Position numbers and translations under genes: made by a program. Under the pieces are notes generated by a model. The model did not search any database and had not been told where the DNA came from. It saw only the letters and a program-made list of their open reading frames with translations. 64,000 nt of DNA from Perkinsela sp. CCAP 1560/9 (Eukaryota > Protista > Euglenozoa: Kinetoplastea), in contig CBFFSA010000003.1 of NCBI GenBank assembly GCA_965644495.1, positions 186,001 to 250,000 on the forward strand, read 5' to 3'. This document shows, piece after piece, positions 1 through 64,000 of the stretch; positions within the stretch are counted from its first letter, which is position 1, and every line of letters starts with the position of its first letter.

Positions 1-226
1 TTCCAACACGAGTGCAGCCAGTGAAATAAGACTTTAAGGGGAAATTGCTCTTTTCTTGTTCTTGTTGATCCATCCTAGGTACCTTTTTTTCGAGAATACG
101 TTTGATATCGCTTTGCGTAAATCGGTGGGACCCAACGAAGATTTTCAATAAATAATCATTTGTGCGTCGGTGAATCAGTGACTCGTTCGGAGTGTTGTGT
201 GAATTCGGACTTGTTTCACTCTCCAT
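1..226 (-). CDS. Partial hypothetical protein (N-terminus; runs off window start)
   Basis: Manual translation from the ATG at 226 (MESETSPNSHN...KSYFTGCTRVG) stays open to base 1; same strand as all host genes. Confidence 0.4.
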   Translation of the reverse strand, partial: MESETSPNSHNTPNESLIHRRTNDYLLKIFVGSHRFTQSDIKRILEKKVPRMDQQEQEKSNFPLKSYFTGCTRVG

Positions 227-565
227 TAAGAAAATGTTGGATTTGATGTCCTAAATAACTGATAATGTTGATATGTGCAATGAATGGCTAGTAAATTCAG
301 CGTCACATGAAAAACGTTTTAAATTCAACATAAAGATTATGCCTGACGACTCTGCAGTACGTTATGTCGCATAATAACGTATAATGATATACACAACGAC
401 AGAACCAGAGATAACGGCAAGTAGGAGCTGTAGTGAGAACTACAGACTCTGCGCTCTGCAAAAACTCAACCTTACATCGGAAACAGGATTTTCCTGTTGA
501 TACTTCTGCCACCCGTTTTTACTTAAAAAGGAAAGTAACGAAAAGTCTTGTGAGTAGCTTGTAAG

Positions 566-2068
566 TCATACCGAATCATGCATGGTAGAAGAGTAGTCGT
601 CCCACAGCAAACAGCGTAACAAGGGGGAAGCTAACTCCTTGTACTCCTCTCCAATGACTCGCACAATTCCAATCTTAACGGATTTAGGTGACAACGGATG
701 AGAATCCCTTACCGAGTTCTGTAAAAATATTCGAGCACGATGTACGCAATCATTCCCTAAAGTGTCTAATAAATGTCTTTTGGAATACTCTTCAGCTTCA
801 CGAGGAACTGCAACGACTGTGTTTTCAAGGGGTTCCATTTCATGTGGCAAACTAATCGAGCTCTCGTTTCGTTCAAGAATAGCTTCAATCTCATCTACGA
901 TATATTGTTTATCTTGCAAATCATCCTCAAACTCTAATGTAGCCATTCTTTCCTGTTCATTCGAATCTGTCAGTGTTGTGTAAATATTTTCTTTTGTTGA
1001 GTCAAATGTCTCCGTTGAGAGCTCTACGCTCTGTACCGCTTCCCTGAGATTTCGCACATTTCGTAAATCACTAAGTCGATATTCCTCCTCGTTTGGAGGC
1101 GTTGGATAATCGACCGGAAGCGGGGCCGCTGTGTTTGATAACACAGAAGGAAAAGCCTTTCGCTCGTTTCTATTTGGGCTTATAAAGTTTTTCAGTCCTG
1201 CGCCCCACTCCCGTAGCTCTCTCCTTAAATACGATGTTTGTAATAAGGAGGAAACCTTGGGCCGGTGTCCTGGATGTAAGGTCAGACATTTATGGATCAT
1301 GGATACCAAATTCGGGTTCGCCCCGGGGTGTACAGCGTCGTATTCCCCTGTGACAATTTTTTTCATCAACTCTTTCAGTCCTTTAGCTTGAAAAGGACGA
1401 CGTAGTGTCAGGAGTTCATACAAAAGAACCCCAAGGGACCAGATATCACTTTTTTGATTGTATGGACAGTGATTGCACACTTCCGGAGAGAAGTAGTACG
1501 GGGTACCACAAACGGTATGTGCGAACCCTAACGTATTCTGCAGCGTTGTGGAAATCCCGAAATCTCCAAGTTTCACGAGTCCCCCGGTAGTAAGGAAAAT
1601 ATTGGCCGCTTTTAAATCTCTATGGAGAATATTGCGCTCATGCAGGTGTTGCAACCCGAGACAAATTTGAAGAAACCAGTGCAGGATTTGTGCATCTGAA
1701 AAATAGACCACTTGCCCGGGAACCTCAAACCTCTTTCGTTGTTTTTTAATCCGAGAGGCTAAATCTCCCTCATCGGCGTATTCCATAATAATATAAATCG
1801 TGGTGTCCTCCTCGATGTGCTCCTCGTAATGAACAATATTGGGGTGCTGGATGCGGGAGAGAATATCAATTTCGCGTTTCACATCGTTAAACTCCTTAGG
1901 GGTCATGGTGGCGGTGTCGATGACTTTGCAAATGTACCGTTTGCGGTTTAAAAGGGATTGGACTAGAATCGCATCCCCAAACGAGCCTTTGCCAATCTCT
2001 CGTAGAATGCGATAACGGCTGCAGAACGAGGCGGAGTGATCCGGGCGAGAGGGCGTGTTAAACTGCAT
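566..2068 (-). CDS. NEK (NIMA-related) Ser/Thr protein kinase
   Basis: IGKGSFG, IIMEYADEGDL, HRDLKAANIFL, KLGDFGIS, CGTPYYFSPE, YNQKSDIWSLG: NEK-type kinase signatures. Confidence 0.93.
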   Translation of the reverse strand: MQFNTPSRPDHSASFCSRYRILREIGKGSFGDAILVQSLLNRKRYICKVIDTATMTPKEFNDVKREIDILSRIQHPNIVHYEEHIEEDTTIYIIMEYADEGDLASRIKKQRKRFEVPGQVVYFSDAQILHWFLQICLGLQHLHERNILHRDLKAANIFLTTGGLVKLGDFGISTTLQNTLGFAHTVCGTPYYFSPEVCNHCPYNQKSDIWSLGVLLYELLTLRRPFQAKGLKELMKKIVTGEYDAVHPGANPNLVSMIHKCLTLHPGHRPKVSSLLQTSYLRRELREWGAGLKNFISPNRNERKAFPSVLSNTAAPLPVDYPTPPNEEEYRLSDLRNVRNLREAVQSVELSTETFDSTKENIYTTLTDSNEQERMATLEFEDDLQDKQYIVDEIEAILERNESSISLPHEMEPLENTVVAVPREAEEYSKRHLLDTLGNDCVHRARIFLQNSVRDSHPLSPKSVKIGIVRVIGEEYKELASPLLRCLLWDDYSSTMHDSV

Positions 2069-2283
2069 GGTTTAACTCTAGAGACGTTGGAGCATGACGT
2101 GATTCATGAGAAAGAGGAGGAGGGAAAAAAGTAGGACGTCTAAAAGAGGTTTAAGAAGTTTAAACAAATATTTATGAGTGTAGCTACTCGAAATCTAATT
2201 TTTCATTTTCTCTTTGGTTTAACAAAGTTCATGGAAGTCTTAAATTTGAACTTGAAAATTCTTACATAATATCGGCGATACAT

Positions 2284-2925
2284 TTAAGACTCATCGAGCA
2301 ACAAGTGTTGAAATAATTTTCGCACATTGACAAACTCTCCTGTGGTGTGCGTATGCGGGAGAGAGAGAGAAGTTGTGTCTTCAGGAGAACGTGCCTCATC
2401 TGGCAACTCCATCGTATTCTCATTTTCTTGTACGGATAGAGCCACGCAACTGAGTAGCTTTTCATAACTTTGATGACGACGACCTCCAGCCACATTACTG
2501 TGTGGTCTTCGTATAGGCGCAGCACGACTGCCGTGTGTGGAGTGGAGTGTTTGTATTTCTTCCAACTGTTTTGTTTTTAATGTCTCTATCGCGGCTTGGA
2601 TTTGTTTTTGTACCTCCTTAGCTTCCGAGTGACTGTTACGATCCCCTCGTTTGAGTCGTCGGATCAGTTCTCGGTGTTTTACAAAACCCGTGTTGAGTTC
2701 TCGTAATTCTAGTCGATGTCTTCGTTGCATTCGTCCGAGAGATTCCTTTGGTTTCTCTACAATCACATTCCTTCGTTTAGTGTTTCGACGTGAGGCGACA
2801 ATTGTACGAATAGGTTTGCCTCTAGGGATGTGATGGGGTAGAGAGTGGCCTACAGGCTTTTTGGGTCCTCGAGAGAACGTTCGCTGTTCTTTTTTCTTTG
2901 TTTGCTGACGAGTCTTGGTCTTCAT
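2284..2925 (-). CDS. Hypothetical basic, coiled-coil protein
   Basis: 213-aa ATG ORF within the gene cluster; K/R-rich N-terminus and helical RHRLELREL segment; no family recognised. Confidence 0.65.
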   Translation of the reverse strand: MKTKTRQQTKKKEQRTFSRGPKKPVGHSLPHHIPRGKPIRTIVASRRNTKRRNVIVEKPKESLGRMQRRHRLELRELNTGFVKHRELIRRLKRGDRNSHSEAKEVQKQIQAAIETLKTKQLEEIQTLHSTHGSRAAPIRRPHSNVAGGRRHQSYEKLLSCVALSVQENENTMELPDEARSPEDTTSLSLPHTHTTGEFVNVRKLFQHLLLDES

Positions 2926-3310
2926 TTGTTATGTCATGAAATGTTTAACAAAAGGTTCTAATGTTTCGAACAGGTGAAATCGACTTTTTGAATTTGTGGT
3001 GCTTTAAATTGTGAAACTTGATCCCAACGTATTAACGAATGGTTGTATTACTCTACTAGTAATTCGTTATTCCCAAAGGTAAGTTAGTCATGCTCTATAT
3101 TTTTTGATTGCTAATTTCACGTTCATAGCGAAATTTGGAACGCAGAAAGGCGCGATGCACACCGATTTTATAGCCCATTGTCTCCATTTGATCCGTAATT
3201 CGCCTTCACCATGAGACTTCATAACGTACTGACAATACGCAAAGCCACATATTCGGCAACGAGAACATTGAAGTAATGAAATTCGTCATGCAATTCTAAA
3301 CCAAATTTCG

Positions 3311-4444
3311 CTAAAACCGATAGTTTTCCTCCGTTTCTTGTGCCCACTGATATTTTCCTACCAGCGATTTTGTAAAGGCTCGCTGAGGGGGAACGTTGAG
3401 TCGTCGACACCATGAAAATATAATCCGAGGATCAATATAATTCGCTTTTGAGGTCGTCGTCGAGATACTCTTGCCATCCTCCTTTATCTTTATATTCGCC
3501 TTTGCGGTCGCAAGCTGGTTGCTTACGGTCTGAATTTTATTATCAATATCACTGGGAAAAGCAATACGAGGGGGTCGTTTCGGAGGAATGGATTTCACTA
3601 CCGCATTCGGGTCCTCCGCCGCTGCTGCAATTTCTGTGTTAATCATACTTTTCCTTTTTGCAATTTTAAAAAGACTCCAACAGTCTTCATCCTCATCACT
3701 GCTGGCTACGTTCGTTGTGATTACAGAAGTCGTTGGCTTCTGAATCTCCCTTGAATCTCGGCGTCCCATTTTTCGAGGCAATTTTTTAGCTATGGTGGGG
3801 TGAACAACTTGTTTTTGTTGTCTTATCTTTGGTCGTGCTCTATCTAGTTTTTTAGATTTTTCAGATTCGGATACCGAAGATTCTTCGGTTGAGTCTTCCG
3901 AACTGCTCACAGAAGAAGAAGAGGCACTTCCTTCGCTGGTGGTTTCACTATTCGATGTGCTTTCATAGGATGATGAAGAAGTCTCGTCCTCTGTAGATGA
4001 GCTCTCGACATCGTTTCTGCCTTTCGATGCAAGGTTTTTAGAAGAGTTTACCGGAGAAGAGATTTGTTTTAGTTTCAGCGTTTTCTCACCTTTCAAATCG
4101 GGTTGAATGTTTTCTTCTTTTTTACAGGAAGCTGCTTTTGGGGTTCGTTCTGGAGTCGCACGCTCTACGTGTGAGCTTTCACTCTTTTCTTGATGGTTTG
4201 ACTCAATTTTCGAATTGATTTCTGGGATATTGCAGGGAGGATTGGGTATTGGCACCTTAATTGGTATTTTTATGGGCATTTTGATTGGTATTTTGATTGG
4301 TATTTTGATTGGCATTTTGATTGGCATCTTGATTGGTATTTTGATCGGCACCGTAGCTGGGGGCCTGTGAGGTTGTGGCACTGCGGTCTCCGTTGGAGAC
4401 GGTGAGGATGGGCTCGGCAACGATGAGGTGTTCTCGGCCGACAT
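3311..4444 (-). CDS. TOP1S: DNA topoisomerase IB small subunit (kinetoplastid heterodimeric enzyme)
   Basis: C-terminal catalytic motif TSKANYIDPRI...W...KYQWA with no core domain, behind a Ser-rich extension; split Topo IB is a kinetoplastid hallmark. Confidence 0.92.
   Translation of the reverse strand: MSAENTSSLPSPSSPSPTETAVPQPHRPPATVPIKIPIKMPIKMPIKIPIKIPIKMPIKIPIKVPIPNPPCNIPEINSKIESNHQEKSESSHVERATPERTPKAASCKKEENIQPDLKGEKTLKLKQISSPVNSSKNLASKGRNDVESSSTEDETSSSSYESTSNSETTSEGSASSSSVSSSEDSTEESSVSESEKSKKLDRARPKIRQQKQVVHPTIAKKLPRKMGRRDSREIQKPTTSVITTNVASSDEDEDCWSLFKIAKRKSMINTEIAAAAEDPNAVVKSIPPKRPPRIAFPSDIDNKIQTVSNQLATAKANIKIKEDGKSISTTTSKANYIDPRIIFSWCRRLNVPPQRAFTKSLVGKYQWAQETEENYRF
4244..4351 (-). 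repeat. 12-bp coding tandem repeat encoding (IKIP/IKMP)n in TOP1S
   Basis: About 9 copies of ttgattggtatt/ttgattggcatt. Confidence 0.9.
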
Positions 4445-4686
4445 TCTAATTTAAGGGAGAATGAAAGAAGAATGTCAGCGTGCTACTATCTTAGAGGAAA
4501 CAAAGATAGTAAAATGCATATCGTAAAGCAATCAAAAAAGACAAAATTGCCATTTAAAAACAAGATTAATGACATGCATTCGGACTGAACCTTTCGGATA
4601 ACCCATGAGGAACGCCACGACCTATTTTCTTGTTTTCCTGTGTTTTTGGCTCTATCGATCCATATCCCTTCCATACGCTGCACACT

Positions 4687-7665
4687 CTATTCACCCCTCT
4701 CCGATACGTTTGGCACCCTTGGGAGTGTCCTCTTCCCAAGCAATTGGTAGTACTCATCCAAGTACGGCTTGTTGCGTGGATCGCGAATGTTAATTTTAGA
4801 ACCCGGAAGTTTCCAGAACGGGTAGTTGGTGTAAATCCTTCGTCTCGCTCGCATACGAAGCGTTCGGCTTTTTGCTTCCTCAATGATTTTTCCATGGTTG
4901 CGCAGATCACGACGAATACGCTCATCGACAGGCTTGCGTACCTTTTGTTTTTCTAAACTCGAAGTATCACTAGAGGGCTGAGCTTTGACGCGTTCTTTTC
5001 CTCGTTGGTTTAATTTTCCTCTTCGCGGAACCTGAGCAGGAATATCAGTGGGAGAAGAAAAATTCGAAATGGAAACTGATCCTTCTTCTCCATCTGTGGT
5101 TGTTCTATTCACTTGTTGAGGAAGCAGAGATTGTAGTCTTGAATTAATATCCCTGGTAGAAGACCCCGCATTCAAAATTTCAAGGTCTATCCCATTTTCG
5201 GCATTTGTTGCCTCTCCTCTATTTGAGCCCTCCTCTGTAGTGTACTCCGTGTCTGGCTGTAAAAGGAATACACGCAAATTTGACTGTGTCGCTTTGTCGG
5301 CTAATTTGTCATCTAGGGTCAAAAGACTTGGGGAATCCATTGTGTGCTTTTCCTCCGTGTGTGAAAATAACTGAAGATGACATAACGTAAACACCTGAGC
5401 GATCAACATGATTCTGTCATCATCATCCGAAAGCGAACGGTTGGGAAGAAGAAGGGAAAATAAGTTCTCTTTTTTCTCAAGATGATTTTCATCGGTTTGT
5501 GTTCTTGTTGTTCCGTAGGAACGAAAAAGTAACTCCTCCGTGGGATGCAACAAACGAACAACTCTATTGTTTGCAACACAGCTTTTTGAGGTTTGAACTT
5601 CGATTTTAAAATCATGCTGAATACAACGAAGTAACAACGTAATCGAATCTCGGATGTGGACCGCATCACTCGATTGTACAGTTTGTTGTAACGTAAGGCA
5701 AGCCTCCCGAAGAGCCACAAAAGGAATATATAACAAACAAGATTTATTAGTTTCCTCTGTTTCGTTTGCTAAGTTATTTAGCCACTGATCGACCCGTGTA
5801 AAATGCTCAACGGCAGAGGCGTCTAAAATGTAAATACGGCTAGAGAAGTCTTGCAAAATGCGCTGCAGGTCGGTAAATTGGCTAAGTAGAGGATATGAGG
5901 GATTAAGTGCGTAACAACAACTTGCCGGGTCTCGGGGAGACACATTGGAGCATACCGTGTTGACAATAATCTCATCGAATTCAGGAAAGGTTTGGGTAAG
6001 GTAAAGAAATAACGAGTGCGCAACTTCAGGGTTGGTTTCGCGATCAATTGTTTCGTACACCGTATCGGCGAAAGCAAGATCCACAGCGATGAGAGGGTCT
6101 GTGGAAGTTGTATTGGATATCTCTAGCCTATCGGGCGTGCTCCCTACTCTTTTTTCGTCCTTTTCATCAAAAGACTGCATCCGATTCCTTTCCGTCGCGT
6201 CTGTTGCTTCCAAATTTTCATTATCCGCGTTGATCGGCTGTTCCGCTTTACGCTCTTGATGTAACCGTTCAAGCTCCTTTTGCTGATATTGCAGCGCATT
6301 CACAGCGTTTTCTGTCGGATTACGCTGCAAATAGCGTTTCACCATACGAGAGTAACACGCATGGAGGTTGGCCCACTCCTTCTTTTCCCAATATTTAACA
6401 TACAACATTTTCCATGCCACACGACCGAGAGTACTTTCTCCGGAAACGCAACCCAATATCTCACCCAATGTTGTGGGATAGATTTCTATCTCGAGCGCCT
6501 GGACCTTTTGTAAAAGTTTCCACGCGGTTTCTATTTTATCCCCATCACAAAGAATTTTAACGTACGCATCATAGTGATCCGCGCCAAACGCATTTCCTCT
6601 ATTGTTCCCCCTTTCCTTAGTGTGTCGGAGCCAATCACTCAGCAAATGCGTAGCCTCCTTCACCAAAGGCTTTTCCGGGGTGGAGAGATACGCCAGACGA
6701 CCCAGCGCACGTAAATATACCCCATAGGGGTCTTTTCCCCCTTGATCTGGACCACATAACACTTGGACGATCTCCCCCACCTCCGAGGCCGTTTCCGCCC
6801 ACCCCAGGGCCGCAAACGCGTGTTTTGGGAGTATTCGCCTCCAGTTCTTCTCCGGGAATAACTCACACACCACAGGGTCGCTGATATCGCCCCCTAGAAC
6901 CTCCAAATGCCAATCCAACCACTCCAGAGCTTTGCCTCTCTCATGGACCGCACAGAGCAATCGGATATACGCCGCAACCACCAGCGAGTTATGCAAAATT
7001 TCGTTCCGATGCTGAAAAACCGAAAACGAGTCCTCCAGAAAAGTACCCGAAAGCGGGGAACACGAAACGGTACGCTCGAGCGCGAGAAACAGCGTGCGGT
7101 AAAACACCGGATCCTCCAGCAGCGCGGCACTCACCGCCACAACACTCGGGCTATGCTGTCCTTGCGGGGCAGCTGTTTTCGTAAACACCAACTCCAGCCC
7201 TGCCGTGTCCCCAACGCTTTTTAACACTTTTAAATAGGTTAACACGACCCCGCGTGAAAAAGTGTGTCGGTGGAGCAAATTCCGATAAAGCGCATGAATT
7301 TTCGGGATCATTTTATCCATTCTTTCGGTTTCATTTCCCTCTACGGTTTGCTGCACCCACTGTTTGGTCCATTTCAGCAGCTCCACCGCTCGACACGGGG
7401 GGAGACGGAAATGGGACTGCGTGAGTAGCTCGAGCAGTACCCAGGGCGGGGTGTTCCAGCACTCACAGGCGGGAATCAGCGCAGCGCGCAGCGGGGCATC
7501 GAGAGCGTATTGCTTTAACGCTTTCGGAACCGTTGGGGTCGCAAAGGAGGCGTTTGCGGGGGTGAGCGCGCGAATCGCGGGAGCGTTTTTTACGGGACAA
7601 AGAGGAGATGACGGGGAGGAGACACAGGGGAGACAACGTAGAAAGGGTGTACGGAAACGCGACAC
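4687..7665 (-). CDS. PPR-like repeat protein with C-terminal PIN-like nuclease domain, probably mitochondrial
   Basis: PPR-like HYDAYVKILCDGDKIETAWKLLQKV; PIN-like pattern YILDAS / YIPFVALRE / DDDDRI / LLTLDDKLADKA; Arg/Ser-rich N-terminus; ORF starts at GTG. Confidence 0.7.
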   Translation of the reverse strand: MSRFRTPFLRCLPCVSSPSSPLCPVKNAPAIRALTPANASFATPTVPKALKQYALDAPLRAALIPACECWNTPPWVLLELLTQSHFRLPPCRAVELLKWTKQWVQQTVEGNETERMDKMIPKIHALYRNLLHRHTFSRGVVLTYLKVLKSVGDTAGLELVFTKTAAPQGQHSPSVVAVSAALLEDPVFYRTLFLALERTVSCSPLSGTFLEDSFSVFQHRNEILHNSLVVAAYIRLLCAVHERGKALEWLDWHLEVLGGDISDPVVCELFPEKNWRRILPKHAFAALGWAETASEVGEIVQVLCGPDQGGKDPYGVYLRALGRLAYLSTPEKPLVKEATHLLSDWLRHTKERGNNRGNAFGADHYDAYVKILCDGDKIETAWKLLQKVQALEIEIYPTTLGEILGCVSGESTLGRVAWKMLYVKYWEKKEWANLHACYSRMVKRYLQRNPTENAVNALQYQQKELERLHQERKAEQPINADNENLEATDATERNRMQSFDEKDEKRVGSTPDRLEISNTTSTDPLIAVDLAFADTVYETIDRETNPEVAHSLFLYLTQTFPEFDEIIVNTVCSNVSPRDPASCCYALNPSYPLLSQFTDLQRILQDFSSRIYILDASAVEHFTRVDQWLNNLANETEETNKSCLLYIPFVALREACLTLQQTVQSSDAVHIRDSITLLLRCIQHDFKIEVQTSKSCVANNRVVRLLHPTEELLFRSYGTTRTQTDENHLEKKENLFSLLLPNRSLSDDDDRIMLIAQVFTLCHLQLFSHTEEKHTMDSPSLLTLDDKLADKATQSNLRVFLLQPDTEYTTEEGSNRGEATNAENGIDLEILNAGSSTRDINSRLQSLLPQQVNRTTTDGEEGSVSISNFSSPTDIPAQVPRRGKLNQRGKERVKAQPSSDTSSLEKQKVRKPVDERIRRDLRNHGKIIEEAKSRTLRMRARRRIYTNYPFWKLPGSKINIRDPRNKPYLDEYYQLLGKRTLPRVPNVSERGE

Positions 7666-8007
7666 GGTGGGGGAAGGGAAGGGAGGGGGTTTAAGGTTGT
7701 GGAGTACAGATTTGTGTGATAAAAGTAAGCCGGTTCAGCGTCATGTTGAAGAGGGGAGCAAGTAAACGTTTTTTCTACAAGAATTTTTGATGTAAAATAG
7801 TGTTTTTGCGATCAAAGGATCATTTCTATGCTTTTGAAATTTATACCACATATCTTTCTTAGACGATTTAATCCACCGAAATAAACGGTTTCAACTCTCC
7901 TCAATTTAAAGGACTTCATCGTCTCCTTTACCACTCACCTCCACTTTTTACTTTTACGCAACACCTCTTTGCTTATCTTCCTGTCTTTTTCCCTCCATTA
8001 CCTCTAC

Positions 8008-8472
8008 CTACTTCCGACGTGCCAGCACACCCTGGACCCTCCCATGGCGTCCGGAGGTCTTCGTGTGCTGCCCCCGCACCCTGTGGCCATAGTAATGCCG
8101 AATCCCACGATGCGCGCGGATCTTCTTCAGACGCTCCAAATCCTCTCGGATTTTGTTATCCCAGCTCACCGAGGTGCAGTGCTCGGAGTTCCCCGTGGTA
8201 CGGTCCTTTTTACGGTTCAGCATCCATTCCGGGATGTTAAACTTTTGAGGGGACGCGATCACCTCCGCGATACGCTCCAGCTCTACCGGGGTGAGAGTCC
8301 CGGCCCGACGGTTAGGGTCAATTCCAGCCTTTTTGGTCACCACCAGAGCCATGCGAACCCCAATGCCTTTGACCATACGAAGCGCGTAGGGAATTTTACG
8401 TTTCCCGTCCAAATTGGTGTTGGACATTCGGATAATGTGCGTGAATTCGGGAGGGGCGACAGAGAGGGACAT
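8008..8472 (-). CDS. RPS18: 40S ribosomal protein S18 (uS13)
   Basis: HIIRMSNTNLDG...IPEWMLNRKKD...REDLERLKKIRAHRGIRHYYGHRVRGQHTKTSGR; ATG at 8472 gives 154 aa. Confidence 0.97.
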   Translation of the reverse strand: MSLSVAPPEFTHIIRMSNTNLDGKRKIPYALRMVKGIGVRMALVVTKKAGIDPNRRAGTLTPVELERIAEVIASPQKFNIPEWMLNRKKDRTTGNSEHCTSVSWDNKIREDLERLKKIRAHRGIRHYYGHRVRGQHTKTSGRHGRVQGVLARRK

Positions 8473-8763
8473 TGGGGGAGGGAATAAAACGGGTTGAAAA
8501 GGATAAAAAAGGGTTTGGAAAATAGAGAAAGATGTGAGGAAGGCTCGAAAATGTAATGGAAATACCCAAAACAGATCCTTTTTTGAACCAAACTTTGAAA
8601 TCAAAAGCCATTCCTTCAAGTCTTTCATCCGAACTGAACTTCGATACCTTCTATTCCCACCTTCTTTTCTTCCTTAAAACCTTCTTTTCCTCAAAAAAAC
8701 ACTTTCACACTTTCTCCTCACCCCAAAAGAACCCCCCTTTCCCCTCTTTCCCTCCCCTCTCCC

Positions 8764-9249
8764 CTACAAACACCGCGCGCGTACAAAATTATACGGCACC
8801 GGGGCCACCCTCACCGCCTTTCTTTTACTCTTCACCACCCCTGCCACCACCCCCCCTCCCGGCTGCCGTTTCATCCCCCCCCTCCCCTTCCCCCCCTCCT
8901 TTCTCAGCTTCGCCAGCTCCCCCATCCGTGCCGCGTGGGCCTCGGCGCAGCGCGAGAGCCGCACGTGCTCGACGCGGACGCAGATGCGTTTCCGCAGCAC
9001 GCGGCTGCCGACGCGCTTGTTCACCACGACCCCAAACCCCCGGGGGGTGACGTTCCACACGACCCCGGTCTTCCCGTGGTAGAACTTGTGCGGCATCCCC
9101 TCCCGGATGGAGGGGTCCGCGACGACGTCGACGTAGTCCCCGATTTTAATCGGGGTGAGAGAGGGGCGGATCCCGGGCACCCCGTGCCGGCGAAACTTTT
9201 TCGCAAACAGGGTGCGGGTGCCGTGGCGCAGTCCCCAGGAGTGTACCAT
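8764..9249 (-). CDS. RPL21: 60S ribosomal protein L21 (eL21)
   Basis: MVHSWGLRHGTRTLF...GDYVD...GMPHKFYHGKTGVVWNVT...KRICVRVEHVRLSRC; ATG at 9249 gives 161 aa. Confidence 0.97.
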   Translation of the reverse strand: MVHSWGLRHGTRTLFAKKFRRHGVPGIRPSLTPIKIGDYVDVVADPSIREGMPHKFYHGKTGVVWNVTPRGFGVVVNKRVGSRVLRKRICVRVEHVRLSRCAEAHAARMGELAKLRKEGGKGRGGMKRQPGGGVVAGVVKSKRKAVRVAPVPYNFVRARCL

Positions 9250-10479
9250 GGTGGGGGGTGGGTGGGGAGGAAAAGGTTGAGGAGAAACAAAAAGAAGACT
9301 TCGGAAGGAATAAAAAAGTGGTGGAGGGAGAGAAAGGGAAAAGCGTACTTGGGAATACACAGAGGAAAAAAAGTAAAGAGGTAAAAAAAATAGGAGAAAA
9401 GTAGTGGTCAAATTTTTAATTTTGTGAAAACAAATCCCGAAAAAAAAGTAGTTTGTAAAAAGCTTCCCCCTGGCCCAGTTAGCGCACGCCCCTACGGTAC
9501 CCGTTTAGCACCGCGGCGTGCGCTAAAAACTTCTTGGTCATCGTAAATACGTTGTAAGGGTCTTCCACAATGTCTCCCTCTTCACACACTCTTATAAAGT
9601 GTTGTTGTTACTCCAGGGGCGACCCGGGATAGGACCTATCTGGTATCGGAGGAAGATTCTCGTCCCCACCGAGAATAGGAGCAGGTGGGTTTCCCTCATG
9701 GTGCCCTCGTCGGGGTTCCCACACGGTCCACACGTAAACCTGTACGGACGCGCCGGATAAGCTCTCTCTCTGGCCGCCTCCCGACGGGCCGGGAACCAAA
9801 ATCCTCTTTTTTTGAGGAGGGGGGGCACTCAGCTCACCAGCGGGACGATCCTGGAAGACAAGAGCGCTCTTCAGTGTCCCGCACGTACATTGTACGTGGC
9901 CAGCGTCTGTGAATCCTTCCTCGACAAATCAGTAGAGGGAAAAGTAGCGCCAGCGTGGAACCCCCGCTCCTTCTCCTCCTCTTCGTTTCCTCTTATTCCC
10001 CGAGGATAAACTGTCTCAACGACAGTTGGCTCGCGAATGGCGTATGCGAGCACATCTAGAGGGGTTGGAAACCTCTGAACGGACTCCCAGCCCAGCTAAC
10101 GGTTCCCCCATGTCGGCACTCAAGCGCGCGGAGGAGTTGGCAAGCCTTGAGGCTCCACTCGACCCCCCTCTGTGAATGAAACCTTTTACGTATGGCCTCG
10201 TAAGGCATATAAACAAGCTCGTATTATTGGATACTAAACGGAGTTTTCCATAAACATCTCAATCACTTTACAAAGGGTTATCTGCGCAACTCGATCCCCA
10301 GGAAATTTTTCCCATCATGCCGTGTGAACTAATTGGCTGCCCCTTCTGGTGTGTTCCCTTAGACTATGTTTTCTAATCTTCTTGATCCTGACTCATCGTC
10401 ACCACCTACCATCAAATCTTCAGCATTGCTAATGTCACCTAAATTAGGTGACCTAATAGCTGTCTTGGCCCTTTACATC

Positions 10480-11200
10480 TCTTGCAAGACCCAAAGTTCA
10501 TTAAAGCTGATGACACAATTAATTTAATGGACAAGTTTGATACTCGCACAACGTATTTCATCAAGGAGCGAGAGAAAGGACGTGCACGTTGCCCTGTTAT
10601 GACCACCCCGGGTTCCCGTGCTGCATATATGACTTGTGAACGATTCTTTTGTGCTGCAACTAACCACACTGCATATTCCTACTACATTGGGCGAAGTGAC
10701 CCACCTTATTTAGGGGCATTATTGACGAAACGACTTCACCCGACGGGGACGCCCTACAAAACAGGCAAATATCTGTACGAGTAAGGACCACCCCTTACCT
10801 CCTTGCCTCCCTCAATGAGGGAGCTACTTTCTAAGCCCGGAGCCCCGGCAGGGCGCCACCCATCTTATCGCCCCATCGCGATGTGGGAGTGTTTCCTCAA
10901 GGTGGCAGGACGACTTGCCCTGGAGAAACTGAGAGAATACGCCTGCCTCCTTTTCTCCAACGGCTGCAACTCGGAACTCAATACACCCAAGGGTGTGAAC
11001 ACACCATCTGTAGTGTCCGACATCACTTTAGGGTCAAGCCGGATGAAGTCATAGTGGCAGCTGATTTCGAGAATGCCTTCAACAGCATCTCGAGGTCAGC
11101 CATATTCAGGGCCCTAAAGGGAGACCCGAAGCTACTTTCCCTCGAGAGTATTACTTTCTTCCTCTCATGGAGTTCTACAAATATATTTTATAGCAAAGAT
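10480..11200 (+). pseudogene. Degenerate CRE-like non-LTR retrotransposon reverse-transcriptase fragment
   Basis: YRPIAMWECFLKVAGR, QLGT...GCEH and ADFENAFNSISR spread across frameshifts. Confidence 0.75.
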
Positions 11201-11280
11201 GTAAATTTATATTTTGTCCCCCCCTAGTCCTTTGTCACTACTTCTTTTCGTACGGTGTAATACACTGTATGCGCTAAATT

Positions 11281-11359
11281 TCAGAGTGGAAGATTCACGT
11301 TTTTCATCATACTGCTATACCTTGGTACAGAAACACGGACCAATGATGTTCTTCATCAG
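11281..11359 (-). ncRNA. Box C/D snoRNA, U18/SNORD18-like, copy 1
   Basis: Minus strand: box C TGATGA, guide TTGGTCCGTGTTTC, D' variant CTGT, C' ATGATGA, D CTGA; ~79 nt. Confidence 0.75.
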
Positions 11360-11526
11360 GTAGAGCAAGAATTATTGTCCAGGTGGAAGCTACTAGAATA
11401 ATGTTAGTCCTGGGGACATTTTCGTTTCCTACGCGTTTTAAAGGAAATGATAAGATGATACTTGCAAACTATCTATTTCGCGCTAGGTATGTATGTCTAT
11501 ATATCTACGCGCTAGGTGTGTAAATT

Positions 11527-11606
11527 TCAGAAAAGTGAAAGTTTCACGCTTTTCATCATACTGCTATTTTAATGCAGAAACACGGACCAATGACGTTCTT
11601 CATCAG
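11527..11606 (-). ncRNA. Box C/D snoRNA, U18/SNORD18-like, copy 2
   Basis: TGATGAagaacgtcaTTGGTCCGTGTTTCtgc...ATGATGA...CTGA; the guide is antisense to conserved LSU rRNA GAAACACGGACCAA. Confidence 0.8.
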
Positions 11607-11796
11607 GTAGAATAAGAATTATTGTCCAGGTGGAGACTACGAGAATAATGTTAGTCCTGAGAAAATTTCGTTCCACAAAAGCCTAAGCACTCTAAAGGAA
11701 AAGATAAGATAATACTTTCGTTTCCTACGCGCTCTAAAGGAAATGATAAGATGATACTTGCAACTATCTACTTCATATGCGCTAGGTGTGTAAATT

Positions 11797-11876
11797 TCAG
11801 AAAAGTGAAAGTTTCACGCTTTTCATCATACTGCTCTTTTAATGCAGAAACACGGACCAATGACGTTCTTCATCAG
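11797..11876 (-). ncRNA. Box C/D snoRNA, U18/SNORD18-like, copy 3
   Basis: Near-identical to copy 2. Confidence 0.8.
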
Positions 11877-12010
11877 GTAGAATACTGTGAGGAGTAAAAG
11901 ATCTATAGTGCAGTGAAACACTGTACTCCCCCTCTCATTAATTTTTAATAATATAAATTATAACAAAAATGAAAATTTATACTATCCCCCCTATTTAATA
12001 GGGCTACGTG

Positions 12011-12968
12011 TCACCCCCCCCTATAATAGGGCCATTTTTGTCTGGAAGGCCAAAAAAGATTGGTAATAATAATAAATGCCGGTAAGGTGGAATCTCCCAG
12101 TTTTGTTCGGATTTCTGTTAATACCCCCTTGAAACCCTGAGTCCATTTTTTAGAAGACTCTGCATCTTGAAAATACGACGCTGCACGATGATCTTGTATG
12201 ATGCGCTTGTTATGTTCTTTGTGAGGAACTTTGGCATGCACACCATCCGTCACCCCCCTCCACAAGAAATGCGCGCGGTGAAGTACACCATCAGCAGATA
12301 CAAGTATTGTTGATGTAAATCCGAGACGCGTCCCTGCAAGCTGTATTGGCTTTCCCTTTGATGCACGTACCCATGTCCATTCGCGGTTTGTTTCATCCAG
12401 CTTACAGAAAAATTCATCCATGTTAAATACGAGTTCTGGGAGAATGTGGGAATTTTATCTCATCATAAAAGGACAAACCAGCCTTCTTCACTGCAGGAGG
12501 GGAAACCCATGTCTCTGCCGACGCGGCGAGCGTGATTATGGCCCGGAGCGTTATCCATGATCACTGTTGCCGCTGGTTTACGCTTTAACCAGTTGTAGAA
12601 ACCATTTCGTTTTGTCATGGCAGAGAGAAACGTTTCATTAGTGACCGTCTCATTCTCCGCAAACTCATGAAAACAGTGAACCTTGGGAACCCCCCATTTT
12701 CTTCATCTACAATAGATTCTAACATTATTCGAAACTCTTCATTATCAATCGCATTCTTACGTATGTATTTTATACGTTCTAACCCTCCTGTCTCCCGGTG
12801 GCGTTTAACCCATCGAGAGACAGTTGCTTCACTGCATTTCATAAGAGCAGCAGTGTCTGTAATCGAACGTCCCTGGTTTTGTACCTCATGGACGCAAATT
12901 ACACGTGTTTCATGAGTGATTTGTTGCGTCGAGAGGGTGCGCCTCTGGCGGCGAAGTGTTTTCGGCAT
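12011..12968 (-). pseudogene. Decayed pogo/Tc1-superfamily transposase
   Basis: N-terminal HTH (SITDTAALMKCSEATVSRWVKR), WFYNWLKR and VFNMDEFF, followed by a DDE_1-like segment; frameshifted. Confidence 0.6.
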
Positions 12969-13703
12969 AAAAGATGTGTTAGAAAGAGTTAAGTGGTATT
13001 TTATTCATAGATTAATGCGCTAAAATGATAAAAAATGATAAAAATCCGATTTTTTGCAGAATTTTCGGGTAAAAAATTCAGTAAAATTTTATCATGACGT
13101 CATATCAGCTTCAGGAGCGGCAACAATGGTGCCAGTAGTCTTAAAATTTCGAGATCTGTTGAATGCCGAAGGAATTAGGTCAAAAGCTCGCGCGGTACAA
13201 ATTTTAGACCCCCCACCTTTTTCGTGACCCCCCCTGTAAAGAAGTACTGCTCTATTTGCGACAGAGAGACGTTGTTCAGCGTTCGCTCCAATTCTTCCTG
13301 TCTGGATTGCTCTTCACGAGGTGATAGTATAACATTATTTTTAGAAGCCTGCCAACATTGTGCTGAAAATTGTGTCCCTGTTGGGAAGAATCTACAATGT
13401 ATGCTCACAGTGCCATGGCGCGCAAAGTCCGGAGACATTTGCACCACCATTAGTGGCCAAACTAAGTGAACGTGGGCTTGACATTGATAGAGTCAAGCGC
13501 GTTTGTTGTTCTTATGTCGGGTGGAACATTTGTGGCTGCACCATGTCGTTCTCCCAGGTGGCGCATATAAATTTATTAAATTAAATTTATTATGCATCAT
13601 AAAAAATTCTGCTAAGGCTGGGCCCCGCAAGACGTATCTTCGATCAGCCGAGGCAGTTGCTTTTTGGTTGGGACACGCTCTTCAAGGAAACAGTGCGCGA
13701 GAT

Positions 13704-15127
13704 GGCGGATTGTCAACACCAACGCACCACTTTTTTTCCCAAAAAATAATTTTCTTGTCATTTCCAGTGGACCACTTTTTCTTAAAAACTGTATTCTCAT
13801 TTCCAATGCACCATCAATTATTTAAAGAAGAATTATTTTATAATATCCTTCGGATCTACACTACAAATGCGCCGTTATTCAAGACTCAGTCATTACGATC
13901 GTAATCGTATTCAATCACTCTTTACATCTGGCGAGAGTCGGCGAAGCATAGCTCGCATAATTGGCAAAAGTCACAGCACTGTTTGTCGCGAGTTGGCGCG
14001 TAATGCAAGAAGGGGTCAGCGCTATGAGGGGACGAGGGCACAGCGCATTTCGAAAAGACGCCTCTCGTGTAAAAAGGTCAAGCCTCACAAGATACAAGGC
14101 CTTTTGGAAGAGGAAGTCAGCTCTCGACTTCAAAAGAAGCACAGCCCGGAACAGATTGCAAATACGATCCGTAGCTGTCGTACCGCCTCGACTTCTACCA
14201 TATATCGCCATATTCGTCGCAACGCGTCCTTAGGCGGCAAGTTGTACACCCATTTGCGGATCCGGCGAAAGAGGCCATACCGTCGTCGCACCAGACCTGA
14301 TCGCAGCGCGATTCCCAACCGAACGCCACTTGAAAATCGACCAGAAATTGCTAATAAGCGTCGGCGCTACGGCGATTGGGAAGCAGACTTGGTCGAGGGT
14401 CGAGGACATACCGGATATATTCTTACCCTGTGCGAGCGTAAGAGTCGCTTCCTTGTTCTTCGCAAGTTGGAATCTAAGCACGCGAAGGGGGTAAGCAAAC
14501 AAATTGTAGACGGGTTAAAGAATTACAAGGTTCAAACAATCACATACGACAACGGAACAGAATTCTGGCACCATGAAGAAGTAAACAAAAAATTAAAATG
14601 CAAGTCTTTCTTTTGCGCTCCATATCATTCGTGGGAGAAAGGGTCTGTGGAACATGCAAACGGTTTGATCCGACAATTCCATCAGAAAACCGAATCTTTT
14701 GAGAATTTGAACCAAAGTGAATTAAACAAAACAGCATTGGAATTGAACACTCGTCCTCGGAAATTATTAAATTATCGTTCTCCAATGGATTTTGTGAATG
14801 AACTGCGTAAGTAAAAGAAGCTAAGTAAGCAAAGGTACGTGAGAAAGCTTGTAAAGTTAGTCTGTTAGTGTTGGAAATTTAATGACATTAAATTTAAGCA
14901 TTTTGTAAAGGTGAAGAAATTCTTGTCTAATAAAGTTTCTTACTCAGATCTTACACTTGTATTACACTTTCTTTAAATACTCTGGATAAGTTTTTATGTT
15001 GAAAGGAAAAAGGAACGATGTTCAACTATGGTGAGGCGCAGAAAAAAGGAATGACGGTCGACTATGGTGAAAAAAGTGGTGCGCTGGAGTTGACAATGGG
15101 GTGGTGCACTGGAGTTGAACATCCGGG
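13704..15127 (+). mobile_element. Complete IS30-family insertion sequence
   Basis: Left IR ggcggattgtcaacaccaacgcacc; right IR ggtgcactggagttgaacatccggg, plus an inner copy at ~15070-15097; 3-bp TSD GAT at 13701-13703 and 15128-15130. Confidence 0.9.
13867..14814 (+). CDS. IS30-family DD33E transposase, intact
   Basis: HTH SRRSIARIIGKSHSTVCRELARN; SPEQIA; TIYRHI; GDWEADLV; TITYDNGTEF; WEKGSVEHANGLIRQF; LNTRPRKLLNYRSP. Confidence 0.95.
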   Translation: MRRYSRLSHYDRNRIQSLFTSGESRRSIARIIGKSHSTVCRELARNARRGQRYEGTRAQRISKRRLSCKKVKPHKIQGLLEEEVSSRLQKKHSPEQIANTIRSCRTASTSTIYRHIRRNASLGGKLYTHLRIRRKRPYRRRTRPDRSAIPNRTPLENRPEIANKRRRYGDWEADLVEGRGHTGYILTLCERKSRFLVLRKLESKHAKGVSKQIVDGLKNYKVQTITYDNGTEFWHHEEVNKKLKCKSFFCAPYHSWEKGSVEHANGLIRQFHQKTESFENLNQSELNKTALELNTRPRKLLNYRSPMDFVNELRK

Positions 15128-15931
15128 GATCTTTCAAAAACATTGCGTCGAATTTGGGAGTCCTATCGAGGACGTGAATCTGAGCTTCGAAAGGAGCAGC
15201 GCGATGCCCTTGTAAAGAAAGTTGAAGAACGCTTGGTTGATAAAATTGATGATTTTAAGATTGTTCGAGAAAAAGTTCACCGCGCTCAATCTTTGATCGA
15301 AGATTCTTCACTATCTGTCGAAGAACTTTTTCAACATCTTAAAGATAAGAAAGTTTTGCGAGAAGAAAAAGAGGTTCTTCTGCGGCACGTTAAGCGTCCC
15401 CAACCCCAACCACTTGCAGAAGGAAAGAAGGAAGAAAAGAAAGGTCGGACACGTATTATTAAGGGAGCACTAAGTCAGAATACATTGAAGTTCTCAGTTT
15501 CCTTGAATTAAGTGAAGTCTTTAAGGTGACGAAAGTTTTATGGAGTTGACCTTATACACGCATGTTCTGTGTTTGTAGCCTAAGTATGTAGATCTGGTAG
15601 GAAAGAATGTTTTTTCGTCGAAACGGAAAATCATATTTCTTTCAATATTTTTTGAGAATGCCTTCTGAACTAATTGTGTTCGGTCTTACAGATGCCACTC
15701 TAACCTACCTTGAGCGCCTCGGGTTTGACAAAGAAGAAATTTTTGCGTCATTTCTTTTCTTGCGGACCGGCGGGAATTATGTAACTGTTTCCGATCATCT
15801 AACAGCAAAATTTAAGCGCGGGTGGAGCGAGAAGTCATGTGCAACCAAAATTCCGGAGTTTTTTCAATCGTTATATAAGGATCTACGTCAAAACTGGCTT
15901 GAACCGCGCAATGACATTCTCTTTGACAACT

Positions 15932-16435
15932 CTAATGGAACGGACGGTTTTTTAAGCGACGATGTACGTATGGTGGTTGACACAGTTCCACTTTATGTAG
16001 ATGCTCTAGATGATTGCTAGAAAGAAGTTCAGACCGATCTCTACCCAATATCCCTCGAGCCATGCTTGCAACCAAGGATGCATCAACAGGTTTGTTTAAC
16101 ACATTGTACATCTTAATGCCATCTAAAACATCATTCTTTTCTGCATCCGTAAGCATATCTTTTCGGCCACGCTTGCCGGAAGGAGCATGGTCCTTCAAAG
16201 CATAGGCACTTCGTTCAGACATTTTCTTACCGTGCGTTTGATTCCAAATCTGCATGCTAGTCAAAACGGAACAACTCTCACAAAGTGCTTGGAATTCACG
16301 TACTTCTTCATCACTCCACGTATTTCTCTTTGCTTTGCGCGATGAGCGTTTAGCCTCAAGTTCCTCCACAAGATCTGCCACATGCCGTGATACGTAAAAA
16401 TTGTTTGAGGCAAGCGTCGACTGCGACGGGGCCAT
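15932..16435 (-). pseudogene. Probable pogo-like transposase N-terminal (DNA-binding) fragment
   Basis: KRGRKDMLTDAEK...VDASLVASMARGIL resembles the CENP-B/pogo second HTH; no catalytic domain. Confidence 0.4.
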
Positions 16436-16781
16436 AGCAGGAAAAAGGAATCAAAAATGAAGAGTTTCTCCACAAAAAATAAAAAAATTAATTATTGCAC
16501 TAATTAAATGTGCAATGATTTTTCACCGCAGTAATTATGGATCGGACGGTACCTGTATGCGCTTTGATTTCATTAGATATTTCTTCACTCTGCCATGGTA
16601 ATGCATCTACAAAGGCCAAAATTTACCTGGAAGTGTGTGACACGCGAGGCCTTAGAGGAAGGTGGAGGCGCAAGGCAAAAAGGCAGAAGGCGTAGACTTC
16701 TGACTTTTTGCCGCGGCGACGACGACTTCCTCGCGTGGGAAGCTGTAAGAGGTCCTATGGAGCATGTTTCGATGGCTATGT

Positions 16782-16973
16782 AACCCAGGCTAAAGTGGAC
16801 GAGCGAGATACTAAAGGCACATTTGGCAAACTACCACAAAACTGGATCAGTATCTCCCGCTAAATTCTTGGGTCACATCAGAATGCTTAACAAACCGGGG
16901 GATACCGTTCCAGTTTTGTGGTAGTTTGCCAAATGTGCCTTTACTATCTCCCTCGTCCACTTTAGCCTGGGTT
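16782..16973. mobile_element. MITE / foldback element with ~70-bp terminal inverted repeats
   Basis: aacccaggctaaagtggacgag...ctcgtccactttagcctgggtt arms around a ~45-bp loop. Confidence 0.85.
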
Positions 16974-17704
16974 TATTTATAAAAATTAATGAGAGAGGGT
17001 AGGTGGAAGGACGTGATACAGCACTTTAGCTGATAGGATGAACCAATTTGTTTCGCTGTAAGGATAGATTGCGGGTAAACAAAGACGATAATTATGAGAT
17101 GTTAACGATAAATATTTGCTTAAGCGCCCATAGAGTAATGAACGGAGGGCTAAGGTACAAAAGGCAGATCTTCACTTTCTGGAGAAAATTCTTCCTGTCC
17201 CTTCGTCTCCACAAACGTGATTATACGCCGATTTCTACGAATTTCTTCTTGATCAGCGATGCGCTGCGGGAAAAAATAAAAGCCAAGCCCCTTGTCCGAA
17301 GTGGAGTTCAAAAGTTTCGAGGACATAGAAATAATGTACTTCAGAAAAATTTGAAAGGGTATGACTCAGAACGAAATTATAAATTTTTGCAGAAATATAA
17401 ATCTTTGCAAAAAAATACCAAAGGTCATTTATTAAAATTAATGAGAGGGGGAATAGTTCAGTTTTTTTATCGTAAATTGCTATACAAGTAATATCTACTA
17501 ATACTAAGTAATACAGTTTATCTTGGCGTATTGATGCACTTCTTAAATCGAAAGGATATCGCGATCAAAAAGCCTAAATGTACGCCTTGCAAAACATCAA
17601 GAGTAAAACATGCTCCTTTGAACCATTTATCTTTAAAAAAAATTACGAAATTTTCTTTTTGGGTCATTTTTTTTATCAGGGCCCACGGCTCATAGAAGAG
17701 GGAG

Positions 17705-17960
17705 CCGGGAACTGGCACGCGGACTTCGAAATGATACGTACAGTGCCAGGCGCGCTGAACGAGCAGCGAAGAAGTCCATGCTGAAACGCCAGCCGCGCCC
17801 ATGCATGATTAAAGGAGAGATTAAAGACAAAGTCGTGTCTCTCCTACGCAGGTGCTTTAGCCCCCAGCAAATTACAGTAGTTTTGCGCAAAGAAGATGGT
17901 ATTAAAGTATCCCGAACGTCAATATACGGGTTTATTAAGCGGGATGATGGTCAACATGGG
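17705..17960 (+). pseudogene. IS30-like transposase fragment (same lineage as the 25752 copy)
   Basis: SRELARG...IKGEIKDKVVSLLRRCFSPQQITVVLRKEDGIKVSRTSIYGFIKRD. Confidence 0.8.
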
Positions 17961-18782
17961 AACTTGGAGAGTTTGAAAACAATTTTCCTAGCTCATCTTT
18001 TCTCTCCCGGAAACGGGCGTATTTTTACTATGTTAATGCCCGTTTCCGGATGGCGCTAGGAGAGGAACTGTCCCTCTTGTCGCAAAGTAGGGGTGCGCCT
18101 CCCTTCCCTCATCTCCCACCACCCCGCTCGGAACACGGTTCCGAGTCCCCATGCGCTGCAGGACCCTTCTACCATACCTTTTGTGGGTCCGTGGGTCCGG
18201 ACCCACGACCAGGGTCCGGACCCACGTAACAGCCGTAATACACTCAATATTACACTTAATATTGTATACACTCAAATCTTAATGCCGGTTATTTATAAAA
18301 CTTTATCAAAAACTTTTGGGATATATGCTAATTCGCCAGCGATGTTGGTTTTGGAATCATACATGTACCATATGTACTGTATTCTTTAATTCTTTTATTA
18401 CTTGAAGCTTTGAAACCTATTTCTTAGCCAAATCTTATTTGATGGAACATTCTTCGCTTCGTCCGACGAACATTGACTCAAGTCAAGACCTACCGCCGGA
18501 TCCACGTCGGAGACGATTGTCCGGGCGAAAATTCATGACGGAAGATGCCTTCCCACAATACCTCTCTCTCGTGCGATGTGCATCAGATTGTATGTACTCT
18601 CACGAAGGCATACCGTTAAATACCAACGGCTTTGAGCAGCACTACGAGTGCAATCATTGCAAATGGTCCTCGCACGGCAAGTATAAAAATCATTGTCTGG
18701 AGCATCGTCGTGCTTGTCTGGATAAAATTTCTTCGGAGCGAACTTCGGATCTCTGCGACCATGTGTGGATTGTCATACTCAG

Positions 18783-19175
18783 AGGGTTGAAACCTTCCCA
18801 GGCGCTCCCAGTGAAAACCTATGGAGTCTGCACTTGGAGATTTTGAAAGGGTGGGTGAGATTTCAGCTCAAGGTCGTAAATTTGGGAAAGTAGTAAATGA
18901 GGTCGTTGCTCCACTGGGCAGGATACATGTCCTGTAAGGTCAACGACCCATTATCTCGGCGCATGAAACGCTCCAATGCTTGCCCCTTTAGGCAAAATTT
19001 AGTATACCGTACCCACTTAGTATACCTACTAGGTATCCTGGAACATGGTATATTTTGCTTTTAAGTGACGAATGTAAGTTATAAGACGTGAGTAGGGAGA
19101 ATAACATCTGCAAAAAGTATATGCATTTTAGAGAAAAAAGTACGCTCCCAGGCGCTCCCATCCAGTTTTAACCCT
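18783..19175. mobile_element. MITE inserted inside an IS30 inverted repeat
   Basis: TIRs agggttgaaac / gttttaaccct; 5-bp TSD CTCAG. Confidence 0.7.
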
Positions 19176-19629
19176 CTCAGTGCAACAAAAACGAGAAAAA
19201 TATGGGTGTGTTCCGGATGTCAGGATTTTCGCATACTCAGTGCAACGCTGTTTTTTCGGTCGGACAGCACCACGAACGGACGCGGGATTGTATGAGACAT
19301 GTTAAGAAAGAAACAATCGATTAAGATAAAAATGGATTAAGATAAAAAATTATATAAGGAGAAGAAAAAAGGAGTACCTGGATAATCGATATTGACGGAA
19401 CAACATAACGCGTTTCTTTAGTAAAGAGATGAACTTTTCGCCTTTACTGCTTTACAACTTACGGCTATACAACTTACTGCTTTCATGTATACCGTATACC
19501 CCCCCCCCCCCAGTAATAGAATGGGTTTTGGGCCAAAATGGCCAAATCTCTGTTACTGGGGGGTGTATGCTTTTTTGGGGGAGTAACTTCAGGACACTGG
19601 TCCGGACATGGAATTTTGTCACCATGGTA

Positions 19630-19955
19630 CTCCCCCTCTCATTAATAATTATAATTATAATCTATAAACCTTTTTAGTTTATAATTATAATTATAGTTTA
19701 TAATTATTAATGAGATTCGATAAGTGATTTTTTCTTACTATGGACTTCAATTTCTTGATTTTCGAGACACTACGTTCAACTTGGAAGCAATTTTTAGTGC
19801 AAAGTATGTGGTACAGGTGTCTTTGTAGATAAAAAATGATGAATTTGAGGTTTATAATTATAAAAGTGAGACTCAGAATTATAATCTCATTAAATTTCTA
19901 TAAACGATCCCTTTAATGATTTTTGGAGGTTTATAATTATTAATGAGAGGGGGAG
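19630..19955. mobile_element. AT-rich MITE nested in the pogo element
   Basis: TIR ctccccctctcattaataattataa and its reverse complement, TA flanks; related ends at ~11926 and ~17435-17455. Confidence 0.85.
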
Positions 19956-20651
19956 TACTATTTTTTCGAAGAAAAAAAAATTCTTTTTCACTCAGTTGTA
20001 TTCCTTATTAATGATTTTCTACTATCAATAGTAAAAAATTTTCTTGTCAAATTTTCCTGAGTTGCATGGTGCAAACTATTTGCTCCTGCTGGAAGGGTAG
20101 ACCCCCAGCCCCTTCGCCTCTTCTCCATCCCGTCTACTTCTCTCCCTCCCCTTCTTTGCCTTCGCCTTCCGTCTCTTCTTCTCTATCTCCATCCTCTTGT
20201 CCCGTCTCCTCCTCTCTCTCCCCTTCTTCACCTTCGCCTTCCGTCTTTCCTCCTTTATGTTCTTTGCCTTCGCCTTCCGTCTCTCCCTCTCTTTCCCCCC
20301 TTGTCCCAGACTCCTCTTCTCTCTCCCCTTCTGCACCCCCTGTCCCAGACCCCTCTTCTCTCTCCCCTTCCTCTCCCCTCCCGTCTCACGCTCCACGCCA
20401 TACGTTGGATGCGTACTGGGCTAAGAGATCACGGAGTATGGAGAGGGAGGTGATCCCAAGGGCTAGTGGGCCCGTAAGTAGTTCAGTATTGGGTTTTGGA
20501 GCGAAAGTATTGTGTGTTCAAGAGGGGATTGTTAGGAGAGGGGGGCATGTTGAAGAACATATAAAACGCAGGATGTATTTTCATACCAGTTTATCAGTCA
20601 AATATTCCTGGTTTTGATTTCCCTTGTTTATCTACCTCTGTAGAAGAGAAA

Positions 20652-22065
20652 ATGAAAAAAAGACAGGAAGATGAAGAAAGCGTTATTGTGGACATAGAGG
20701 CAACAACACAAGTTGCTTCTTCTGAATCAATAATCGCGAGGAAACAATATACTTATAATGAAAAATTAGATAAAGTGAGACGATACATGGCAGCCCCCTG
20801 GGGGCAAAGAGATAAGCTTGTGAAGGCAAGTGGGGTAAAGTACGGAACAACGGCAAGTTGGATGGCAAATTATGAAGATATAAAGAAGGCTGTACAACGA
20901 GGATTTGGCACCCTTACAAAGTTAATGCCACTCGTAAAATACAAGGAGCTTTTTGAACAAGCCTACAAATACTATTGTACCGCACGTGAAATGTTTTCTG
21001 CAGTTCCTATGTATCACATACGATTGTACTGCATGCAAAACAGCGAAGAATTTTCAAAATTAAAAGTAAAAGATCAGTATTTTAGGATCGGGGAATTTGA
21101 AATGCATTACGGGTTATCTGCTAGGCGTCGTACAGGCTTAACCCAACTTTTACCTTCTAATTTTCAAGAGAGACATGAGGCTCATTTTCGAGTTGTAGAA
21201 AATTCTTTAAAAGACGAGTGTTTCCCTGAATTTATTATTCTTTTGGATGAGACGGGTGTTTTATGGAACCCTGCTCCTACAACAACTTTAGCTCCAAAGG
21301 GTTCGAAATGTGTTCCTATTAGAATAAAATACGAGAAAAAACAGTCAACTTGTCTTTTGTGGGTTTCAGAATGTATTAAAAGAAATGAAAAAGGTTACGA
21401 AATATTCAATGCAAAATATGAGAATCCTTATATTATTTTTGAAGGAAAAAAGGAGTGCCAAAGATCTAATTCAGTGGAGAGTAAGGTAAGGAAGGCTGTT
21501 GAACAGAAGCCTACGTACGCAGAGGTTAATCAAACGGGGTTTAAAATTCGTTGAAAAAATTCCCAATTGTTATAACAAGAGGGCGTGGCTTATTATGGAC
21601 AGATTTTCAGCCCACCGCACAGAAACAGTTGAAAACGCAATAAGTAATAAGGGATATAAAATTTTTTATATTCCTCCTGGTTGTACTTCTATTCTGCAAT
21701 TTCAGGATGTTTATGTGAACAAACCATTCAAAGATCGTATTAGAAACTTTTACACCAAGCATTGTATTGAGAAAAATAATAATGTAACGAGAGAGCTTGT
21801 TGTTCAATGGGTAGTGGACGCCCAAGCATCATTAAAATTACAAATGATAGAAAGTGGAATAAAAAAGCTTGTATTAAGAAATTTTGTAGGAGTTGGAGAA
21901 GAAACAAATGTCAACCAAGGGACAGACGCGGATCTTCCGACGGAAGTGCAAGTGGCGCTTTTAGAAGATGAGCCGCAGGATCTGTCCTTGGTTGCCGTTG
22001 CAATATCTTTTGCCGAGGCAGTCCAGCCTGAAGAACATGGCTATGAAAATATAGAAAGTGATTAG
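20652..22065 (+). pseudogene. pogo DD35D (DDE_1) transposase with one frameshift near 21530
   Basis: LLDETGV; LIMDRFSAH...IPPGCTSILQFQDVYVNKPFK. Confidence 0.88.
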
Positions 22066-23010
22066 CTTGCATAACATTATCGACTTCTATTTTAACTGTC
22101 ATGACAGTTTTTTAGATGTCGTATCAACAAACTTCAAGTAACTTTAGTAACTTAGCTTTAGTCTCTCTTTCATCTTCTTTTAGTCTAAGATCTCTTCTAA
22201 TCATGAGTAAATGCTTTCGTTTGAGCCACCACCACCCAACCCGTCCAGCGACCCATGACGCCCAGCCTCCCCTGTCACCCCCCCCCCCCAACCCCTCACC
22301 AAACCACCCCCGACGCCAGCCTCCCCGGACCGCCCAACCTCTCACCCAGCCATCCCCGACGCCAACCCCCCCAGCCACCCAGCCTTCCGAGCCGAACCTC
22401 TGTTACTGGGGGGGGGGGTGTCTTACTGGGGGTATACGGTAGTACCGTCTCTTCATAGTAAAATTTGGCCTTCCAAGCTCTTTGAGGAGACCCATTTCAA
22501 GCCTGCCCCGAACATAAGGCCGCCTTCCGCGGATCCGTAGGCACTTGTGAAACTTCCCCCCATTGTCTTTGTCTCGACAAACAAATCGATAGATTGTGGA
22601 AGTGGATGGTGAACCTTGTGAGCCAACAAGTGTATATCCTATTAGCAACCTGCTCCGGGCTGTGAAGCTTTCGGAGACAGGTCTTTACACTTTTTTCAAG
22701 ACTGGCTCTAATTTGACGTGGTCTGGTCCCTTTATTGACCAGTCGTCTCTTGGCAACACGATGGGCACGGCTAGAACGGTATTGCCCACCTCTTTTCCTG
22801 TTGCGTGCCAGCTCACGACATACCGTACTTGGGGACTATTATGTAGAAATTAACCTTTTGTTGCGCTGAGTATGACAATTTGTTGCACTGACATTGACAA
22901 TCCACCATGCACCGTACATGGATAAAGTTAAGCCTTTTAATACAAAGGTTTTACCATGCTTATACGCGATGACAAACCTCCTGGAAGTAGATACATATGG
23001 TTTTTAAATA

Positions 23011-24581
23011 CAGGGGTGAAAACTTCCATCTGGGGGGGGGTCTAAAATTTGTAAAATTTGCTCAATTTTGTAAAATAATAGCGCATTGGAGAGCTCTCGC
23101 AGAGTTGTATGTCTTTGGCGTATTCGGAACGCTCGACTTGAAAGATTTAATCTGATGACAAAAAAATAATTTTTTTTCTTGTGAAAATATGGCAATTTTT
23201 TGTTTTTCCCCATTTTATGCCTCAAAAGCGAGTTCGCTCAAGGACTTCCCGTGGTGTTTTGAGCGCACGCTCCTATGCCTCACCAGGGAAGATTAAGGAA
23301 AGTCACAGGATGCTTCTTGTGGCGGACTTTGAGAAAACAGAGTCTTATTCCCGGACTGCCCAAAATTTTGGTGTCCACGAGGGAACTGTGAAACTCTGGG
23401 TGGAAAGATTTAATTGCACTGGCGACGTGGCCAGTCCATCCCCTACGCGTCAACCTAGGGTCACCACCTCTGATCTTATGAAAGTATCTTTAAAGCTTAT
23501 TGATGACGCTTATCGTGACCTTCCTTATGGTATCTCCACTTGGAGCGAGCTCTGGAGAGAGGTAAAGCGACGTGGCTTCACATGTTCAATAACATCCCTA
23601 AGGAACATGTTGAAAAACTCAAAAGAAAAAATTGTGCTCAGAACAGCTTTAAAGACCCTTTTCTTATCTAATAATCATAAGGAGCGCAGAGTGCAATTTG
23701 CCACTGAAGTGCTACAGTGGAGCGACGCTGCGCTGGAAAATATTATTTTCTGCGACGAAAAAAAATTTACGTGCAAAAGATCCACCCGACCCACGTACCT
23801 TTGCCGAAAATCTGACCCCCCCAAAGAACAAACAGGGGAATTAGAACCCTAGCATGGTGGAGAAGGTATTATGGTTTGGATGGGGGTGAGCTTAAAGCAT
23901 GGGTTTCATTTACACGTATTTCCTACCCATGATTCTCAAGGAAACAAAGTAACTGTAAAGGGACAAAATTTTTATGAAGCCATGAAAAAAAAGGGGGGTC
24001 TGTTCCAATATTTAAGGAGACATCGGGCCACAATAGTGATGGACAATTGCCCGGCACATAATAAGGCTCGTGCCGCGGCCCAAGAAAAGGGTTATTCTTG
24101 GCTCCGATGGCCAGCACGATCCCCTGATCTAAACCCCATAGAAAATCTTTGGTCAATAATGGACGGGACAAAGGACCGAATTCAACCCAAAAATCAACAA
24201 CAATTACTCTCCGCAATTCATGATTCCTATGATAAACTTAAGACAGAACAAATATCCAAATTTGAGAATACGCTAAAAAGCTTCAGAAAGCGTTGTAGAA
24301 TCATTGTAGAAAAGAACGGTGCACATTGCGGATACTAACAGGGGTTACTAACAATCTTTTTGGGGGGAAAAACGTTATTTTTTAACTTTTTTGTATCATT
24401 TTTCAAGTGACAATTCGAGTTTTTGACCTATTCGGCATTTGTAGTTCCACTTTGATATGTTAAAAGCTACCAGTACGAAGACATACAACTCTGCGAGAGC
24501 TCTCGAATGCGCTATTATCTTACAAAATTGAAAAGTTTTTACAAATTTTAGACCCCCCCCAGATGGAAGTTTTCACCCCTG
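23011..24581 (+). mobile_element. Full-length Tc1/IS630-like transposon; transposase 23217-24338 has one in-frame TAG (23850-23852)
   Basis: ~110-bp TIRs caggggtgaaaacttccatct; TA TSD; IIFCDEKKF, IVMDNCPAH, WPARSPDLNPIENLW. Confidence 0.92.
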
Positions 24582-25105
24582 TATGTATGAAAGTCTGCGA
24601 CTTCCCGTCTCATCAGAAATGCTTTTGCAGGCACGTCCCAAAGTTCTCCACGAAATGCACGCACTTACCGCTAGACTGGCGGACGAATTATGGAAAATTT
24701 TGTGCTCCGACATTGACACGTATTCCTATGTTGGATTGGCCGTAGACACGGGTATTGACCGTGTAAAAGCTGAGCACATAATGATCGTAGTGCTTTACGT
24801 GGAACGTCACGAGTATATTCTCCCTCCTATCTATTCCACCAGACACAAGGCGTATGATGGCTATGCCATGGCCAAAGAGCTTATGGACTGTTTGTCAAGT
24901 AACTTGGGGGAAGAACGACTTCTCAAGCTCGAAATTTTAATGGTGGAAGGTTCTACGGTAAATCACGTTGCCCGTGTTCATTGTGAGGGATTCCTAAAGA
25001 CAATCTACGATCGCATATCTCTTGTTGGTGACAATGATCTGGAAAACATAGAACTTGGTGTCAATCGGTTGTGTCGGGTCTCACTTTTGTCTTGCGTAGG
25101 TCATA

Positions 25106-25260
25106 CAGTGGTTTCAGTTGATCTTGCCCCCCCTCGGAATTTTGATTTTGATTTATCCGTTTTTGCTCATCTTTGCAGCATTGGAGAGATCTCGTTCCCC
25201 TAGCGAAGAGCTTTGCCGCCTTTTTTTCATAGAGACCCCCTGGTGCCCCCTGGGTGACCC
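25106..25260 (+). mobile_element. Transposon terminal fragment (second copy at ~41492-41645)
   Basis: TA|cagtggtttcagttgatcttgcccccc... occurs twice with high identity. Confidence 0.7.
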
Positions 25261-25460
25261 GAAAGTTGACCAAAATGAAACCCAGCCCAGCGACCCCCAC
25301 CCGCTCAAACACCCCCTCCCCCCTTCACCCACCCTCCCGAACCAAATCTCTGTTACTGGGGGTCAGCCCAAAAATGGTCAAATCTCTGTTACTGGGGGGG
25401 GGTCTATTACTGGGGGGGTATACGGTAGTACCGTCTCTTCATAGTAAAATTTACATACCA

Positions 25461-25711
25461 AGCGGCACATTGACAATACATAAGGCACATTGATAATGCA
25501 TAAGGTGTATTGATAATGCATAAGGCACATTGATATTGCATAAGGCACATTGATATTGCAAGAAATTGGGCACTTTTGTATTGCATAGTAAGCGGCACAT
25601 TGATAATGCATAAGGCATATTGATAATGCATAAGGCATATTGATAATGCATAAGGCATATTGATAAGGCATAAGGCATATTGATATTGCATGAGGCACAT
25701 TGATAATGCAT
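25461..25711 (+). repeat. 20-bp tandem array (aaggcacattgataatgcat)n upstream of an IS30-like ORF
   Basis: About 11 units; related units at 36291-36380 (inverted), 37349-37386, 40795-40930, 41355-41490 (inverted, divergent) and 43997-44040 (inverted). Confidence 0.92.
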
Positions 25712-25751
25712 AATCGATTTTTTTCTAATTTCCACTTTTTTTTGTCGGGCA

Positions 25752-26443
25752 ATGTCGAACTTCAATAAAGTGAAAACGCGTCTTGATTCGGATGATCGAG
25801 CGATGATAGAACTGTTGCATAACCAACAAGAGTTTTCTCAAGAGGAGATAGCGGAGAAGGTAAAAGCCTCTCAATCTACAATCAGCCGGGAGTTTGCCCG
25901 GGGCACCTTCAAAGACGTTTATCACGCGAAGCGCGCCCATCTTGCGTGCAGTAAAGCGATGTCAAAGCGCAAGGGAAAGGCTTACAAAATCGAAGGTGAC
26001 GTGGAGGAAAAGGTGATCCGTCTATTGGAACGACGATTTAGCTCGCGGCAGATCAGCGTGGTCTTACGTAAAGAAGATGACGTTAAGGTGTCGCGTGTCG
26101 CAGTGTACGGTTTTATCAGGCGTGATGAATCCCTCGGGGGAACACTGTATAAGTGCCTGCGTCGAGGCGGTGGTCGAGGCCGTCGCCTGCGCGGCAAAAG
26201 CCGTTTTAAGATCCCGAATCGCACAGACATTAGCGAAAGGCCCAATGTTATCAACACGCGGGGAAGATTTGGTGACTGGGAGTGCGGCCTAATAGAGGGG
26301 TCAACGCACAGTGGGTTCTTCCTAAGTTTGCTGGAACGGAAAAGCAGGTTTGGTACACTAAAGCTACTGCGCACGAAGAAGAATGAGGTCGTTGCAGAGG
26401 CTATTGGTAGCGCCCTGGAACACTATCTTGTTCATACGATTAC
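25752..26443 (+). pseudogene. IS30-family transposase truncated at HTIT, just before the second catalytic Asp
   Basis: SQEEIAEKVKASQSTISRE; ISERPNVINTRGRFGDWECGLIEG; LLERKSRF; an insertion follows. Confidence 0.88.
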
Positions 26444-26611
26444 GGGCTTGAGGGCACGTTCGTTGAATCTTCAACGAACTGAGCGCCCGTTCGTTGAACA
26501 TTCAACGAACGTGTCCCCTGGGGGTGCAATTTTGTTTTCCCACAAAAAAAATTTATTTCCCCAAAAAATATATTTCCCCTCCCACAGGAATGGCTGCGAC
26601 ACCTAGTTTAG

Positions 26612-26805
26612 GGGTCTAGAGGTCCAACTGTGAGGGAAGCCCACGTCTGCGAGCAAGGCCCAACTGTGAGCGAAGCCCACGTCTGCGAGCAAGGCCCAAC
26701 TGTGAGCGTAGCCCTGGGATATAATTATTTTTTTCTGGGGACCCGCGCGCTCCAGCGCGCGGGTCGCGCACTGAGAACCTGTGTCTGCCACTTCCTCAGG
26801 ATTGA
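26612..26805 (+). repeat. Merlin-associated GC-rich terminal module (34-bp direct repeats plus hairpin)
   Basis: ggcccaactgtgagcg units; inverted homologues at ~37108-37340 and ~44325-44476. Confidence 0.8.
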
Positions 26806-26823
26806 CCAGAGGCAATAATTACT

Positions 26824-28130
26824 ATGAATGATCTTGCTTCCTTAAGGCATTTTTTTCTACGTTCGCCTTTTATGGATCCTGGGGACGAGGATTTGTTTTC
26901 TCAGGGTGCAGAAAGGTTGTTTGCGCGGTTTCTTGCGGCCTTCGAATACACTGCACAACGGCGGGATGATGATCGGCAGGGTGATAATCAACGTGATGGG
27001 ACTCAGCCAGACCTCGTTGAAACTAATGGTACATCACGCCGTACGTGGCGAAATCTTGAGGTTCGGCCGGTTTGTAGGGGGTGTCCGGGATACGCCTGCG
27101 TGAGGCTATGGCGAAGCGTTGCCGCTATTCCTCAGGGGAATGATGCGGAGAAGTGGATGAAGTGCCATGGTCTGTTTGCCCTCCCCGAATGCCCCGATCA
27201 TGGGAACCAGTTCATGGTTGACATCCCGGGTAACGATCTGATGTGGCTTTGTGTGCACCGTGAACCTGGTGATCGGAATTCTTGCCGAGCGCACGTTATT
27301 TCTTCCATACGTATATTTCTTTCCATACGTATATTTCTACGCACACTTTGCTGACTCCGAGCATGCTTCTCTTGGTGTGGGCCGATATTGCTAACCATTT
27401 ATGCACTGGACAGATTTGCGGGAACCGTGGTATCGGAAGAAAGGTTGTAGAGGACACCTTGCGTAACCTCGGGGAGGCTGCGCTTGGTCAAGAACGCAAA
27501 TTTGGTCACTCTTTTTCGCGAATCCAAGTGGACGAGACGTTCATTGGTAAGCGGAAATAAACCGTAATTTATAACCGAGGTCGTCGACAACGTCAGCGGG
27601 GTTGGTGGTTCGCAACACTAACTGAGCAGGAGGGTCGGAAAATGGGTCTTACCCATTGGAAGCTGGTAAAGCGTCGTGACCTGGAAACTCTGCATTCCTT
27701 CATTCTCCCGCATCTGGCCAGGGCGCGGACTGTTGTGGTCAGCGATTGTTGGAAAGGGTACGTCAACCTCGGTGAGTATTGCCGGCACTACGCGGTGAAC
27801 CACAGTAAGGAGTTCGTGACCTATCAAAGGTTTGTACCTATCAAGTAGTTCGTGACCTATCACACCAACCACGCGGAGGGCGTCCACGGTACCATAAAGG
27901 GTTGGGTTAAGCGTCAACACTACAATTACGGGGCCACCCCTTTGCAACTCCAGCGGAATGTTGCGCTTCAGTGCGTGAAGCCTGGTGCTACTCACATGGG
28001 TAGAGAGCAAGCTTGGCAATGTCGGATGCAGAATCTTTTGAACTGCTGCACTACGGGGCTGAAAATCCTGAATGGGAGGAAGTCAGCGAGAGTTCGTGTA
28101 GCGACAGCGACGTTAGTGGAGATTCTGACG
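26824..28130 (+). pseudogene. Merlin (IS1595/ISXO2-like) transposase, frameshifted
   Basis: Zn-ribbon CPDHG; IQVDETFIGKRK..NRGR; VVSDCWKGY; HYAVNHSKEFV; HTNHAEG. Confidence 0.88.
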
Positions 28131-28241
28131 ACAGTTTATAATTCAATAAATTTTGTTTTTTTATACATAGTGCTTTACATATTTTGCTGGGACTCAGGGC
28201 TCAACCTGACTGGTTAAAAAAGCAACAAAAAAAACGATAAA

Positions 28242-28264
28242 GATACAGTTTCTGTACTTTGTTG
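28242..28264 (+). other. Spliced-leader (mini-exon) 3' relic
   Basis: gatacagtttctgtactttgttg matches the conserved kinetoplastid SL 3' part (CAGTTTCTGTACTwTATTG); not followed by a GT donor. Confidence 0.75.
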
Positions 28265-31200
28265 ATTTCTTTTTTTAATCTAGTCTTCTCTTGGGGCTCA
28301 GTTCTCCTATGACACAGGTGAAAAATCCTCAGACCCACGTAGGTACGAACGAAGACTCTCATTCATTCCATCAGAATATTGACGTCAGCGAAGGTACTCT
28401 CAGTGAAAGCGCTCTCATCGACGAAGAGCGTTCCCACTGTCCCGGCAGTTGGGACCAATTCGATGGCAACAAGCACCTGATCTCCACTGCGAGCACTTAC
28501 GACGAACAATTTTACACTACCCCGATCCCGAAGAATATTCCCAAGGAATGGATGGAGCGCGTACGCCACATCACACAGGAGAGGGAAACTCCGGACACAG
28601 GACACGCAGAGGCCGAAGATGAGGAAACACAACACTGTGCGGTGAGAAGGCAGAAAATAACGCAAGAAGACGCACTCGCACCCAAGGCCGCCGATAAAAG
28701 CTATACTCAAAGCCGCAGTGAAAGACGCTCTTTCCCGCCAACTGCAAAACACGTCACCATCGAAAGGGGTCACCAAAACGGACTCGCGTCCGTCAAGACG
28801 AACACCTTGGACATACCATTCTTCACCCCGGCACGCTGTAAACAAGACCACCTCCGCGGAAAAAACACAAAGTGGAGAAGAGTATCGGGAATGCCCAGCG
28901 GTGGGATGCTCTTGGCGAAGTCCGCCGCACGGAGGGTCGTGACAAGCATTCTACAATCACGTCGCATGTCGCCACGGTAACTGCGTCCCCGCCACATGGT
29001 GGGATAAAGAAGGTCGATTTCTGTGCAATTTATGCGGGCGTCACTACGATATCAACAAAAGGGAGACTCACCCACAAGCCTGTAAGGGGAGGATAACAAA
29101 AGCCCAAACCTCGCCGCATACGACACACCCGAGCGACGAAAGCCATCCCCCAGGGACCCAAACGCATCACTCCGAACTTCCCTCACTGACCACGTGCAAG
29201 GACGTGCCCCCTCGCTGCCGCCAACTCTGGGGAGAAATCCTTACAAAAGCAGCTAAAAACGCAGTCACCGAGAACTCTACAGCCGCATGGACCCTACTCG
29301 CTATGCTTCCGAAGTGCTTACTACCAGCCCCACACCGAGGAGGTCGCAAGAACCACACAACTTACTCATCATACGTCCAGAAGTGCATGAACCGATGGCT
29401 TGCACAAGACTAAATGTCTCCCTATGGAGACTTTATGTCTCCCTATGGAACGAAGCAGTAGACAACACACAGAAGAAACAATCCGCTGCTTCTACAGCCG
29501 TCCACGACGAGGAGGAAAAAGCCGCTATTCGAGCAGAGTTGCTAGTTCGACGAGGTGAGTACTCTAGGGGTATGGCTGCACTTACCGCGGATTCTATGGC
29601 GCCCGACGACGAAGACACCTTCCGTAAGCTTCAAAGCAAACACCCTTGCCGTCATCCAGACAGTGACATCATCGACTATGCGCCTCCGTCCACAGAGCCT
29701 TTAGTAGTGCAGGAACCCGCGGTAGAAAAAACGATCAAAAGCTTTCACAGGGGTTCCTCGGCAGGAACAATGGGTTTGCGACCCGAGCACTCACAAGCTG
29801 CACTTCTGGCGCGCGTAGACAACACGGTGAAACCTCTTAACGCGCTTACACATCTTGTGAACCACCTGTTAGCCGGGAAAGCACCCCTAGAGGTACAGCC
29901 ATACTTCGTGGGAGCCAGACTTTGCGCCTTGGAAAAGGGTGAAAACGATGTCCGACCTATAGCAGCGGGAGAAACAATACGTCGATTGGTGAGCAAAGCG
30001 GCGTGCAATGCAGTGAAGAGCAAAGCTAGCGAAATATTCAAGGGGTTACAGTTCGGAGTTGCGACGCCGGCAGGAGCTGAACGAATAATTCACACTTGCC
30101 GGCATGCCATGGCAATCCACACAGACAACCCCGACCTGGTACTGTGCAAAGTCGACCTGAGCAACGCCTTCAACAACGTAAGCAGATCAACTTTCTTGAA
30201 ACTCGTAAGCGATCACTTCCCGGAATTGCTTCCATGGGCAATCTGGTGCTATACGACAACCAGTGTTTTGACACCCTATTCTCGGATGAAGGCGTTCAAC
30301 AGGGAGACCCCCTAGGGCCGCTTTTCTTTTCACTGGTCTCTCTGGAGCTTGCGAACGAGATCTATCTCCAGACCGACCTCCACTTGCAATTATGATACCT
30401 GGACGATGGAATTCTCATTGGCAGGGCTGAAGATGTCAGGAACTCGCTGGATACGATTGCGAGGGTGGGTCCGCGTTGGGGGCTTTATTTGAACGTGGCA
30501 AAGTGCGAAATTATCACCCCCCCCCTGCTTCGGCTAACGTTGTGGCCATGTTCCCAGACATACCCGACTCCAAAATAAACGTCTGCAGCAATCTTAGCGT
30601 CCTAGGAAGCCCAATTGGGTCCCCTGAATACTGCGCTGAATACCTGATGACTCATGTTGTTGAGCCGGCGGAAATGGCACTGAAAACAATAACTACGATC
30701 AGGCACCCACAGGTAGCCATGGTGCTAATTCGACAGTGTGCGGGTTTCTGCAAAATGGTGTATGCGTTACGAACCACGCCACCGCAATCACTTATGCACC
30801 TCTGCGAGCGTTTTGATGACTTCCTCATGCACACGGTCGAATCAATGTCCCTTACCTCCTCCCGCACGCTCCCAAATTCAACGCATGAAACGACATGGAG
30901 GTTTCGGGCTAAAATCGGCGACCCTACATGCATCCTCCGCTTACGTCTCTTCCGTAGCTTTCGCAGCGGCGACGGACTCTTGGGATCCTTCTGAAGTCGA
31001 GGGCTTCCTGCTCGCAATTGAAGACGTGAACTCCAAAGTGGGTGTTAACCTCCTCGACTCAACAGGGCACGTACGTTCTATCCCGCGCCACAAGTGTGAA
31101 GAAGTCTCACCCCAGTCCCGTTCTTCCAAAAGGCCTCGTCAGCCTGACATCGATTATTCTTTCGAGTCTACGATTCTCCCTTCCCTTCCACGCGAGCGCG

Positions 31201-32515
31201 CATTGACTTCTCCCGCAGACTTTCTTTCCACTTCAAACCCCCTACACGCAGCGGACTGCGTTGATGCGGAGCCGCCGGACTGGGAAAAGAAGAGCGTCCC
31301 CCGTCAAAAAGACATAAGTTACGCGATCTCCGCCGCGGAGTTTTCTTGTGCGTATGAAAACGCCGACGCGAGGACTCGTACACGCTGGACTTCCCAATGC
31401 GGTAAAGGTGCGAGAAGTTGAGCGTTCGTGACTCCGTCAAAAGACACTGGCCACGCTCTTAACCCAACAGAATTCCGCATCTTATCCCGCTGGTGGTTGG
31501 GTGTGTCGGTCTACGGGGAGGAAGGTACATGTCCCAAGGGGAACTGCACCCTCCCACTGGACAAGGATGGGGATCATGCCCTCACATGCAAGCACGGGGG
31601 CGGTATCCTAAGCCGACACAACTCTTTGGCGGACCAGTTCGCTGATACCTGCAGCAACGCATATTTAGCTCCCCAACGGGAAAAAAGCCTTAGGAATAGG
31701 GGCCCCGGTGGTGCCTTGACTAGACCTGGGGATGTCTTCCTGCCGAGCCTTTTCCTCGGAAAGCCCATGGTGCTTGACTTCGCGGTCACTCACGCCCAGC
31801 AACCTAAATACACGGACACAGTCCGAAATGCTAGCTGGGTGGCCGCGGGGTCCTTCGCCGAGCACTACTCCTCGGATCAGAAAGCCCGACCGCGCCGTGA
31901 AGCTGAAAACGCCGGAAGCGATTTCACAGCGATGGTTGTCGAGAGCTACGGCTCTTGGAGCACCAGCGCCTGAGCAGTACTCCGGAAAGTTGGCGAACGC
32001 AGAGCGAAAGCATCCAACGGCGTTCTGTCCGACGACGCGTCTACGCTCCGACTCATGACGGATATGAACGTCACACTGATGCGTTCCCAAGCACGCATGA
32101 TGATCACGCGTCTGCCGGTAGTGGATTCCCCAGCTCCGTTAATCGAACAATAGCTCGATAAGGGACATGCGACGTGTGCCACAGAGCCGGCACTGGTGCT
32201 GGTTGAGTCGACAGAGTCTATTCTCACACCTAGCTCGCGAGGGCTAGGTACCCCAAGTGAGGTGGTACACGGGTTGTGAATCTCCTCCCCGTCGACCAGC
32301 ATCTTGTTTCGCGACCGTGTCGCTGTCGACACAGGCCCGCGCCTGCCCCCTCCCGTATAACAAGGGAAAGGTTCACAAGTCAGGCCGCGGAGAGGTCGAA
32401 AGACCCGGTCCGGAACGCGCGGATGGATTGGGCGTGGATTGCTTCTTTATATTATTGTTGTTATTATTGTTATTATTAAATAACAATAATTAAATTGTTA
32501 AATTGTTATTATTAA
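28242..32515 (+). mobile_element. Near full-length CRE-clade non-LTR retrotransposon (LsmAD-like domain, zinc fingers, RT, RLE), decayed
   Basis: CPAVGC..HVACRH zinc finger; RPIAAGE, KVDLSNAFN, GVQQGDPLGP, YLDD; CCHC DHALTC, RHN, RPGD, LDFAVT, VESYGSW; (TTA/TTG)n tail; several stops and frameshifts. Confidence 0.9.
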
Positions 32516-32754
32516 ATACTTCTGTGGAAAGAAAAAGAATTGCTAATTTGATTGCTCGTTTTCAATTCATATACCACCGCTAAATCATTCAATTCGCGCG
32601 ACCCCCGCTAAATAGGGGGGGAAGGTGGTAGTTGTGGGGTATGGAGGCCTCTCGCAACTCCGGGGCCTCACCGGGAGCAAAGGTGAGATCCACTTGCCGC
32701 CCCGCCTAAATGCATTTTTCCTTTTTTTCTAAAAACTTTTTTGAAGGGCCTTTC

Positions 32755-35700
32755 ATAGCTGTCATTCGACGTCGAAAATTGCAATTCGACGTCTACGAAT
32801 GCCTTTCGACGTCGAAAAAATGGGTCTTTCGACGTCGAACGAAGGAAAAAAATGTGGGATACTTGTGTTCATGTACAGCACTTGAAAAATTGTTTCGATC
32901 GACGGATTCTTTTCACTACAGCAATTTGCTATGGTATTCGGACGAATAGATGACTACTAGAGAATAAGAAAGTAGCAACGTATGGTTGTCGTCAGGTTGT
33001 TCGTCAGACCGCTAGGGAGTTCTAACCGTGTTAAATGCGTCACCTTTTATTTGAAACATGTTCAGAAACGTAATTAATGAAGTTTAATAAAATAAAGATA
33101 CGGAAAATTATGACTGTACTAGTCATTATCATAGTATAAGCTTATGGCGTTTACTGTTGCTGTATAGGTAAGCACAAAATATCTCGCGTTGCAATAATAC
33201 AAGAAAAATTTAAGTGTGGGGAAAAAGTTTAGCCTTAATGGTCCTGAAGTATGAGACAAAACATGGAAAAATAATTAAACATCCATACATTATAAATAAT
33301 TATACAGTAATACAATATAACAATATTATAATGGGTTATGAATTTATGACGTATCAGAAAAAAAGCAGACTCGCATCAGGAGCCTATTAAGTAATTCGGA
33401 AGCTTGAAAGAAGTTACCCCGAATCCCCATTTCCCGCTGATCCTAACTGTTCCAAATTGTCAAGGTACCCAAGTTTGTCGCAGTTCCCCCGTAACAGCAT
33501 AGAGTTTTGTACTGTTTGAGTGCCCATGGATGATTGACGGGAGTTGTATTTGGTGTTCATAACCGACATCCAAGAATCACATTTCGTCACTAAAGGGGGT
33601 ACCCATAAATAATGTATCGCCGCTTGATGCATACCTGGGTATTTGTAGACTCCAACTGTTTGCCACCAATGCAATTCGCACTTGTGCACTCGCGAATCCC
33701 ATTCGTAGTCGACGCAATTCACATATTCATTCCATTTATTTTCCGTAATTTGAAAAATGGGAGAACCACCTCGAAAAAGGTCGTTAGCACGACTGAAATG
33801 AATTGGTTCGAGACCGGCTTTCCGGGCGCGTAGTGCAATGAAATCCGGTGCAAACCACATGACGTCTTCCCAATATTTCATATTGTGATGAACTGAAAGT
33901 CGATTTATGTGATGCTTGAGGGCACATTCAAAAGCTTCACTGCAGCTTCCCACCCGACTAGCCTTCCGTAATCTTTCTAAAGTTGGCCAAACTCCCGTTA
34001 CTAAAGGGGTACCGTCTAAATCCGAAAATTTTTGTAACGCTTTCTGGATAGGAGCTAGTTCTTCAAGAAAATATTTTGCTGAAGTCGCCAAGTTATCTAC
34101 CCCTTCCCGAGCAATAAGATCCGCACACTTACGTACAGACTGACAAACTCGGGGGTTTTCCAGTTCTTGCTTCAGGAACGCCACAACAGTAGGTAACTGA
34201 GTAGAAAAGAAGGAAATGCTGCCGAACTTATCATGGCACCAGCGAGTAACTCCCCCTAACTTAGGAGCCGTAATGCCGTGTACATCCTTTGCTCTACGAA
34301 CAGCTTCAATTACTTGAGGTCCATACAATGAAAGTTCGTCACGACACCGAGGAATATTTTCATGCTGAGCGTTCAGTTCCGCCAAAATTAGATCAGCTTC
34401 ATCGGGAGCATACTGTTTCAAAATTTGTATGCTGCTACGAAGCTGACACACCAGCTCTGTCTGATATTCATCGTCCATTTTATTGCTAGACAGCCCCCCA
34501 TACCATTGAGTGAAAAATTGTTCCGCTTTGTTAGTTTCTTCGTCGATCCAAGAACGTCTAGGGCCACACCGCGATACCGCCCCTTCTTCGTACAGATCTT
34601 GTCATGTCCATAAAATGTTTGTCTGAAGAGCTTTTTAAGTTCAAAAAGGGGGGTTTCCTGAAAGGGTTTCATCGCATCCATCGCGAGGTTATTGAGAAAA
34701 TGACCAAAGCAAGATAGTAAGGAGACGTGTGGCATCATATCCACGGCCCGGTTTCCGAAGTTTATCCAGTCTGGCTCCCCAATTCTTTGAACGCGATCAT
34801 ATATTCTTTTTAATTCTCCTTCTGCCTCATCACGGGCCACGTGGTTAACGGCACAGCCATCCACCATTAAAAACCTCATTTTTCGTACCAGCGTAATGCC
34901 GAGAATAGAATTCAATGTATTAACCAAACTCTCAGCTGTTTCTTTGCCGTTGAATGCCTTCCGCTTCGGATGATACATGGATGGTAATAGATATTGCTCA
35001 TCTGAAACATACACTACCCCTACTAATACGTGCTCGTTGAGCACGGAATCAACCCCAGCATCCACAGCTACCCCGAAGAAAGGATGAATATCGATTTTTG
35101 AAATCATTTTTTCCCATATTTCGGTGGCCAAGTCCTTCTCCCAATCACGCATGATCCTGTGATTGTTGCCAAGTGCATTGAGAATTTCTTCAGTATTTGC
35201 TCCCTTGGGGCGTAATTCTTCATAGTTACGAAGTAAAGCGTGAGCAGCTTTGCATGACAAGTTCGTCTTTGCCACAAGACAGGGAACGCAGCGACGGACA
35301 AAAACATTTACACTCATTGAATTGTCGTTCGGGGTCAGTGAAAAAAGTTCCGGTTCGTTTGCGATTCTCTGTCCCTCGCGCACTAAACAAGTGTGATTGA
35401 TATGGTGATAGTAATGGTTGTTATGGAGCGAATGACTCCACCACGGACAGTCGCGACATTTTATGTGAGTCCGCTGGCCCATGGTATTCACGTGATGGGG
35501 CCGAGGATATTTCTCGGCGTATTCGCGACACTCTTTGTTTTTCTTCTCCAAATTTTTCGTTCTACCAGTCGGGGTATCCATTGCCAAGCAGCGTTCACGA
35601 AAGAATTTTGTCGAAATACGGGGAAACCGCATTGGGTCCTGTACAAGCTGTTTTCGAACTACTTGCCTTACAGAGCTTGCCTGTTGTGATGGAGAGGACG

Positions 35701-36213
35701 GCATTTCCTCTTCAAGCCTCGCGGTACACTCTCGTCGTACTGAGACAGGAACATAACTCCCTGAAAGAACGTTATCGGAAATTTCAAATCTGCTGTGGGT
35801 GGGACCATCTGCTGCTTCCGTGGAAGCATCTCGCTGCATGGCAGTTCTATTCTTCTTCGCCGAATTGGTTCTCTTGGCACGAACCGAAGTAACTGAAGGA
35901 GTAGTAGATGAAACAGATTCGGAAGAATTTGCTTCAGCTAAAGTTGGCACGATTGCATCTGATGAAAGAGCTGGGGGAGAAGGTATGCGGATAGGAATCA
36001 TGCGCCCCCTTCCTCGAACAGAGGTGTGCATTGTGAAAAAACAAGTAAATTAACACTAAAAAGTAGAAGACTGGTTGCAAATACATTTTTTAAACATTTT
36101 ATAAACATATATTCTGTTGAAAAAAAATTCTTTCAGAAACCATCCAAGCACTCAAAATGTTTCGACCTTTCGACCGTCGAACGACGTCGAATTCGACGTC
36201 GAACGACAGCTAT
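32755..36213 (-). mobile_element. Full-length hAT-like DNA transposon; transposase 36031-33414 with one frameshift near 34450-34500
   Basis: TIRs atagctgtcattcgacgtcgaa / ttcgacgtcgaacgacagctat; TSD GGCCTTTC on both sides (6-bp GCCTTT if the ends are CATAG); BED-like zinc finger, GVAVD, FLMVDG, CFGH and dimerisation-like HWWQ...YPGMHQAAIHYLWVP. Confidence 0.85.
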
Positions 36214-36974
36214 GGCCTTTCTTCAAATTTTTTGAAGGGCTCATTTTTTTTTGAAGGGCTAACTTTTTTTTCGAAGGGCTTGCACAAAATATGCATTATC
36301 AGTGTGCGAGTTTTATGCATTATCAGTGTGCGAGTTTTATGCATTATCAGTGTGCGAGTTTTTATGCATTATCAGTGTGCTAATTGCGGTGGTTGTAAAA
36401 CTACCGCTCTACCCTCGATTATTGAAAAAAAAGTGAACAAAAACAGTGAAAATATAAAGAGGAACACAGTAATATAATAGAAGAAAAAAATATAAAAGGG
36501 GGCTCCGGTGGTCCAAAACTGAAAAAAAAAATTGAAAAAAATGGGGGGTCCAGGGGGGGTCATGGTCGAGCAATTTTTTTCGAAAAAATTAGTTTTCGAA
36601 AAAAAACCGCAGAAAGGGTAGCCGGGGTCTTGGCGCGCATTTTCCACCCCCCTACTCGGGGGTGACCCCCCCGCGTATCCGCAGGACGGGTCCGCGAAGT
36701 TCGGATTTTTTCGGAAAAAAAAATTTGAAAAAAGTTCAACTTGGCGAAAAAAATGGCAAAAAAAATATTTTTCCAAAATCGTTTCCCCTATTGTATTTTG
36801 ATAGTTTGGGACCTACACTAGCTTTCTCCGCAGTTGTTTTCGCAAGGTATCCCTTTTTCGAGCCGTGGTGCGCCCCTCAAAATGACCCATTTTTGATTAA
36901 AAAAGGTGAAAAAGTATTTTTGGGACCCCAAGGGGCCTTTTTATGTCGAAAGAATTGTGTGGTTGGAGGGGAAA

Positions 36975-37075
36975 GGTTACCATAAATCGTATAAGTACCA
37001 TAAATCGTAAGTTACCATAAATTGTATAAGTTACCATAAGTTGTATAAGTTACCACAAATTGTATAAGTTACCTA
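36975..37075 (+). repeat. ~19-bp minisatellite (gttaccataaattgtataa)n
   Basis: About 5-6 degenerate units. Confidence 0.8.
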
Positions 37076-37549
37076 AAATTGCGTGGTCACATAGTAAAAC
37101 AATACACAATCCTGCGAAAGGGGCAGACATAGGTTTTCAGTGGCGCCCCCGAGCGCTGGAGCGCGCGGGGTCGCTGAAAAATATAATTCTGTCCCAGGGC
37201 TACGCTCACAGTTGGGCCTTGCTCGCAAACCGGGGCTTTTGCTTCTAGAAGTGGGTTACGCTCACAGTTCGGCCTCGTTCGCAAACGGGGGCTTTTGCCT
37301 CCAGAAGTGGGCTACGCTCACAGTTGGGCCTTGACTCTAGACGGCGCCCGCACATTGATAATGCATATAGCACATTGATAATGCATACCACATTTGTAGC
37401 ACAAAAACAAGGACTGGGTTTATTGGCCCGGCCGGCCCCTCCGTGCGTTCGGCCTCTCATATTCCCCAAAACAACTACCACCTTCCCCCCCATTTATCAG
37501 GGGTCGCGCGCGCGACCCCCGCTAAATAGGGTGGAAGTCAACGAATATT

Positions 37550-37625
37550 ACATAAGTAAAGGAATAATGCATAAGTAAAGGAATAATGCATAAGTAAAGG
37601 AATAATGCATAAGTAAAGGAATAAC
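37550..37625 (+). repeat. 19-bp minisatellite (cataagtaaaggaataatg)n
   Basis: 4 units. Confidence 0.9.
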
Positions 37626-37935
37626 GCTCCGTCGTCTAGCAAGCAAGGTGGGATGTCTCTCTGCAAAGGCCAAAGCCCGCGTTCTGTTCAAAGAACATCA
37701 ATACGGAGTAGCTACGCCCGCAGGAGCAGAGCACGTCATCCACATTTGTCGGCGACTTGTAGCGAACCACGTTGAGGATGATGATTTCGTAATGTGCAAG
37801 GTAGACCTCCGAAACGCCTTCAATAACGTCTTTAGGGATAGTTTTATTGCCTTAACACGATATCATTTCCCAGAGTTGAGCCCATTCGTGGAATGGTGCT
37901 ACTCTGCCCTCAGCAACCTGACCTTCGATGGAGAA
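37626..37935 (+). pseudogene. CRE-like RT fragment (divergent relative of the 28-32-kb element)
   Basis: QYGVATPAGAEHVIH...CKVDLRNAFNNV...HFPELSPFVEWCY. Confidence 0.85.
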
Positions 37936-37936
37936 T

Positions 37937-38285
37937 AAACTACCATTACAACGCGATTTATGGTAGTTTGGATGAGTACTTCCATGTTCGTCGGAGGGCG
38001 GTGATAGTAGTTTGGATGAGTACTCATCGAAACTACTACAACCCCCAAGGAGGTAATGGTAGTTTGGATGAGTACTCATCGGAACTACCGCAATGTAGTT
38101 GTAGTAGTTTGGATGAGTACTTATCGAAACGAAATTTTAGTTTTCTGGAAAAAAGTACTCATCGAAACGACCTCTGTACATGGTAGTTTGGATGAGTACT
38201 CATTGAAACGACCTCTTCACATGGTAGTTTGGATGAGTACTCATTGAAACGACCTCTGCACATGGTACTTTGGATGAATACTTTC
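37937..38285 (+). repeat. Array of ~30-bp near-palindromic repeats with short variable spacers
   Basis: gtagtttggatgagtactcatcgaaactac, about 8 copies. Confidence 0.9.
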
Positions 38286-39776
38286 TTCCGTGGCGCATCC
38301 GTAGTCAGCAATCACGTAAATTGTTGCCAGGTTCTGACACAAAATACGGTGAAACTGAACCAAATTCCGCACTTTTTGATTGTATTATTTATGAATTTAC
38401 ACATATTATTGTAATAGAGTATTATAAATAACGTCAGTTTTTTGGTTAAAGACTTCACAACTAGCTTCACAACTTCGAACTTAACATCATCTACGGAAAT
38501 TAAACTAAATTAATACTTTCCACATGAACTTTCGCCTTTTTGTCCTCTTCCTTCCTCTTAGCCTTCGCACTATTCTCCACAGTGACGTGAAGAACCGGTG
38601 GGCCTCTCTTCCGTTTATCATGAAGAATGACGGCTCCGAGCTGAAGAAGCTTTGTCGCCGCAACTTCTGGAACATCTTCTTCCCAACAGCTTGATTCGAC
38701 GTACTCCTTGGCCTTTTCCACATAGGTCAAGCGTACCCGGAACTTCTCTTCATGCACGGACAGCTTCTCGATGGTTCTAGACTTTAGATCGGACCGAATC
38801 GTCACACGCCTTCGATTCAAATCTCCGACAAAGCTATTCCAAATGTTTTTTAATACTGTTGCCATGTCACGTTCGTCTTTAGAACTCACAGACAATCGGA
38901 ACTTTTTGGCGTAGTTAATGCCTGCCCGCAAAAACTTAGTTCCGTCATCAGCCCAGTCAATGCTGGCTTTGCACGCAATCAGGACATACGCCACATGCGA
39001 AAAAGTAAATCGCAACCCCAAAACAGTCTTCCGAAAGAATTGGCTGGCTGTGCGCTTTACTGATTCAACGTCCAGATCGGATGACAATAATTCCTGAAGG
39101 AGGGGAGGAGAAAAAGATTCAACGACTTGTGATTGCCCACAAGTCGCGCAAACATCAGAACCGTTGAATACCCCATACTGCAAGCATTGCACACATACAT
39201 CTCTGTGCTGCTCGGAATCGACACACCATTTGCAATAAACACAAAAAGATGATCGACCTTCGGTGGGAAGAGTGAACGGTGTCATTTTCTGACATTTTCC
39301 TTCGCACATCGGGCGATAGATTGATGCCTGGAATGACACAAGTGATGTGGTGCAAAGAAAAAAAAACTTGAATACCGAACTCTTTAGATGAATTTTAACG
39401 AATATACATTTGTAACTAAACTTTGCAGAACGCACCGAAAAAAGATTTAAATTGGCTGATAAAACAAAAATATGGCTACTCATGCCAACTCATGCCAACC
39501 AAGACTTGCACAGTCTCCACTGTCCCAGGGCTACGTTCACATTTTAGCCTTACAGAGTCAGACGTTGGTAATACATACCAATATAGTGAAAAGTACTCAT
39601 CCAAAGTACCATGTGCAGAGGTCGTTTCAATGAGTACTCATCCAAACTACCATGTGCAGAGGTCGTTTCGGTGAGCACTCATCCAAACTAACATGTGCAG
39701 AGGTCGTTTCGATGAGTACTTTTTTCCAGAAAACTAAAATTTCGTTTCGATGAGTACTCATCCAAACTACTGCAAC
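38098..39776. mobile_element. Element with ~188-bp terminal inverted repeats carrying a non-transposase ORF
   Basis: 38098-38285 is the near-exact reverse complement of 39588-39776. Confidence 0.8.
38500..39309 (-). CDS. Orphan 269-aa protein with Cys-rich N-terminus
   Basis: MCEGKC, CVYC, CVQC, CATC motifs followed by a helical region; frame intact between the TIRs. Confidence 0.65.
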   Translation of the reverse strand: MCEGKCQKMTPFTLPTEGRSSFCVYCKWCVDSEQHRDVCVQCLQYGVFNGSDVCATCGQSQVVESFSPPLLQELLSSDLDVESVKRTASQFFRKTVLGLRFTFSHVAYVLIACKASIDWADDGTKFLRAGINYAKKFRLSVSSKDERDMATVLKNIWNSFVGDLNRRRVTIRSDLKSRTIEKLSVHEEKFRVRLTYVEKAKEYVESSCWEEDVPEVAATKLLQLGAVILHDKRKRGPPVLHVTVENSAKAKRKEEDKKAKVHVESINLV

Positions 39777-39949
39777 GCCGCCTCACTTTTACGAGTGAGG
39801 TTCCCAGTGCGAGGCAAGTGGGTTTCGAAGTTGTTTCCGGACCCGGTGATCTGCACCTTGCTTAGTGATCTTCTTGCGCGAATGATTTGGAGGTCGTGGG
39901 AAAGTGGAAAAGGAGACAGGGGGTAGGGGAAAAAGTTAAGCGGAAAACG

Positions 39950-40100
39950 GGTAAAGGTAAAGTGGGTAAAGGGAAAGTGGGTAAAGGGAATGTGAGTAAA
40001 GGGAAAGTGGGTAAAGGGAAAGGGGGAAAGGGAAAGTGAATAAGTGGAAAGTCGTTAACGGGAAAGCGGGTACGTGGAAACGCGTTAAGGGGAAAAAGTG
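39950..40100 (+). repeat. Purine-rich 15-bp repeat (gggtaaagggaaagt)n
   Basis: Several exact units followed by degenerate ones. Confidence 0.8.
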
Positions 40101-40979
40101 GGTAAGATACGGGAATGTTAAGAAATGAAGTAGGAAAGTCGTTGTAGTATAAAAGAAAAGTTAGAATTCGTAAAAAAAATAATGCGACAAAAAAAAATTT
40201 AGGCTCCAAAATATGATATTGCTAATTTGATTGCTTGTTTTAAAATCGTATACCCCCCCGATGGACCTACAGGGTTCAAGTATTGGGTAAAAATATAGAG
40301 GCAATGCCGCGTTTCATACTTCTCCCCCCTTATTCATTGCAAAAAAAAAACAAAAAAAAAGTCCCTCTGCAGTATTTCCCTCTCGCGTCCCCCACCCCCG
40401 TGCCAGCAGCCCAAAGTATTATATACTTGCTCACGGGGTGGGGGCAGAGATCCTGGCGGATGGGCTCGTGCGTCGCTTCCTCTTGCCCCCGCGTCAGTCG
40501 CCCCGTGTCTTTTCTCTCCGCGCTCTTCCCCATCGGTGCGACGGCGTCTTCGCGTCTCATCACCTCCAAGTCTCCCACCCACGTACAGCAATCTAATGTA
40601 TCTAATACTGCTAACGGGGTGGGAGCAGAGGTTCTGGATCATACAGGCCTGGGTGCGTGCGGATTTGGAAGTGGGGTAGGGAGTAAGAGAGGGGAAGCAG
40701 GAAAAGGGGTAGGAAGTAAGGGAGGGGAGTAAGTGGAAGCAAGGGAAAGTTGGAAGTGTGGATATTGTGGAAAAGTAGGACAAGTACATAAAAAGCACAT
40801 TGATAATGCATACTAAGCGGCACATTGATAATGCATATAGCACATTGATAATGCATATAGCACATTTATATTGCATATAGCACATTGATAATGCATATAG
40901 CACATTTATATTGCATATAGCACACTGATAGCTCATACGTGTTTTTACTTGACCTTCAGAATTTTATTTGACCTTCAGA

Positions 40980-41064
40980 ATGTCAGTTTCCCAACGTAAA
41001 ACTAAACGCCTAAACACCAAGGCCCGGGAAACTATCGCAGTGCTCTATAATCAACAAGGCTTCT
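40980..41064 (+). pseudogene. N-terminal stub of an IS30-like transposase downstream of a 20-bp array
   Basis: MSVSQRKTKRLNTKARETIAVLYNQQGFS resembles the 25752 N-terminus; cut by an element starting CAGGGGTCG. Confidence 0.6.
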
Positions 41065-41800
41065 CAGGGGTCGCTCGCGCGACCGCCGCTAAATAGGGGG
41101 GGAAGGTGGTAGTTGTGGGGTATGGAGGCCTCTCGCAACTCCGGGGCCTCACCGGGAGGAAAGGTGAATTTATTTAATTCCATTTTTTGGCAATGTTAAG
41201 AACCTAAAATTTCTAGTCAACCTCAAATTTCGCGAACACCAACCAAAAATGATCATATTTTTTAAGGGATCAATTTTTTTTTAATGGGTCAAAACTTTTT
41301 TAAGGGCTCGAAAAATATTTAAGGGCTCGATTTTTTTTTCAAGTTTTATGCCAGATAAAGGTGCGGATTTTATGCAATATAAAGGTGCAGCTTAATATGC
41401 CATATAAAGGTGCATTATGCAATATAAAGGTGAATTATGCAATATAAAAGTGAATTATGCAACATAAAGGTGCAGCTTAGTATGCAATATACAGTGGTTT
41501 CAGTTGATCTTGCCCCCCCCTCGGAATTTTGATTTTTTTTATCCATTTTTGCTCATCTTTGCAGCATTGGACAGATCTCGTTCCCCTAGCGAAGAGCTTT
41601 GCCGCTTTTTTTTCATAGAGACCCTCTGGTGCCCCCTGGGTCCGAAAAACACTGTTTTTTTTGACGTTTTCTGTGTACACAACCATTTTTTGTCACATTT
41701 TCCCGATTTTTTGTACATTTTGAACATGTAAGTACGAGTAATAGTGTTCTAAATTGATAATTTGAAAGCTCTATGTCTAGTACCATCCCTATCGCCTAAT

Positions 41801-42000
41801 NNNNNNNNNNNNNNNNNNNNNNNNNNNNNNNNNNNNNNNNNNNNNNNNNNNNNNNNNNNNNNNNNNNNNNNNNNNNNNNNNNNNNNNNNNNNNNNNNNNN
41901 NNNNNNNNNNNNNNNNNNNNNNNNNNNNNNNNNNNNNNNNNNNNNNNNNNNNNNNNNNNNNNNNNNNNNNNNNNNNNNNNNNNNNNNNNNNNNNNNNNNN
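41801..42000. other. Assembly gap (200 N)
   Basis: Run of N. Confidence 1.
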
Positions 42001-42969
42001 TGCAGCTTTGCATGACAAGTTCGTCTTTGCCACAAGACAGGGAACGCAGCGACGAACAAAAACATTTACACTCATTGAATTGTCGTTCGGGGTCAGTGAA
42101 AAAAGTTCCGGTTCGTTTGCGATTCTCTGTCCCTCGCGCACTAAACAAGTGTGATTGATATGGTGATAGTAATGGTTGTTATGGAGCGAATGACTCCACC
42201 ACGGACAGTCGCGACACTTTATGTGAGTCCGCTGGCCCATGGTATTCACGAGATGGGGCCGAGGATATTTCTCGGCGTATTCGCGACACTCTTTGTTTTT
42301 CTTCTCCAAATCTTTCGTTCTACCAGGCGGGGTATCCATTCCCAAGCAGCGTTCACGAAAGAATTTTGTCGAAATACGGGGAAACCGCATTGGGTCCTGT
42401 ACAAGCTGTTTTCGAACTACTTGCCTTACAGAGCTTGCCTGTTGTGATGGAGAGGACGACATTTCCTCTTCAAGCCTCGCGGTACACTCTCGTCGTACTG
42501 AGACAGGAACATAACTCCCTGACGGAACGTTATCGGAAATTTCAAATCTGCTCTGGGTAGGACCATCTGCTGCTTCCGTGGAAGCATCTCGCTGCATGGC
42601 AGTTCTATTCTTCTTCGCCGAATTGGTTCTCTTGGCACGAACCGAAGTAACTGAAGGAGTAGTAGATGAAACAGATTCGGAAGAATTTGCTTCAGCTAAA
42701 GTTGGCACGATTGCATCTGATGAAAGAGCTGGGGGAGAAGGTATGCGGATAGGAATCATGCGCCCTCTTCCTCGAACAGAGGTGTGCATTGTGAAAAAAG
42801 AAGTAAATTAACACAAAAAAGTAGAAGACTGGTTGCAAATACATTTTTTAAACATTTTATAAACATATATTCTGTTGAAAAAAATTCTTTCAGAAACCAC
42901 ACAAGCACTCAAAATGTTTCGACCTTTCGACCGTCGAACGACGTCGAATTCGACGTCGAATGACAGCTA
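42001..42969 (-). mobile_element. Second copy of the hAT-like element (5' part)
   Basis: Nearly identical to ~35245-36213, including the TIR ttcgacgtcgaatgacagctat. Confidence 0.92.
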
Positions 42970-43907
42970 TGGATATAGTCACACAACACGTATTAGAAGG
43001 GCGCATGGAATGGGAGAAAACTCTTGACTCCGCACACCACCACAGACCCGCTATCCTCGCAGCCGACCGACTTCATGACAAACAGAGCGCCAGAGCATGG
43101 GTCCGCCGATACACCGAAAACGAGCTGATAGCTGAGTATCGTCGCCGCGCTCCCGTCGCAGCTAAATGGTTTAGTGAGGAGACAGATGCTGAGTTAGCTG
43201 AGGATTTTGCGCGAGCTCTGCACAATATACATGGAAAAGATCTCTCTCGGTTTACCTCGATGGTCATGACCAGTTACGCCCCGCCGAGCCTATCTAACTC
43301 ACGTGCATGGGGGAAGGCTGATGGACACGTCATCTGTCCGATCTGTCGTGAAAGGAAGCAAACCTTACGACATGTCCTAACCAGCTGTACAACATCTCTC
43401 TTACAAGGCCGTTATACATACCGACACAATATGATTCTGAAGGTCCTACTAGACACGCTTCGAAGTTGTGGTCACATACGAGCAATGTATTTTGATCTAC
43501 CTGGCAACCCCTCCGAGGAGCACCCACCATCATGGCTAGCAAACTTTAGCACGCTACGACCAGATGGGTGGATTCTCCTAGAAGATGGCTCAGAATACAT
43601 CATTGAACTCACCTCCCCGTGGGAAGAAAATTTTGATCAAGCCCGCGAACGAAAGCGCGCAAAGCACGAGGAGATTTTGCGCTACCGACAGGCAACAAAC
43701 GTACGCACGAGCCTCATAACATTTGAGGTCGGAGCTCGGGGCAAACTTAGCGATAGTACGCTCGATCTTTCCTGGGTATTCCCAAAAGATCATAAACACC
43801 ACGTTCGCAAAATGCGTGAAAACTTTGCCCTTGCTGCACTTCAGGCTTCATTTAGGCTATATACTATGCGACAGAACCCCACCTGGAACCCACCACAAGC
43901 AGCTTAA
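42970..43907 (+). mobile_element. 3' part of a HERO/NeSL-like RLE retrotransposon ORF
   Basis: CPIC..TLRHVLTSC..LLQGRYTYRHN; RPD; IIELTSPWE; FEVGARG; 5' end abuts the hAT TIR. Confidence 0.85.
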
Positions 43908-44699
43908 GTAGGAAAATCTCTTTCGGAACAAGATCCTGATCTTTGCCAGGACTATCCGGAATGAAAATCTCTAGTGTACAACACTATGATAAAATTATGC
44001 ATTATAAATGTGCCGCTTAGTATGCATTATAAATGTGCGGGCGGCCGTTCAAATTGCCCTAAGTAAGCGATGAAGCTTCATCCAAAGTGTACAACTTTCG
44101 ATGAAGCACATTGAAAGTTGTACACTTTCGATGAATCTTCATCGAAGGTGTTTTTGACTTTTTCTTATTTTTTCAAATCTTCACGGAAAGGTTTTTCGCG
44201 GATCCATATAGACATTTTGACTTTTATGGTGCTTCATCGAAGTGTTTTGTGAAGGAATTTCACCGTTTTTTCAGTTTATGTTCATGGAAGCGCTTTTGAC
44301 TGATCCATATACATATTTTGAGCGACAATCCTGCGGAAGGGGTAAACACAGGTTCTCAGTGCGCGACCCGCGCGCTGGAGCGCGCGGGTCGCCGAAAAAT
44401 ATTATTATGTCCCAGGGCTACGCTCACAGTTGGGCCTTGCTCGCAAACGGGGGCTTTTGCCTCCAGATGAGGGCTACAGAAACTGAATCTTTAGCTGGAG
44501 AAAGATTCAATCCTTGTATGCAGTAATTTTCGGAGCCCAAAACTATTTCTTATTTATTTTTTCTTGTTTTTATTTTAGCCAGTCAGATTCAGCTCTGAGT
44601 CCCAGCAAACTATATAGTTCGTTATGTACAAAAAAAGGAAATATTAATTGTCACTGTCGTCGAGACGAAGATCTCGCGCTTTGAAACGGGGGGAAGTCT

Positions 44700-45233
44700 T
44701 TGGACATGGGGGACCCCGGGGGAGGAACTGGGTGAAAAAGGGGTATTCCTACGGTAAAGTACGGAGGGGGGCACATCATGATTTGGGCGTGCATGTCCCG
44801 AAGCGGTGTGGGGCATGTGCGTCTAGTTCAAGGGAACCTGAACGCCACACAGTACGTCGAGATTCTTGAAGAGAATCTTGCCCCCTCCCTCGAAACTATG
44901 GGTCTAGACCCCCCAATGGTCATCTTCCAACAAGATAATGACCCCAAGCACACAAGCCATTGTGCGCAACGGCACCTCCGGGGTACCGGGTTTGAAGTCA
45001 TGCGGTGACCCCCGCAGTCTCCTGACTTAAATCCAATCGAAAACGTTTGGGGGGAACTCAAGCGGCGCCTTGCAGCGCACGATGATCCACCAAGCGGGGT
45101 CCGAGAGTTGTGGGAGAGGGTAAAAATGGAATGGGCGAACATACCACCCTCAGTATGTCGTGCCCAGGTGGACAGTATGCCTGCCCGCATGAAGGCAGTG
45201 CTGAAGGCTCGTGGGGGGAATACTAAATACTAG
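44700..45233 (+). pseudogene. Tc1 DD34E transposase 3' fragment
   Basis: IMIWACMS; FQQDNDPKH; *PPQSPDLNPIENVW; GGNTKY. Confidence 0.9.
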
Positions 45234-45704
45234 TTTTACGGGCATAATCTCTCTTGGGCGATTACGTTTCATCTATTTTTTGGGACAAGATTTTCTCTAT
45301 AATAGGTGGCAAAAAAACCTTTCGAATGCTAAACTTTTTTATATTCATTCTTATTTCTTTGGTAGAACGAACTGAGGTGAACTATCTACGGGTACTATTA
45401 GGTGACACTCATGCCTACACTACTAGCACACATTACCAGCGCAACGGTGATATTTAATCAATAGCTCTATACAAAAGAAAAAAAACCGAAACATTCGAAC
45501 GGTTTTTTTGCTGACTGTACAACACTTCTGTTTTGAGATATTTTCATGACAGTTGATTTTATGTGCTTCTGAGAAGGAAGTAGTTGATTTTCAATTTTTT
45601 TTGAAAGTGTGCAATATTGGCGGAATCTGACCGAGTTTACGACCACCGCAGTAGCTATGTAACGGGCTCCTTCCATGAGATCAACAAATCTCGCAATGTT
45701 TACA

Positions 45705-48700
45705 TTATGTATTAGGAATGGTCAAATTATTATGAGGAATAGAAAGTGTACCTCGCTCTTTCCACGGGATCTTCGTAGCTTGTACAGGGATAGGTGTGTT
45801 AATTAGTCGATAAACAAAGTTAATTAAGCCTTTGGCTTGCTCGTCTTGATTTTCATCAGCTGAACATAATAGCTCCTGAAGCAAAACGTTTTGTATATAA
45901 TTCTTTAGAACTATAACGTTGTTATAGGTACTTTCGTCCATATGTGCTACGAGCCACTTATCGATCACGCAAAGTCCAAGGTCATTTCGATACTCGAAGT
46001 CAGTCAGATCGACTCCAAATAATAGTACGTGCCACATGGATATGCTTGTAACGCAATTTAGAGTAGGCGGATGTTTCGCGGTACGTTGTTCATCGGAGTA
46101 TACAAAATATGGCGAAGAAACATGCGGAACAACGCTACTTTGAGGACCAATGCGCATTAAGATTTCCATCTTTGTTCGACACTCTGTAGCTTGTAGCCCC
46201 ACGCCGCTTCCTCGGTATAACGCAATTCGTGGTGCATGCATGGTGCACAAAATACTCTTGGCCATGCCGACGGATAATGAGTAAGTCGATAGCTTCCCAG
46301 TATCGACGAACGCCGTTTCTTCGTTATTACACGCAAGCCTCGCATCTGCAGGTACTAATCCAATATTCTGAAGAATACCATAGTACTGCTTCTTGCATTT
46401 GGCTACAGACTTGAGTGAGTTATGGCAGAGGTTGGATTCGCCTAAAAAGTGAGCAACTTTGCTCGCTTCATGCATCGATAAAAATGCCCACTGATTATAT
46501 GCATTCACCTGGGCAAGGTGGTCGGACATTGTTTGATTCATAAAAATATCGATTTGAACTTTATTTTCCTCCGCTTCTCCGCGAAATATACTTTTAACTT
46601 CCTCTAAAGCAGCTAGTGTCAATGCTGTGTCCAAGCAACAAAGGGCACATCCAAGCACAAGCGCTTTTGCAACAGAAGGTCGCACAGGAAAAAAACTCAT
46701 GGCACGGCCCAATGCAGTCAAGTTTTCTTGGGCTGTAATTGCATCCAATTTTCTTAAATTTTTTAGCGCCAATTCGACGTTTTGCGGTGGAGGTGGGATG
46801 AGGGCCTCTTCAAAGAAGCGTCGCGGATCTTTTCTCACGTCCCTCATGGAGAGCAATTGAAGCAACGTAGAGTCCAGGGAAACATTCTCTATTTCTGCCT
46901 TCCTATACGGAGCCATGGCTTCGTAATCTTTCGAGCTAAACATCCGGTAGCAGATACCTCCTTGCGTGCGTCCCGCACGTCCTTTGCGCTGAACACAATT
47001 GGCTTGTGAAGCAAGACGTATAGTGAGCTGAGATGACGTCATATATTCGTTTTGACCAATGCTTGTATTTCCTTTGTGCCTATGAAAAATTAATTCTTTG
47101 CTGCGTCCGAAATCGATGACGACCTTTACATCTGGAAGCGTTACAGCACTCTCCGCAATATTCGTAGCAAGAATAATTTTCACCTTATTTTGAGAAACAG
47201 GTAAGAAACATTGCCTTTGCTGTGCACTTGCGACGCTACTATGTAGAACAAAAGTCTCAAATTCAGGTACTGAGCCAATAACTTCAGAGACAGACCGAAT
47301 TTCGGATATTCCCGGAAGAAATATAAGTACACAGCGACCGTAGATATCATCATGTACGAGTGAATATTTCAACACGAATAATAGAAGTCTAAAATCTAGA
47401 AGAGTTTCAGCACGCAGTGGAACACCCTTTTCTGCAGTAATCAGAGATGGAGACGTGAAATTGTCCGCTTTCGCTAAGAGTCCTATATCCTCTAAAAACA
47501 GTGTTTTCACAGGATAGAGCTTACCTTCCACTTGTAGAACAGGCACATGCTTGACACCTACACCTGCACCTACACCTGCACCGCCTGTTTCCAAACAACT
47601 GTGGCCTGCAGTTTCAAAATAAATTTTAAATTGTTCCGCATTTAACGTCGCTGACATTATTATTACTCGTAGATCTGGGCGACGGATCCGTAATCTGCGG
47701 ACAAAAATGAGTAACAAATCGGTGTTCAAGTCTCTCTCATGAACTTCATCAATAATTAAATGTGAAACGCCCTCAAGTTTGGTGTTGTTGTTCATTAAAC
47801 GCAATAGCATCCCCGTAGTACAAAAGTTAAGTGATGCCCCCCTTCGGACATCAAAGCGGACCATGTACCCCACTTTACCACCCACTTGACTCTCACCGAG
47901 CTCAAAGGCAACGCGTTCAGCTATAGAAATAGCACTTATCCTACGAGGTTGAGTCACAAGAACTCGAGCACTACGGTTATTGTTCAAAATGTATTGGGGG
48001 ATTTGAGTAGTTTTACCACAACCAGTAGTACCACATATAATGATGACCGAGTATTGTTGTAGCACAGTAAGCATACGTTCTTTAATTTGGCTTATTGGGA
48101 GAATAGTACCCGTTTGTTTAGCATTGAACACTCTACCAATGTACTGTACGCCGCTCCATGAATCCGACTTAATACCTCTGCTGAAAAGGTCTGAGACGGG
48201 ATCATCCGCAGTGTCGGATGACTCGTCAATCTCATCGAAGTTATTCTCTGTAGTGCTTATCGTATCGATAAGGTCAAGCAAAACTGCAGTCTCAGATAAA
48301 GCTATATTTACCGAAGGTATGTATTCGGGTTGTAGTTGCGGATTCGACTCCAAAATACTTACTAACGATTGAAACGTCAAAGACATTTCATTCAAAGCAG
48401 AAAACATTTTCCGTACAGCGATGTCACAAGCCCCATTTAGAGTCCCATGCGTACCTTGAGAAACGATTTCATTTTTAGAATCTCCATGTACTAGACTCAT
48501 TGTGCATGTCTTTGATGTCGTGCCCGTAAAGCTCAGCTGCGTCGAACTTGTTTTTGTTTTTAAAAAAGGAAGATCCAGGCAAATTACGTACAAATCAATG
48601 ATACAGCGCATCAGTTTGACGTTCTCTTCGATTACAGTGACGTGACTCGGTATTGTATTATAGATTTTCCACTGAAATTCATCATCAATTCGACGAAGTA

Positions 48701-51700
48701 TTTCCAAAGCATGTACAGCTGCTTTTCGTTTCGAAATGGCGATTCGTTTGTCACATCCGAAGGCTGTATATTCAGGATATCCAGGAAGTTGCATTGATGC
48801 AAGGTGGAAACTATTCGTACTTTCAATTTCTACTTTAGGAAATTGATATCCCTTCCGAGTACAGAAATTATACAAATTGGTACGGGCATGAATCTCTTCA
48901 ATGTCACTATTTTCCGCGGCGTCAAGCGAAGTATCCTGAAAATAGTCTCCACAATAGGGTGGTTTTAAACTTGACATACGCCAAGCATTTTCTTGTCTTC
49001 TTGATTTGAAAACGTAGTTCGAACACTCCTCAACGTAAGATCGCCATCTCTCTACCATTTGGGGGAAACCAATTTCTTCCATTTGAAATCTATTAGGAAT
49101 ATTGTTGACTGATAGACACTCCGTTGCCACCGAAGCGTGGCCACTCGCATTGAGTCGGAGCGGTGCCGAAACACCGGTCTTGGAGCCTTCCGTCTTCGTG
49201 CTTGTGGCGCAGTTGGCGTTGATTTCATGTTGAAAACTGCATACTATACGTATTGGAACTATGTTTTGTGGTTCTTTATCTAAAGCTTTTGATTCTGCTT
49301 GAAGCGTAGTGGAGTATGCTTGAGGACCTGAAAGAGAAACGCCGGCAGCCTCCACGACTTGAACAGCATTCAGGAGAAGACAAAGGTGAATATGGGAAAC
49401 AGGAGCAATTCCATATACATGTATGTGAGTGAAAACTTCTTCTCTGGGAGAAGGTAACCAGCCATGCAGAACAACATTTGATTTTCCTATACTAGAAGTT
49501 TGACCTTTTATGAGCGATAACACATTAAAGTCCGGGTGTTTTGTTCTTAAATAGTGACCAAGACTCTCTATTGAAGCGATATACCTTTTGAACTCCTCAT
49601 TCATAAGCATTGAGGTTTGCCCTTTTTCCCCTAACAGGATACTCTTCAAATTTCGAATGTTGGTCGTCATAATTATGGGTTTACACTTTTGAATGTCAGA
49701 CCGATCACACTCCGTCAAATCAGGGACGGCTCGTCCTTCGTGCAACGTACGATGTACAAGGCGCAGCGGCGGTGGCCGAGGTGCTTTCTTGAGTTGTTCA
49801 ACAAAACAAGTTTCACGGGTACTTGAAATGGCCCATCGTCTACGACTTTTAACGGTTTGCGAGTGCTGGATTTGCAACTTTTCATCATCGTATAATGCCA
49901 ATCCTAACGCATCGATTAAGAGTTCCATGTGCATGAAGGCGCAATACTCAGCGTGAGAACGTACAATAGATTCACCAACAGCTTTCAAAGACTCGAACTG
50001 GTTCAAGTTCTTTGGTAGAGAAAAAATTAGTTCGCATCTTATTATGCTATACATGGTGTATTTTCCATTTTCCGCGTCACACCGCAAGGCTCTTATCGTG
50101 TATTGCGGTATCGGCACTTGATAACTTAAACGAGAGCACCACGATTTTACCCTAGTTTTACTTCTTAGGCACAATAGCTCCGGGCTATGCAAAGTATGGT
50201 AACATCTTTCTCTCGCAAGGCGGTCAACTTTAACTGCAATGTAGCCGTCCCTTGTCATTCTGTATTGTGGCTCATTGAAAGAAGAAAAATCGGTAGCTCT
50301 CCGCTGAAAATCACTGCCGTCGGATTCGCTATTACTTTGGCTACGAGACATATTTCTGCTAGTAAGGAAATTTTTTGTATCATCTCCTTTTTCAATATCA
50401 GATGAGATATTCGCAGATGAGTCACAGGGAACGCCAGTTCCATCTGCCAACCGCCTGTAAGCAGGTAAACTCACTGCAGAGCATGTTTGATTTTTTGTAG
50501 GCATCCATCGAGACGAAGGTGATATGCCATAGAAATGGAGGATTGAACAAGCATGCATAAAAGAAAGTACCTCTGCGTCGTAACTGTTTCTAGCTGAACC
50601 TACTGCAAAAAAGCTCTGCAGCCCACCAGTGAGAGGTAAATGCAAGATTCGCCTGTGAAAAACGCGATCAACCTCTACCTGATGGCCGTGTATCGATATC
50701 GAATGTCTTGAAAATCTTCCCCAAAAATAAAGAGGAAAAGATTTATTCTCCAATGTTCCAAGTTGCCCTATGTGCTTCAAATACTGCTTAATATTTCGTT
50801 CTGCATAACCATCTAGACGTCTCACGTCTACGTGATTTTCCGTATATAAGTGCGGCGGACTATTTTCATTACATTTACTTTGATGCGGTGCTCGAATGAC
50901 ACGGAATGGATGAGGTGGATCATATTTCATACTCATCGCGTCTCCAAGTTTCGGAGCAGATCGACCAAAGAACACTGCCATTCTTCTATGTTCAGCTTGA
51001 GGAGCATTTTCATTGTAAATACATACATTGAAGTAGTCAATGACATGCTCAATGTGTTGACACATTGCGATTTCTGCATCCTTATCACGAGCTGCCACCC
51101 CGACACCTTTTAGAGGGCCACATGGTCCTTGAAATCCCGGAATCTCGGCTTGACAGACCCAATACGTGTCATTCCCCGAAACGTGCTTGGTGTGCTTAGT
51201 GGCCGCTTCTAAATCAATGCGATATCGTCGATAATATTTAATGACACGAGGTCTACATGCATAAAAGTCAAGAACAGAAGAAGTCGTACTATACTGGGAT
51301 GAAATAACCTCATCAATTCTCGGAGGATAAACTTCATTGAATGGTCCGCAAAGAATGCTTTCTCTGCGATCACGCGATTTGCTGCCAGAAATATTAAGAT
51401 TCGAAGAAGCGGGAGTAGGATTTTCTATTACGTGTACGACGTTTTTGGGTGATGGTTTTACGCCAGAACATCCTGATGACTCTGAGCAATATAATGGATC
51501 TGGTAATTTATTGCGTGAAGGTGTGTCAGTCACACGTTCTCCAGGTAACGGAGCCCAAAGTCCTTGTGCGCGACGGGCTAACGCATGCTTCCTTTGCGTC
51601 GTTGGCATTAAATAAATCTCTTTTCCAAAAGCATCCAATAAGCGTTCACAGTGCATATAGAAAAGGGTTTCCGCTATTTTTTGGGTCCGGGATACGCCTA

Positions 51701-52466
51701 CTGCTATTGCATCACCACAGTTTAACAAATCTGGAAGCGTTCCGCAATACCACCACGAGTTTATATATTCGTCACCAATGCGGGTTTTATGCTCAAAACT
51801 CTTAATCTTTAAATTGTTTTTCATATTGTCAGAGCACATGCTCTCTGACTTATCTTGTCTTTGGAAGAAACTTGTAACCCGCGTCTTACTCATAACGTCC
51901 AAAGATTCCTGGCATACTGAACAGAATTCCTTTTGCACGAATTTCAATATGCGACCCTCCTTCTCCTTTGACCCATCTTCGTTACACCATTCTTTCGGCA
52001 TAAAGCCAAAAACATCCTCCAAATGTAGGTCGTCCTCCAGTATTCGAAGTTCAATACGAATGAGTTTATCATTTAAAATAGGAGCTCTCCGAGACCCGTA
52101 GTCCTGCTTAGCACCATTTTTCGAGGTGGAAAGAGCGGGTTGTTGCACTAAAGGAATAGAACACGTGTAATCGTGTTGCCTATGGGCCTGACCTACGTAA
52201 GCTCTCGGTGGACATGTTAGCTTTTGAGTTGGATTCCGTCTGAGATCTGGAGTACTAGTTGACACATCCTTTATTTGTATGTTCCCTTTCTTGAAAGGAG
52301 ACGGTGCAAGGGTACTTTTATCGTTTCGTTTTTCATCTGTTACAGTATTGCCTCGTACTTCTTGGGATGAAAACAAATGATTACCCTTCGTGGGCTGTAC
52401 GACATAGCTCCGTATATTGAGTCGGATAAACAGTGGGACGGAGACTTTTACAATTCCATATCGCAT
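45705..52466 (-). CDS. REH2: Large DEAH/RHA RNA helicase, REH2 (kinetoplastid RNA-editing helicase 2)-like
   Basis: GTTGCGKTTQIPQY, TQPRRISA, DEVHER, MSAT, ATNIAES, QRKGRAGR; ~1450-aa N-terminus with repeated dsRBD-like A.G.....AE...MH.E..lD..G modules; 2253 aa. Confidence 0.85.
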   Translation of the reverse strand: MRYGIVKVSVPLFIRLNIRSYVVQPTKGNHLFSSQEVRGNTVTDEKRNDKSTLAPSPFKKGNIQIKDVSTSTPDLRRNPTQKLTCPPRAYVGQAHRQHDYTCSIPLVQQPALSTSKNGAKQDYGSRRAPILNDKLIRIELRILEDDLHLEDVFGFMPKEWCNEDGSKEKEGRILKFVQKEFCSVCQESLDVMSKTRVTSFFQRQDKSESMCSDNMKNNLKIKSFEHKTRIGDEYINSWWYCGTLPDLLNCGDAIAVGVSRTQKIAETLFYMHCERLLDAFGKEIYLMPTTQRKHALARRAQGLWAPLPGERVTDTPSRNKLPDPLYCSESSGCSGVKPSPKNVVHVIENPTPASSNLNISGSKSRDRRESILCGPFNEVYPPRIDEVISSQYSTTSSVLDFYACRPRVIKYYRRYRIDLEAATKHTKHVSGNDTYWVCQAEIPGFQGPCGPLKGVGVAARDKDAEIAMCQHIEHVIDYFNVCIYNENAPQAEHRRMAVFFGRSAPKLGDAMSMKYDPPHPFRVIRAPHQSKCNENSPPHLYTENHVDVRRLDGYAERNIKQYLKHIGQLGTLENKSFPLYFWGRFSRHSISIHGHQVEVDRVFHRRILHLPLTGGLQSFFAVGSARNSYDAEVLSFMHACSILHFYGISPSSRWMPTKNQTCSAVSLPAYRRLADGTGVPCDSSANISSDIEKGDDTKNFLTSRNMSRSQSNSESDGSDFQRRATDFSSFNEPQYRMTRDGYIAVKVDRLARERCYHTLHSPELLCLRSKTRVKSWCSRLSYQVPIPQYTIRALRCDAENGKYTMYSIIRCELIFSLPKNLNQFESLKAVGESIVRSHAEYCAFMHMELLIDALGLALYDDEKLQIQHSQTVKSRRRWAISSTRETCFVEQLKKAPRPPPLRLVHRTLHEGRAVPDLTECDRSDIQKCKPIIMTTNIRNLKSILLGEKGQTSMLMNEEFKRYIASIESLGHYLRTKHPDFNVLSLIKGQTSSIGKSNVVLHGWLPSPREEVFTHIHVYGIAPVSHIHLCLLLNAVQVVEAAGVSLSGPQAYSTTLQAESKALDKEPQNIVPIRIVCSFQHEINANCATSTKTEGSKTGVSAPLRLNASGHASVATECLSVNNIPNRFQMEEIGFPQMVERWRSYVEECSNYVFKSRRQENAWRMSSLKPPYCGDYFQDTSLDAAENSDIEEIHARTNLYNFCTRKGYQFPKVEIESTNSFHLASMQLPGYPEYTAFGCDKRIAISKRKAAVHALEILRRIDDEFQWKIYNTIPSHVTVIEENVKLMRCIIDLYVICLDLPFLKTKTSSTQLSFTGTTSKTCTMSLVHGDSKNEIVSQGTHGTLNGACDIAVRKMFSALNEMSLTFQSLVSILESNPQLQPEYIPSVNIALSETAVLLDLIDTISTTENNFDEIDESSDTADDPVSDLFSRGIKSDSWSGVQYIGRVFNAKQTGTILPISQIKERMLTVLQQYSVIIICGTTGCGKTTQIPQYILNNNRSARVLVTQPRRISAISIAERVAFELGESQVGGKVGYMVRFDVRRGASLNFCTTGMLLRLMNNNTKLEGVSHLIIDEVHERDLNTDLLLIFVRRLRIRRPDLRVIIMSATLNAEQFKIYFETAGHSCLETGGAGVGAGVGVKHVPVLQVEGKLYPVKTLFLEDIGLLAKADNFTSPSLITAEKGVPLRAETLLDFRLLLFVLKYSLVHDDIYGRCVLIFLPGISEIRSVSEVIGSVPEFETFVLHSSVASAQQRQCFLPVSQNKVKIILATNIAESAVTLPDVKVVIDFGRSKELIFHRHKGNTSIGQNEYMTSSQLTIRLASQANCVQRKGRAGRTQGGICYRMFSSKDYEAMAPYRKAEIENVSLDSTLLQLLSMRDVRKDPRRFFEEALIPPPPQNVELALKNLRKLDAITAQENLTALGRAMSFFPVRPSVAKALVLGCALCCLDTALTLAALEEVKSIFRGEAEENKVQIDIFMNQTMSDHLAQVNAYNQWAFLSMHEASKVAHFLGESNLCHNSLKSVAKCKKQYYGILQNIGLVPADARLACNNEETAFVDTGKLSTYSLSVGMAKSILCTMHAPRIALYRGSGVGLQATECRTKMEILMRIGPQSSVVPHVSSPYFVYSDEQRTAKHPPTLNCVTSISMWHVLLFGVDLTDFEYRNDLGLCVIDKWLVAHMDESTYNNVIVLKNYIQNVLLQELLCSADENQDEQAKGLINFVYRLINTPIPVQATKIPWKERGTLSIPHNNLTIPNT

Positions 52467-52728
52467 CTCCTGGCGCGGTAGAAAGAGGTGGTATAACAGC
52501 TTCCCACTTTCTCACTTTTTTGACCCATGCATTAAGACTTGAAATGGCGATCACATAGATTTGTAACGAAATAAACTAATAAAAAAAATCTTTTTCACTT
52601 GTTTCCTGATGAAGCAAATAATATTTTTTCCTTTAGTTTTGAGCTAACATTTTTTGCTGCGTAATACGTAACGAAATATTTTTTAACAGGATAACACAGA
52701 TACGCTGAAAAGAATCAATGGCCATTTT

Positions 52729-55593
52729 TTATGAATCCATATTATATACGATGCTGTTTCCTATCAAACTTACCTTGGAGTTCAGAAGAGATCCTCTTTG
52801 CAGAATACTACGTAACGTTGCCACAGAAACATTGTCTCGACTGATAACTTCCGCTAACCTGTGAAATGGGATTGTAATACGTCCATGTTCACTTTCCATG
52901 CGATCTTTCTGAAGCTTAGTAGCCCTTTTCCTTGCCTCCCAAAACCGTTGTTTATTAAGATCTATTCCATTTTCAGCAGCTTCACGACTTATCATATCTC
53001 GGAGACGCGTTTCAACTAGTGGAATCCAGCGCTTATCGTCGCTAACCATATATTTTCTAAATTTCGCGAAAAGGTGGCTTTGTTCTCCCAGTTTGTGCCT
53101 TCGTAAGTAGCATCTTAAAAAAAGACCAATGGCAGCATTAAAGTCTTCCTCAAGAACAAACTCCCTCAAGAAAATCCTTGCGTGAGCCTCTGCAAGCCGA
53201 AGAACGCTTTCCAATTCTCGAATTGTAATGGAACTTTCCTGGCGAAGCTCTGCGAAAAGATGAGGAATACGGTGAGGGTCCGTATGTACGATTCGAGGAT
53301 GACATTTTGTGCGCGCATAATATATGTATTGTTTTAAAAGACTCTGACGAAGAGGAAGTGACGTAGAAGGGTTGCTATCTTCACAAAGATCTGTTTCACG
53401 TGTGAGTAGAGTAGTGCTATCCTGGTTTTGTGGACTTCCGTTCGCAAAGGTCACTCGATCGTCGCCGTCGGTAGGGTCTGTGTGCATTTCCTCAGAAGCA
53501 GATGGATGATTCATACGATGAGAAGACGTAACAAATTTTCCTAACATGCAATCCTGCTCGACGGAAGGCTCATCACAAATGATGAATATTAGATCAAATC
53601 GAGAGAGAATAGGTTTTGTTAGCTGCACGTTTTCGTTCAACGATGTACTACTGTCATACCTGCCTGTTATCGGATTCGCAGCAGCAATGACTGTACATCG
53701 TGCAGAAAGAGTTGTCACAATACCTGCCCGTGCAACTGAGATCGTCTGCTGCTCCATTGCTTCATGAATAGAGGTGCGATCGTGATCGTTCATTTTATCA
53801 AACTCATCGATAAGGCAAACGCCGCGATCGGCGATAACCATTGCGCCCCCTTCAAGTACGTATTCTCCTGAAACCACGTCACGGTGAACGGCTGCAGTAA
53901 GTCCCACTGCACTAGAACCTTTTCCGGTAGTAAAAACAGCGCGATGTGAGGTCCGCTCCACCCATTTTAAAAATTGTGACTTGCCTGTACCTGGATCACC
54001 CAACAAAAGCACATTTAGATCGCCTCGTATGCGATGTCCTGTGCGATGTTTCGGAACTCCCCCTAGAAGGGACAACAATAATCCAAGTTTAACATCAGAA
54101 TGTCCGTGTATTGATGGAGCCACGCTGCGAAGTAACTTATGCTTAACGTCAGGATGATTCGAAAGTCGTCGAATAAGTTCTTGTTCATCATCAAGCACTT
54201 CGCCACTAAACTCTGCACGGCTTTGGGTAATGTTGTTCACATCAATTGTTGTGAGAAAAACAGGGAATCCTTGTTTGTGATGAAGAACCGGGTCATAGCT
54301 ATGCTTAAAAATCCCAACAACGAGTACGTCGTCACCTGGCTTCGCTGTGTCCACCAAGTCTTCAGTAACGCTAAGCTCAATAGTTCGAGGAAGTCTCCCT
54401 GCTGGGACCGATCCGGGACTTTCTTGCAGGGCCATGATTTGGTGGTTCTTATATGTACTCTGTACAGTGTTTAATTTGAAAGGACCTCGGCTTTGGCAGT
54501 GTGTGCACGCAACTGGACGAACCTCTTTTGGGCCATTTTGGACCAAGGGTCCGACAGCCATTCCACATATTCCACACTCAAATATGGCGCTTAAAAGCTG
54601 TTTGAACACCACTGAACGCCGGACTATCACGCCATCAACATGCACGAAGCTTCGAAGTTGAACACTACGCAACTCACGAATTGAATCCTTTACCATTACG
54701 CCAACGATCCGTACGTATGTGGAAGGTCTTCTGCCAGAATACAAAGGAAACATGACAGCCATCAGATCAGAAACAGAATCGTGGAGCAAAGGCAATATAT
54801 CCGCAGGTACATCCGCCAACCATTTTCCTATCACTGCTTTGTGAGAGCTGCAGAGATGTAGGAATTCTACTTCAAGGCTCTGACGATTCTCTCTGGCCAT
54901 GCTCTGTAATTTTTGGCGGTAGATATGCACATCCCCGTTGCGATGGTACCAAAGAATGTTTTTCACGGCATACTTAATACATTGACGAACGCGAAGATCT
55001 TGCACCCACTCCGAGAGATTCGTTCTAATCGTAGTCCAGTCAAAATCATCCGAAGCATTGTCGTCTTCGACGTGGCGCCTAAAGTTTTCTTCCCATTCGC
55101 CTTCCTGGGATTTTTTTGATGGATTTTCAAGTTGAACTCCCCGCGAAGCCTTATTGTTTCGTAGCTTACCGACAATCCCTTTACTGCCCCTTTGCCTTCT
55201 ATACTTCTTTCTGTGTTCTAAAGACTCAATATTTGCATCGAAAAGACCAACTCCGTCTATACCTTCTTCTTCTGATTCACTTACAGGCTCTGACACCAAA
55301 TCTGCACCCAAAGTGTTCTCTTCCAAAGACGGGATAATACGATCGTTGACACGTCTATTCAATATATCATCAATATATGATTGCGCTGCTTCTTGATCGG
55401 CACTCGAAATATCGGTGTTGGAATCAATAAAATTCGCATCACTGGTATTTTCCGACGATAAATCAGAGTCTGAATGTGATTCATAATCTTGGAAAAGCAT
55501 CTCTTCTGCGTAGAGATCGTCACCCTCGGGTTCCTCCTCAAAGGAACTCTCACTGTCACTTCTCACAGGATACGTGCTCGGTTCTTGACCCAT
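52729..55593 (-). CDS. MCM2: DNA replication licensing factor MCM2
   Basis: Acidic N-terminus, C4 zinc finger, QESPGSVPAGRLPR, GDPGTGKSQ, IDEFDKM, IHEAMEQQ, LSRFD. Confidence 0.95.
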   Translation of the reverse strand: MGQEPSTYPVRSDSESSFEEEPEGDDLYAEEMLFQDYESHSDSDLSSENTSDANFIDSNTDISSADQEAAQSYIDDILNRRVNDRIIPSLEENTLGADLVSEPVSESEEEGIDGVGLFDANIESLEHRKKYRRQRGSKGIVGKLRNNKASRGVQLENPSKKSQEGEWEENFRRHVEDDNASDDFDWTTIRTNLSEWVQDLRVRQCIKYAVKNILWYHRNGDVHIYRQKLQSMARENRQSLEVEFLHLCSSHKAVIGKWLADVPADILPLLHDSVSDLMAVMFPLYSGRRPSTYVRIVGVMVKDSIRELRSVQLRSFVHVDGVIVRRSVVFKQLLSAIFECGICGMAVGPLVQNGPKEVRPVACTHCQSRGPFKLNTVQSTYKNHQIMALQESPGSVPAGRLPRTIELSVTEDLVDTAKPGDDVLVVGIFKHSYDPVLHHKQGFPVFLTTIDVNNITQSRAEFSGEVLDDEQELIRRLSNHPDVKHKLLRSVAPSIHGHSDVKLGLLLSLLGGVPKHRTGHRIRGDLNVLLLGDPGTGKSQFLKWVERTSHRAVFTTGKGSSAVGLTAAVHRDVVSGEYVLEGGAMVIADRGVCLIDEFDKMNDHDRTSIHEAMEQQTISVARAGIVTTLSARCTVIAAANPITGRYDSSTSLNENVQLTKPILSRFDLIFIICDEPSVEQDCMLGKFVTSSHRMNHPSASEEMHTDPTDGDDRVTFANGSPQNQDSTTLLTRETDLCEDSNPSTSLPLRQSLLKQYIYYARTKCHPRIVHTDPHRIPHLFAELRQESSITIRELESVLRLAEAHARIFLREFVLEEDFNAAIGLFLRCYLRRHKLGEQSHLFAKFRKYMVSDDKRWIPLVETRLRDMISREAAENGIDLNKQRFWEARKRATKLQKDRMESEHGRITIPFHRLAEVISRDNVSVATLRSILQRGSLLNSKVSLIGNSIVYNMDS

Positions 55594-56155
55594 GAAGCTG
55601 TAACAAATTGGTATATAAGAGCTATACAGTTTACAAAACGTGAGGTAATACGACGTGGTAACTCCAGTAACTAAACCACATTCAGGCTAACATACCCCCC
55701 CCCCCGGTATGTTATCAAGGTATAGATGTTCAGTAGACTGGTGAAGAAATATAAATGAAAAAAATTTAAAAGTGTTTTTTAGATACAGTTGTTAGAACCT
55801 GTATTTAAAGAATTTTTTAAATCCAATTAGTCGCTCCCTTATCCCAGCGTTGCCGAGTTCTAGTAAAAAGCAACGATAAGAGAGGGTGTAGAAAATGAAC
55901 CGCTTTGCGGGAGGAGTCAAAGCCCCAAAAGCAACGCTAATAAGGGAGGTAGGTACCGGGGCAACGCTAGGATGGGAAGGAGAAAGTAAGTTTCCACTTT
56001 CAAACGAGTGATCATTTCTTTGCTTGTGCACCTCCTTTATTTGGCCACACAGCAACGTTCTCGTAACCTGTCCCCTCTATATAAGAGTCCAAATGTCCAA
56101 ATTCGGAGGACTCCTACATGAACGGTGGACTCGTACATGTATTTAGAGGAGTCTA

Positions 56156-56959
56156 CAGTCCAGCTCTTGGCTTCCCCCCCAGGCTCCAGAGCGCACCGTA
56201 AGAGCTTTTGACCTAATTCCTTCGACATTTAACATATCTCGAAAAACTAGAGCGTTTACCGCCGTCTTTTTGACCATACCGACCCCTATGCACATCATAG
56301 CCAAAAAATACACGAAAAAATAGGTGTTTTTTTCATAATTTACAAAGAAAATCCATTTTTTCCAATTTTTCAAAGCTTTTATCTTTATAAATCTTTAAAT
56401 AGTTTCTCTTTCAATGAATTTGCGGGATACTCCCGTTAAATCTACACAAGGACAGTATGCCAACTCTCCCAAAAACAAAACACCCCCAATCACTCATAAA
56501 ATAGTGCGATGTACCCTCCCAGAGGGTCTTGAAATTGTCCACCAATGTAAAAAGGGGCTTAGTAATCATGCGTTGGCCAAAAAAACAGCTCCGAAAGGCA
56601 ATAAAGAAAGCCTTTGCGATGCTTAAGCGTCATCCTTATCGACGCCAAGTTTTAAATTGTATAAATTCTGTTCCTAAACGCTTGCGCATTGTGCAGCGCG
56701 TTCAAGGAGACCATTGTGGGTACTAGTGTATAGGAATTTATACTCATTTCTTATTTTTTTACCCCCCTTCAAAAATCAAAATTGGGGGAAATTTCCCAAC
56801 TTTCACCACGACCACCTAGGACCCAAGGGGGGGGGGTGATAGGCAAAGCAACGGTGGGAAACGCACTAGCTTTTCGAGATCTGTTGAATGCCGAAGGAAT
56901 TAGGTCAAAAGCTCTTACGATGCGCTCTGGAGCCTGGGGTGGAGACAAGAGCTGGACTG
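56156..56959 (+). mobile_element. Internally deleted Tc1-like element
   Basis: ~100-bp TIRs cagtccagctctt / aagagctggactg with TA flanks; C-terminal remnant SVPKRL...GDHCGY; TIR segment shared with ~13147-13189. Confidence 0.85.
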
Positions 56960-57275
56960 TATAGAACCTCGGCCCCGAGTGCGCTGTTTGAAAACACGAA
57001 TGCAAGAATACCACTCTTCTTATAGTCAAAAAATAGCAACTCCCACTAGGAAAAAAAAATATATAAAGGAAATTGGCGATTTCTACTTATATTATACTTA
57101 TATTTCTACTTATATTATGTATGTAGATATACATAGATATATTCTAATATAGAATATTAGAAACAGGATAATATGAGAATATAAAAGGTATAACATGAGA
57201 AAGTATAAATCGCCAAGAAATTGTAAATCGCCGAGAAAATATACAATGTAAATGGGACCTTTTCTTTAGCTTTTA

Positions 57276-57990
57276 CTGCCCCCCCACTTAAACGCAACCA
57301 GGTTTTGGCCTAAAATTGCGCATAAGTAGCCAGGTCAAAAAAAGGGGTGAAAAAAAATTTTAGCGCCGCGAAGCGGCGCGTGTTTCTATCATGAATTATA
57401 TACACAGGGTACCCTTCGGGGCTGCTTTTTATATACTATCCTCCCCCTAGCAATTCGCCCTCTGCCTTTGCCTTGCTCACTCTTCTTCTTCTATGGTCCT
57501 CAAAAGTCGATATCAAAAGCGATGTCCCATTCTTCTGACACGGGTCGTTGCATGTATAAGAATGATTTATGTGGCGCGATAGTGTCTGAGGTACATGAAT
57601 GGGTTGGAACCGTGGCCATTCCAAAAGCCAAAGTTTCGGATGTATTCCGCGTGAAGTTAGAAGTTTTTATCAAGGGTCGTCAAGGTACCTGCGATAAAGA
57701 CAGCAAGGAAACCTGGAAAACAGGCTTAGCTTCATAAAGGGTGATGAGTATTATATGCCAAGTGTTGAAGATTTTTGTCACGAAGCAGGAATGAGATCCT
57801 GGCCTCTATCTATGCATGCGAATGCATGCAGACTACCTGCAGACTCCCCATTTCAACACCGGCGAAAATCTGTACAAAAATTCGTATCAAAAAAAATCGC
57901 GCCGCTTTGCGGCGCTGTTCTTCTGAACGATGCGTCAAAATTGCGCTTAAGTGGCCGGGTAAACGGTTGCGCATAAGTAGGGGGGGACAG
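57276..57990. mobile_element. Non-autonomous TA-flanked TIR element
   Basis: ctgcccccccacttaaacgcaacc / ggttgcgcataagtagggggggacag; inverted gcgccgcgaagcggcgc hairpins inside both ends. Confidence 0.7.
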
Positions 57991-58319
57991 TACCACAACG
58001 AAAAACCGATTCGTATTTTGTTCTGGCAGGGGGAGTATGTTTGGTCGGTCGGACAAAAAAACTCTCGCTTTTTGAGCTTTTATACCCCCCTGTTTTCCAC
58101 GGTGGGCGATTATACCGAAGAAGAAGAATTATACCTGCCTCTGTATAAAAGGGTACCCCATACATAAAGTCGCGCGCCCGTGTACTGTGTTCCTCTTATA
58201 TTTTCACTGCTTTCAATAATCGATGGTAGAGAGGTAGTTACACAACCACCAATTACTTAAAATCCCCCCTATTTAGAACCCCCCCTCTTTTTTAGAATCT
58301 TCTTTCAAAACAAAGCAAA

Positions 58320-60503
58320 TCAAACTAAACCAATCGTGAGATCAGAGAACGACTTAACTTTGGTCTCATGAAATATGTCACGCAAAACAAGGGATATATG
58401 TGACTGAGGAGGCAGAACACAACTAAGTACGACACTAAAACGATTCGACCGAGTTGTTTTTCTGCTCCTCTCGTCATCGTCATGATGCAACAAATCATGA
58501 ATAATCTTCTTCTGCTTTGGCGATTGGTTAAGGGGAGATGGCTCCCTGCACACTTCATGCAGAAAACTGGACCCATCCTGTGTTTCAGCCAACTCATCGT
58601 ACGTAGAAATTGGCCGTTGTGAAAATTGCTGCCAGCTTCCTCTTTTCGTAGGTTGAGCACTCTGTTGCAACCGGAAAAGATCGGGTTTCAGCATAGATTG
58701 CGAATTTGGATCTCGCAGTAATCGATAGAATATGCGTTTGGGACGTGTAACCAAAAAACGAAAATAGGAATCACCGACACATTTTAGTGAATCATCGTAG
58801 TCGGATGAGTTAGATTGCGACATTGTACATTTTTGAGGAAAGATTTTGCTGCCTCTACGCTCTCCATCGTAGTCATTCATTAACTTTGGAAGAGACTTCT
58901 CACGACCGACTCCAAACACAGGTAATACGAGATCAAAAATTGTGTAGTTGGAGACCTCCTCTTCGGATTCAAGTTTCCGAAACGTCCATGATGAAGGTAG
59001 TTCGACGTTTTTTTCTTTTCCTTTGACGGCCACAATGTCCCCCGGTTGCAAAGACAAGGGACGCCCCCGTGACACTGCTTCCACAATTCGTTCATTAGCC
59101 AACAAGTTCCAGGAATGGGCTTGTAATGCGCAAAAAAATCTTTTCCTCATGGAGAGAGTGATCACTGTGGTATCTAGCAACAGAGAGCGAGCAAATTCGT
59201 TGGTTTCGGGAGTGTCCGGAGTTTGTTCCCTACAAAATAATGAGCTGCGTGCACTGATTTTTGTCAGGATCCCTCGCAAAACTTTGCTGTCAGCGTGCTG
59301 CTGCAAATCATTTATCCAATTTTTTATCCTTTCGCGCAATGAGTGAGTGGAAGCACCAGCACATTGTAGATAGTGATGGTACGATATTGGATGTTGTTCA
59401 CATTCAAGCTGAATGATGCCACGCACTGCTTTGGTCCACTCGGCGGCAAGCCAGTGAGCTGCAATTTCTGAAAGTGACACGGAACCTGCACCAAAATATT
59501 GAACTGGAAAATAGTTAATATACCCATTTTTCTGTAGGGAATTAATTCTACTACATATGTGTTTTTCAATAAACTTAGTTGAATCATCAATGTTGCTGAA
59601 GTACCCTTTCGAGGAAACGTTGCGTACTAATACAGTGTATTGAACATGACCCCTTTCTTTTGCATGGTAAGACGCATATCGTACAGGATTAAGCAAAATC
59701 GGATAAATATTGTGATGGCGAGACGCGTGCGGTAAAAGCTCTTTCGTAACCCCAAAAAGGCTTAGTGTTTGTGTGACGCACGCGTGCTTCTCCCGAGCGA
59801 TTTCATCCGAGGGAATGCTGAACCCTTGTTGCATACGAGTAGGTTTAATAGTATGCGATATGCGCTCCATGACCTCATTCATCGATCGATTTTCCCTATA
59901 ACATTGTAGATGCAATATGGGTGTTAGCGGAGGTAGTTTTCCATTTTCCCAAAAATAGTGACCTAAATGTGTCCACATCATGCGTTTTCGCATGAAGTGC
60001 GTCTCTTGCCTTTGTCGCGAATCAACCGGGGAAAGATCTTCCACCGCCTGTCGCTCTCCTGGATGCACTTTATGCCATCTACCTCTCGGGCGAGCTTCGA
60101 GATGCACTATGCCGTTTTCAAGAACTTCGTTGATCAACGTATCAGTAGGAAACACTTTATATAGACCACAAACCACATGTGAAGGAGAAATGTTGCGTCG
60201 AAGAGCAACAAAGACGTTTGTAGATTGAAGTTTTTTTAGTTGAGGAGTGTGTGACGATAGCGCCAAGGAACTTTCCTCGTTCAATAAAGTACTAAATGTA
60301 ATTGAACTCCTCTGTTTTGTGAACTGGAAGGTGAAGTACAATATTCCGCACGCAGCACTTGAAGACGCAGTTTTTCGCGGCAAAGAAAACACGCACAAAG
60401 GGAGTGTGCCCAAACAAGGGGTGTTTGGGCGGGGTGAGGGCGGTTGTAAGGGAGCGAATGGCGTGGTTGCGGGGTTGGATGGACTGAAAAGCAACGCACT
60501 CAT
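58320..60503 (-). CDS. TruD/PUS7-family pseudouridine synthase-like protein (start uncertain; probably non-catalytic)
   Basis: GLYKVFPTDTLINEV; GYINYFPVQYFG; ALQAHSWN; YTIFDLVLPVFG; LPPQSHISLVLRD. Confidence 0.8.
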   Translation of the reverse strand: MSALLFSPSNPATTPFAPLQPPSPRPNTPCLGTLPLCVFSLPRKTASSSAACGILYFTFQFTKQRSSITFSTLLNEESSLALSSHTPQLKKLQSTNVFVALRRNISPSHVVCGLYKVFPTDTLINEVLENGIVHLEARPRGRWHKVHPGERQAVEDLSPVDSRQRQETHFMRKRMMWTHLGHYFWENGKLPPLTPILHLQCYRENRSMNEVMERISHTIKPTRMQQGFSIPSDEIAREKHACVTQTLSLFGVTKELLPHASRHHNIYPILLNPVRYASYHAKERGHVQYTVLVRNVSSKGYFSNIDDSTKFIEKHICSRINSLQKNGYINYFPVQYFGAGSVSLSEIAAHWLAAEWTKAVRGIIQLECEQHPISYHHYLQCAGASTHSLRERIKNWINDLQQHADSKVLRGILTKISARSSLFCREQTPDTPETNEFARSLLLDTTVITLSMRKRFFCALQAHSWNLLANERIVEAVSRGRPLSLQPGDIVAVKGKEKNVELPSSWTFRKLESEEEVSNYTIFDLVLPVFGVGREKSLPKLMNDYDGERRGSKIFPQKCTMSQSNSSDYDDSLKCVGDSYFRFLVTRPKRIFYRLLRDPNSQSMLKPDLFRLQQSAQPTKRGSWQQFSQRPISTYDELAETQDGSSFLHEVCREPSPLNQSPKQKKIIHDLLHHDDDERSRKTTRSNRFSVVLSCVLPPQSHISLVLRDIFHETKVKSFSDLTIGLV

Positions 60504-61879
60504 GAACAAAAAAGCTCCTTTCTCTCCCAAAAAGTATACCCCCCCAGTAACAAGGATTTAACCCATTTTGATCCAAAATCGATTTTATTACTGGAGGGGT
60601 ATATAACCACCAAATCAAAAAAAAGCTTTTCACACAAAAAAAGCGCGCCGCTTCGCGTCGCGGGGCAGGTTCCAAAAATAAAGTACGCCTCAAAAGGACG
60701 AAACCCCTGCGATCGGTAGAATATGGCAGAATAGTGTCGCATTGGCGGTGGCCCCCCCTCTGATATTCCAGGTTTAACCACGTTAATAAAATTCGTTTAA
60801 AAAGGAAAAAAACAAGGAAATGATAGGAAAGCATAGAAAAAAACCCCTGTAAACGAAAAAAAATCAAAAACGAAGGTAAGATTCAAAAGAGGTGTACTAT
60901 TTTAAAATCACGGTATTACAAAGGCAAATAATTATACGACTCAATGTTATGGCCATTGCTTGAGAATTTTAAAGCCCACTGCTGAAAATGCAGAAACAGT
61001 TTTTGGTTGGCTCTCACTGCCTGTCTAACGTAGCTAAAGAGTTTCTCTTTTTCTCGAAAGTCTGTGTGAACGATGCGGATATCCTCGTTCTGCACTACCG
61101 CCCTACTTCCTACTTTTAGATTGTCCAAGGAAATACCAGCGAAGTGTAATTCCATTAGACAAATGAATTGTCTCCTCCTTGTGGGCTACTTTCCGTTCTT
61201 TTCCCAAAAACAATTTGCTCCAATTCACCGATAAGGTGTTGTATTCCGAAGGAAATGAGTGTCTTCCTCGTGTTCCTTTGCGCGCCTTGTGTCGGTTTCG
61301 GTTCTACGGATCATTAAGAAGGACTCGCACCATACCCTCAAGTAGGTCGTCAAAAAGATGTCTCTTCTTGTTTTCTATGTGCAACATGTGACCAAATTCG
61401 CGTTCCGTGTGTGTTTCGGAAAAGTGAATCCGGTTTAATGCTTGTCTAAACGTATTTTTGAGAAACAGAACTTCGCCAATAGTTCTCCACAACTTGTCGT
61501 TGTGTATCATCAACCATGCGATCAGAAGAAGAAGAAGAAGAACACGGAGGGCTCTGCAGCGCCAACCGTTAGGGTAGAGTCTCAGGTCACCGACCTTCAT
61601 CGTCTTGCTACCCCCTTCCCAGACGGCACTCGACGCCTTGCGGCCCGAGCACGGCTCCCCAACCGTAGCTACCAGGACGGGCGTCCAACCCCGTTGCATC
61701 GTGTAGGCTGTGTCTCGAGCCTTCTTTGCGTAAGCAGCTCGCAATTTAGCGGCTGCGCTGGAGCCTGGTTCAGCTCTGCGGTTCCGGGTCGGTCCTCCAG
61801 GGGAGCGGGGTTGGGTGTGGGCCTTGAAGGCACTCCTGATCGCTTTCCCTTTGTAGTGAGGCCGCCAGGTTGCGTTTAT

Positions 61880-62347
61880 ACTCGTCGTGCCTTTAATGAT
61901 GAAGGAGTGAAGATGTTGTGTTGGCCACCCAAATCCCCAGATTTAAACCCAATAGAAAACATTTGGGGAATAATGGACGAGCATATAAACGCGCTTTGTC
62001 CAACGAATCGTGAAGATTTGAGACGAGCGATCGCTTCTGGGGTCGAAAAATTAAAGGGGGAGCAATACGATGTATTTTTGAGAACTTTAAAGAGTGTTCC
62101 AACGCGTGTGAAAATTTTGTTGGAGAAAAAAGGTGGAAATTGTGGATACTAACTTTTTTTTACCAGAAAAAAAACTTGCAGTTGCCCTATTTACGGTATT
62201 CAGGAGAATGCATATACCTGGAAACTACGTAAAACGTAATATCACATGACACGTAACTCTGCGAGAGCTCTCGAATGCGCTATTATTTTGCAAAATTAGC
62301 CGAGTTATAAGAATTTTGACCCCCCGATATTTTCGTGCACCCCTCTG
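61880..62347 (+). mobile_element. Tc1-like 3' end, related to the 23-kb element
   Basis: WPPKSPDLNPIENIW...GGNCGY; right TIR shares aactctgcgagagctctcgaatgcgctatta. Confidence 0.85.
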
Positions 62348-62540
62348 TATTTTACTAAGAGTACGAAATATTCTTTGTCCACCTTTTGGTTTTTTGAACC
62401 AGTGACGTTTTTGGTCGGCGTGTGTACCGTCAATGAGATGGCAGTCCGAGACCTTTCATAAAGCAAGAGCTTATCATAAAGATACTTTTCTTCAGGAAGT
62501 GAAACGTTCATTTATTTTCGCGCGTCGCCTTTTTCCGATA

Positions 62541-62720
62541 TACCGTAGACCCCCCCAGTAACAAGGATTTGATCATTTCTGGGACGGTCCCCAGTAGCAG
62601 GGGTTTGGCTAGGGAGAGTGGCTCAGGGGGGGAGGGGGGTTTTGGGCGGGGCGAGGGAAGTTGCGCAGGGGCGAATGGCGTAGGTACGGGGTTGTCAATC
62701 AACGCACTCATGAAATACCT
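62541..62720 (+). mobile_element. pogo-type terminal fragment
   Basis: taccgtagacccccccagtaacaagg followed by a GC-rich subterminal segment homologous to ~60420-60505. Confidence 0.65.
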
Positions 62721-63406
62721 GATGTACGAGGGGACAAATTCGTATCTTCTGGCGCTATGTACTATGACTTTACGGAAGTGCATGAGCTCACTCACTTGCA
62801 TGAAAAATGAACCACAGAAAAAGTCTTGATTGCCAAAAAAAATCGGAGTTCGTCACAGCACATTCTTCTTGTCTTTTGTCATTTCTGCGTTTGTTCGACA
62901 TGGGTGATACTGGACGAGGTAAAGAAAAAGCAGGGGGAAAATAAAGGTTTAAATATAGTATTTATGTGATTATAGCACCTTAAAATTGGTATAGAATCTA
63001 TACTAATTTAGTATCTATACTAATTTAGAATCTATACATCTATTAGATGTAGTTTTAAGGATCCCTGGAAAAAGCGAACTCGAACAATATTCAAAAATAT
63101 CATTTTCAACCTACATTTACATGTAGGTTTACATTTACATGTATACTGCATCTTACCCGATAATAGTACAAGATGGTCTGAATAGCCCATATCGTATGTA
63201 GCAGGGACTTTAGCATACGTAATAGCTATAATATACGTACAAAACAATGAGATTAGTAAGTGCCATAGAAAAAGTGGATTCTGATTTAAATAAAAGCCAC
63301 ATGGAGTATCGTCTTTTTATACAAGATCGTACTCTAAAAGTATATTCCATAAATAGAACTATTGAAACTATCATTCGAAACCGGTGCAGAGCATAAATTT
63401 GAGCTT

Positions 63407-64000
63407 TTAGTTCTGCATCGAACTTCTAACAGGCTTGGGTGTATGTGAGCGTGCTCGCACGCGCTGTCTGTGCTCTGGTCCTATGTAGTCCCAGTCTATC
63501 TGTTCTGAAATCGCATGAACCGAACTCTTTCTTCCTGGCGCTTTCTCGTGATGCGATTTCAGACACCGCCTACGTTGGACCCACCTAACAAAAATAGCAA
63601 CCAGTAATGCAGCCAACAAGGAGACACCAATCATAAAACGAGAGAGTTGTGATGAGGTACGAGAGATAGAAAGTATGGTTGCGGTTGTATTCAACGGAGT
63701 GGCTAGAAACGTTTCCTCTTCACCCACATAGAACACTTGTAGCACGAAGTTGTAGTCCCGGTTCTCGAGATCTACACCGGGAAACAGGCGATACGGCAAA
63801 CTGATCGTGTCTCCGGGGCGCACCGTGCGGTTGTACTGCGCACCAGTAAAATTCTGCACAAAAAACGCCGGCTGTCCCACAGCGAGATGCGCCAGGACAT
63901 ATTCCACCCGGTAACTTCCGGCCAACGCGTCCCGTTGGGCCCGGTTAGCGACCGTCACAACCACATCCATCGGAGACCCCGCGGTGAGCTCCACCGAAGA
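63407..64000 (-). CDS. SSR1: Translocon-associated protein alpha (TRAP-alpha/SSR1), 5'-partial
   Basis: FFVQNFT..YNRTVRPG...SLPY, a single TM helix and a C-terminal IDWDYI motif. Confidence 0.75.
   Translation of the reverse strand, partial: SSVELTAGSPMDVVVTVANRAQRDALAGSYRVEYVLAHLAVGQPAFFVQNFTGAQYNRTVRPGDTISLPYRLFPGVDLENRDYNFVLQVFYVGEEETFLATPLNTTATILSISRTSSQLSRFMIGVSLLAALLVAIFVRWVQRRRCLKSHHEKAPGRKSSVHAISEQIDWDYIGPEHRQRVRARSHTPKPVRSSMQN

Follow-up and report, generated by a model that had tools for sequence, protein, structure and literature searches.

Does an intact element of the IS30 family, found on a contig assigned to the kinetoplastid Perkinsela sp. CCAP 1560/9, belong to that nuclear genome, and has it moved there? 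The question came from an earlier note on the window (the whole stretch of 64,000 nucleotides that was analysed), which described a 315-aa DD33E transposase, 25-bp inverted repeats and a 3-bp GAT duplication, and proposed that a horizontally acquired IS30 lineage had become an active eukaryotic DNA transposon. All three structural features were found as described. The boundaries of the element were set by homology among seven copies, which places it at 13704-15127 of the window with a length of 1424 bp (Table 1).

The transposase reading frame contains no stop codon and matches the NCBIfam model transpos_IS30 (NF033563) with an E value of 4.3e-72 and 243 bits, the cut-off being 80, over the whole model (1-267 of 267). 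Amino acids 3-46 correspond to the Pfam domain HTH_38 (E 1e-13), an N-terminal helix-turn-helix. The catalytic residues D174, D228 and E262 are encoded at 14386-88, 14548-50 and 14650-52, with 33 residues between D228 and E262, and the D/D/E columns are invariant in the alignment with 13 IS30 relatives. The basic stretch RRKRPYRRRTR is conserved in the transposase, and the bacterial relatives have the same stretch. The terminal inverted repeat is imperfect and extends over 25 nt with 80% complementarity (13706-13730 versus 15101-15125); its left terminus is identical in six of the seven full copies, in an interrupted copy and in the short derivatives. Inside the termini, copies of the repeat core lie at 13710-13735, 13755-13780 and 13794-13819 on the left, while the right end carries a subterminal pair (15004-15034 and 15040-15070) and an inner inverted-repeat copy (15065-15097) with an 88% match to the left end. 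Pyrimidine tracts followed by AG (e.g. the AG at 13767-68) are present approx. 100 nt upstream of the transposase ATG. These left-end repeats and pyrimidine-AG stretches are candidates for a transposase-binding or a trans-splice acceptor role. With the family model matched above its curated threshold, the DD33E core and the helix-turn-helix, inverted repeats flanking a single ORF and a duplication within the range of 2-3 bp, the element is an IS30 member by sequence and architecture. It stands outside the known host range of this prokaryotic family, its host being a kinetoplastid nuclear genome.

Table 1. Position of the IS30-family element, its insertion site and the further IS30 traces in the window.
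Feature	Position	Strand	Remarks
Upstream half of the interrupted frame, Harbinger-like ORF1	13503..13703	+	tblastx colinearity with paralogs L114, L116, L117
Left 3-bp target-site duplication GAT	13701..13703	.	same triplet as 15128-15130; limit of the homology shared by the seven copies
Left terminal inverted repeat, 5' start GGCGGATTGTCAAC	13704..13730	+	inverted-repeat pair I3
Three direct copies of the repeat core, left end	13710..13819	+	direct-repeat family D1
IS30-family transposase gene, 315 aa, intact	13867..14814	+	uninterrupted ORF; HTH_38 and DD33E core
Right subterminal repeats	15004..15100	+	families D2 and D4, pair I1
Right terminal inverted repeat, 3' end GAACATCCGGG	15101..15127	-	shared endpoint of 7/7 full copies
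Right target-site duplication GAT	15128..15130	.	pairs with 13701-13703
Downstream half of the interrupted Harbinger-like ORF1	15131..15511	+	ten paralogous matches in the genome; colinear
Truncated N-terminal part, putative Harbinger-like ORF2 (DDE_Tnp_4-type in paralogs)	15607..16020	+	by-eye likeness
Second-clade IS30 transposase fragment	17702..17973	+	~95% aa, 97% nt to L020 type
IS30 copy, L010/L011 type	19176..22880	-	split by 2.95-kb insertion; internal deletion
Second-clade IS30 relative: tandem end arrays, then truncated 284-aa ORF	25464..26606	+	58% to L020 type
Non-coding end-array DNA, second-clade IS30	40787..41174	.	blastn

The earlier note had stated that removal of the element and its duplication restores an interrupted reading frame. 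When the element and one GAT were removed in silico, the frame was open across the junction and colinear in tblastx with uninterrupted paralogs. By its homology the interrupted frame is identified as ORF1 of a PIF/Harbinger-like two-ORF transposon. In the paralog L117 the ORF next to the ORF1 homologue matches DDE_Tnp_4 (E 4e-10), and the fragment further downstream in the window resembles by eye the N-terminus of this 340-aa ORF, with no Pfam match of its own. The joined, element-free frame contains no ATG, i.e. no methionine. Disruption of a host gene by the element was considered and rejected, because the frame belongs to a Harbinger-like element and has no start codon. The restoration of the frame is correct, then, for a transposon ORF1 without start codon and not for a gene of the host.

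At least 127 IS30 transposase matches were obtained across the genome, many of them being fragments with stops. The genome-wide check of copies, repeats and duplications yielded seven full copies on six contigs, 97.5-100% identical, each with its own different perfect 3-bp duplication and with flanks that are mutually unrelated; the 315-aa ORF is intact in 7/7. An eighth full copy, with the duplication GAT, is interrupted by a Tc1/mariner element which has a TA duplication. Two transposase-less derivatives of approx. 985 bp (97.8% identical) have only their ends in common with the seven-copy family and carry the duplications ACC and AAC, a third of 731 bp has the duplication CCA, and a derivative of 521 bp is without one. 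Perfect 3-bp duplications are thereby present in 11 of the 12 complete-ended elements of this family, with ten different triplets, GAT occurring twice. Around the duplication the eleven target sites share no more than a weak purine/pyrimidine symmetry, and they are too few for it to be claimed. In a Pfam search of 1.3-kb flanks of the other six copies one proved to be an LRR gene and the rest had no match. The family thus has what is expected of a eukaryotic class II (cut-and-paste or DDE) transposon with autonomous and non-autonomous members, namely multiple dispersed copies with duplications, together with derivatives mobilised in trans.

In run X1 a contig joins 13700 to 15128 and skips 1427 nt, which equals the element and one copy of the duplication. 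The joint has three ambiguous letters and a depth of 3 versus about 9 for the flank. It represents the unoccupied allele, and the insertion is polymorphic, as read from one low-depth contig with a shorter side of 30 letters and a flank in a low-copy repeat family. In run X2 the depth of the element is 4-5 times that of the flank, and contigs of other samples of this study, all of them short, cross both junctions and extend 28-29 nt into the element. In the other subfamilies, a paralogous site that is empty lies 8 kb from a copy of the L011 type; the duplication of this type, AGTA, is compatible with a length of 3 or of 4 bp, and the L009 type gives only a 2-of-3 match. Detection of inverted repeats and duplications at single loci of the second clade (L018-L029) returned no reliable ends, because these ends are tandem arrays. 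Neither a circle with joined ends nor a tandem dimer appeared in the run contigs, which drop rare forms.

The many fragments with stops and the location of some copies in repeat-rich DNA would also agree with an extinct family, whose near-identical copies arose by segmental duplication or gene conversion without recent movement. We consider this very unlikely, since the seven copies have unrelated flanks and duplications of their own and differ by 0.3-2.5% with every ORF intact, the transposase-less derivatives have their own duplications as well, and the insertion in the window is polymorphic in run X1. The family has moved recently, and the designation of the earlier note, an active eukaryotic DNA transposon, can be kept for a resident element with recent mobility. 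The word active is justified in that sense only, by the duplications, the near-identical copies, the trans-moved derivatives and the empty allele.

The genome itself comprises 21 Mb and is that of a kinetoplastid, and the copies are found in its nuclear contigs. The window contains genes for a protein kinase, an MCM protein and a DEAH helicase as well as a stand-alone Topo_C_assoc gene. Two-subunit topoisomerase IB is a kinetoplastid trait, and the lone Topo_C_assoc gene, corresponding to the small subunit of topoisomerase IB, fits it. A spliced-leader 3' motif of the kinetoplastid type (the 3' end of the leader reads ...CAGTTTCTGTACCTTGTTG) was counted 101 times across the contigs and 0 times in the control, and it is present on every contig that bears a copy; the four of these six contigs for which a length was read are 0.79-1.5 Mb long. 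All the sequence data come from one study, with four runs of unrecorded kind in the form of contigs; the search for sequencing runs gave no RNA run with the stretch. The ENA contigs were considered as independent support and rejected, as they represent the same loci as this assembly. A run of 2015 labelled as this species contained none of the sequence words searched for.

Since IS30 is otherwise a bacterial family, the assembler or the binning might have attached copies of a bacterium in the sample to eukaryotic contigs. The genome does look binned from a metagenome-style assembly (contig names like ctg3222l, ENA ERZ24900291), and the runs contain other DNA, 55-200 Mb of contigs each. Such contamination or mis-assembly is scarcely credible and is contradicted already by eleven elements at eleven unrelated sites, each with a perfect 3-bp duplication, by the position of the copies inside long contigs (the four that were read) with spliced-leader motifs and eukaryotic genes, and by the nesting of the elements with others of the Harbinger-like and Tc1/mariner types. 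Contigs built from the short reads of other samples extend to the junctions, the best bacterial match is at most 50% identical and the base composition is host-like. The chimeric join to bacterial DNA which the earlier note had named as a possible refutation was not found: the element is multi-copy on six contigs bearing spliced-leader motifs, with its own duplication at each insertion. The transposon resides in the kinetoplastid genome, where it has been mobile recently, and is not a contaminant.

Near-identity to an insertion sequence of a bacterium, the other possible objection, was not observed either: three large searches gave 40-50% identity for the nearest bacterial or metagenomic relatives. 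The closest non-self protein (P0002/P0162) reached 49% and is encoded on contigs of 1.3-2.8 kb without informative neighbours; scanning of metagenome contigs with the organism's own family alignment gave nothing above 46% identity. A careful tree was calculated with bacterial sequences retrieved by queries from both kinetoplastid clades. The sixteen transposases from the organism form a single clade in it (UFBoot 97, SH-aLRT 96), placed among IS30 of Verrucomicrobiota at identities of at most 50%, and 94% of the bootstrap trees agree with a single-change history. The lineage consists of two deep clades, mutually 40-44% identical, and about ten subfamilies, the seven-copy family being the youngest. 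The dN/dS values of the transposases (0.08-0.19) indicate purifying selection. The GC3 of the IS30 elements is 0.42-0.54, compared with 0.37-0.49 for host genes and 0.60-0.75 for the bacterial relatives. The number of matches, the two deep clades, the non-autonomous derivatives and the ameliorated composition together point to long residence and sustained activity.

The two clades are about as distant from each other as each of them is from bacterial IS30, monophyly had an SH-aLRT of only 89 in the first quick tree, and the bacterial diversity was sampled through word- or pattern-limited searches. The subfamilies might therefore have been seeded by several separate transfers from different bacteria. 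This history is improbable in our judgement, given the single clade and the predominance of one change in the careful analysis, and no bacterial relative of either clade exceeds 50% identity. Moreover, the three first-clade subfamilies tested share subterminal copies or arrays of the repeat core, as does the second clade by eye, and neither of the two bacterial relatives examined has such repeated copies or arrays. The proposal of a horizontally acquired IS30 lineage is supported.

The window holds further remains of this lineage. At least five IS30 traces had been noticed (at 13.7, 17.7, 18.8-22.9, 25.7 and 41.0 kb), and all were recovered. The split copy of the L010/L011 type consists of the pieces 19176-19491, 22440-22502 and 22509-22880. 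The end arrays of the relative near 25.7 kb (25464-25714) are built from tandem units of approx. 20 bp, and the first ~232 aa of its 284-aa ORF match IS30 transposases. The trace at 41.0 kb proved to be non-coding arrays (40787-40937 and 41061-41174), with no transposase match at E 1e-3.

Taken together, we hold with high confidence that the element is a single copy from a lineage of IS30-family DNA transposons, and that this lineage resides in a kinetoplastid nuclear genome and has recently moved there. The likeliest history would be a single acquisition of IS30 from a bacterium, the nearest sampled relatives being those of Verrucomicrobiota. The lineage would then have persisted in the eukaryote and split into its clades and subfamilies with the transposase under purifying selection, and its youngest family would have given rise to seven or more intact copies together with several non-autonomous derivatives. 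The transposase may bind the terminal repeats and the repeated subterminal core copies. E. coli IS30 transposes by a copy-out-paste-in route via minicircles or IS dimers (PMC9333248), and the kinetoplastid element would likewise be copied via a circle with joined ends while the donor stays where it is, and be inserted at a 3-bp staggered cut into loosely specified targets. Its gene would be transcribed by read-through of host polycistronic transcription, and trans-splicing at a pyrimidine-tract/AG site within the leader of 163 bp could yield the mature transcript. For the copy in the window, expression by read-through is not self-evident, as the nearest genes that clearly belong to the host are encoded on the other strand. 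For nuclear entry the basic stretch would presumably suffice. IS30 transposase fused to DNA-binding proteins directed IS30 integration in zebrafish, in the account of Szabo et al. 2003 given in PMC8875745.

The claim that IS30 is not a recognised eukaryotic superfamily is in line with the literature search, which covered published papers on eukaryotes and kinetoplastids and found no report of a eukaryotic IS30 among them. The prokaryote-eukaryote links listed in PMC10045372 are IS630/Tc1, IS1380/piggyBac, IS1595/Merlin, ISAzo13/Zator, IS256/MuDR, IS5/Harbinger and IS481EU, with no IS30. When 430 eukaryote genomes were surveyed for every major IS group, IS607 alone was detected (PMC3673617). 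Kinetoplastids have been thought to bear almost solely retrotransposons, the sole DNA transposon reported, Merlin, being inactive (PMC8101967, PMC12278014). We lean towards the view that IS30 founded a true eukaryotic superfamily ('IS30EU'), long kept in the kinetoplastid lineage and still mobile, with ends rebuilt into arrays of transposase-binding sites and a leader adapted to trans-splicing. If this is true, it would stand as the first DNA transposon of Kinetoplastea known to be active and would provide a naturally eukaryote-adapted copy-out-paste-in transposase. An IS30 lineage with subfamilies, non-autonomous derivatives and insertion polymorphism would add a new eukaryotic superfamily and would show that a bacterial transposase of this type can sustain itself in a nucleus. 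Kinetoplastid polycistronic transcription removes the need for a promoter, which may explain how a bacterial element became established. A mobile DNA transposon is relevant to the plasticity of kinetoplastid genomes and could give a native tool for insertional mutagenesis in these organisms.

The closest known systems are the bacterial IS30 elements, such as those of Verrucomicrobiota MAGs (e.g. the 1214-bp element L047-L050) and the IS30-family elements of Neisseria. A single ORF of approx. 315 aa, the N-terminal HTH_38, the DD33E core, inverted repeats of approx. 25 nt and a loose target specificity are common to both groups, and the Verrucomicrobiae relative L047-L050 also has the terminal GGYGGATT and the 3-bp duplication. 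The differences are the eukaryotic host and a protein identity of only 40-50%. The first-clade elements of the kinetoplastid are 1.39-1.47 kb long as against 1.1-1.2 kb in the two bacterial relatives examined, which have a single pair of the inverted-repeat core; at most ends of the kinetoplastid elements this core occurs in 2-3 copies or as tandem arrays. An AT-rich leader with pyrimidine tracts and the host-like composition are further traits of the kinetoplastid elements.

IS5 in bdelloid rotifers is a prokaryote-type insertion sequence in a eukaryotic nuclear genome. The same holds for IS607 in eukaryotes (Gilbert and Cordaux 2013, PMC3673617), and some of these insertion sequences have intact copies. 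Both consist of few, little-diversified copies taken as recent transfers, in contrast to the abundant and deeply divided kinetoplastid IS30. Eukaryotic superfamilies with a named prokaryotic IS counterpart include IS481EU, IS3EU/GingerRoot, ISL2EU, Merlin (IS1016) and Zator (ISAzo13) (Kojima and Bao 2023, PMC10045372). There too a prokaryotic DDE lineage became established and amplified in a eukaryote and kept the duplication length and end features of the IS, and IS481EU is confined to one protist group (PMC10045372), as is the lineage described here. Unlike those systems, the source family is IS30 and the lineage has so far been found in one organism only. In the kinetoplastids the nearest parallel is Merlin of Bodo saltans and Perkinsela, reported as the first kinetoplastid DNA transposon and likewise a DDE element of non-trypanosomatid hosts (PMC8101967). 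Neither inverted repeats nor duplications were detectable in Merlin, which was considered inactive (PMC8101967), whereas the kinetoplastid IS30 has intact ends, duplications and polymorphism.

The uninterrupted 315-aa reading frame of the element has an HTH_38 domain at its N-terminus and matched the whole of the NCBIfam IS30-transposase equivalog model (E 4.3e-72; 243 bits, cut-off 80). D174, D228 and E262 were invariant in an alignment with 13 relatives and 33 residues lie between the second Asp and the Glu, thus both the IS30 transposase and the DD33E label given in the earlier note were correct. The limits of the element were set at 13704 and 15127, where the homology of the seven best copies stops exactly, which corresponds to 1424 bp. 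The GAT duplication read by the note is present on either side, and the terminal inverted repeats, given there as 25 bp, are 25 nt long and imperfect, with 80% complementarity. In the 163-bp leader, pyrimidine tracts are followed by an AG approx. 100 nt upstream of the ATG; this looks like a trans-splice acceptor and is taken as a candidate only.

The genome-wide search covered the window's own assembly (G000; 21.0 Mb, 110 contigs) and gave at least 127 protein-level transposase matches. Comparison of the elements revealed seven full copies on six contigs with 97.5-100% identity, all seven retaining the 315-aa ORF; their flanks are unrelated and each has one perfect 3-bp duplication (GAT, CTT, GGA, TAC, GAC, CCT and TTT). 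Further members of this young family, the A family, were obtained by DNA search of the assembly with the whole element. An eighth full copy (L156, G000:C9:569300-572800) has the duplication GAT; a 1.55-kb element has inserted into this copy at a TA. Two copies of an approx. 985-bp element, 97.8% identical to each other and flanked by ACC and AAC duplications, have their ends alone in common with the A family and encode no transposase, while a 731-bp derivative has the duplication CCA and a 521-bp internal-deletion copy has none. Perfect duplications were found in 11 of the 12 complete-ended A-family elements. Since the elements without transposase have their own duplications, they must have been mobilised in trans. 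Another short A-family derivative (L154, G000:C1:765705-766800) has its right part masked as runs of N.

Outside the A family, the flanks of a copy of the L011 type, a subfamily of the first of two deep clades (G000:C18:38804-40404), recur 8 kb away without the element (L149, 47139-47346; 97-98% identical). L149 is a paralogous empty site, with AGTA once compared with twice at the filled site, and the flank is purine-rich and resembles a local segmental repeat. A unit of about 100-117 bp from the 3' flank/end region of the L020-type IS30 of the second clade was amplified into long tandem satellite-like arrays (G000:C19:71840-77806 and C13:121400-122000), away from any transposase gene.

Contigs of four public sequencing runs (X1-X4; four samples of one study, no RNA among them) were compared with window 12800-16200. 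In an X1 contig position 13700 is joined straight to 15128, the missing 1427 nt being the element and one GAT; three ambiguous letters stand at the joint, and the depth of this contig is 3 versus about 9 in the unique flank. The joint has the appearance of an allele that was never occupied, and is no excision footprint. As evidence for insertion polymorphism at this site it is good but short of conclusive, since it consists of one low-depth contig whose shorter side has 30 letters. Contigs of X2 and X3 cross the left and right junctions: coming from the unique flank, they enter the element by 28-29 nt and end at the length expected for the onset of a repeat. In X2 the element has 4-5 times the depth of the flank. 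In X4, a loose end matches the flank of the element copy on contig 2. An X2 contig of depth 49 lacks 216 nt within the element (13732 to 13949), i.e. the leader and the ORF start, and may represent a further deletion derivative in that sample. All of the data are from a single study and a single assembly, which looks metagenome-derived.

The assignment to a kinetoplastid nuclear genome was supported by the gene content of the window, which includes a protein kinase, an MCM, a DEAH helicase and a gene encoding the C-terminal domain of topoisomerase I alone. Kinetoplastids have topoisomerase IB in two subunits, and the lone domain fits this arrangement. The kinetoplastid-type spliced-leader 3' end with its splice donor (TTTCTGTACCTTGTTG followed by GTA) occurs 101 times across the contigs, including every element-bearing contig, versus zero occurrences of the reversed control motif; a conserved intron stretch is common to three of the four copies examined. 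The spliced-leader RNA-like genes (e.g. loci L121-L124) are scattered singly over most contigs, not in one tandem array. Their exon ends in ATAAAGATACAGTTTCTGTACCTTGTTG followed by GTAC and the shared intron stretch has a CCCGGAAACGGG hairpin; some of these dispersed genes may be retroelement-associated relics.

The note had also claimed that removal of the duplication restores an interrupted reading frame. When the element and one GAT are removed, the frame is indeed open across the junction, and tblastx detected colinear reading through it in three paralogs elsewhere in the genome. However, the frame has no ATG, and in L117, an intact paralog, it precedes a second ORF that matches DDE_Tnp_4; disruption of a host gene was thus rejected. 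Window ORF 15607-16020 resembles the start of the second L117 ORF. The target was therefore ORF1 of a PIF/Harbinger-like transposon; this amends a detail of the note and is added evidence for IS30 living among eukaryotic transposons. This two-ORF family (window 13250-16020; paralogs L117 at G000:C1:1852774-1856052, L116 and L114) has a Cys-rich ORF1 (approx. 264 aa; about 10 genome matches) and a DDE_Tnp_4 ORF2 of 340 aa. The insertion in L156 (locus positions 1225-2780) is bounded by perfect 20-bp terminal repeats (CAGGGGTGCAAATCAGATGC) and a TA duplication, and the product of its 328-aa ORF matches DDE_3 and HTH_Tnp_Tc3_2. These features identify it as a Tc1/mariner-type transposon inside an IS30 copy, so this kinetoplastid has apparently young Tc1/mariner elements too. 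Just upstream of the Harbinger-like element, a 117-aa ORF (12615-12968, minus strand) matches HTH_23 and HTH_28, and weakly HTH_Tnp_IS630; it is probably what is left of the N-terminus of an IS630/Tc1-like transposase.

Further IS30 traces claimed for the window were confirmed at 17.7, 18.8-22.9 and 25.7 kb; at 41.0 kb end-array DNA was found, but no transposase remnant. Two intact ORFs have no Pfam match (42960-43907, plus strand, 315 aa; 20652-21554, plus strand, 300 aa); the latter probably belongs to yet another mobile element, since it lies inside the 2.95-kb insertion that splits the IS30 copy at 19.2-22.9 kb.

IS30 features of the window
Feature	Position	Strand	Basis
Transposase ORF, 315 aa, uninterrupted	13867-14814	+	ORF reading
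IS30 fragment	17702-17973		
IS30 copy split by 2.95-kb insertion	19176-22880	-	
IS30 arrays and truncated ORF	25464-26606		
Second-clade end-array DNA, non-coding	~41.0 kb		

Three large searches covered 5.8 billion proteins (queried with members of both clades), a representative genome of each bacterial and archaeal species, and JGI metagenome contigs; none gave a bacterial or environmental relative above 50% identity. The only closer hits, ENA contigs, turned out to represent the loci of this assembly itself. Among named relatives, IS30 elements of Verrucomicrobiota MAGs are nearest, then those of Neisseria. A careful maximum-likelihood analysis of 79 sequences united all sixteen transposases of the organism in one clade (UFBoot 97, SH-aLRT 96) with two deep sub-clades, and a single change suffices in 94% of the bootstrap trees. 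The clade stands at the base of a Verrucomicrobiota-dominated group, which does not permit closer naming of the donor. The dN/dS values were 0.08-0.12 between subfamilies and 0.19 within the young family, and GC3 was 0.42-0.54 in the transposase genes, compared with 0.37-0.49 in host genes and 0.60-0.75 in bacterial relatives. Taken together, the single clade, the dN/dS and the host-like GC3 point to a single, old acquisition and to long residence in the eukaryote, where a working transposase was selected for.

A complete transposase gene, conserved termini, duplications of 3 bp and trans-mobilised derivatives are present in the family, as is, on good evidence, a polymorphic insertion. The E. 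coli IS30 moves by copy-out-paste-in via a minicircle or an IS dimer with joined ends (PMC9333248). By analogy within the family, the kinetoplastid element would move in the same way; this leaves the donor in place and would fit the rise in copy number. In zebrafish, directed integration of IS30 was achieved by fusing its transposase to DNA-binding proteins (Szabo et al. 2003, as cited in PMC8875745), which makes nuclear function of the transposase plausible. Given polycistronic transcription and trans-splicing, the element would not need its own promoter in kinetoplastids, and such promoter-free expression may explain how a bacterial element became established there. The window copy is antisense to the nearest clear host genes, thus its own expression is uncertain.

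No report of IS30 in a eukaryote was found in the literature searched, Repbase and ISfinder being outside that search. Of all major IS groups, IS607 alone was detected when 430 eukaryote genomes were surveyed (PMC3673617), and IS30 is absent from a 2023 list of prokaryote-eukaryote transposon links (PMC10045372). Merlin, described as the first DNA transposon in kinetoplastids, was considered inactive (PMC8101967), and only retrotransposons have been reported from trypanosomatids (PMC12278014). The present analysis adds an empty allele, non-autonomous derivatives, a comparison with bacterial relatives and support for the monophyly of the IS30 transposases of this organism.

An IS30 relative from Verrucomicrobiae is 1214 bp long and has four identical copies with 3-bp duplications (CTG, ATA, GTT and TCC). 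It starts with GGTGGATT and the kinetoplastid element with GGCGGATT; the similar start and the 3-bp duplications indicate that core IS30 features were retained. In contrast, the kinetoplastid elements are longer than their bacterial relatives and their ends were rebuilt. A single inverted-repeat pair is found in the elements of Verrucomicrobiae and Neisseria, while the inverted-repeat core of the 13704-15127 copy is present three times as direct copies on the left and twice on the right, that of the L009 type, also of the first clade, three times at each end, and that of the L011 type three times on the right and once on the left (twice in L010). In the second-clade elements the ends are tandem arrays of about 20 bp. 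By sequence and architecture, this is an IS30-family element in a new domain of life, with rebuilt ends.

Follow-up and report, generated by a model that had tools for sequence, protein, structure and literature searches.

An Ataxin-2-type LsmAD domain at the N terminus of a family of CRE-like retrotransposons, with a decayed copy in Perkinsela sp.

The CRE-clade retrotransposons CRE1, CRE2, SLACS, and CZAR encode a single ORF with N-terminal zinc-finger-like motifs, a reverse transcriptase (RT), and a restriction-like endonuclease (RLE), and they are associated with the spliced leader (SL), as described in PMC12278014. NeSL and Utopia are also RLE-type elements, and the N terminus of their single ORF carries a host-derived domain, a Ulp1-like protease (PMC4640811). 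The LsmAD domain belongs to the Ataxin-2/PBP1 proteins, which combine SM-ATX, LsmAD, and PAM2. According to the main text of PMC12898128, LsmAD is unique to and defining for the Ataxin-2 family and has no known partners, and neither reverse transcriptase nor transposons are mentioned in that text. Trypanosome PBP1 has been reported to interact with MKT1, LSM12, and PABP, and PBP1, MKT1, and LSM12 raise the expression of tethered reporters (PMC3985637; see also PMC5485521). Here, we analysed 64,000 nucleotides from Perkinsela sp. CCAP 1560/9 (the window), in which a preliminary description had placed an LsmAD domain at the N terminus of a CRE-like retrotransposon.

The residues quoted in that description lie in a plus-strand ORF at 28279-28980 with a Met at 28309. 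When the whole 223-aa ORF was compared with Pfam, LsmAD was the sole family match, with 18.6 bits (E = 0.0026), under the curated cut-off of 25. The isolated 83-aa domain (28414-28662) passed this cut-off, matching LsmAD (PF06741) at 26.6 bits (E = 8.4e-6). The true reading of the 28309-28980 ORF ends at about 28660-28700, the frame shifting between 28662 and 28706 relative to the intact protein P0133, so that the final ~90 codons are read in the wrong frame. From the Pfam match, the domain alignment (A1), and column conservation, the LsmAD module was placed at ORF residues 36-114 (28414-28650, plus strand); the conserved part begins before the Pfam model does, ~12 residues ahead of WDQF. The intact protein P0011 reached 30.8 bits, and Pfam LsmAD was weak in full-length relatives, five of the six scanned being well under the cut-off; P0133 was under it too, with 21.2 bits, and P0009 gave no match. 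Among the ESM Atlas features of the ORF, LsmAD clusters ranked first (0.92 and 0.90). A profile built from six element domains (A1) was searched over 1.84 billion proteins and retrieved 925 at E ≤ 0.001, and the matches ranking below the elements were Ataxin-2/PBP1 proteins. In the reciprocal check, 74 of the 77 lowest-ranked listed matches (P0207-P0283) carried Pfam LsmAD at E ≤ 1e-8, many of them together with SM-ATX. Thus, the Pfam search proposed in the preliminary description, where absence of a match was to speak against the domain, gave a match above the cut-off for the isolated domain, and the reciprocal search led back to Ataxin-2/PBP1; the motif at 28414-28650 is confirmed as LsmAD at the level of sequence. 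The predicted structure of the element domain had a pLDDT of 69 and a pTM of 0.26, which means that it is predicted without a stable fold, and neither a fold match to this prediction nor a sequence match to the element-domain profile was found in the PDB.

Judged from its motifs and its relatives, the window copy is a decayed 4.3-kb RLE-type, CRE-like retrotransposon with LsmAD at the start of its protein. When P0133 (1288 aa) was aligned to the window by tblastn, residues 1-1288 were covered in six consecutive pieces with 65-90% identity, colinear from the first Met to the stop (28309 to 32150). The decayed single ORF (28309-32153) reads LsmAD, two zinc fingers, RT, and CCHC/RLE; it follows a T-rich 5' untranslated region of 44 nt (28265-28308), its Met at 28309 being aligned with Met1 of P0133. 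Behind LsmAD lies a low-complexity linker (28651-28891; 16.7% mean identity in seven lineages) that contains the first frame change. Its length varies by lineage, with 40-175 unconserved residues between LsmAD and the fingers, and the first finger begins at residue 121 to 274. The two N-terminal zinc-finger-like motifs, of the C2H2 and C2HC type, were recognised in the translation at 28892-29083 (56% mean identity among lineages). The RT core with its QGDP and YLDD motifs was mapped to 29935-30520 from the Pfam RVT_1 match on P0133 (residues 544-742, E = 3.8e-15), and fragments of the window itself gave weak RVT_1 matches. At 31530-32150, the translation and a motif search in intact relatives gave a CCHC knuckle, an RHN motif, and the restriction-like endonuclease (RPGD...D); these names follow what we take to be established for RLE elements, and no Pfam model matched this region. 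The 3' untranslated region (32154-32516) ends in a TTA/TTG-rich tail (~32446-32516). All of these features are on the plus strand.

Compared with P0133, the window copy has five frame changes (28662-28706, ~29410, ~30272, ~30517, and ~30845) and four internal stops (28940, a TGA in the first finger, 30393, 31419, and 31971). The single frameshift noted earlier holds between LsmAD and the zinc finger, but it leaves out the TGA at 28940 and does not describe the copy as a whole. The break between LsmAD and the fingers and the TGA at 28940 recurred in independent contig assemblies with no differences (record 2 of run X1 and record 7 of run X2). Since three gap letters within 29371-31799 set one contig of the same subfamily apart from the window, some of the downstream breaks may be assembly errors.

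A 32-nt relic of a spliced-leader exon was found by its match to the SL consensus at 28233-28264 (plus strand), and its 5' end is apparently short. A halt of the RT at the methylated cap-4 would fit the missing first bases. Of the last 23 nt of the relic, 22 are identical to the SL consensus 'Euglenozoa 13' (table in PMC3795323). The relic occurs once in the window when up to three mismatches are allowed, and many contigs with differing neighbours converge at it. Contigs with SL in varied contexts at 28233-28281 numbered 139 in X1, 107 in X2, and 444 in X3. In X3, many different sequences follow the SL and there is little of the 3' repeat, as in an RNA library; the kind of library is unrecorded, and hence these contigs are no evidence of expression. 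The relic has a parallel in the scattered SL fragments reported near retrotransposons in Perkinsela (PMC5601477), and the SL exon of the published Perkinsela strain is given as ~60 nt in the supplement of that paper, for which reason the host was not taken to be that strain. Around the window copy, no target-site duplication of at least 7 nt was found, and no second SL was found at its 3' end, the window having one SL match. The 5' flank resembles a repeat at 44540-44661. We infer that the window copy would be a dispersed retrocopy of an SL-bearing RNA; alternatively, it may derive from an insertion in an SL gene that was later copied elsewhere. At the 3' side, contigs of other subfamilies join the window at 32191-32225 and 32280, and the element part from 32283 is common to a very abundant repeat, with a depth in X1 of 25,000-37,000 at 32295-32369 versus ~50 for this copy (depths here and below are relative and not scaled to single-copy depth). 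This repeat (window 32283-32650) may be a non-autonomous derivative or a common target. Rfam gave no match over 27500-33500.

The surroundings of the element contain host genes and many other mobile sequences. The best four PDB matches of RPS18 at 8011-8472 (5t2a, 8a3w, 4v8m, and 5opt), which we take to be from trypanosomatid ribosomes, scored 213-218 bits, and all the others at most 181 bits. Going by RPS18 and the SL exon, the host is kinetoplastid-like. A DExH helicase of 2268 aa, free of introns and with several dsRBD-like repeats, is encoded at 45705-52511 on the minus strand and presumably resembles the kinetoplastid RNA-editing helicase REH2. In this eukaryotic window, two ORFs (13786-14814 and 25707-26606, the second with an HTH_38 match) look like bacterial transposases, presumably of the IS30 family. 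Remains of DNA transposons are dense (26606-28217, 23151-24338, 33414-36049, 20565-22065, and 61439-62152) and include Tc1-like (DDE_3 match), hAT-like (weak Dimer_Tnp_hAT match), and pogo-like ORFs; the fragment just upstream of the element is, we assume from its motif, Merlin/ISXO2-like. Also present are a second RT fragment of the LsmAD-element family (37609-37926, 72% to P0011) and, at 42879-43907, the C-terminal portion of an RLE element distinct from it.

The fusion of LsmAD to the retrotransposon protein is not confined to the window copy. Eight proteins in five clusters at 90% identity (six cluster members, together with P0003 and P0004) carry LsmAD, zinc finger, RT, and RLE in one ORF. 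When the LsmAD profile was compared with 104 RT relatives, six matched at E < 1e-32 and the next match had an E of 2.6; P0009 still matched at 7e-33 when it was held out of the profile. Among 31 further cluster members, 13 matched the LsmAD profile, and six combined LsmAD, finger, QGDP, YLDD, and RPGD within a single ORF (1200-1324 aa). The RT as query found these relatives, and a search with the 223-aa ORF found no longer protein among 692 candidates. Sequencing reads gave a similar picture. Two diverged contigs of X1 span 28389-28658, their depths being 294 and 302 versus 50 for the window sequence, and in X2 diverged contigs over the same stretch have five to twelve times the depth of the window sequence. 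A third diverged contig matches 28443-28478, and two X2 contigs (1175 and 3236 nt) contain the domain plus downstream element sequence. By inspection, P0133 has the changed residue at nine of the ten amino-acid changes listed for the subfamily of depth 294, and thus the database proteins and the runs are probably from the same species; the evidence for the fusion comes entirely from ENA proteins and four runs, with one organism label and one study. Members of different subfamilies sit on contigs of equal size (e.g. 17563, 72739, and 18877), which suggests clustering or a shared target. The preliminary description had proposed to look in other copies for LsmAD, ZnF, RT, and RLE in one ORF and would have been contradicted had this copy alone the domain; the eight proteins, the colinearity of P0133, and two other subfamilies at about six times the depth in X1 show that it is not alone. 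From the sequences of these relatives, the one-ORF architecture is almost certainly genuine.

The LsmAD domain has been conserved, as can be seen by comparison with the freely drifting linker. Mean identity in seven lineages is 50% for LsmAD, 17% for the linker, 56% for the zinc fingers, and 63% for the RT, and within LsmAD it is 61% in the front half, 28% in the central helix, and 49% at the end. Among the variable sites listed for the LsmAD subfamilies, 27 of 48 are third codon positions (binomial p = 0.0009) and no stop occurs, so that the comparison of copies proposed earlier supports purifying selection. Counts of silent and replacement codons, which rest on the listed differences (27 of 46 and 35 of 51), are 13/10 and 16/15, versus 49/197 sites. 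The columns that are invariant in 28 Ataxin-2-type domains in the WDQF..N and YxE.YTT stretch are kept in 15-16 of 16 elements, and the elements retain the W, Q, F, N, E, Y, T, and T that are invariant in Ataxin-2, together with the EE and V of the terminal EE..S.V motif. In most elements, the I-E of the A..IA.EIE stretch is missing or exchanged for other residues, and TPDTG stands where Ataxin-2 has H..EERG. H43, P74, and TPDTG are invariant or nearly so in the 16 elements and not in Ataxin-2. Since the central helix has drifted, the element LsmAD may no longer act as it does in Ataxin-2.

In a quick RT tree of 88 rows (rows with fewer than 300 aligned RT residues were left out, except P0011 and P0133), all seven LsmAD-bearing rows fall into one clade of 19 (SH-aLRT 99). 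Of the other 12 rows in this clade, 11 begin too far downstream to tell, and P0013 has a rearranged N terminus without LsmAD. The sister group includes P0021 and P0025, which have a bifunctional primase/polymerase (Prim-Pol, PF09250; 24.1 and 27.3 bits, above the cut-off) at the N terminus in the position of LsmAD. The N-terminal slot of related RLE elements thus appears to swap accessory domains. A PHD finger and an AAA domain were seen in P0038.

Domain trees were built from 60 and 62 domains at the top of 150 listed matches, and with 96 columns they are modest evidence. The element LsmADs form one group (97/85 in the first tree; 99/99 in the second, with the long-branch P0163 inside) that adjoins P0159 and the Lsm-less P0157, L001, and L002, apart from 38 other domains (99/89; 100/99). 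P0159 is an Lsm+LsmAD protein, with Pfam SM-ATX and LsmAD and a predicted Sm fold, and it has the element-type upstream signature E..H..GSWDQF. The trees contain no named kinetoplastid PBP1 and P0159 is not tied to the organism of the window; neither longer relatives of P0159 nor a named kinetoplastid PBP1 were found among 1358 candidates. In P0157, the same LsmAD subtype lies at the C terminus without Lsm. The metagenome ORFs L001:1293-1571 and L002:2112-2390 carry it near the N terminus, also without Lsm, and their contigs end before the RT region. LsmAD is pan-eukaryotic and confined, among the elements, to one RT clade and one tentative second lineage, and thus transfer from host to element is the simplest direction. 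The domain was very probably captured from a host LsmAD protein. Because an Lsm+LsmAD protein is among the nearest non-element relatives, a single capture from a host Ataxin-2/PBP1 gene is likely, which is how the outcome of the tree proposed in the preliminary description may be read; since the Lsm-less proteins are of the same subtype, a protein of this kind may instead have been the donor.

A second group with an element-type LsmAD at the N terminus and other sequence downstream comprises P0150, P0151, P0153, P0167, and P0160. P0151 runs into an RT fragment with 31% identity to P0099 and no match to the main clade, and these proteins may represent a second lineage, tentatively, since this depends on one ORF that may itself be a rearranged copy. 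At 68 loci in JGI metagenomes, mostly ordinary PBP1 genes, tblastn gave no match outside the domain to P0133, P0099, or P0030, and none of the 29 pattern matches in viral contigs was confirmed.

The elements kept LsmAD without Lsm through divergence to ~63% RT identity, and therefore the domain would have a function by itself on which selection can act. Since it is conserved, unfolded, and placed at the tip of a long linker, a role in docking is the reading that we prefer. We favour the explanation, with a probability of roughly 0.58, that LsmAD was captured once and kept as a docking module that ties the element particle to host PBP1-type mRNA regulation. The element LsmAD is predicted to fold on binding a host protein, and the first candidate partner would be the Lsm domain of host PBP1, bound in trans. 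PBP1 with its partners PABP, MKT1, and LSM12 would then be brought to the element RNA, which could favour the stability or translation of this RNA in a host that controls its genes almost only after transcription. In Ataxin-2, LsmAD is reported to be flexible and poorly folded alone and to bind no RNA, and it orders its own LSm and raises RNA affinity in cis (PMC11898529). Deletion of LsmAD had modest or partial effects in fly and human assays (PMC7946432, PMC11166328, and PMC12827272). Because the element has neither an Lsm domain nor a Pfam PAM2 match, any link to the PBP1 machinery would be indirect. The full form of this scheme, in which a captured LsmAD mimic docks in trans on the Lsm domain of host PBP1, hijacks the PBP1-MKT1-LSM12-PABP activator for element RNA, and has reached two or more distant RT lineages of the same host (P0150/P0151 type), is a tentative proposal with the odds against it. 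When the element domain was modelled as a complex with the P0159 Lsm region, without the use of alignments, the score was 0.00, which speaks neither for nor against such docking.

Other explanations account for some of these observations. An origin by a one-off template switch onto PBP1 mRNA, from an adjacent host gene fragment, or by a chance motif could be suggested because LsmAD is out of frame with the rest in the window copy; it is refuted by the intact one-ORF fusions in relatives, which occur in five clusters, and also has against it the other subfamilies in the reads, the third-position bias, and the Pfam score above the cut-off, and we give it next to no weight. The same capture might serve the element internally, through self-association of the RT protein or folding on the zinc-finger/RT region with no host partner. 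Pbp1 can multimerise (PMC3985637, with no region given), and the near-invariant, element-specific H43, P74, and TPDTG would fit a new role. However, the residues that are kept are exactly the Ataxin-2 invariants, and 40-175 unconserved residues part the domain from the fingers, making an internal role unlikely. LsmAD could also be a decoy that occupies a host partner of the PBP1 LsmAD and so blocks repression, decay, or granule sequestration of element RNA. The lack of an Lsm domain and of a Pfam PAM2 match would be a typical dominant-negative make-up, but from the general biology of non-LTR elements a low-abundance, cis-acting RT fusion would be expected to titrate little, and we consider a decoy slightly less likely still. 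The preliminary description had itself suggested that LsmAD recruits MKT1, LSM12, or DHH1 or routes the particle to granules. This draws on the PBP1 interactions with MKT1, LSM12, and PABP and the tethered reporters (PMC3985637), and on the binding of DDX6 by the LSm/LSmAD region (cited in PMC12898128). The mapped contacts, which come from human, fly, and yeast and not from kinetoplastids, speak against it, since LSM12 requires only the LSm domain and granule entry requires PAM2 (PMC11166328), and Mkt1 binds Pbp1 at residues 491-549 (PMC12345631). Direct recruitment of MKT1 or LSM12 by LsmAD is thus improbable, and DDX6/DHH1 may still be a partner.

The docking module that we favour would bear on Ataxin-2 biology as well. 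The partner of LsmAD is an open question in a family linked to neurodegeneration, and the elements make it directly testable; with the front motif kept and the helix eroded, they mark the residues that matter. If docking in trans were true, this would be the first selfish element shown with an Ataxin-2 domain, and it would reveal the binding target of LsmAD. The LsmAD-retrotransposon architecture is real and family-wide on the sequences analysed, and it is probably undescribed: the preliminary description knew of no such non-LTR element, and in the library of papers searched none was found that describes a mobile element with LsmAD.

The elements resemble Ataxin-2/PBP1 in their LsmAD, which has W, Q, F, N, E, Y, T, and T as invariant residues and ends in EE..S.V. 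They differ in having no Lsm domain, no RELxxW-like upstream motif, and no Pfam PAM2 match; in addition, their central helix is shorter, H..EERG is replaced by TPDTG, and the domain is fused to a retrotransposon protein. No SM-ATX match was found with Pfam in the element proteins, where LsmAD begins 3-34 residues after the first Met of intact proteins, and no PAM2 match either, although short divergent motifs could escape this search. Some host proteins of diplonemids are similar in part. P0148 (Diplonema papillatum), P0154, P0156, P0161, and P0162 form a diplonemid family, three of them named Diplonema or Flectonema, with two LsmAD domains, weak PDZ and RRM matches, and no Pfam SM-ATX match. 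P0148, P0154, and P0161 thus share with the elements a euglenozoan LsmAD without SM-ATX in Pfam, but they are host proteins and have no RT. The diplonemid LsmADs are a clade of their own (100/98-99), and their grouping with the elements was weakly rejected (p-AU = 0.046).

In their retrotransposon part, the elements are RLE-type, because the RT is followed by a CCHC knuckle and a PD..D endonuclease in one ORF, with QGDP, YLDD, and RPGD in order. Their single ORF and N-terminal zinc-finger-like motifs agree with the definition of CRE elements (PMC12278014), and with CRE1, CRE2, SLACS, and CZAR they also share the RLE and the association with SL. Among named proteins, the best RT match (40% identity) is one from Diplonema papillatum with the label 'SLACS 132 kDa protein'. 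'CRE-like' is used here by description, since the relatives in the RT tree include P0030, which its source calls SLACS-like, and no curated CRE1, SLACS, or CZAR reference. Unlike SLACS, CZAR, and CRE1, which are inserted in the SL RNA gene with a target-site duplication and end in poly(A), the window copy lies outside an SL gene, has SL only at its 5' end with no duplicated SL at the 3' end, and has a TTA/TTG tail and no poly(A). The N-terminal LsmAD is a further difference from the CRE-clade elements; the main text of PMC12278014 contains none of the terms Lsm, ataxin, and PBP1. NeSL and Utopia are likewise RLE-type with a host-derived domain at the start of a single ORF, but they belong to another clade and their domain is an enzyme, whereas here the captured part comes from an mRNA regulator, is poorly folded, and is no enzyme. 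The LsmAD elements would thus represent a new kind of host-domain capture for RLE-type elements, in a group of organisms that regulates its genes after transcription.
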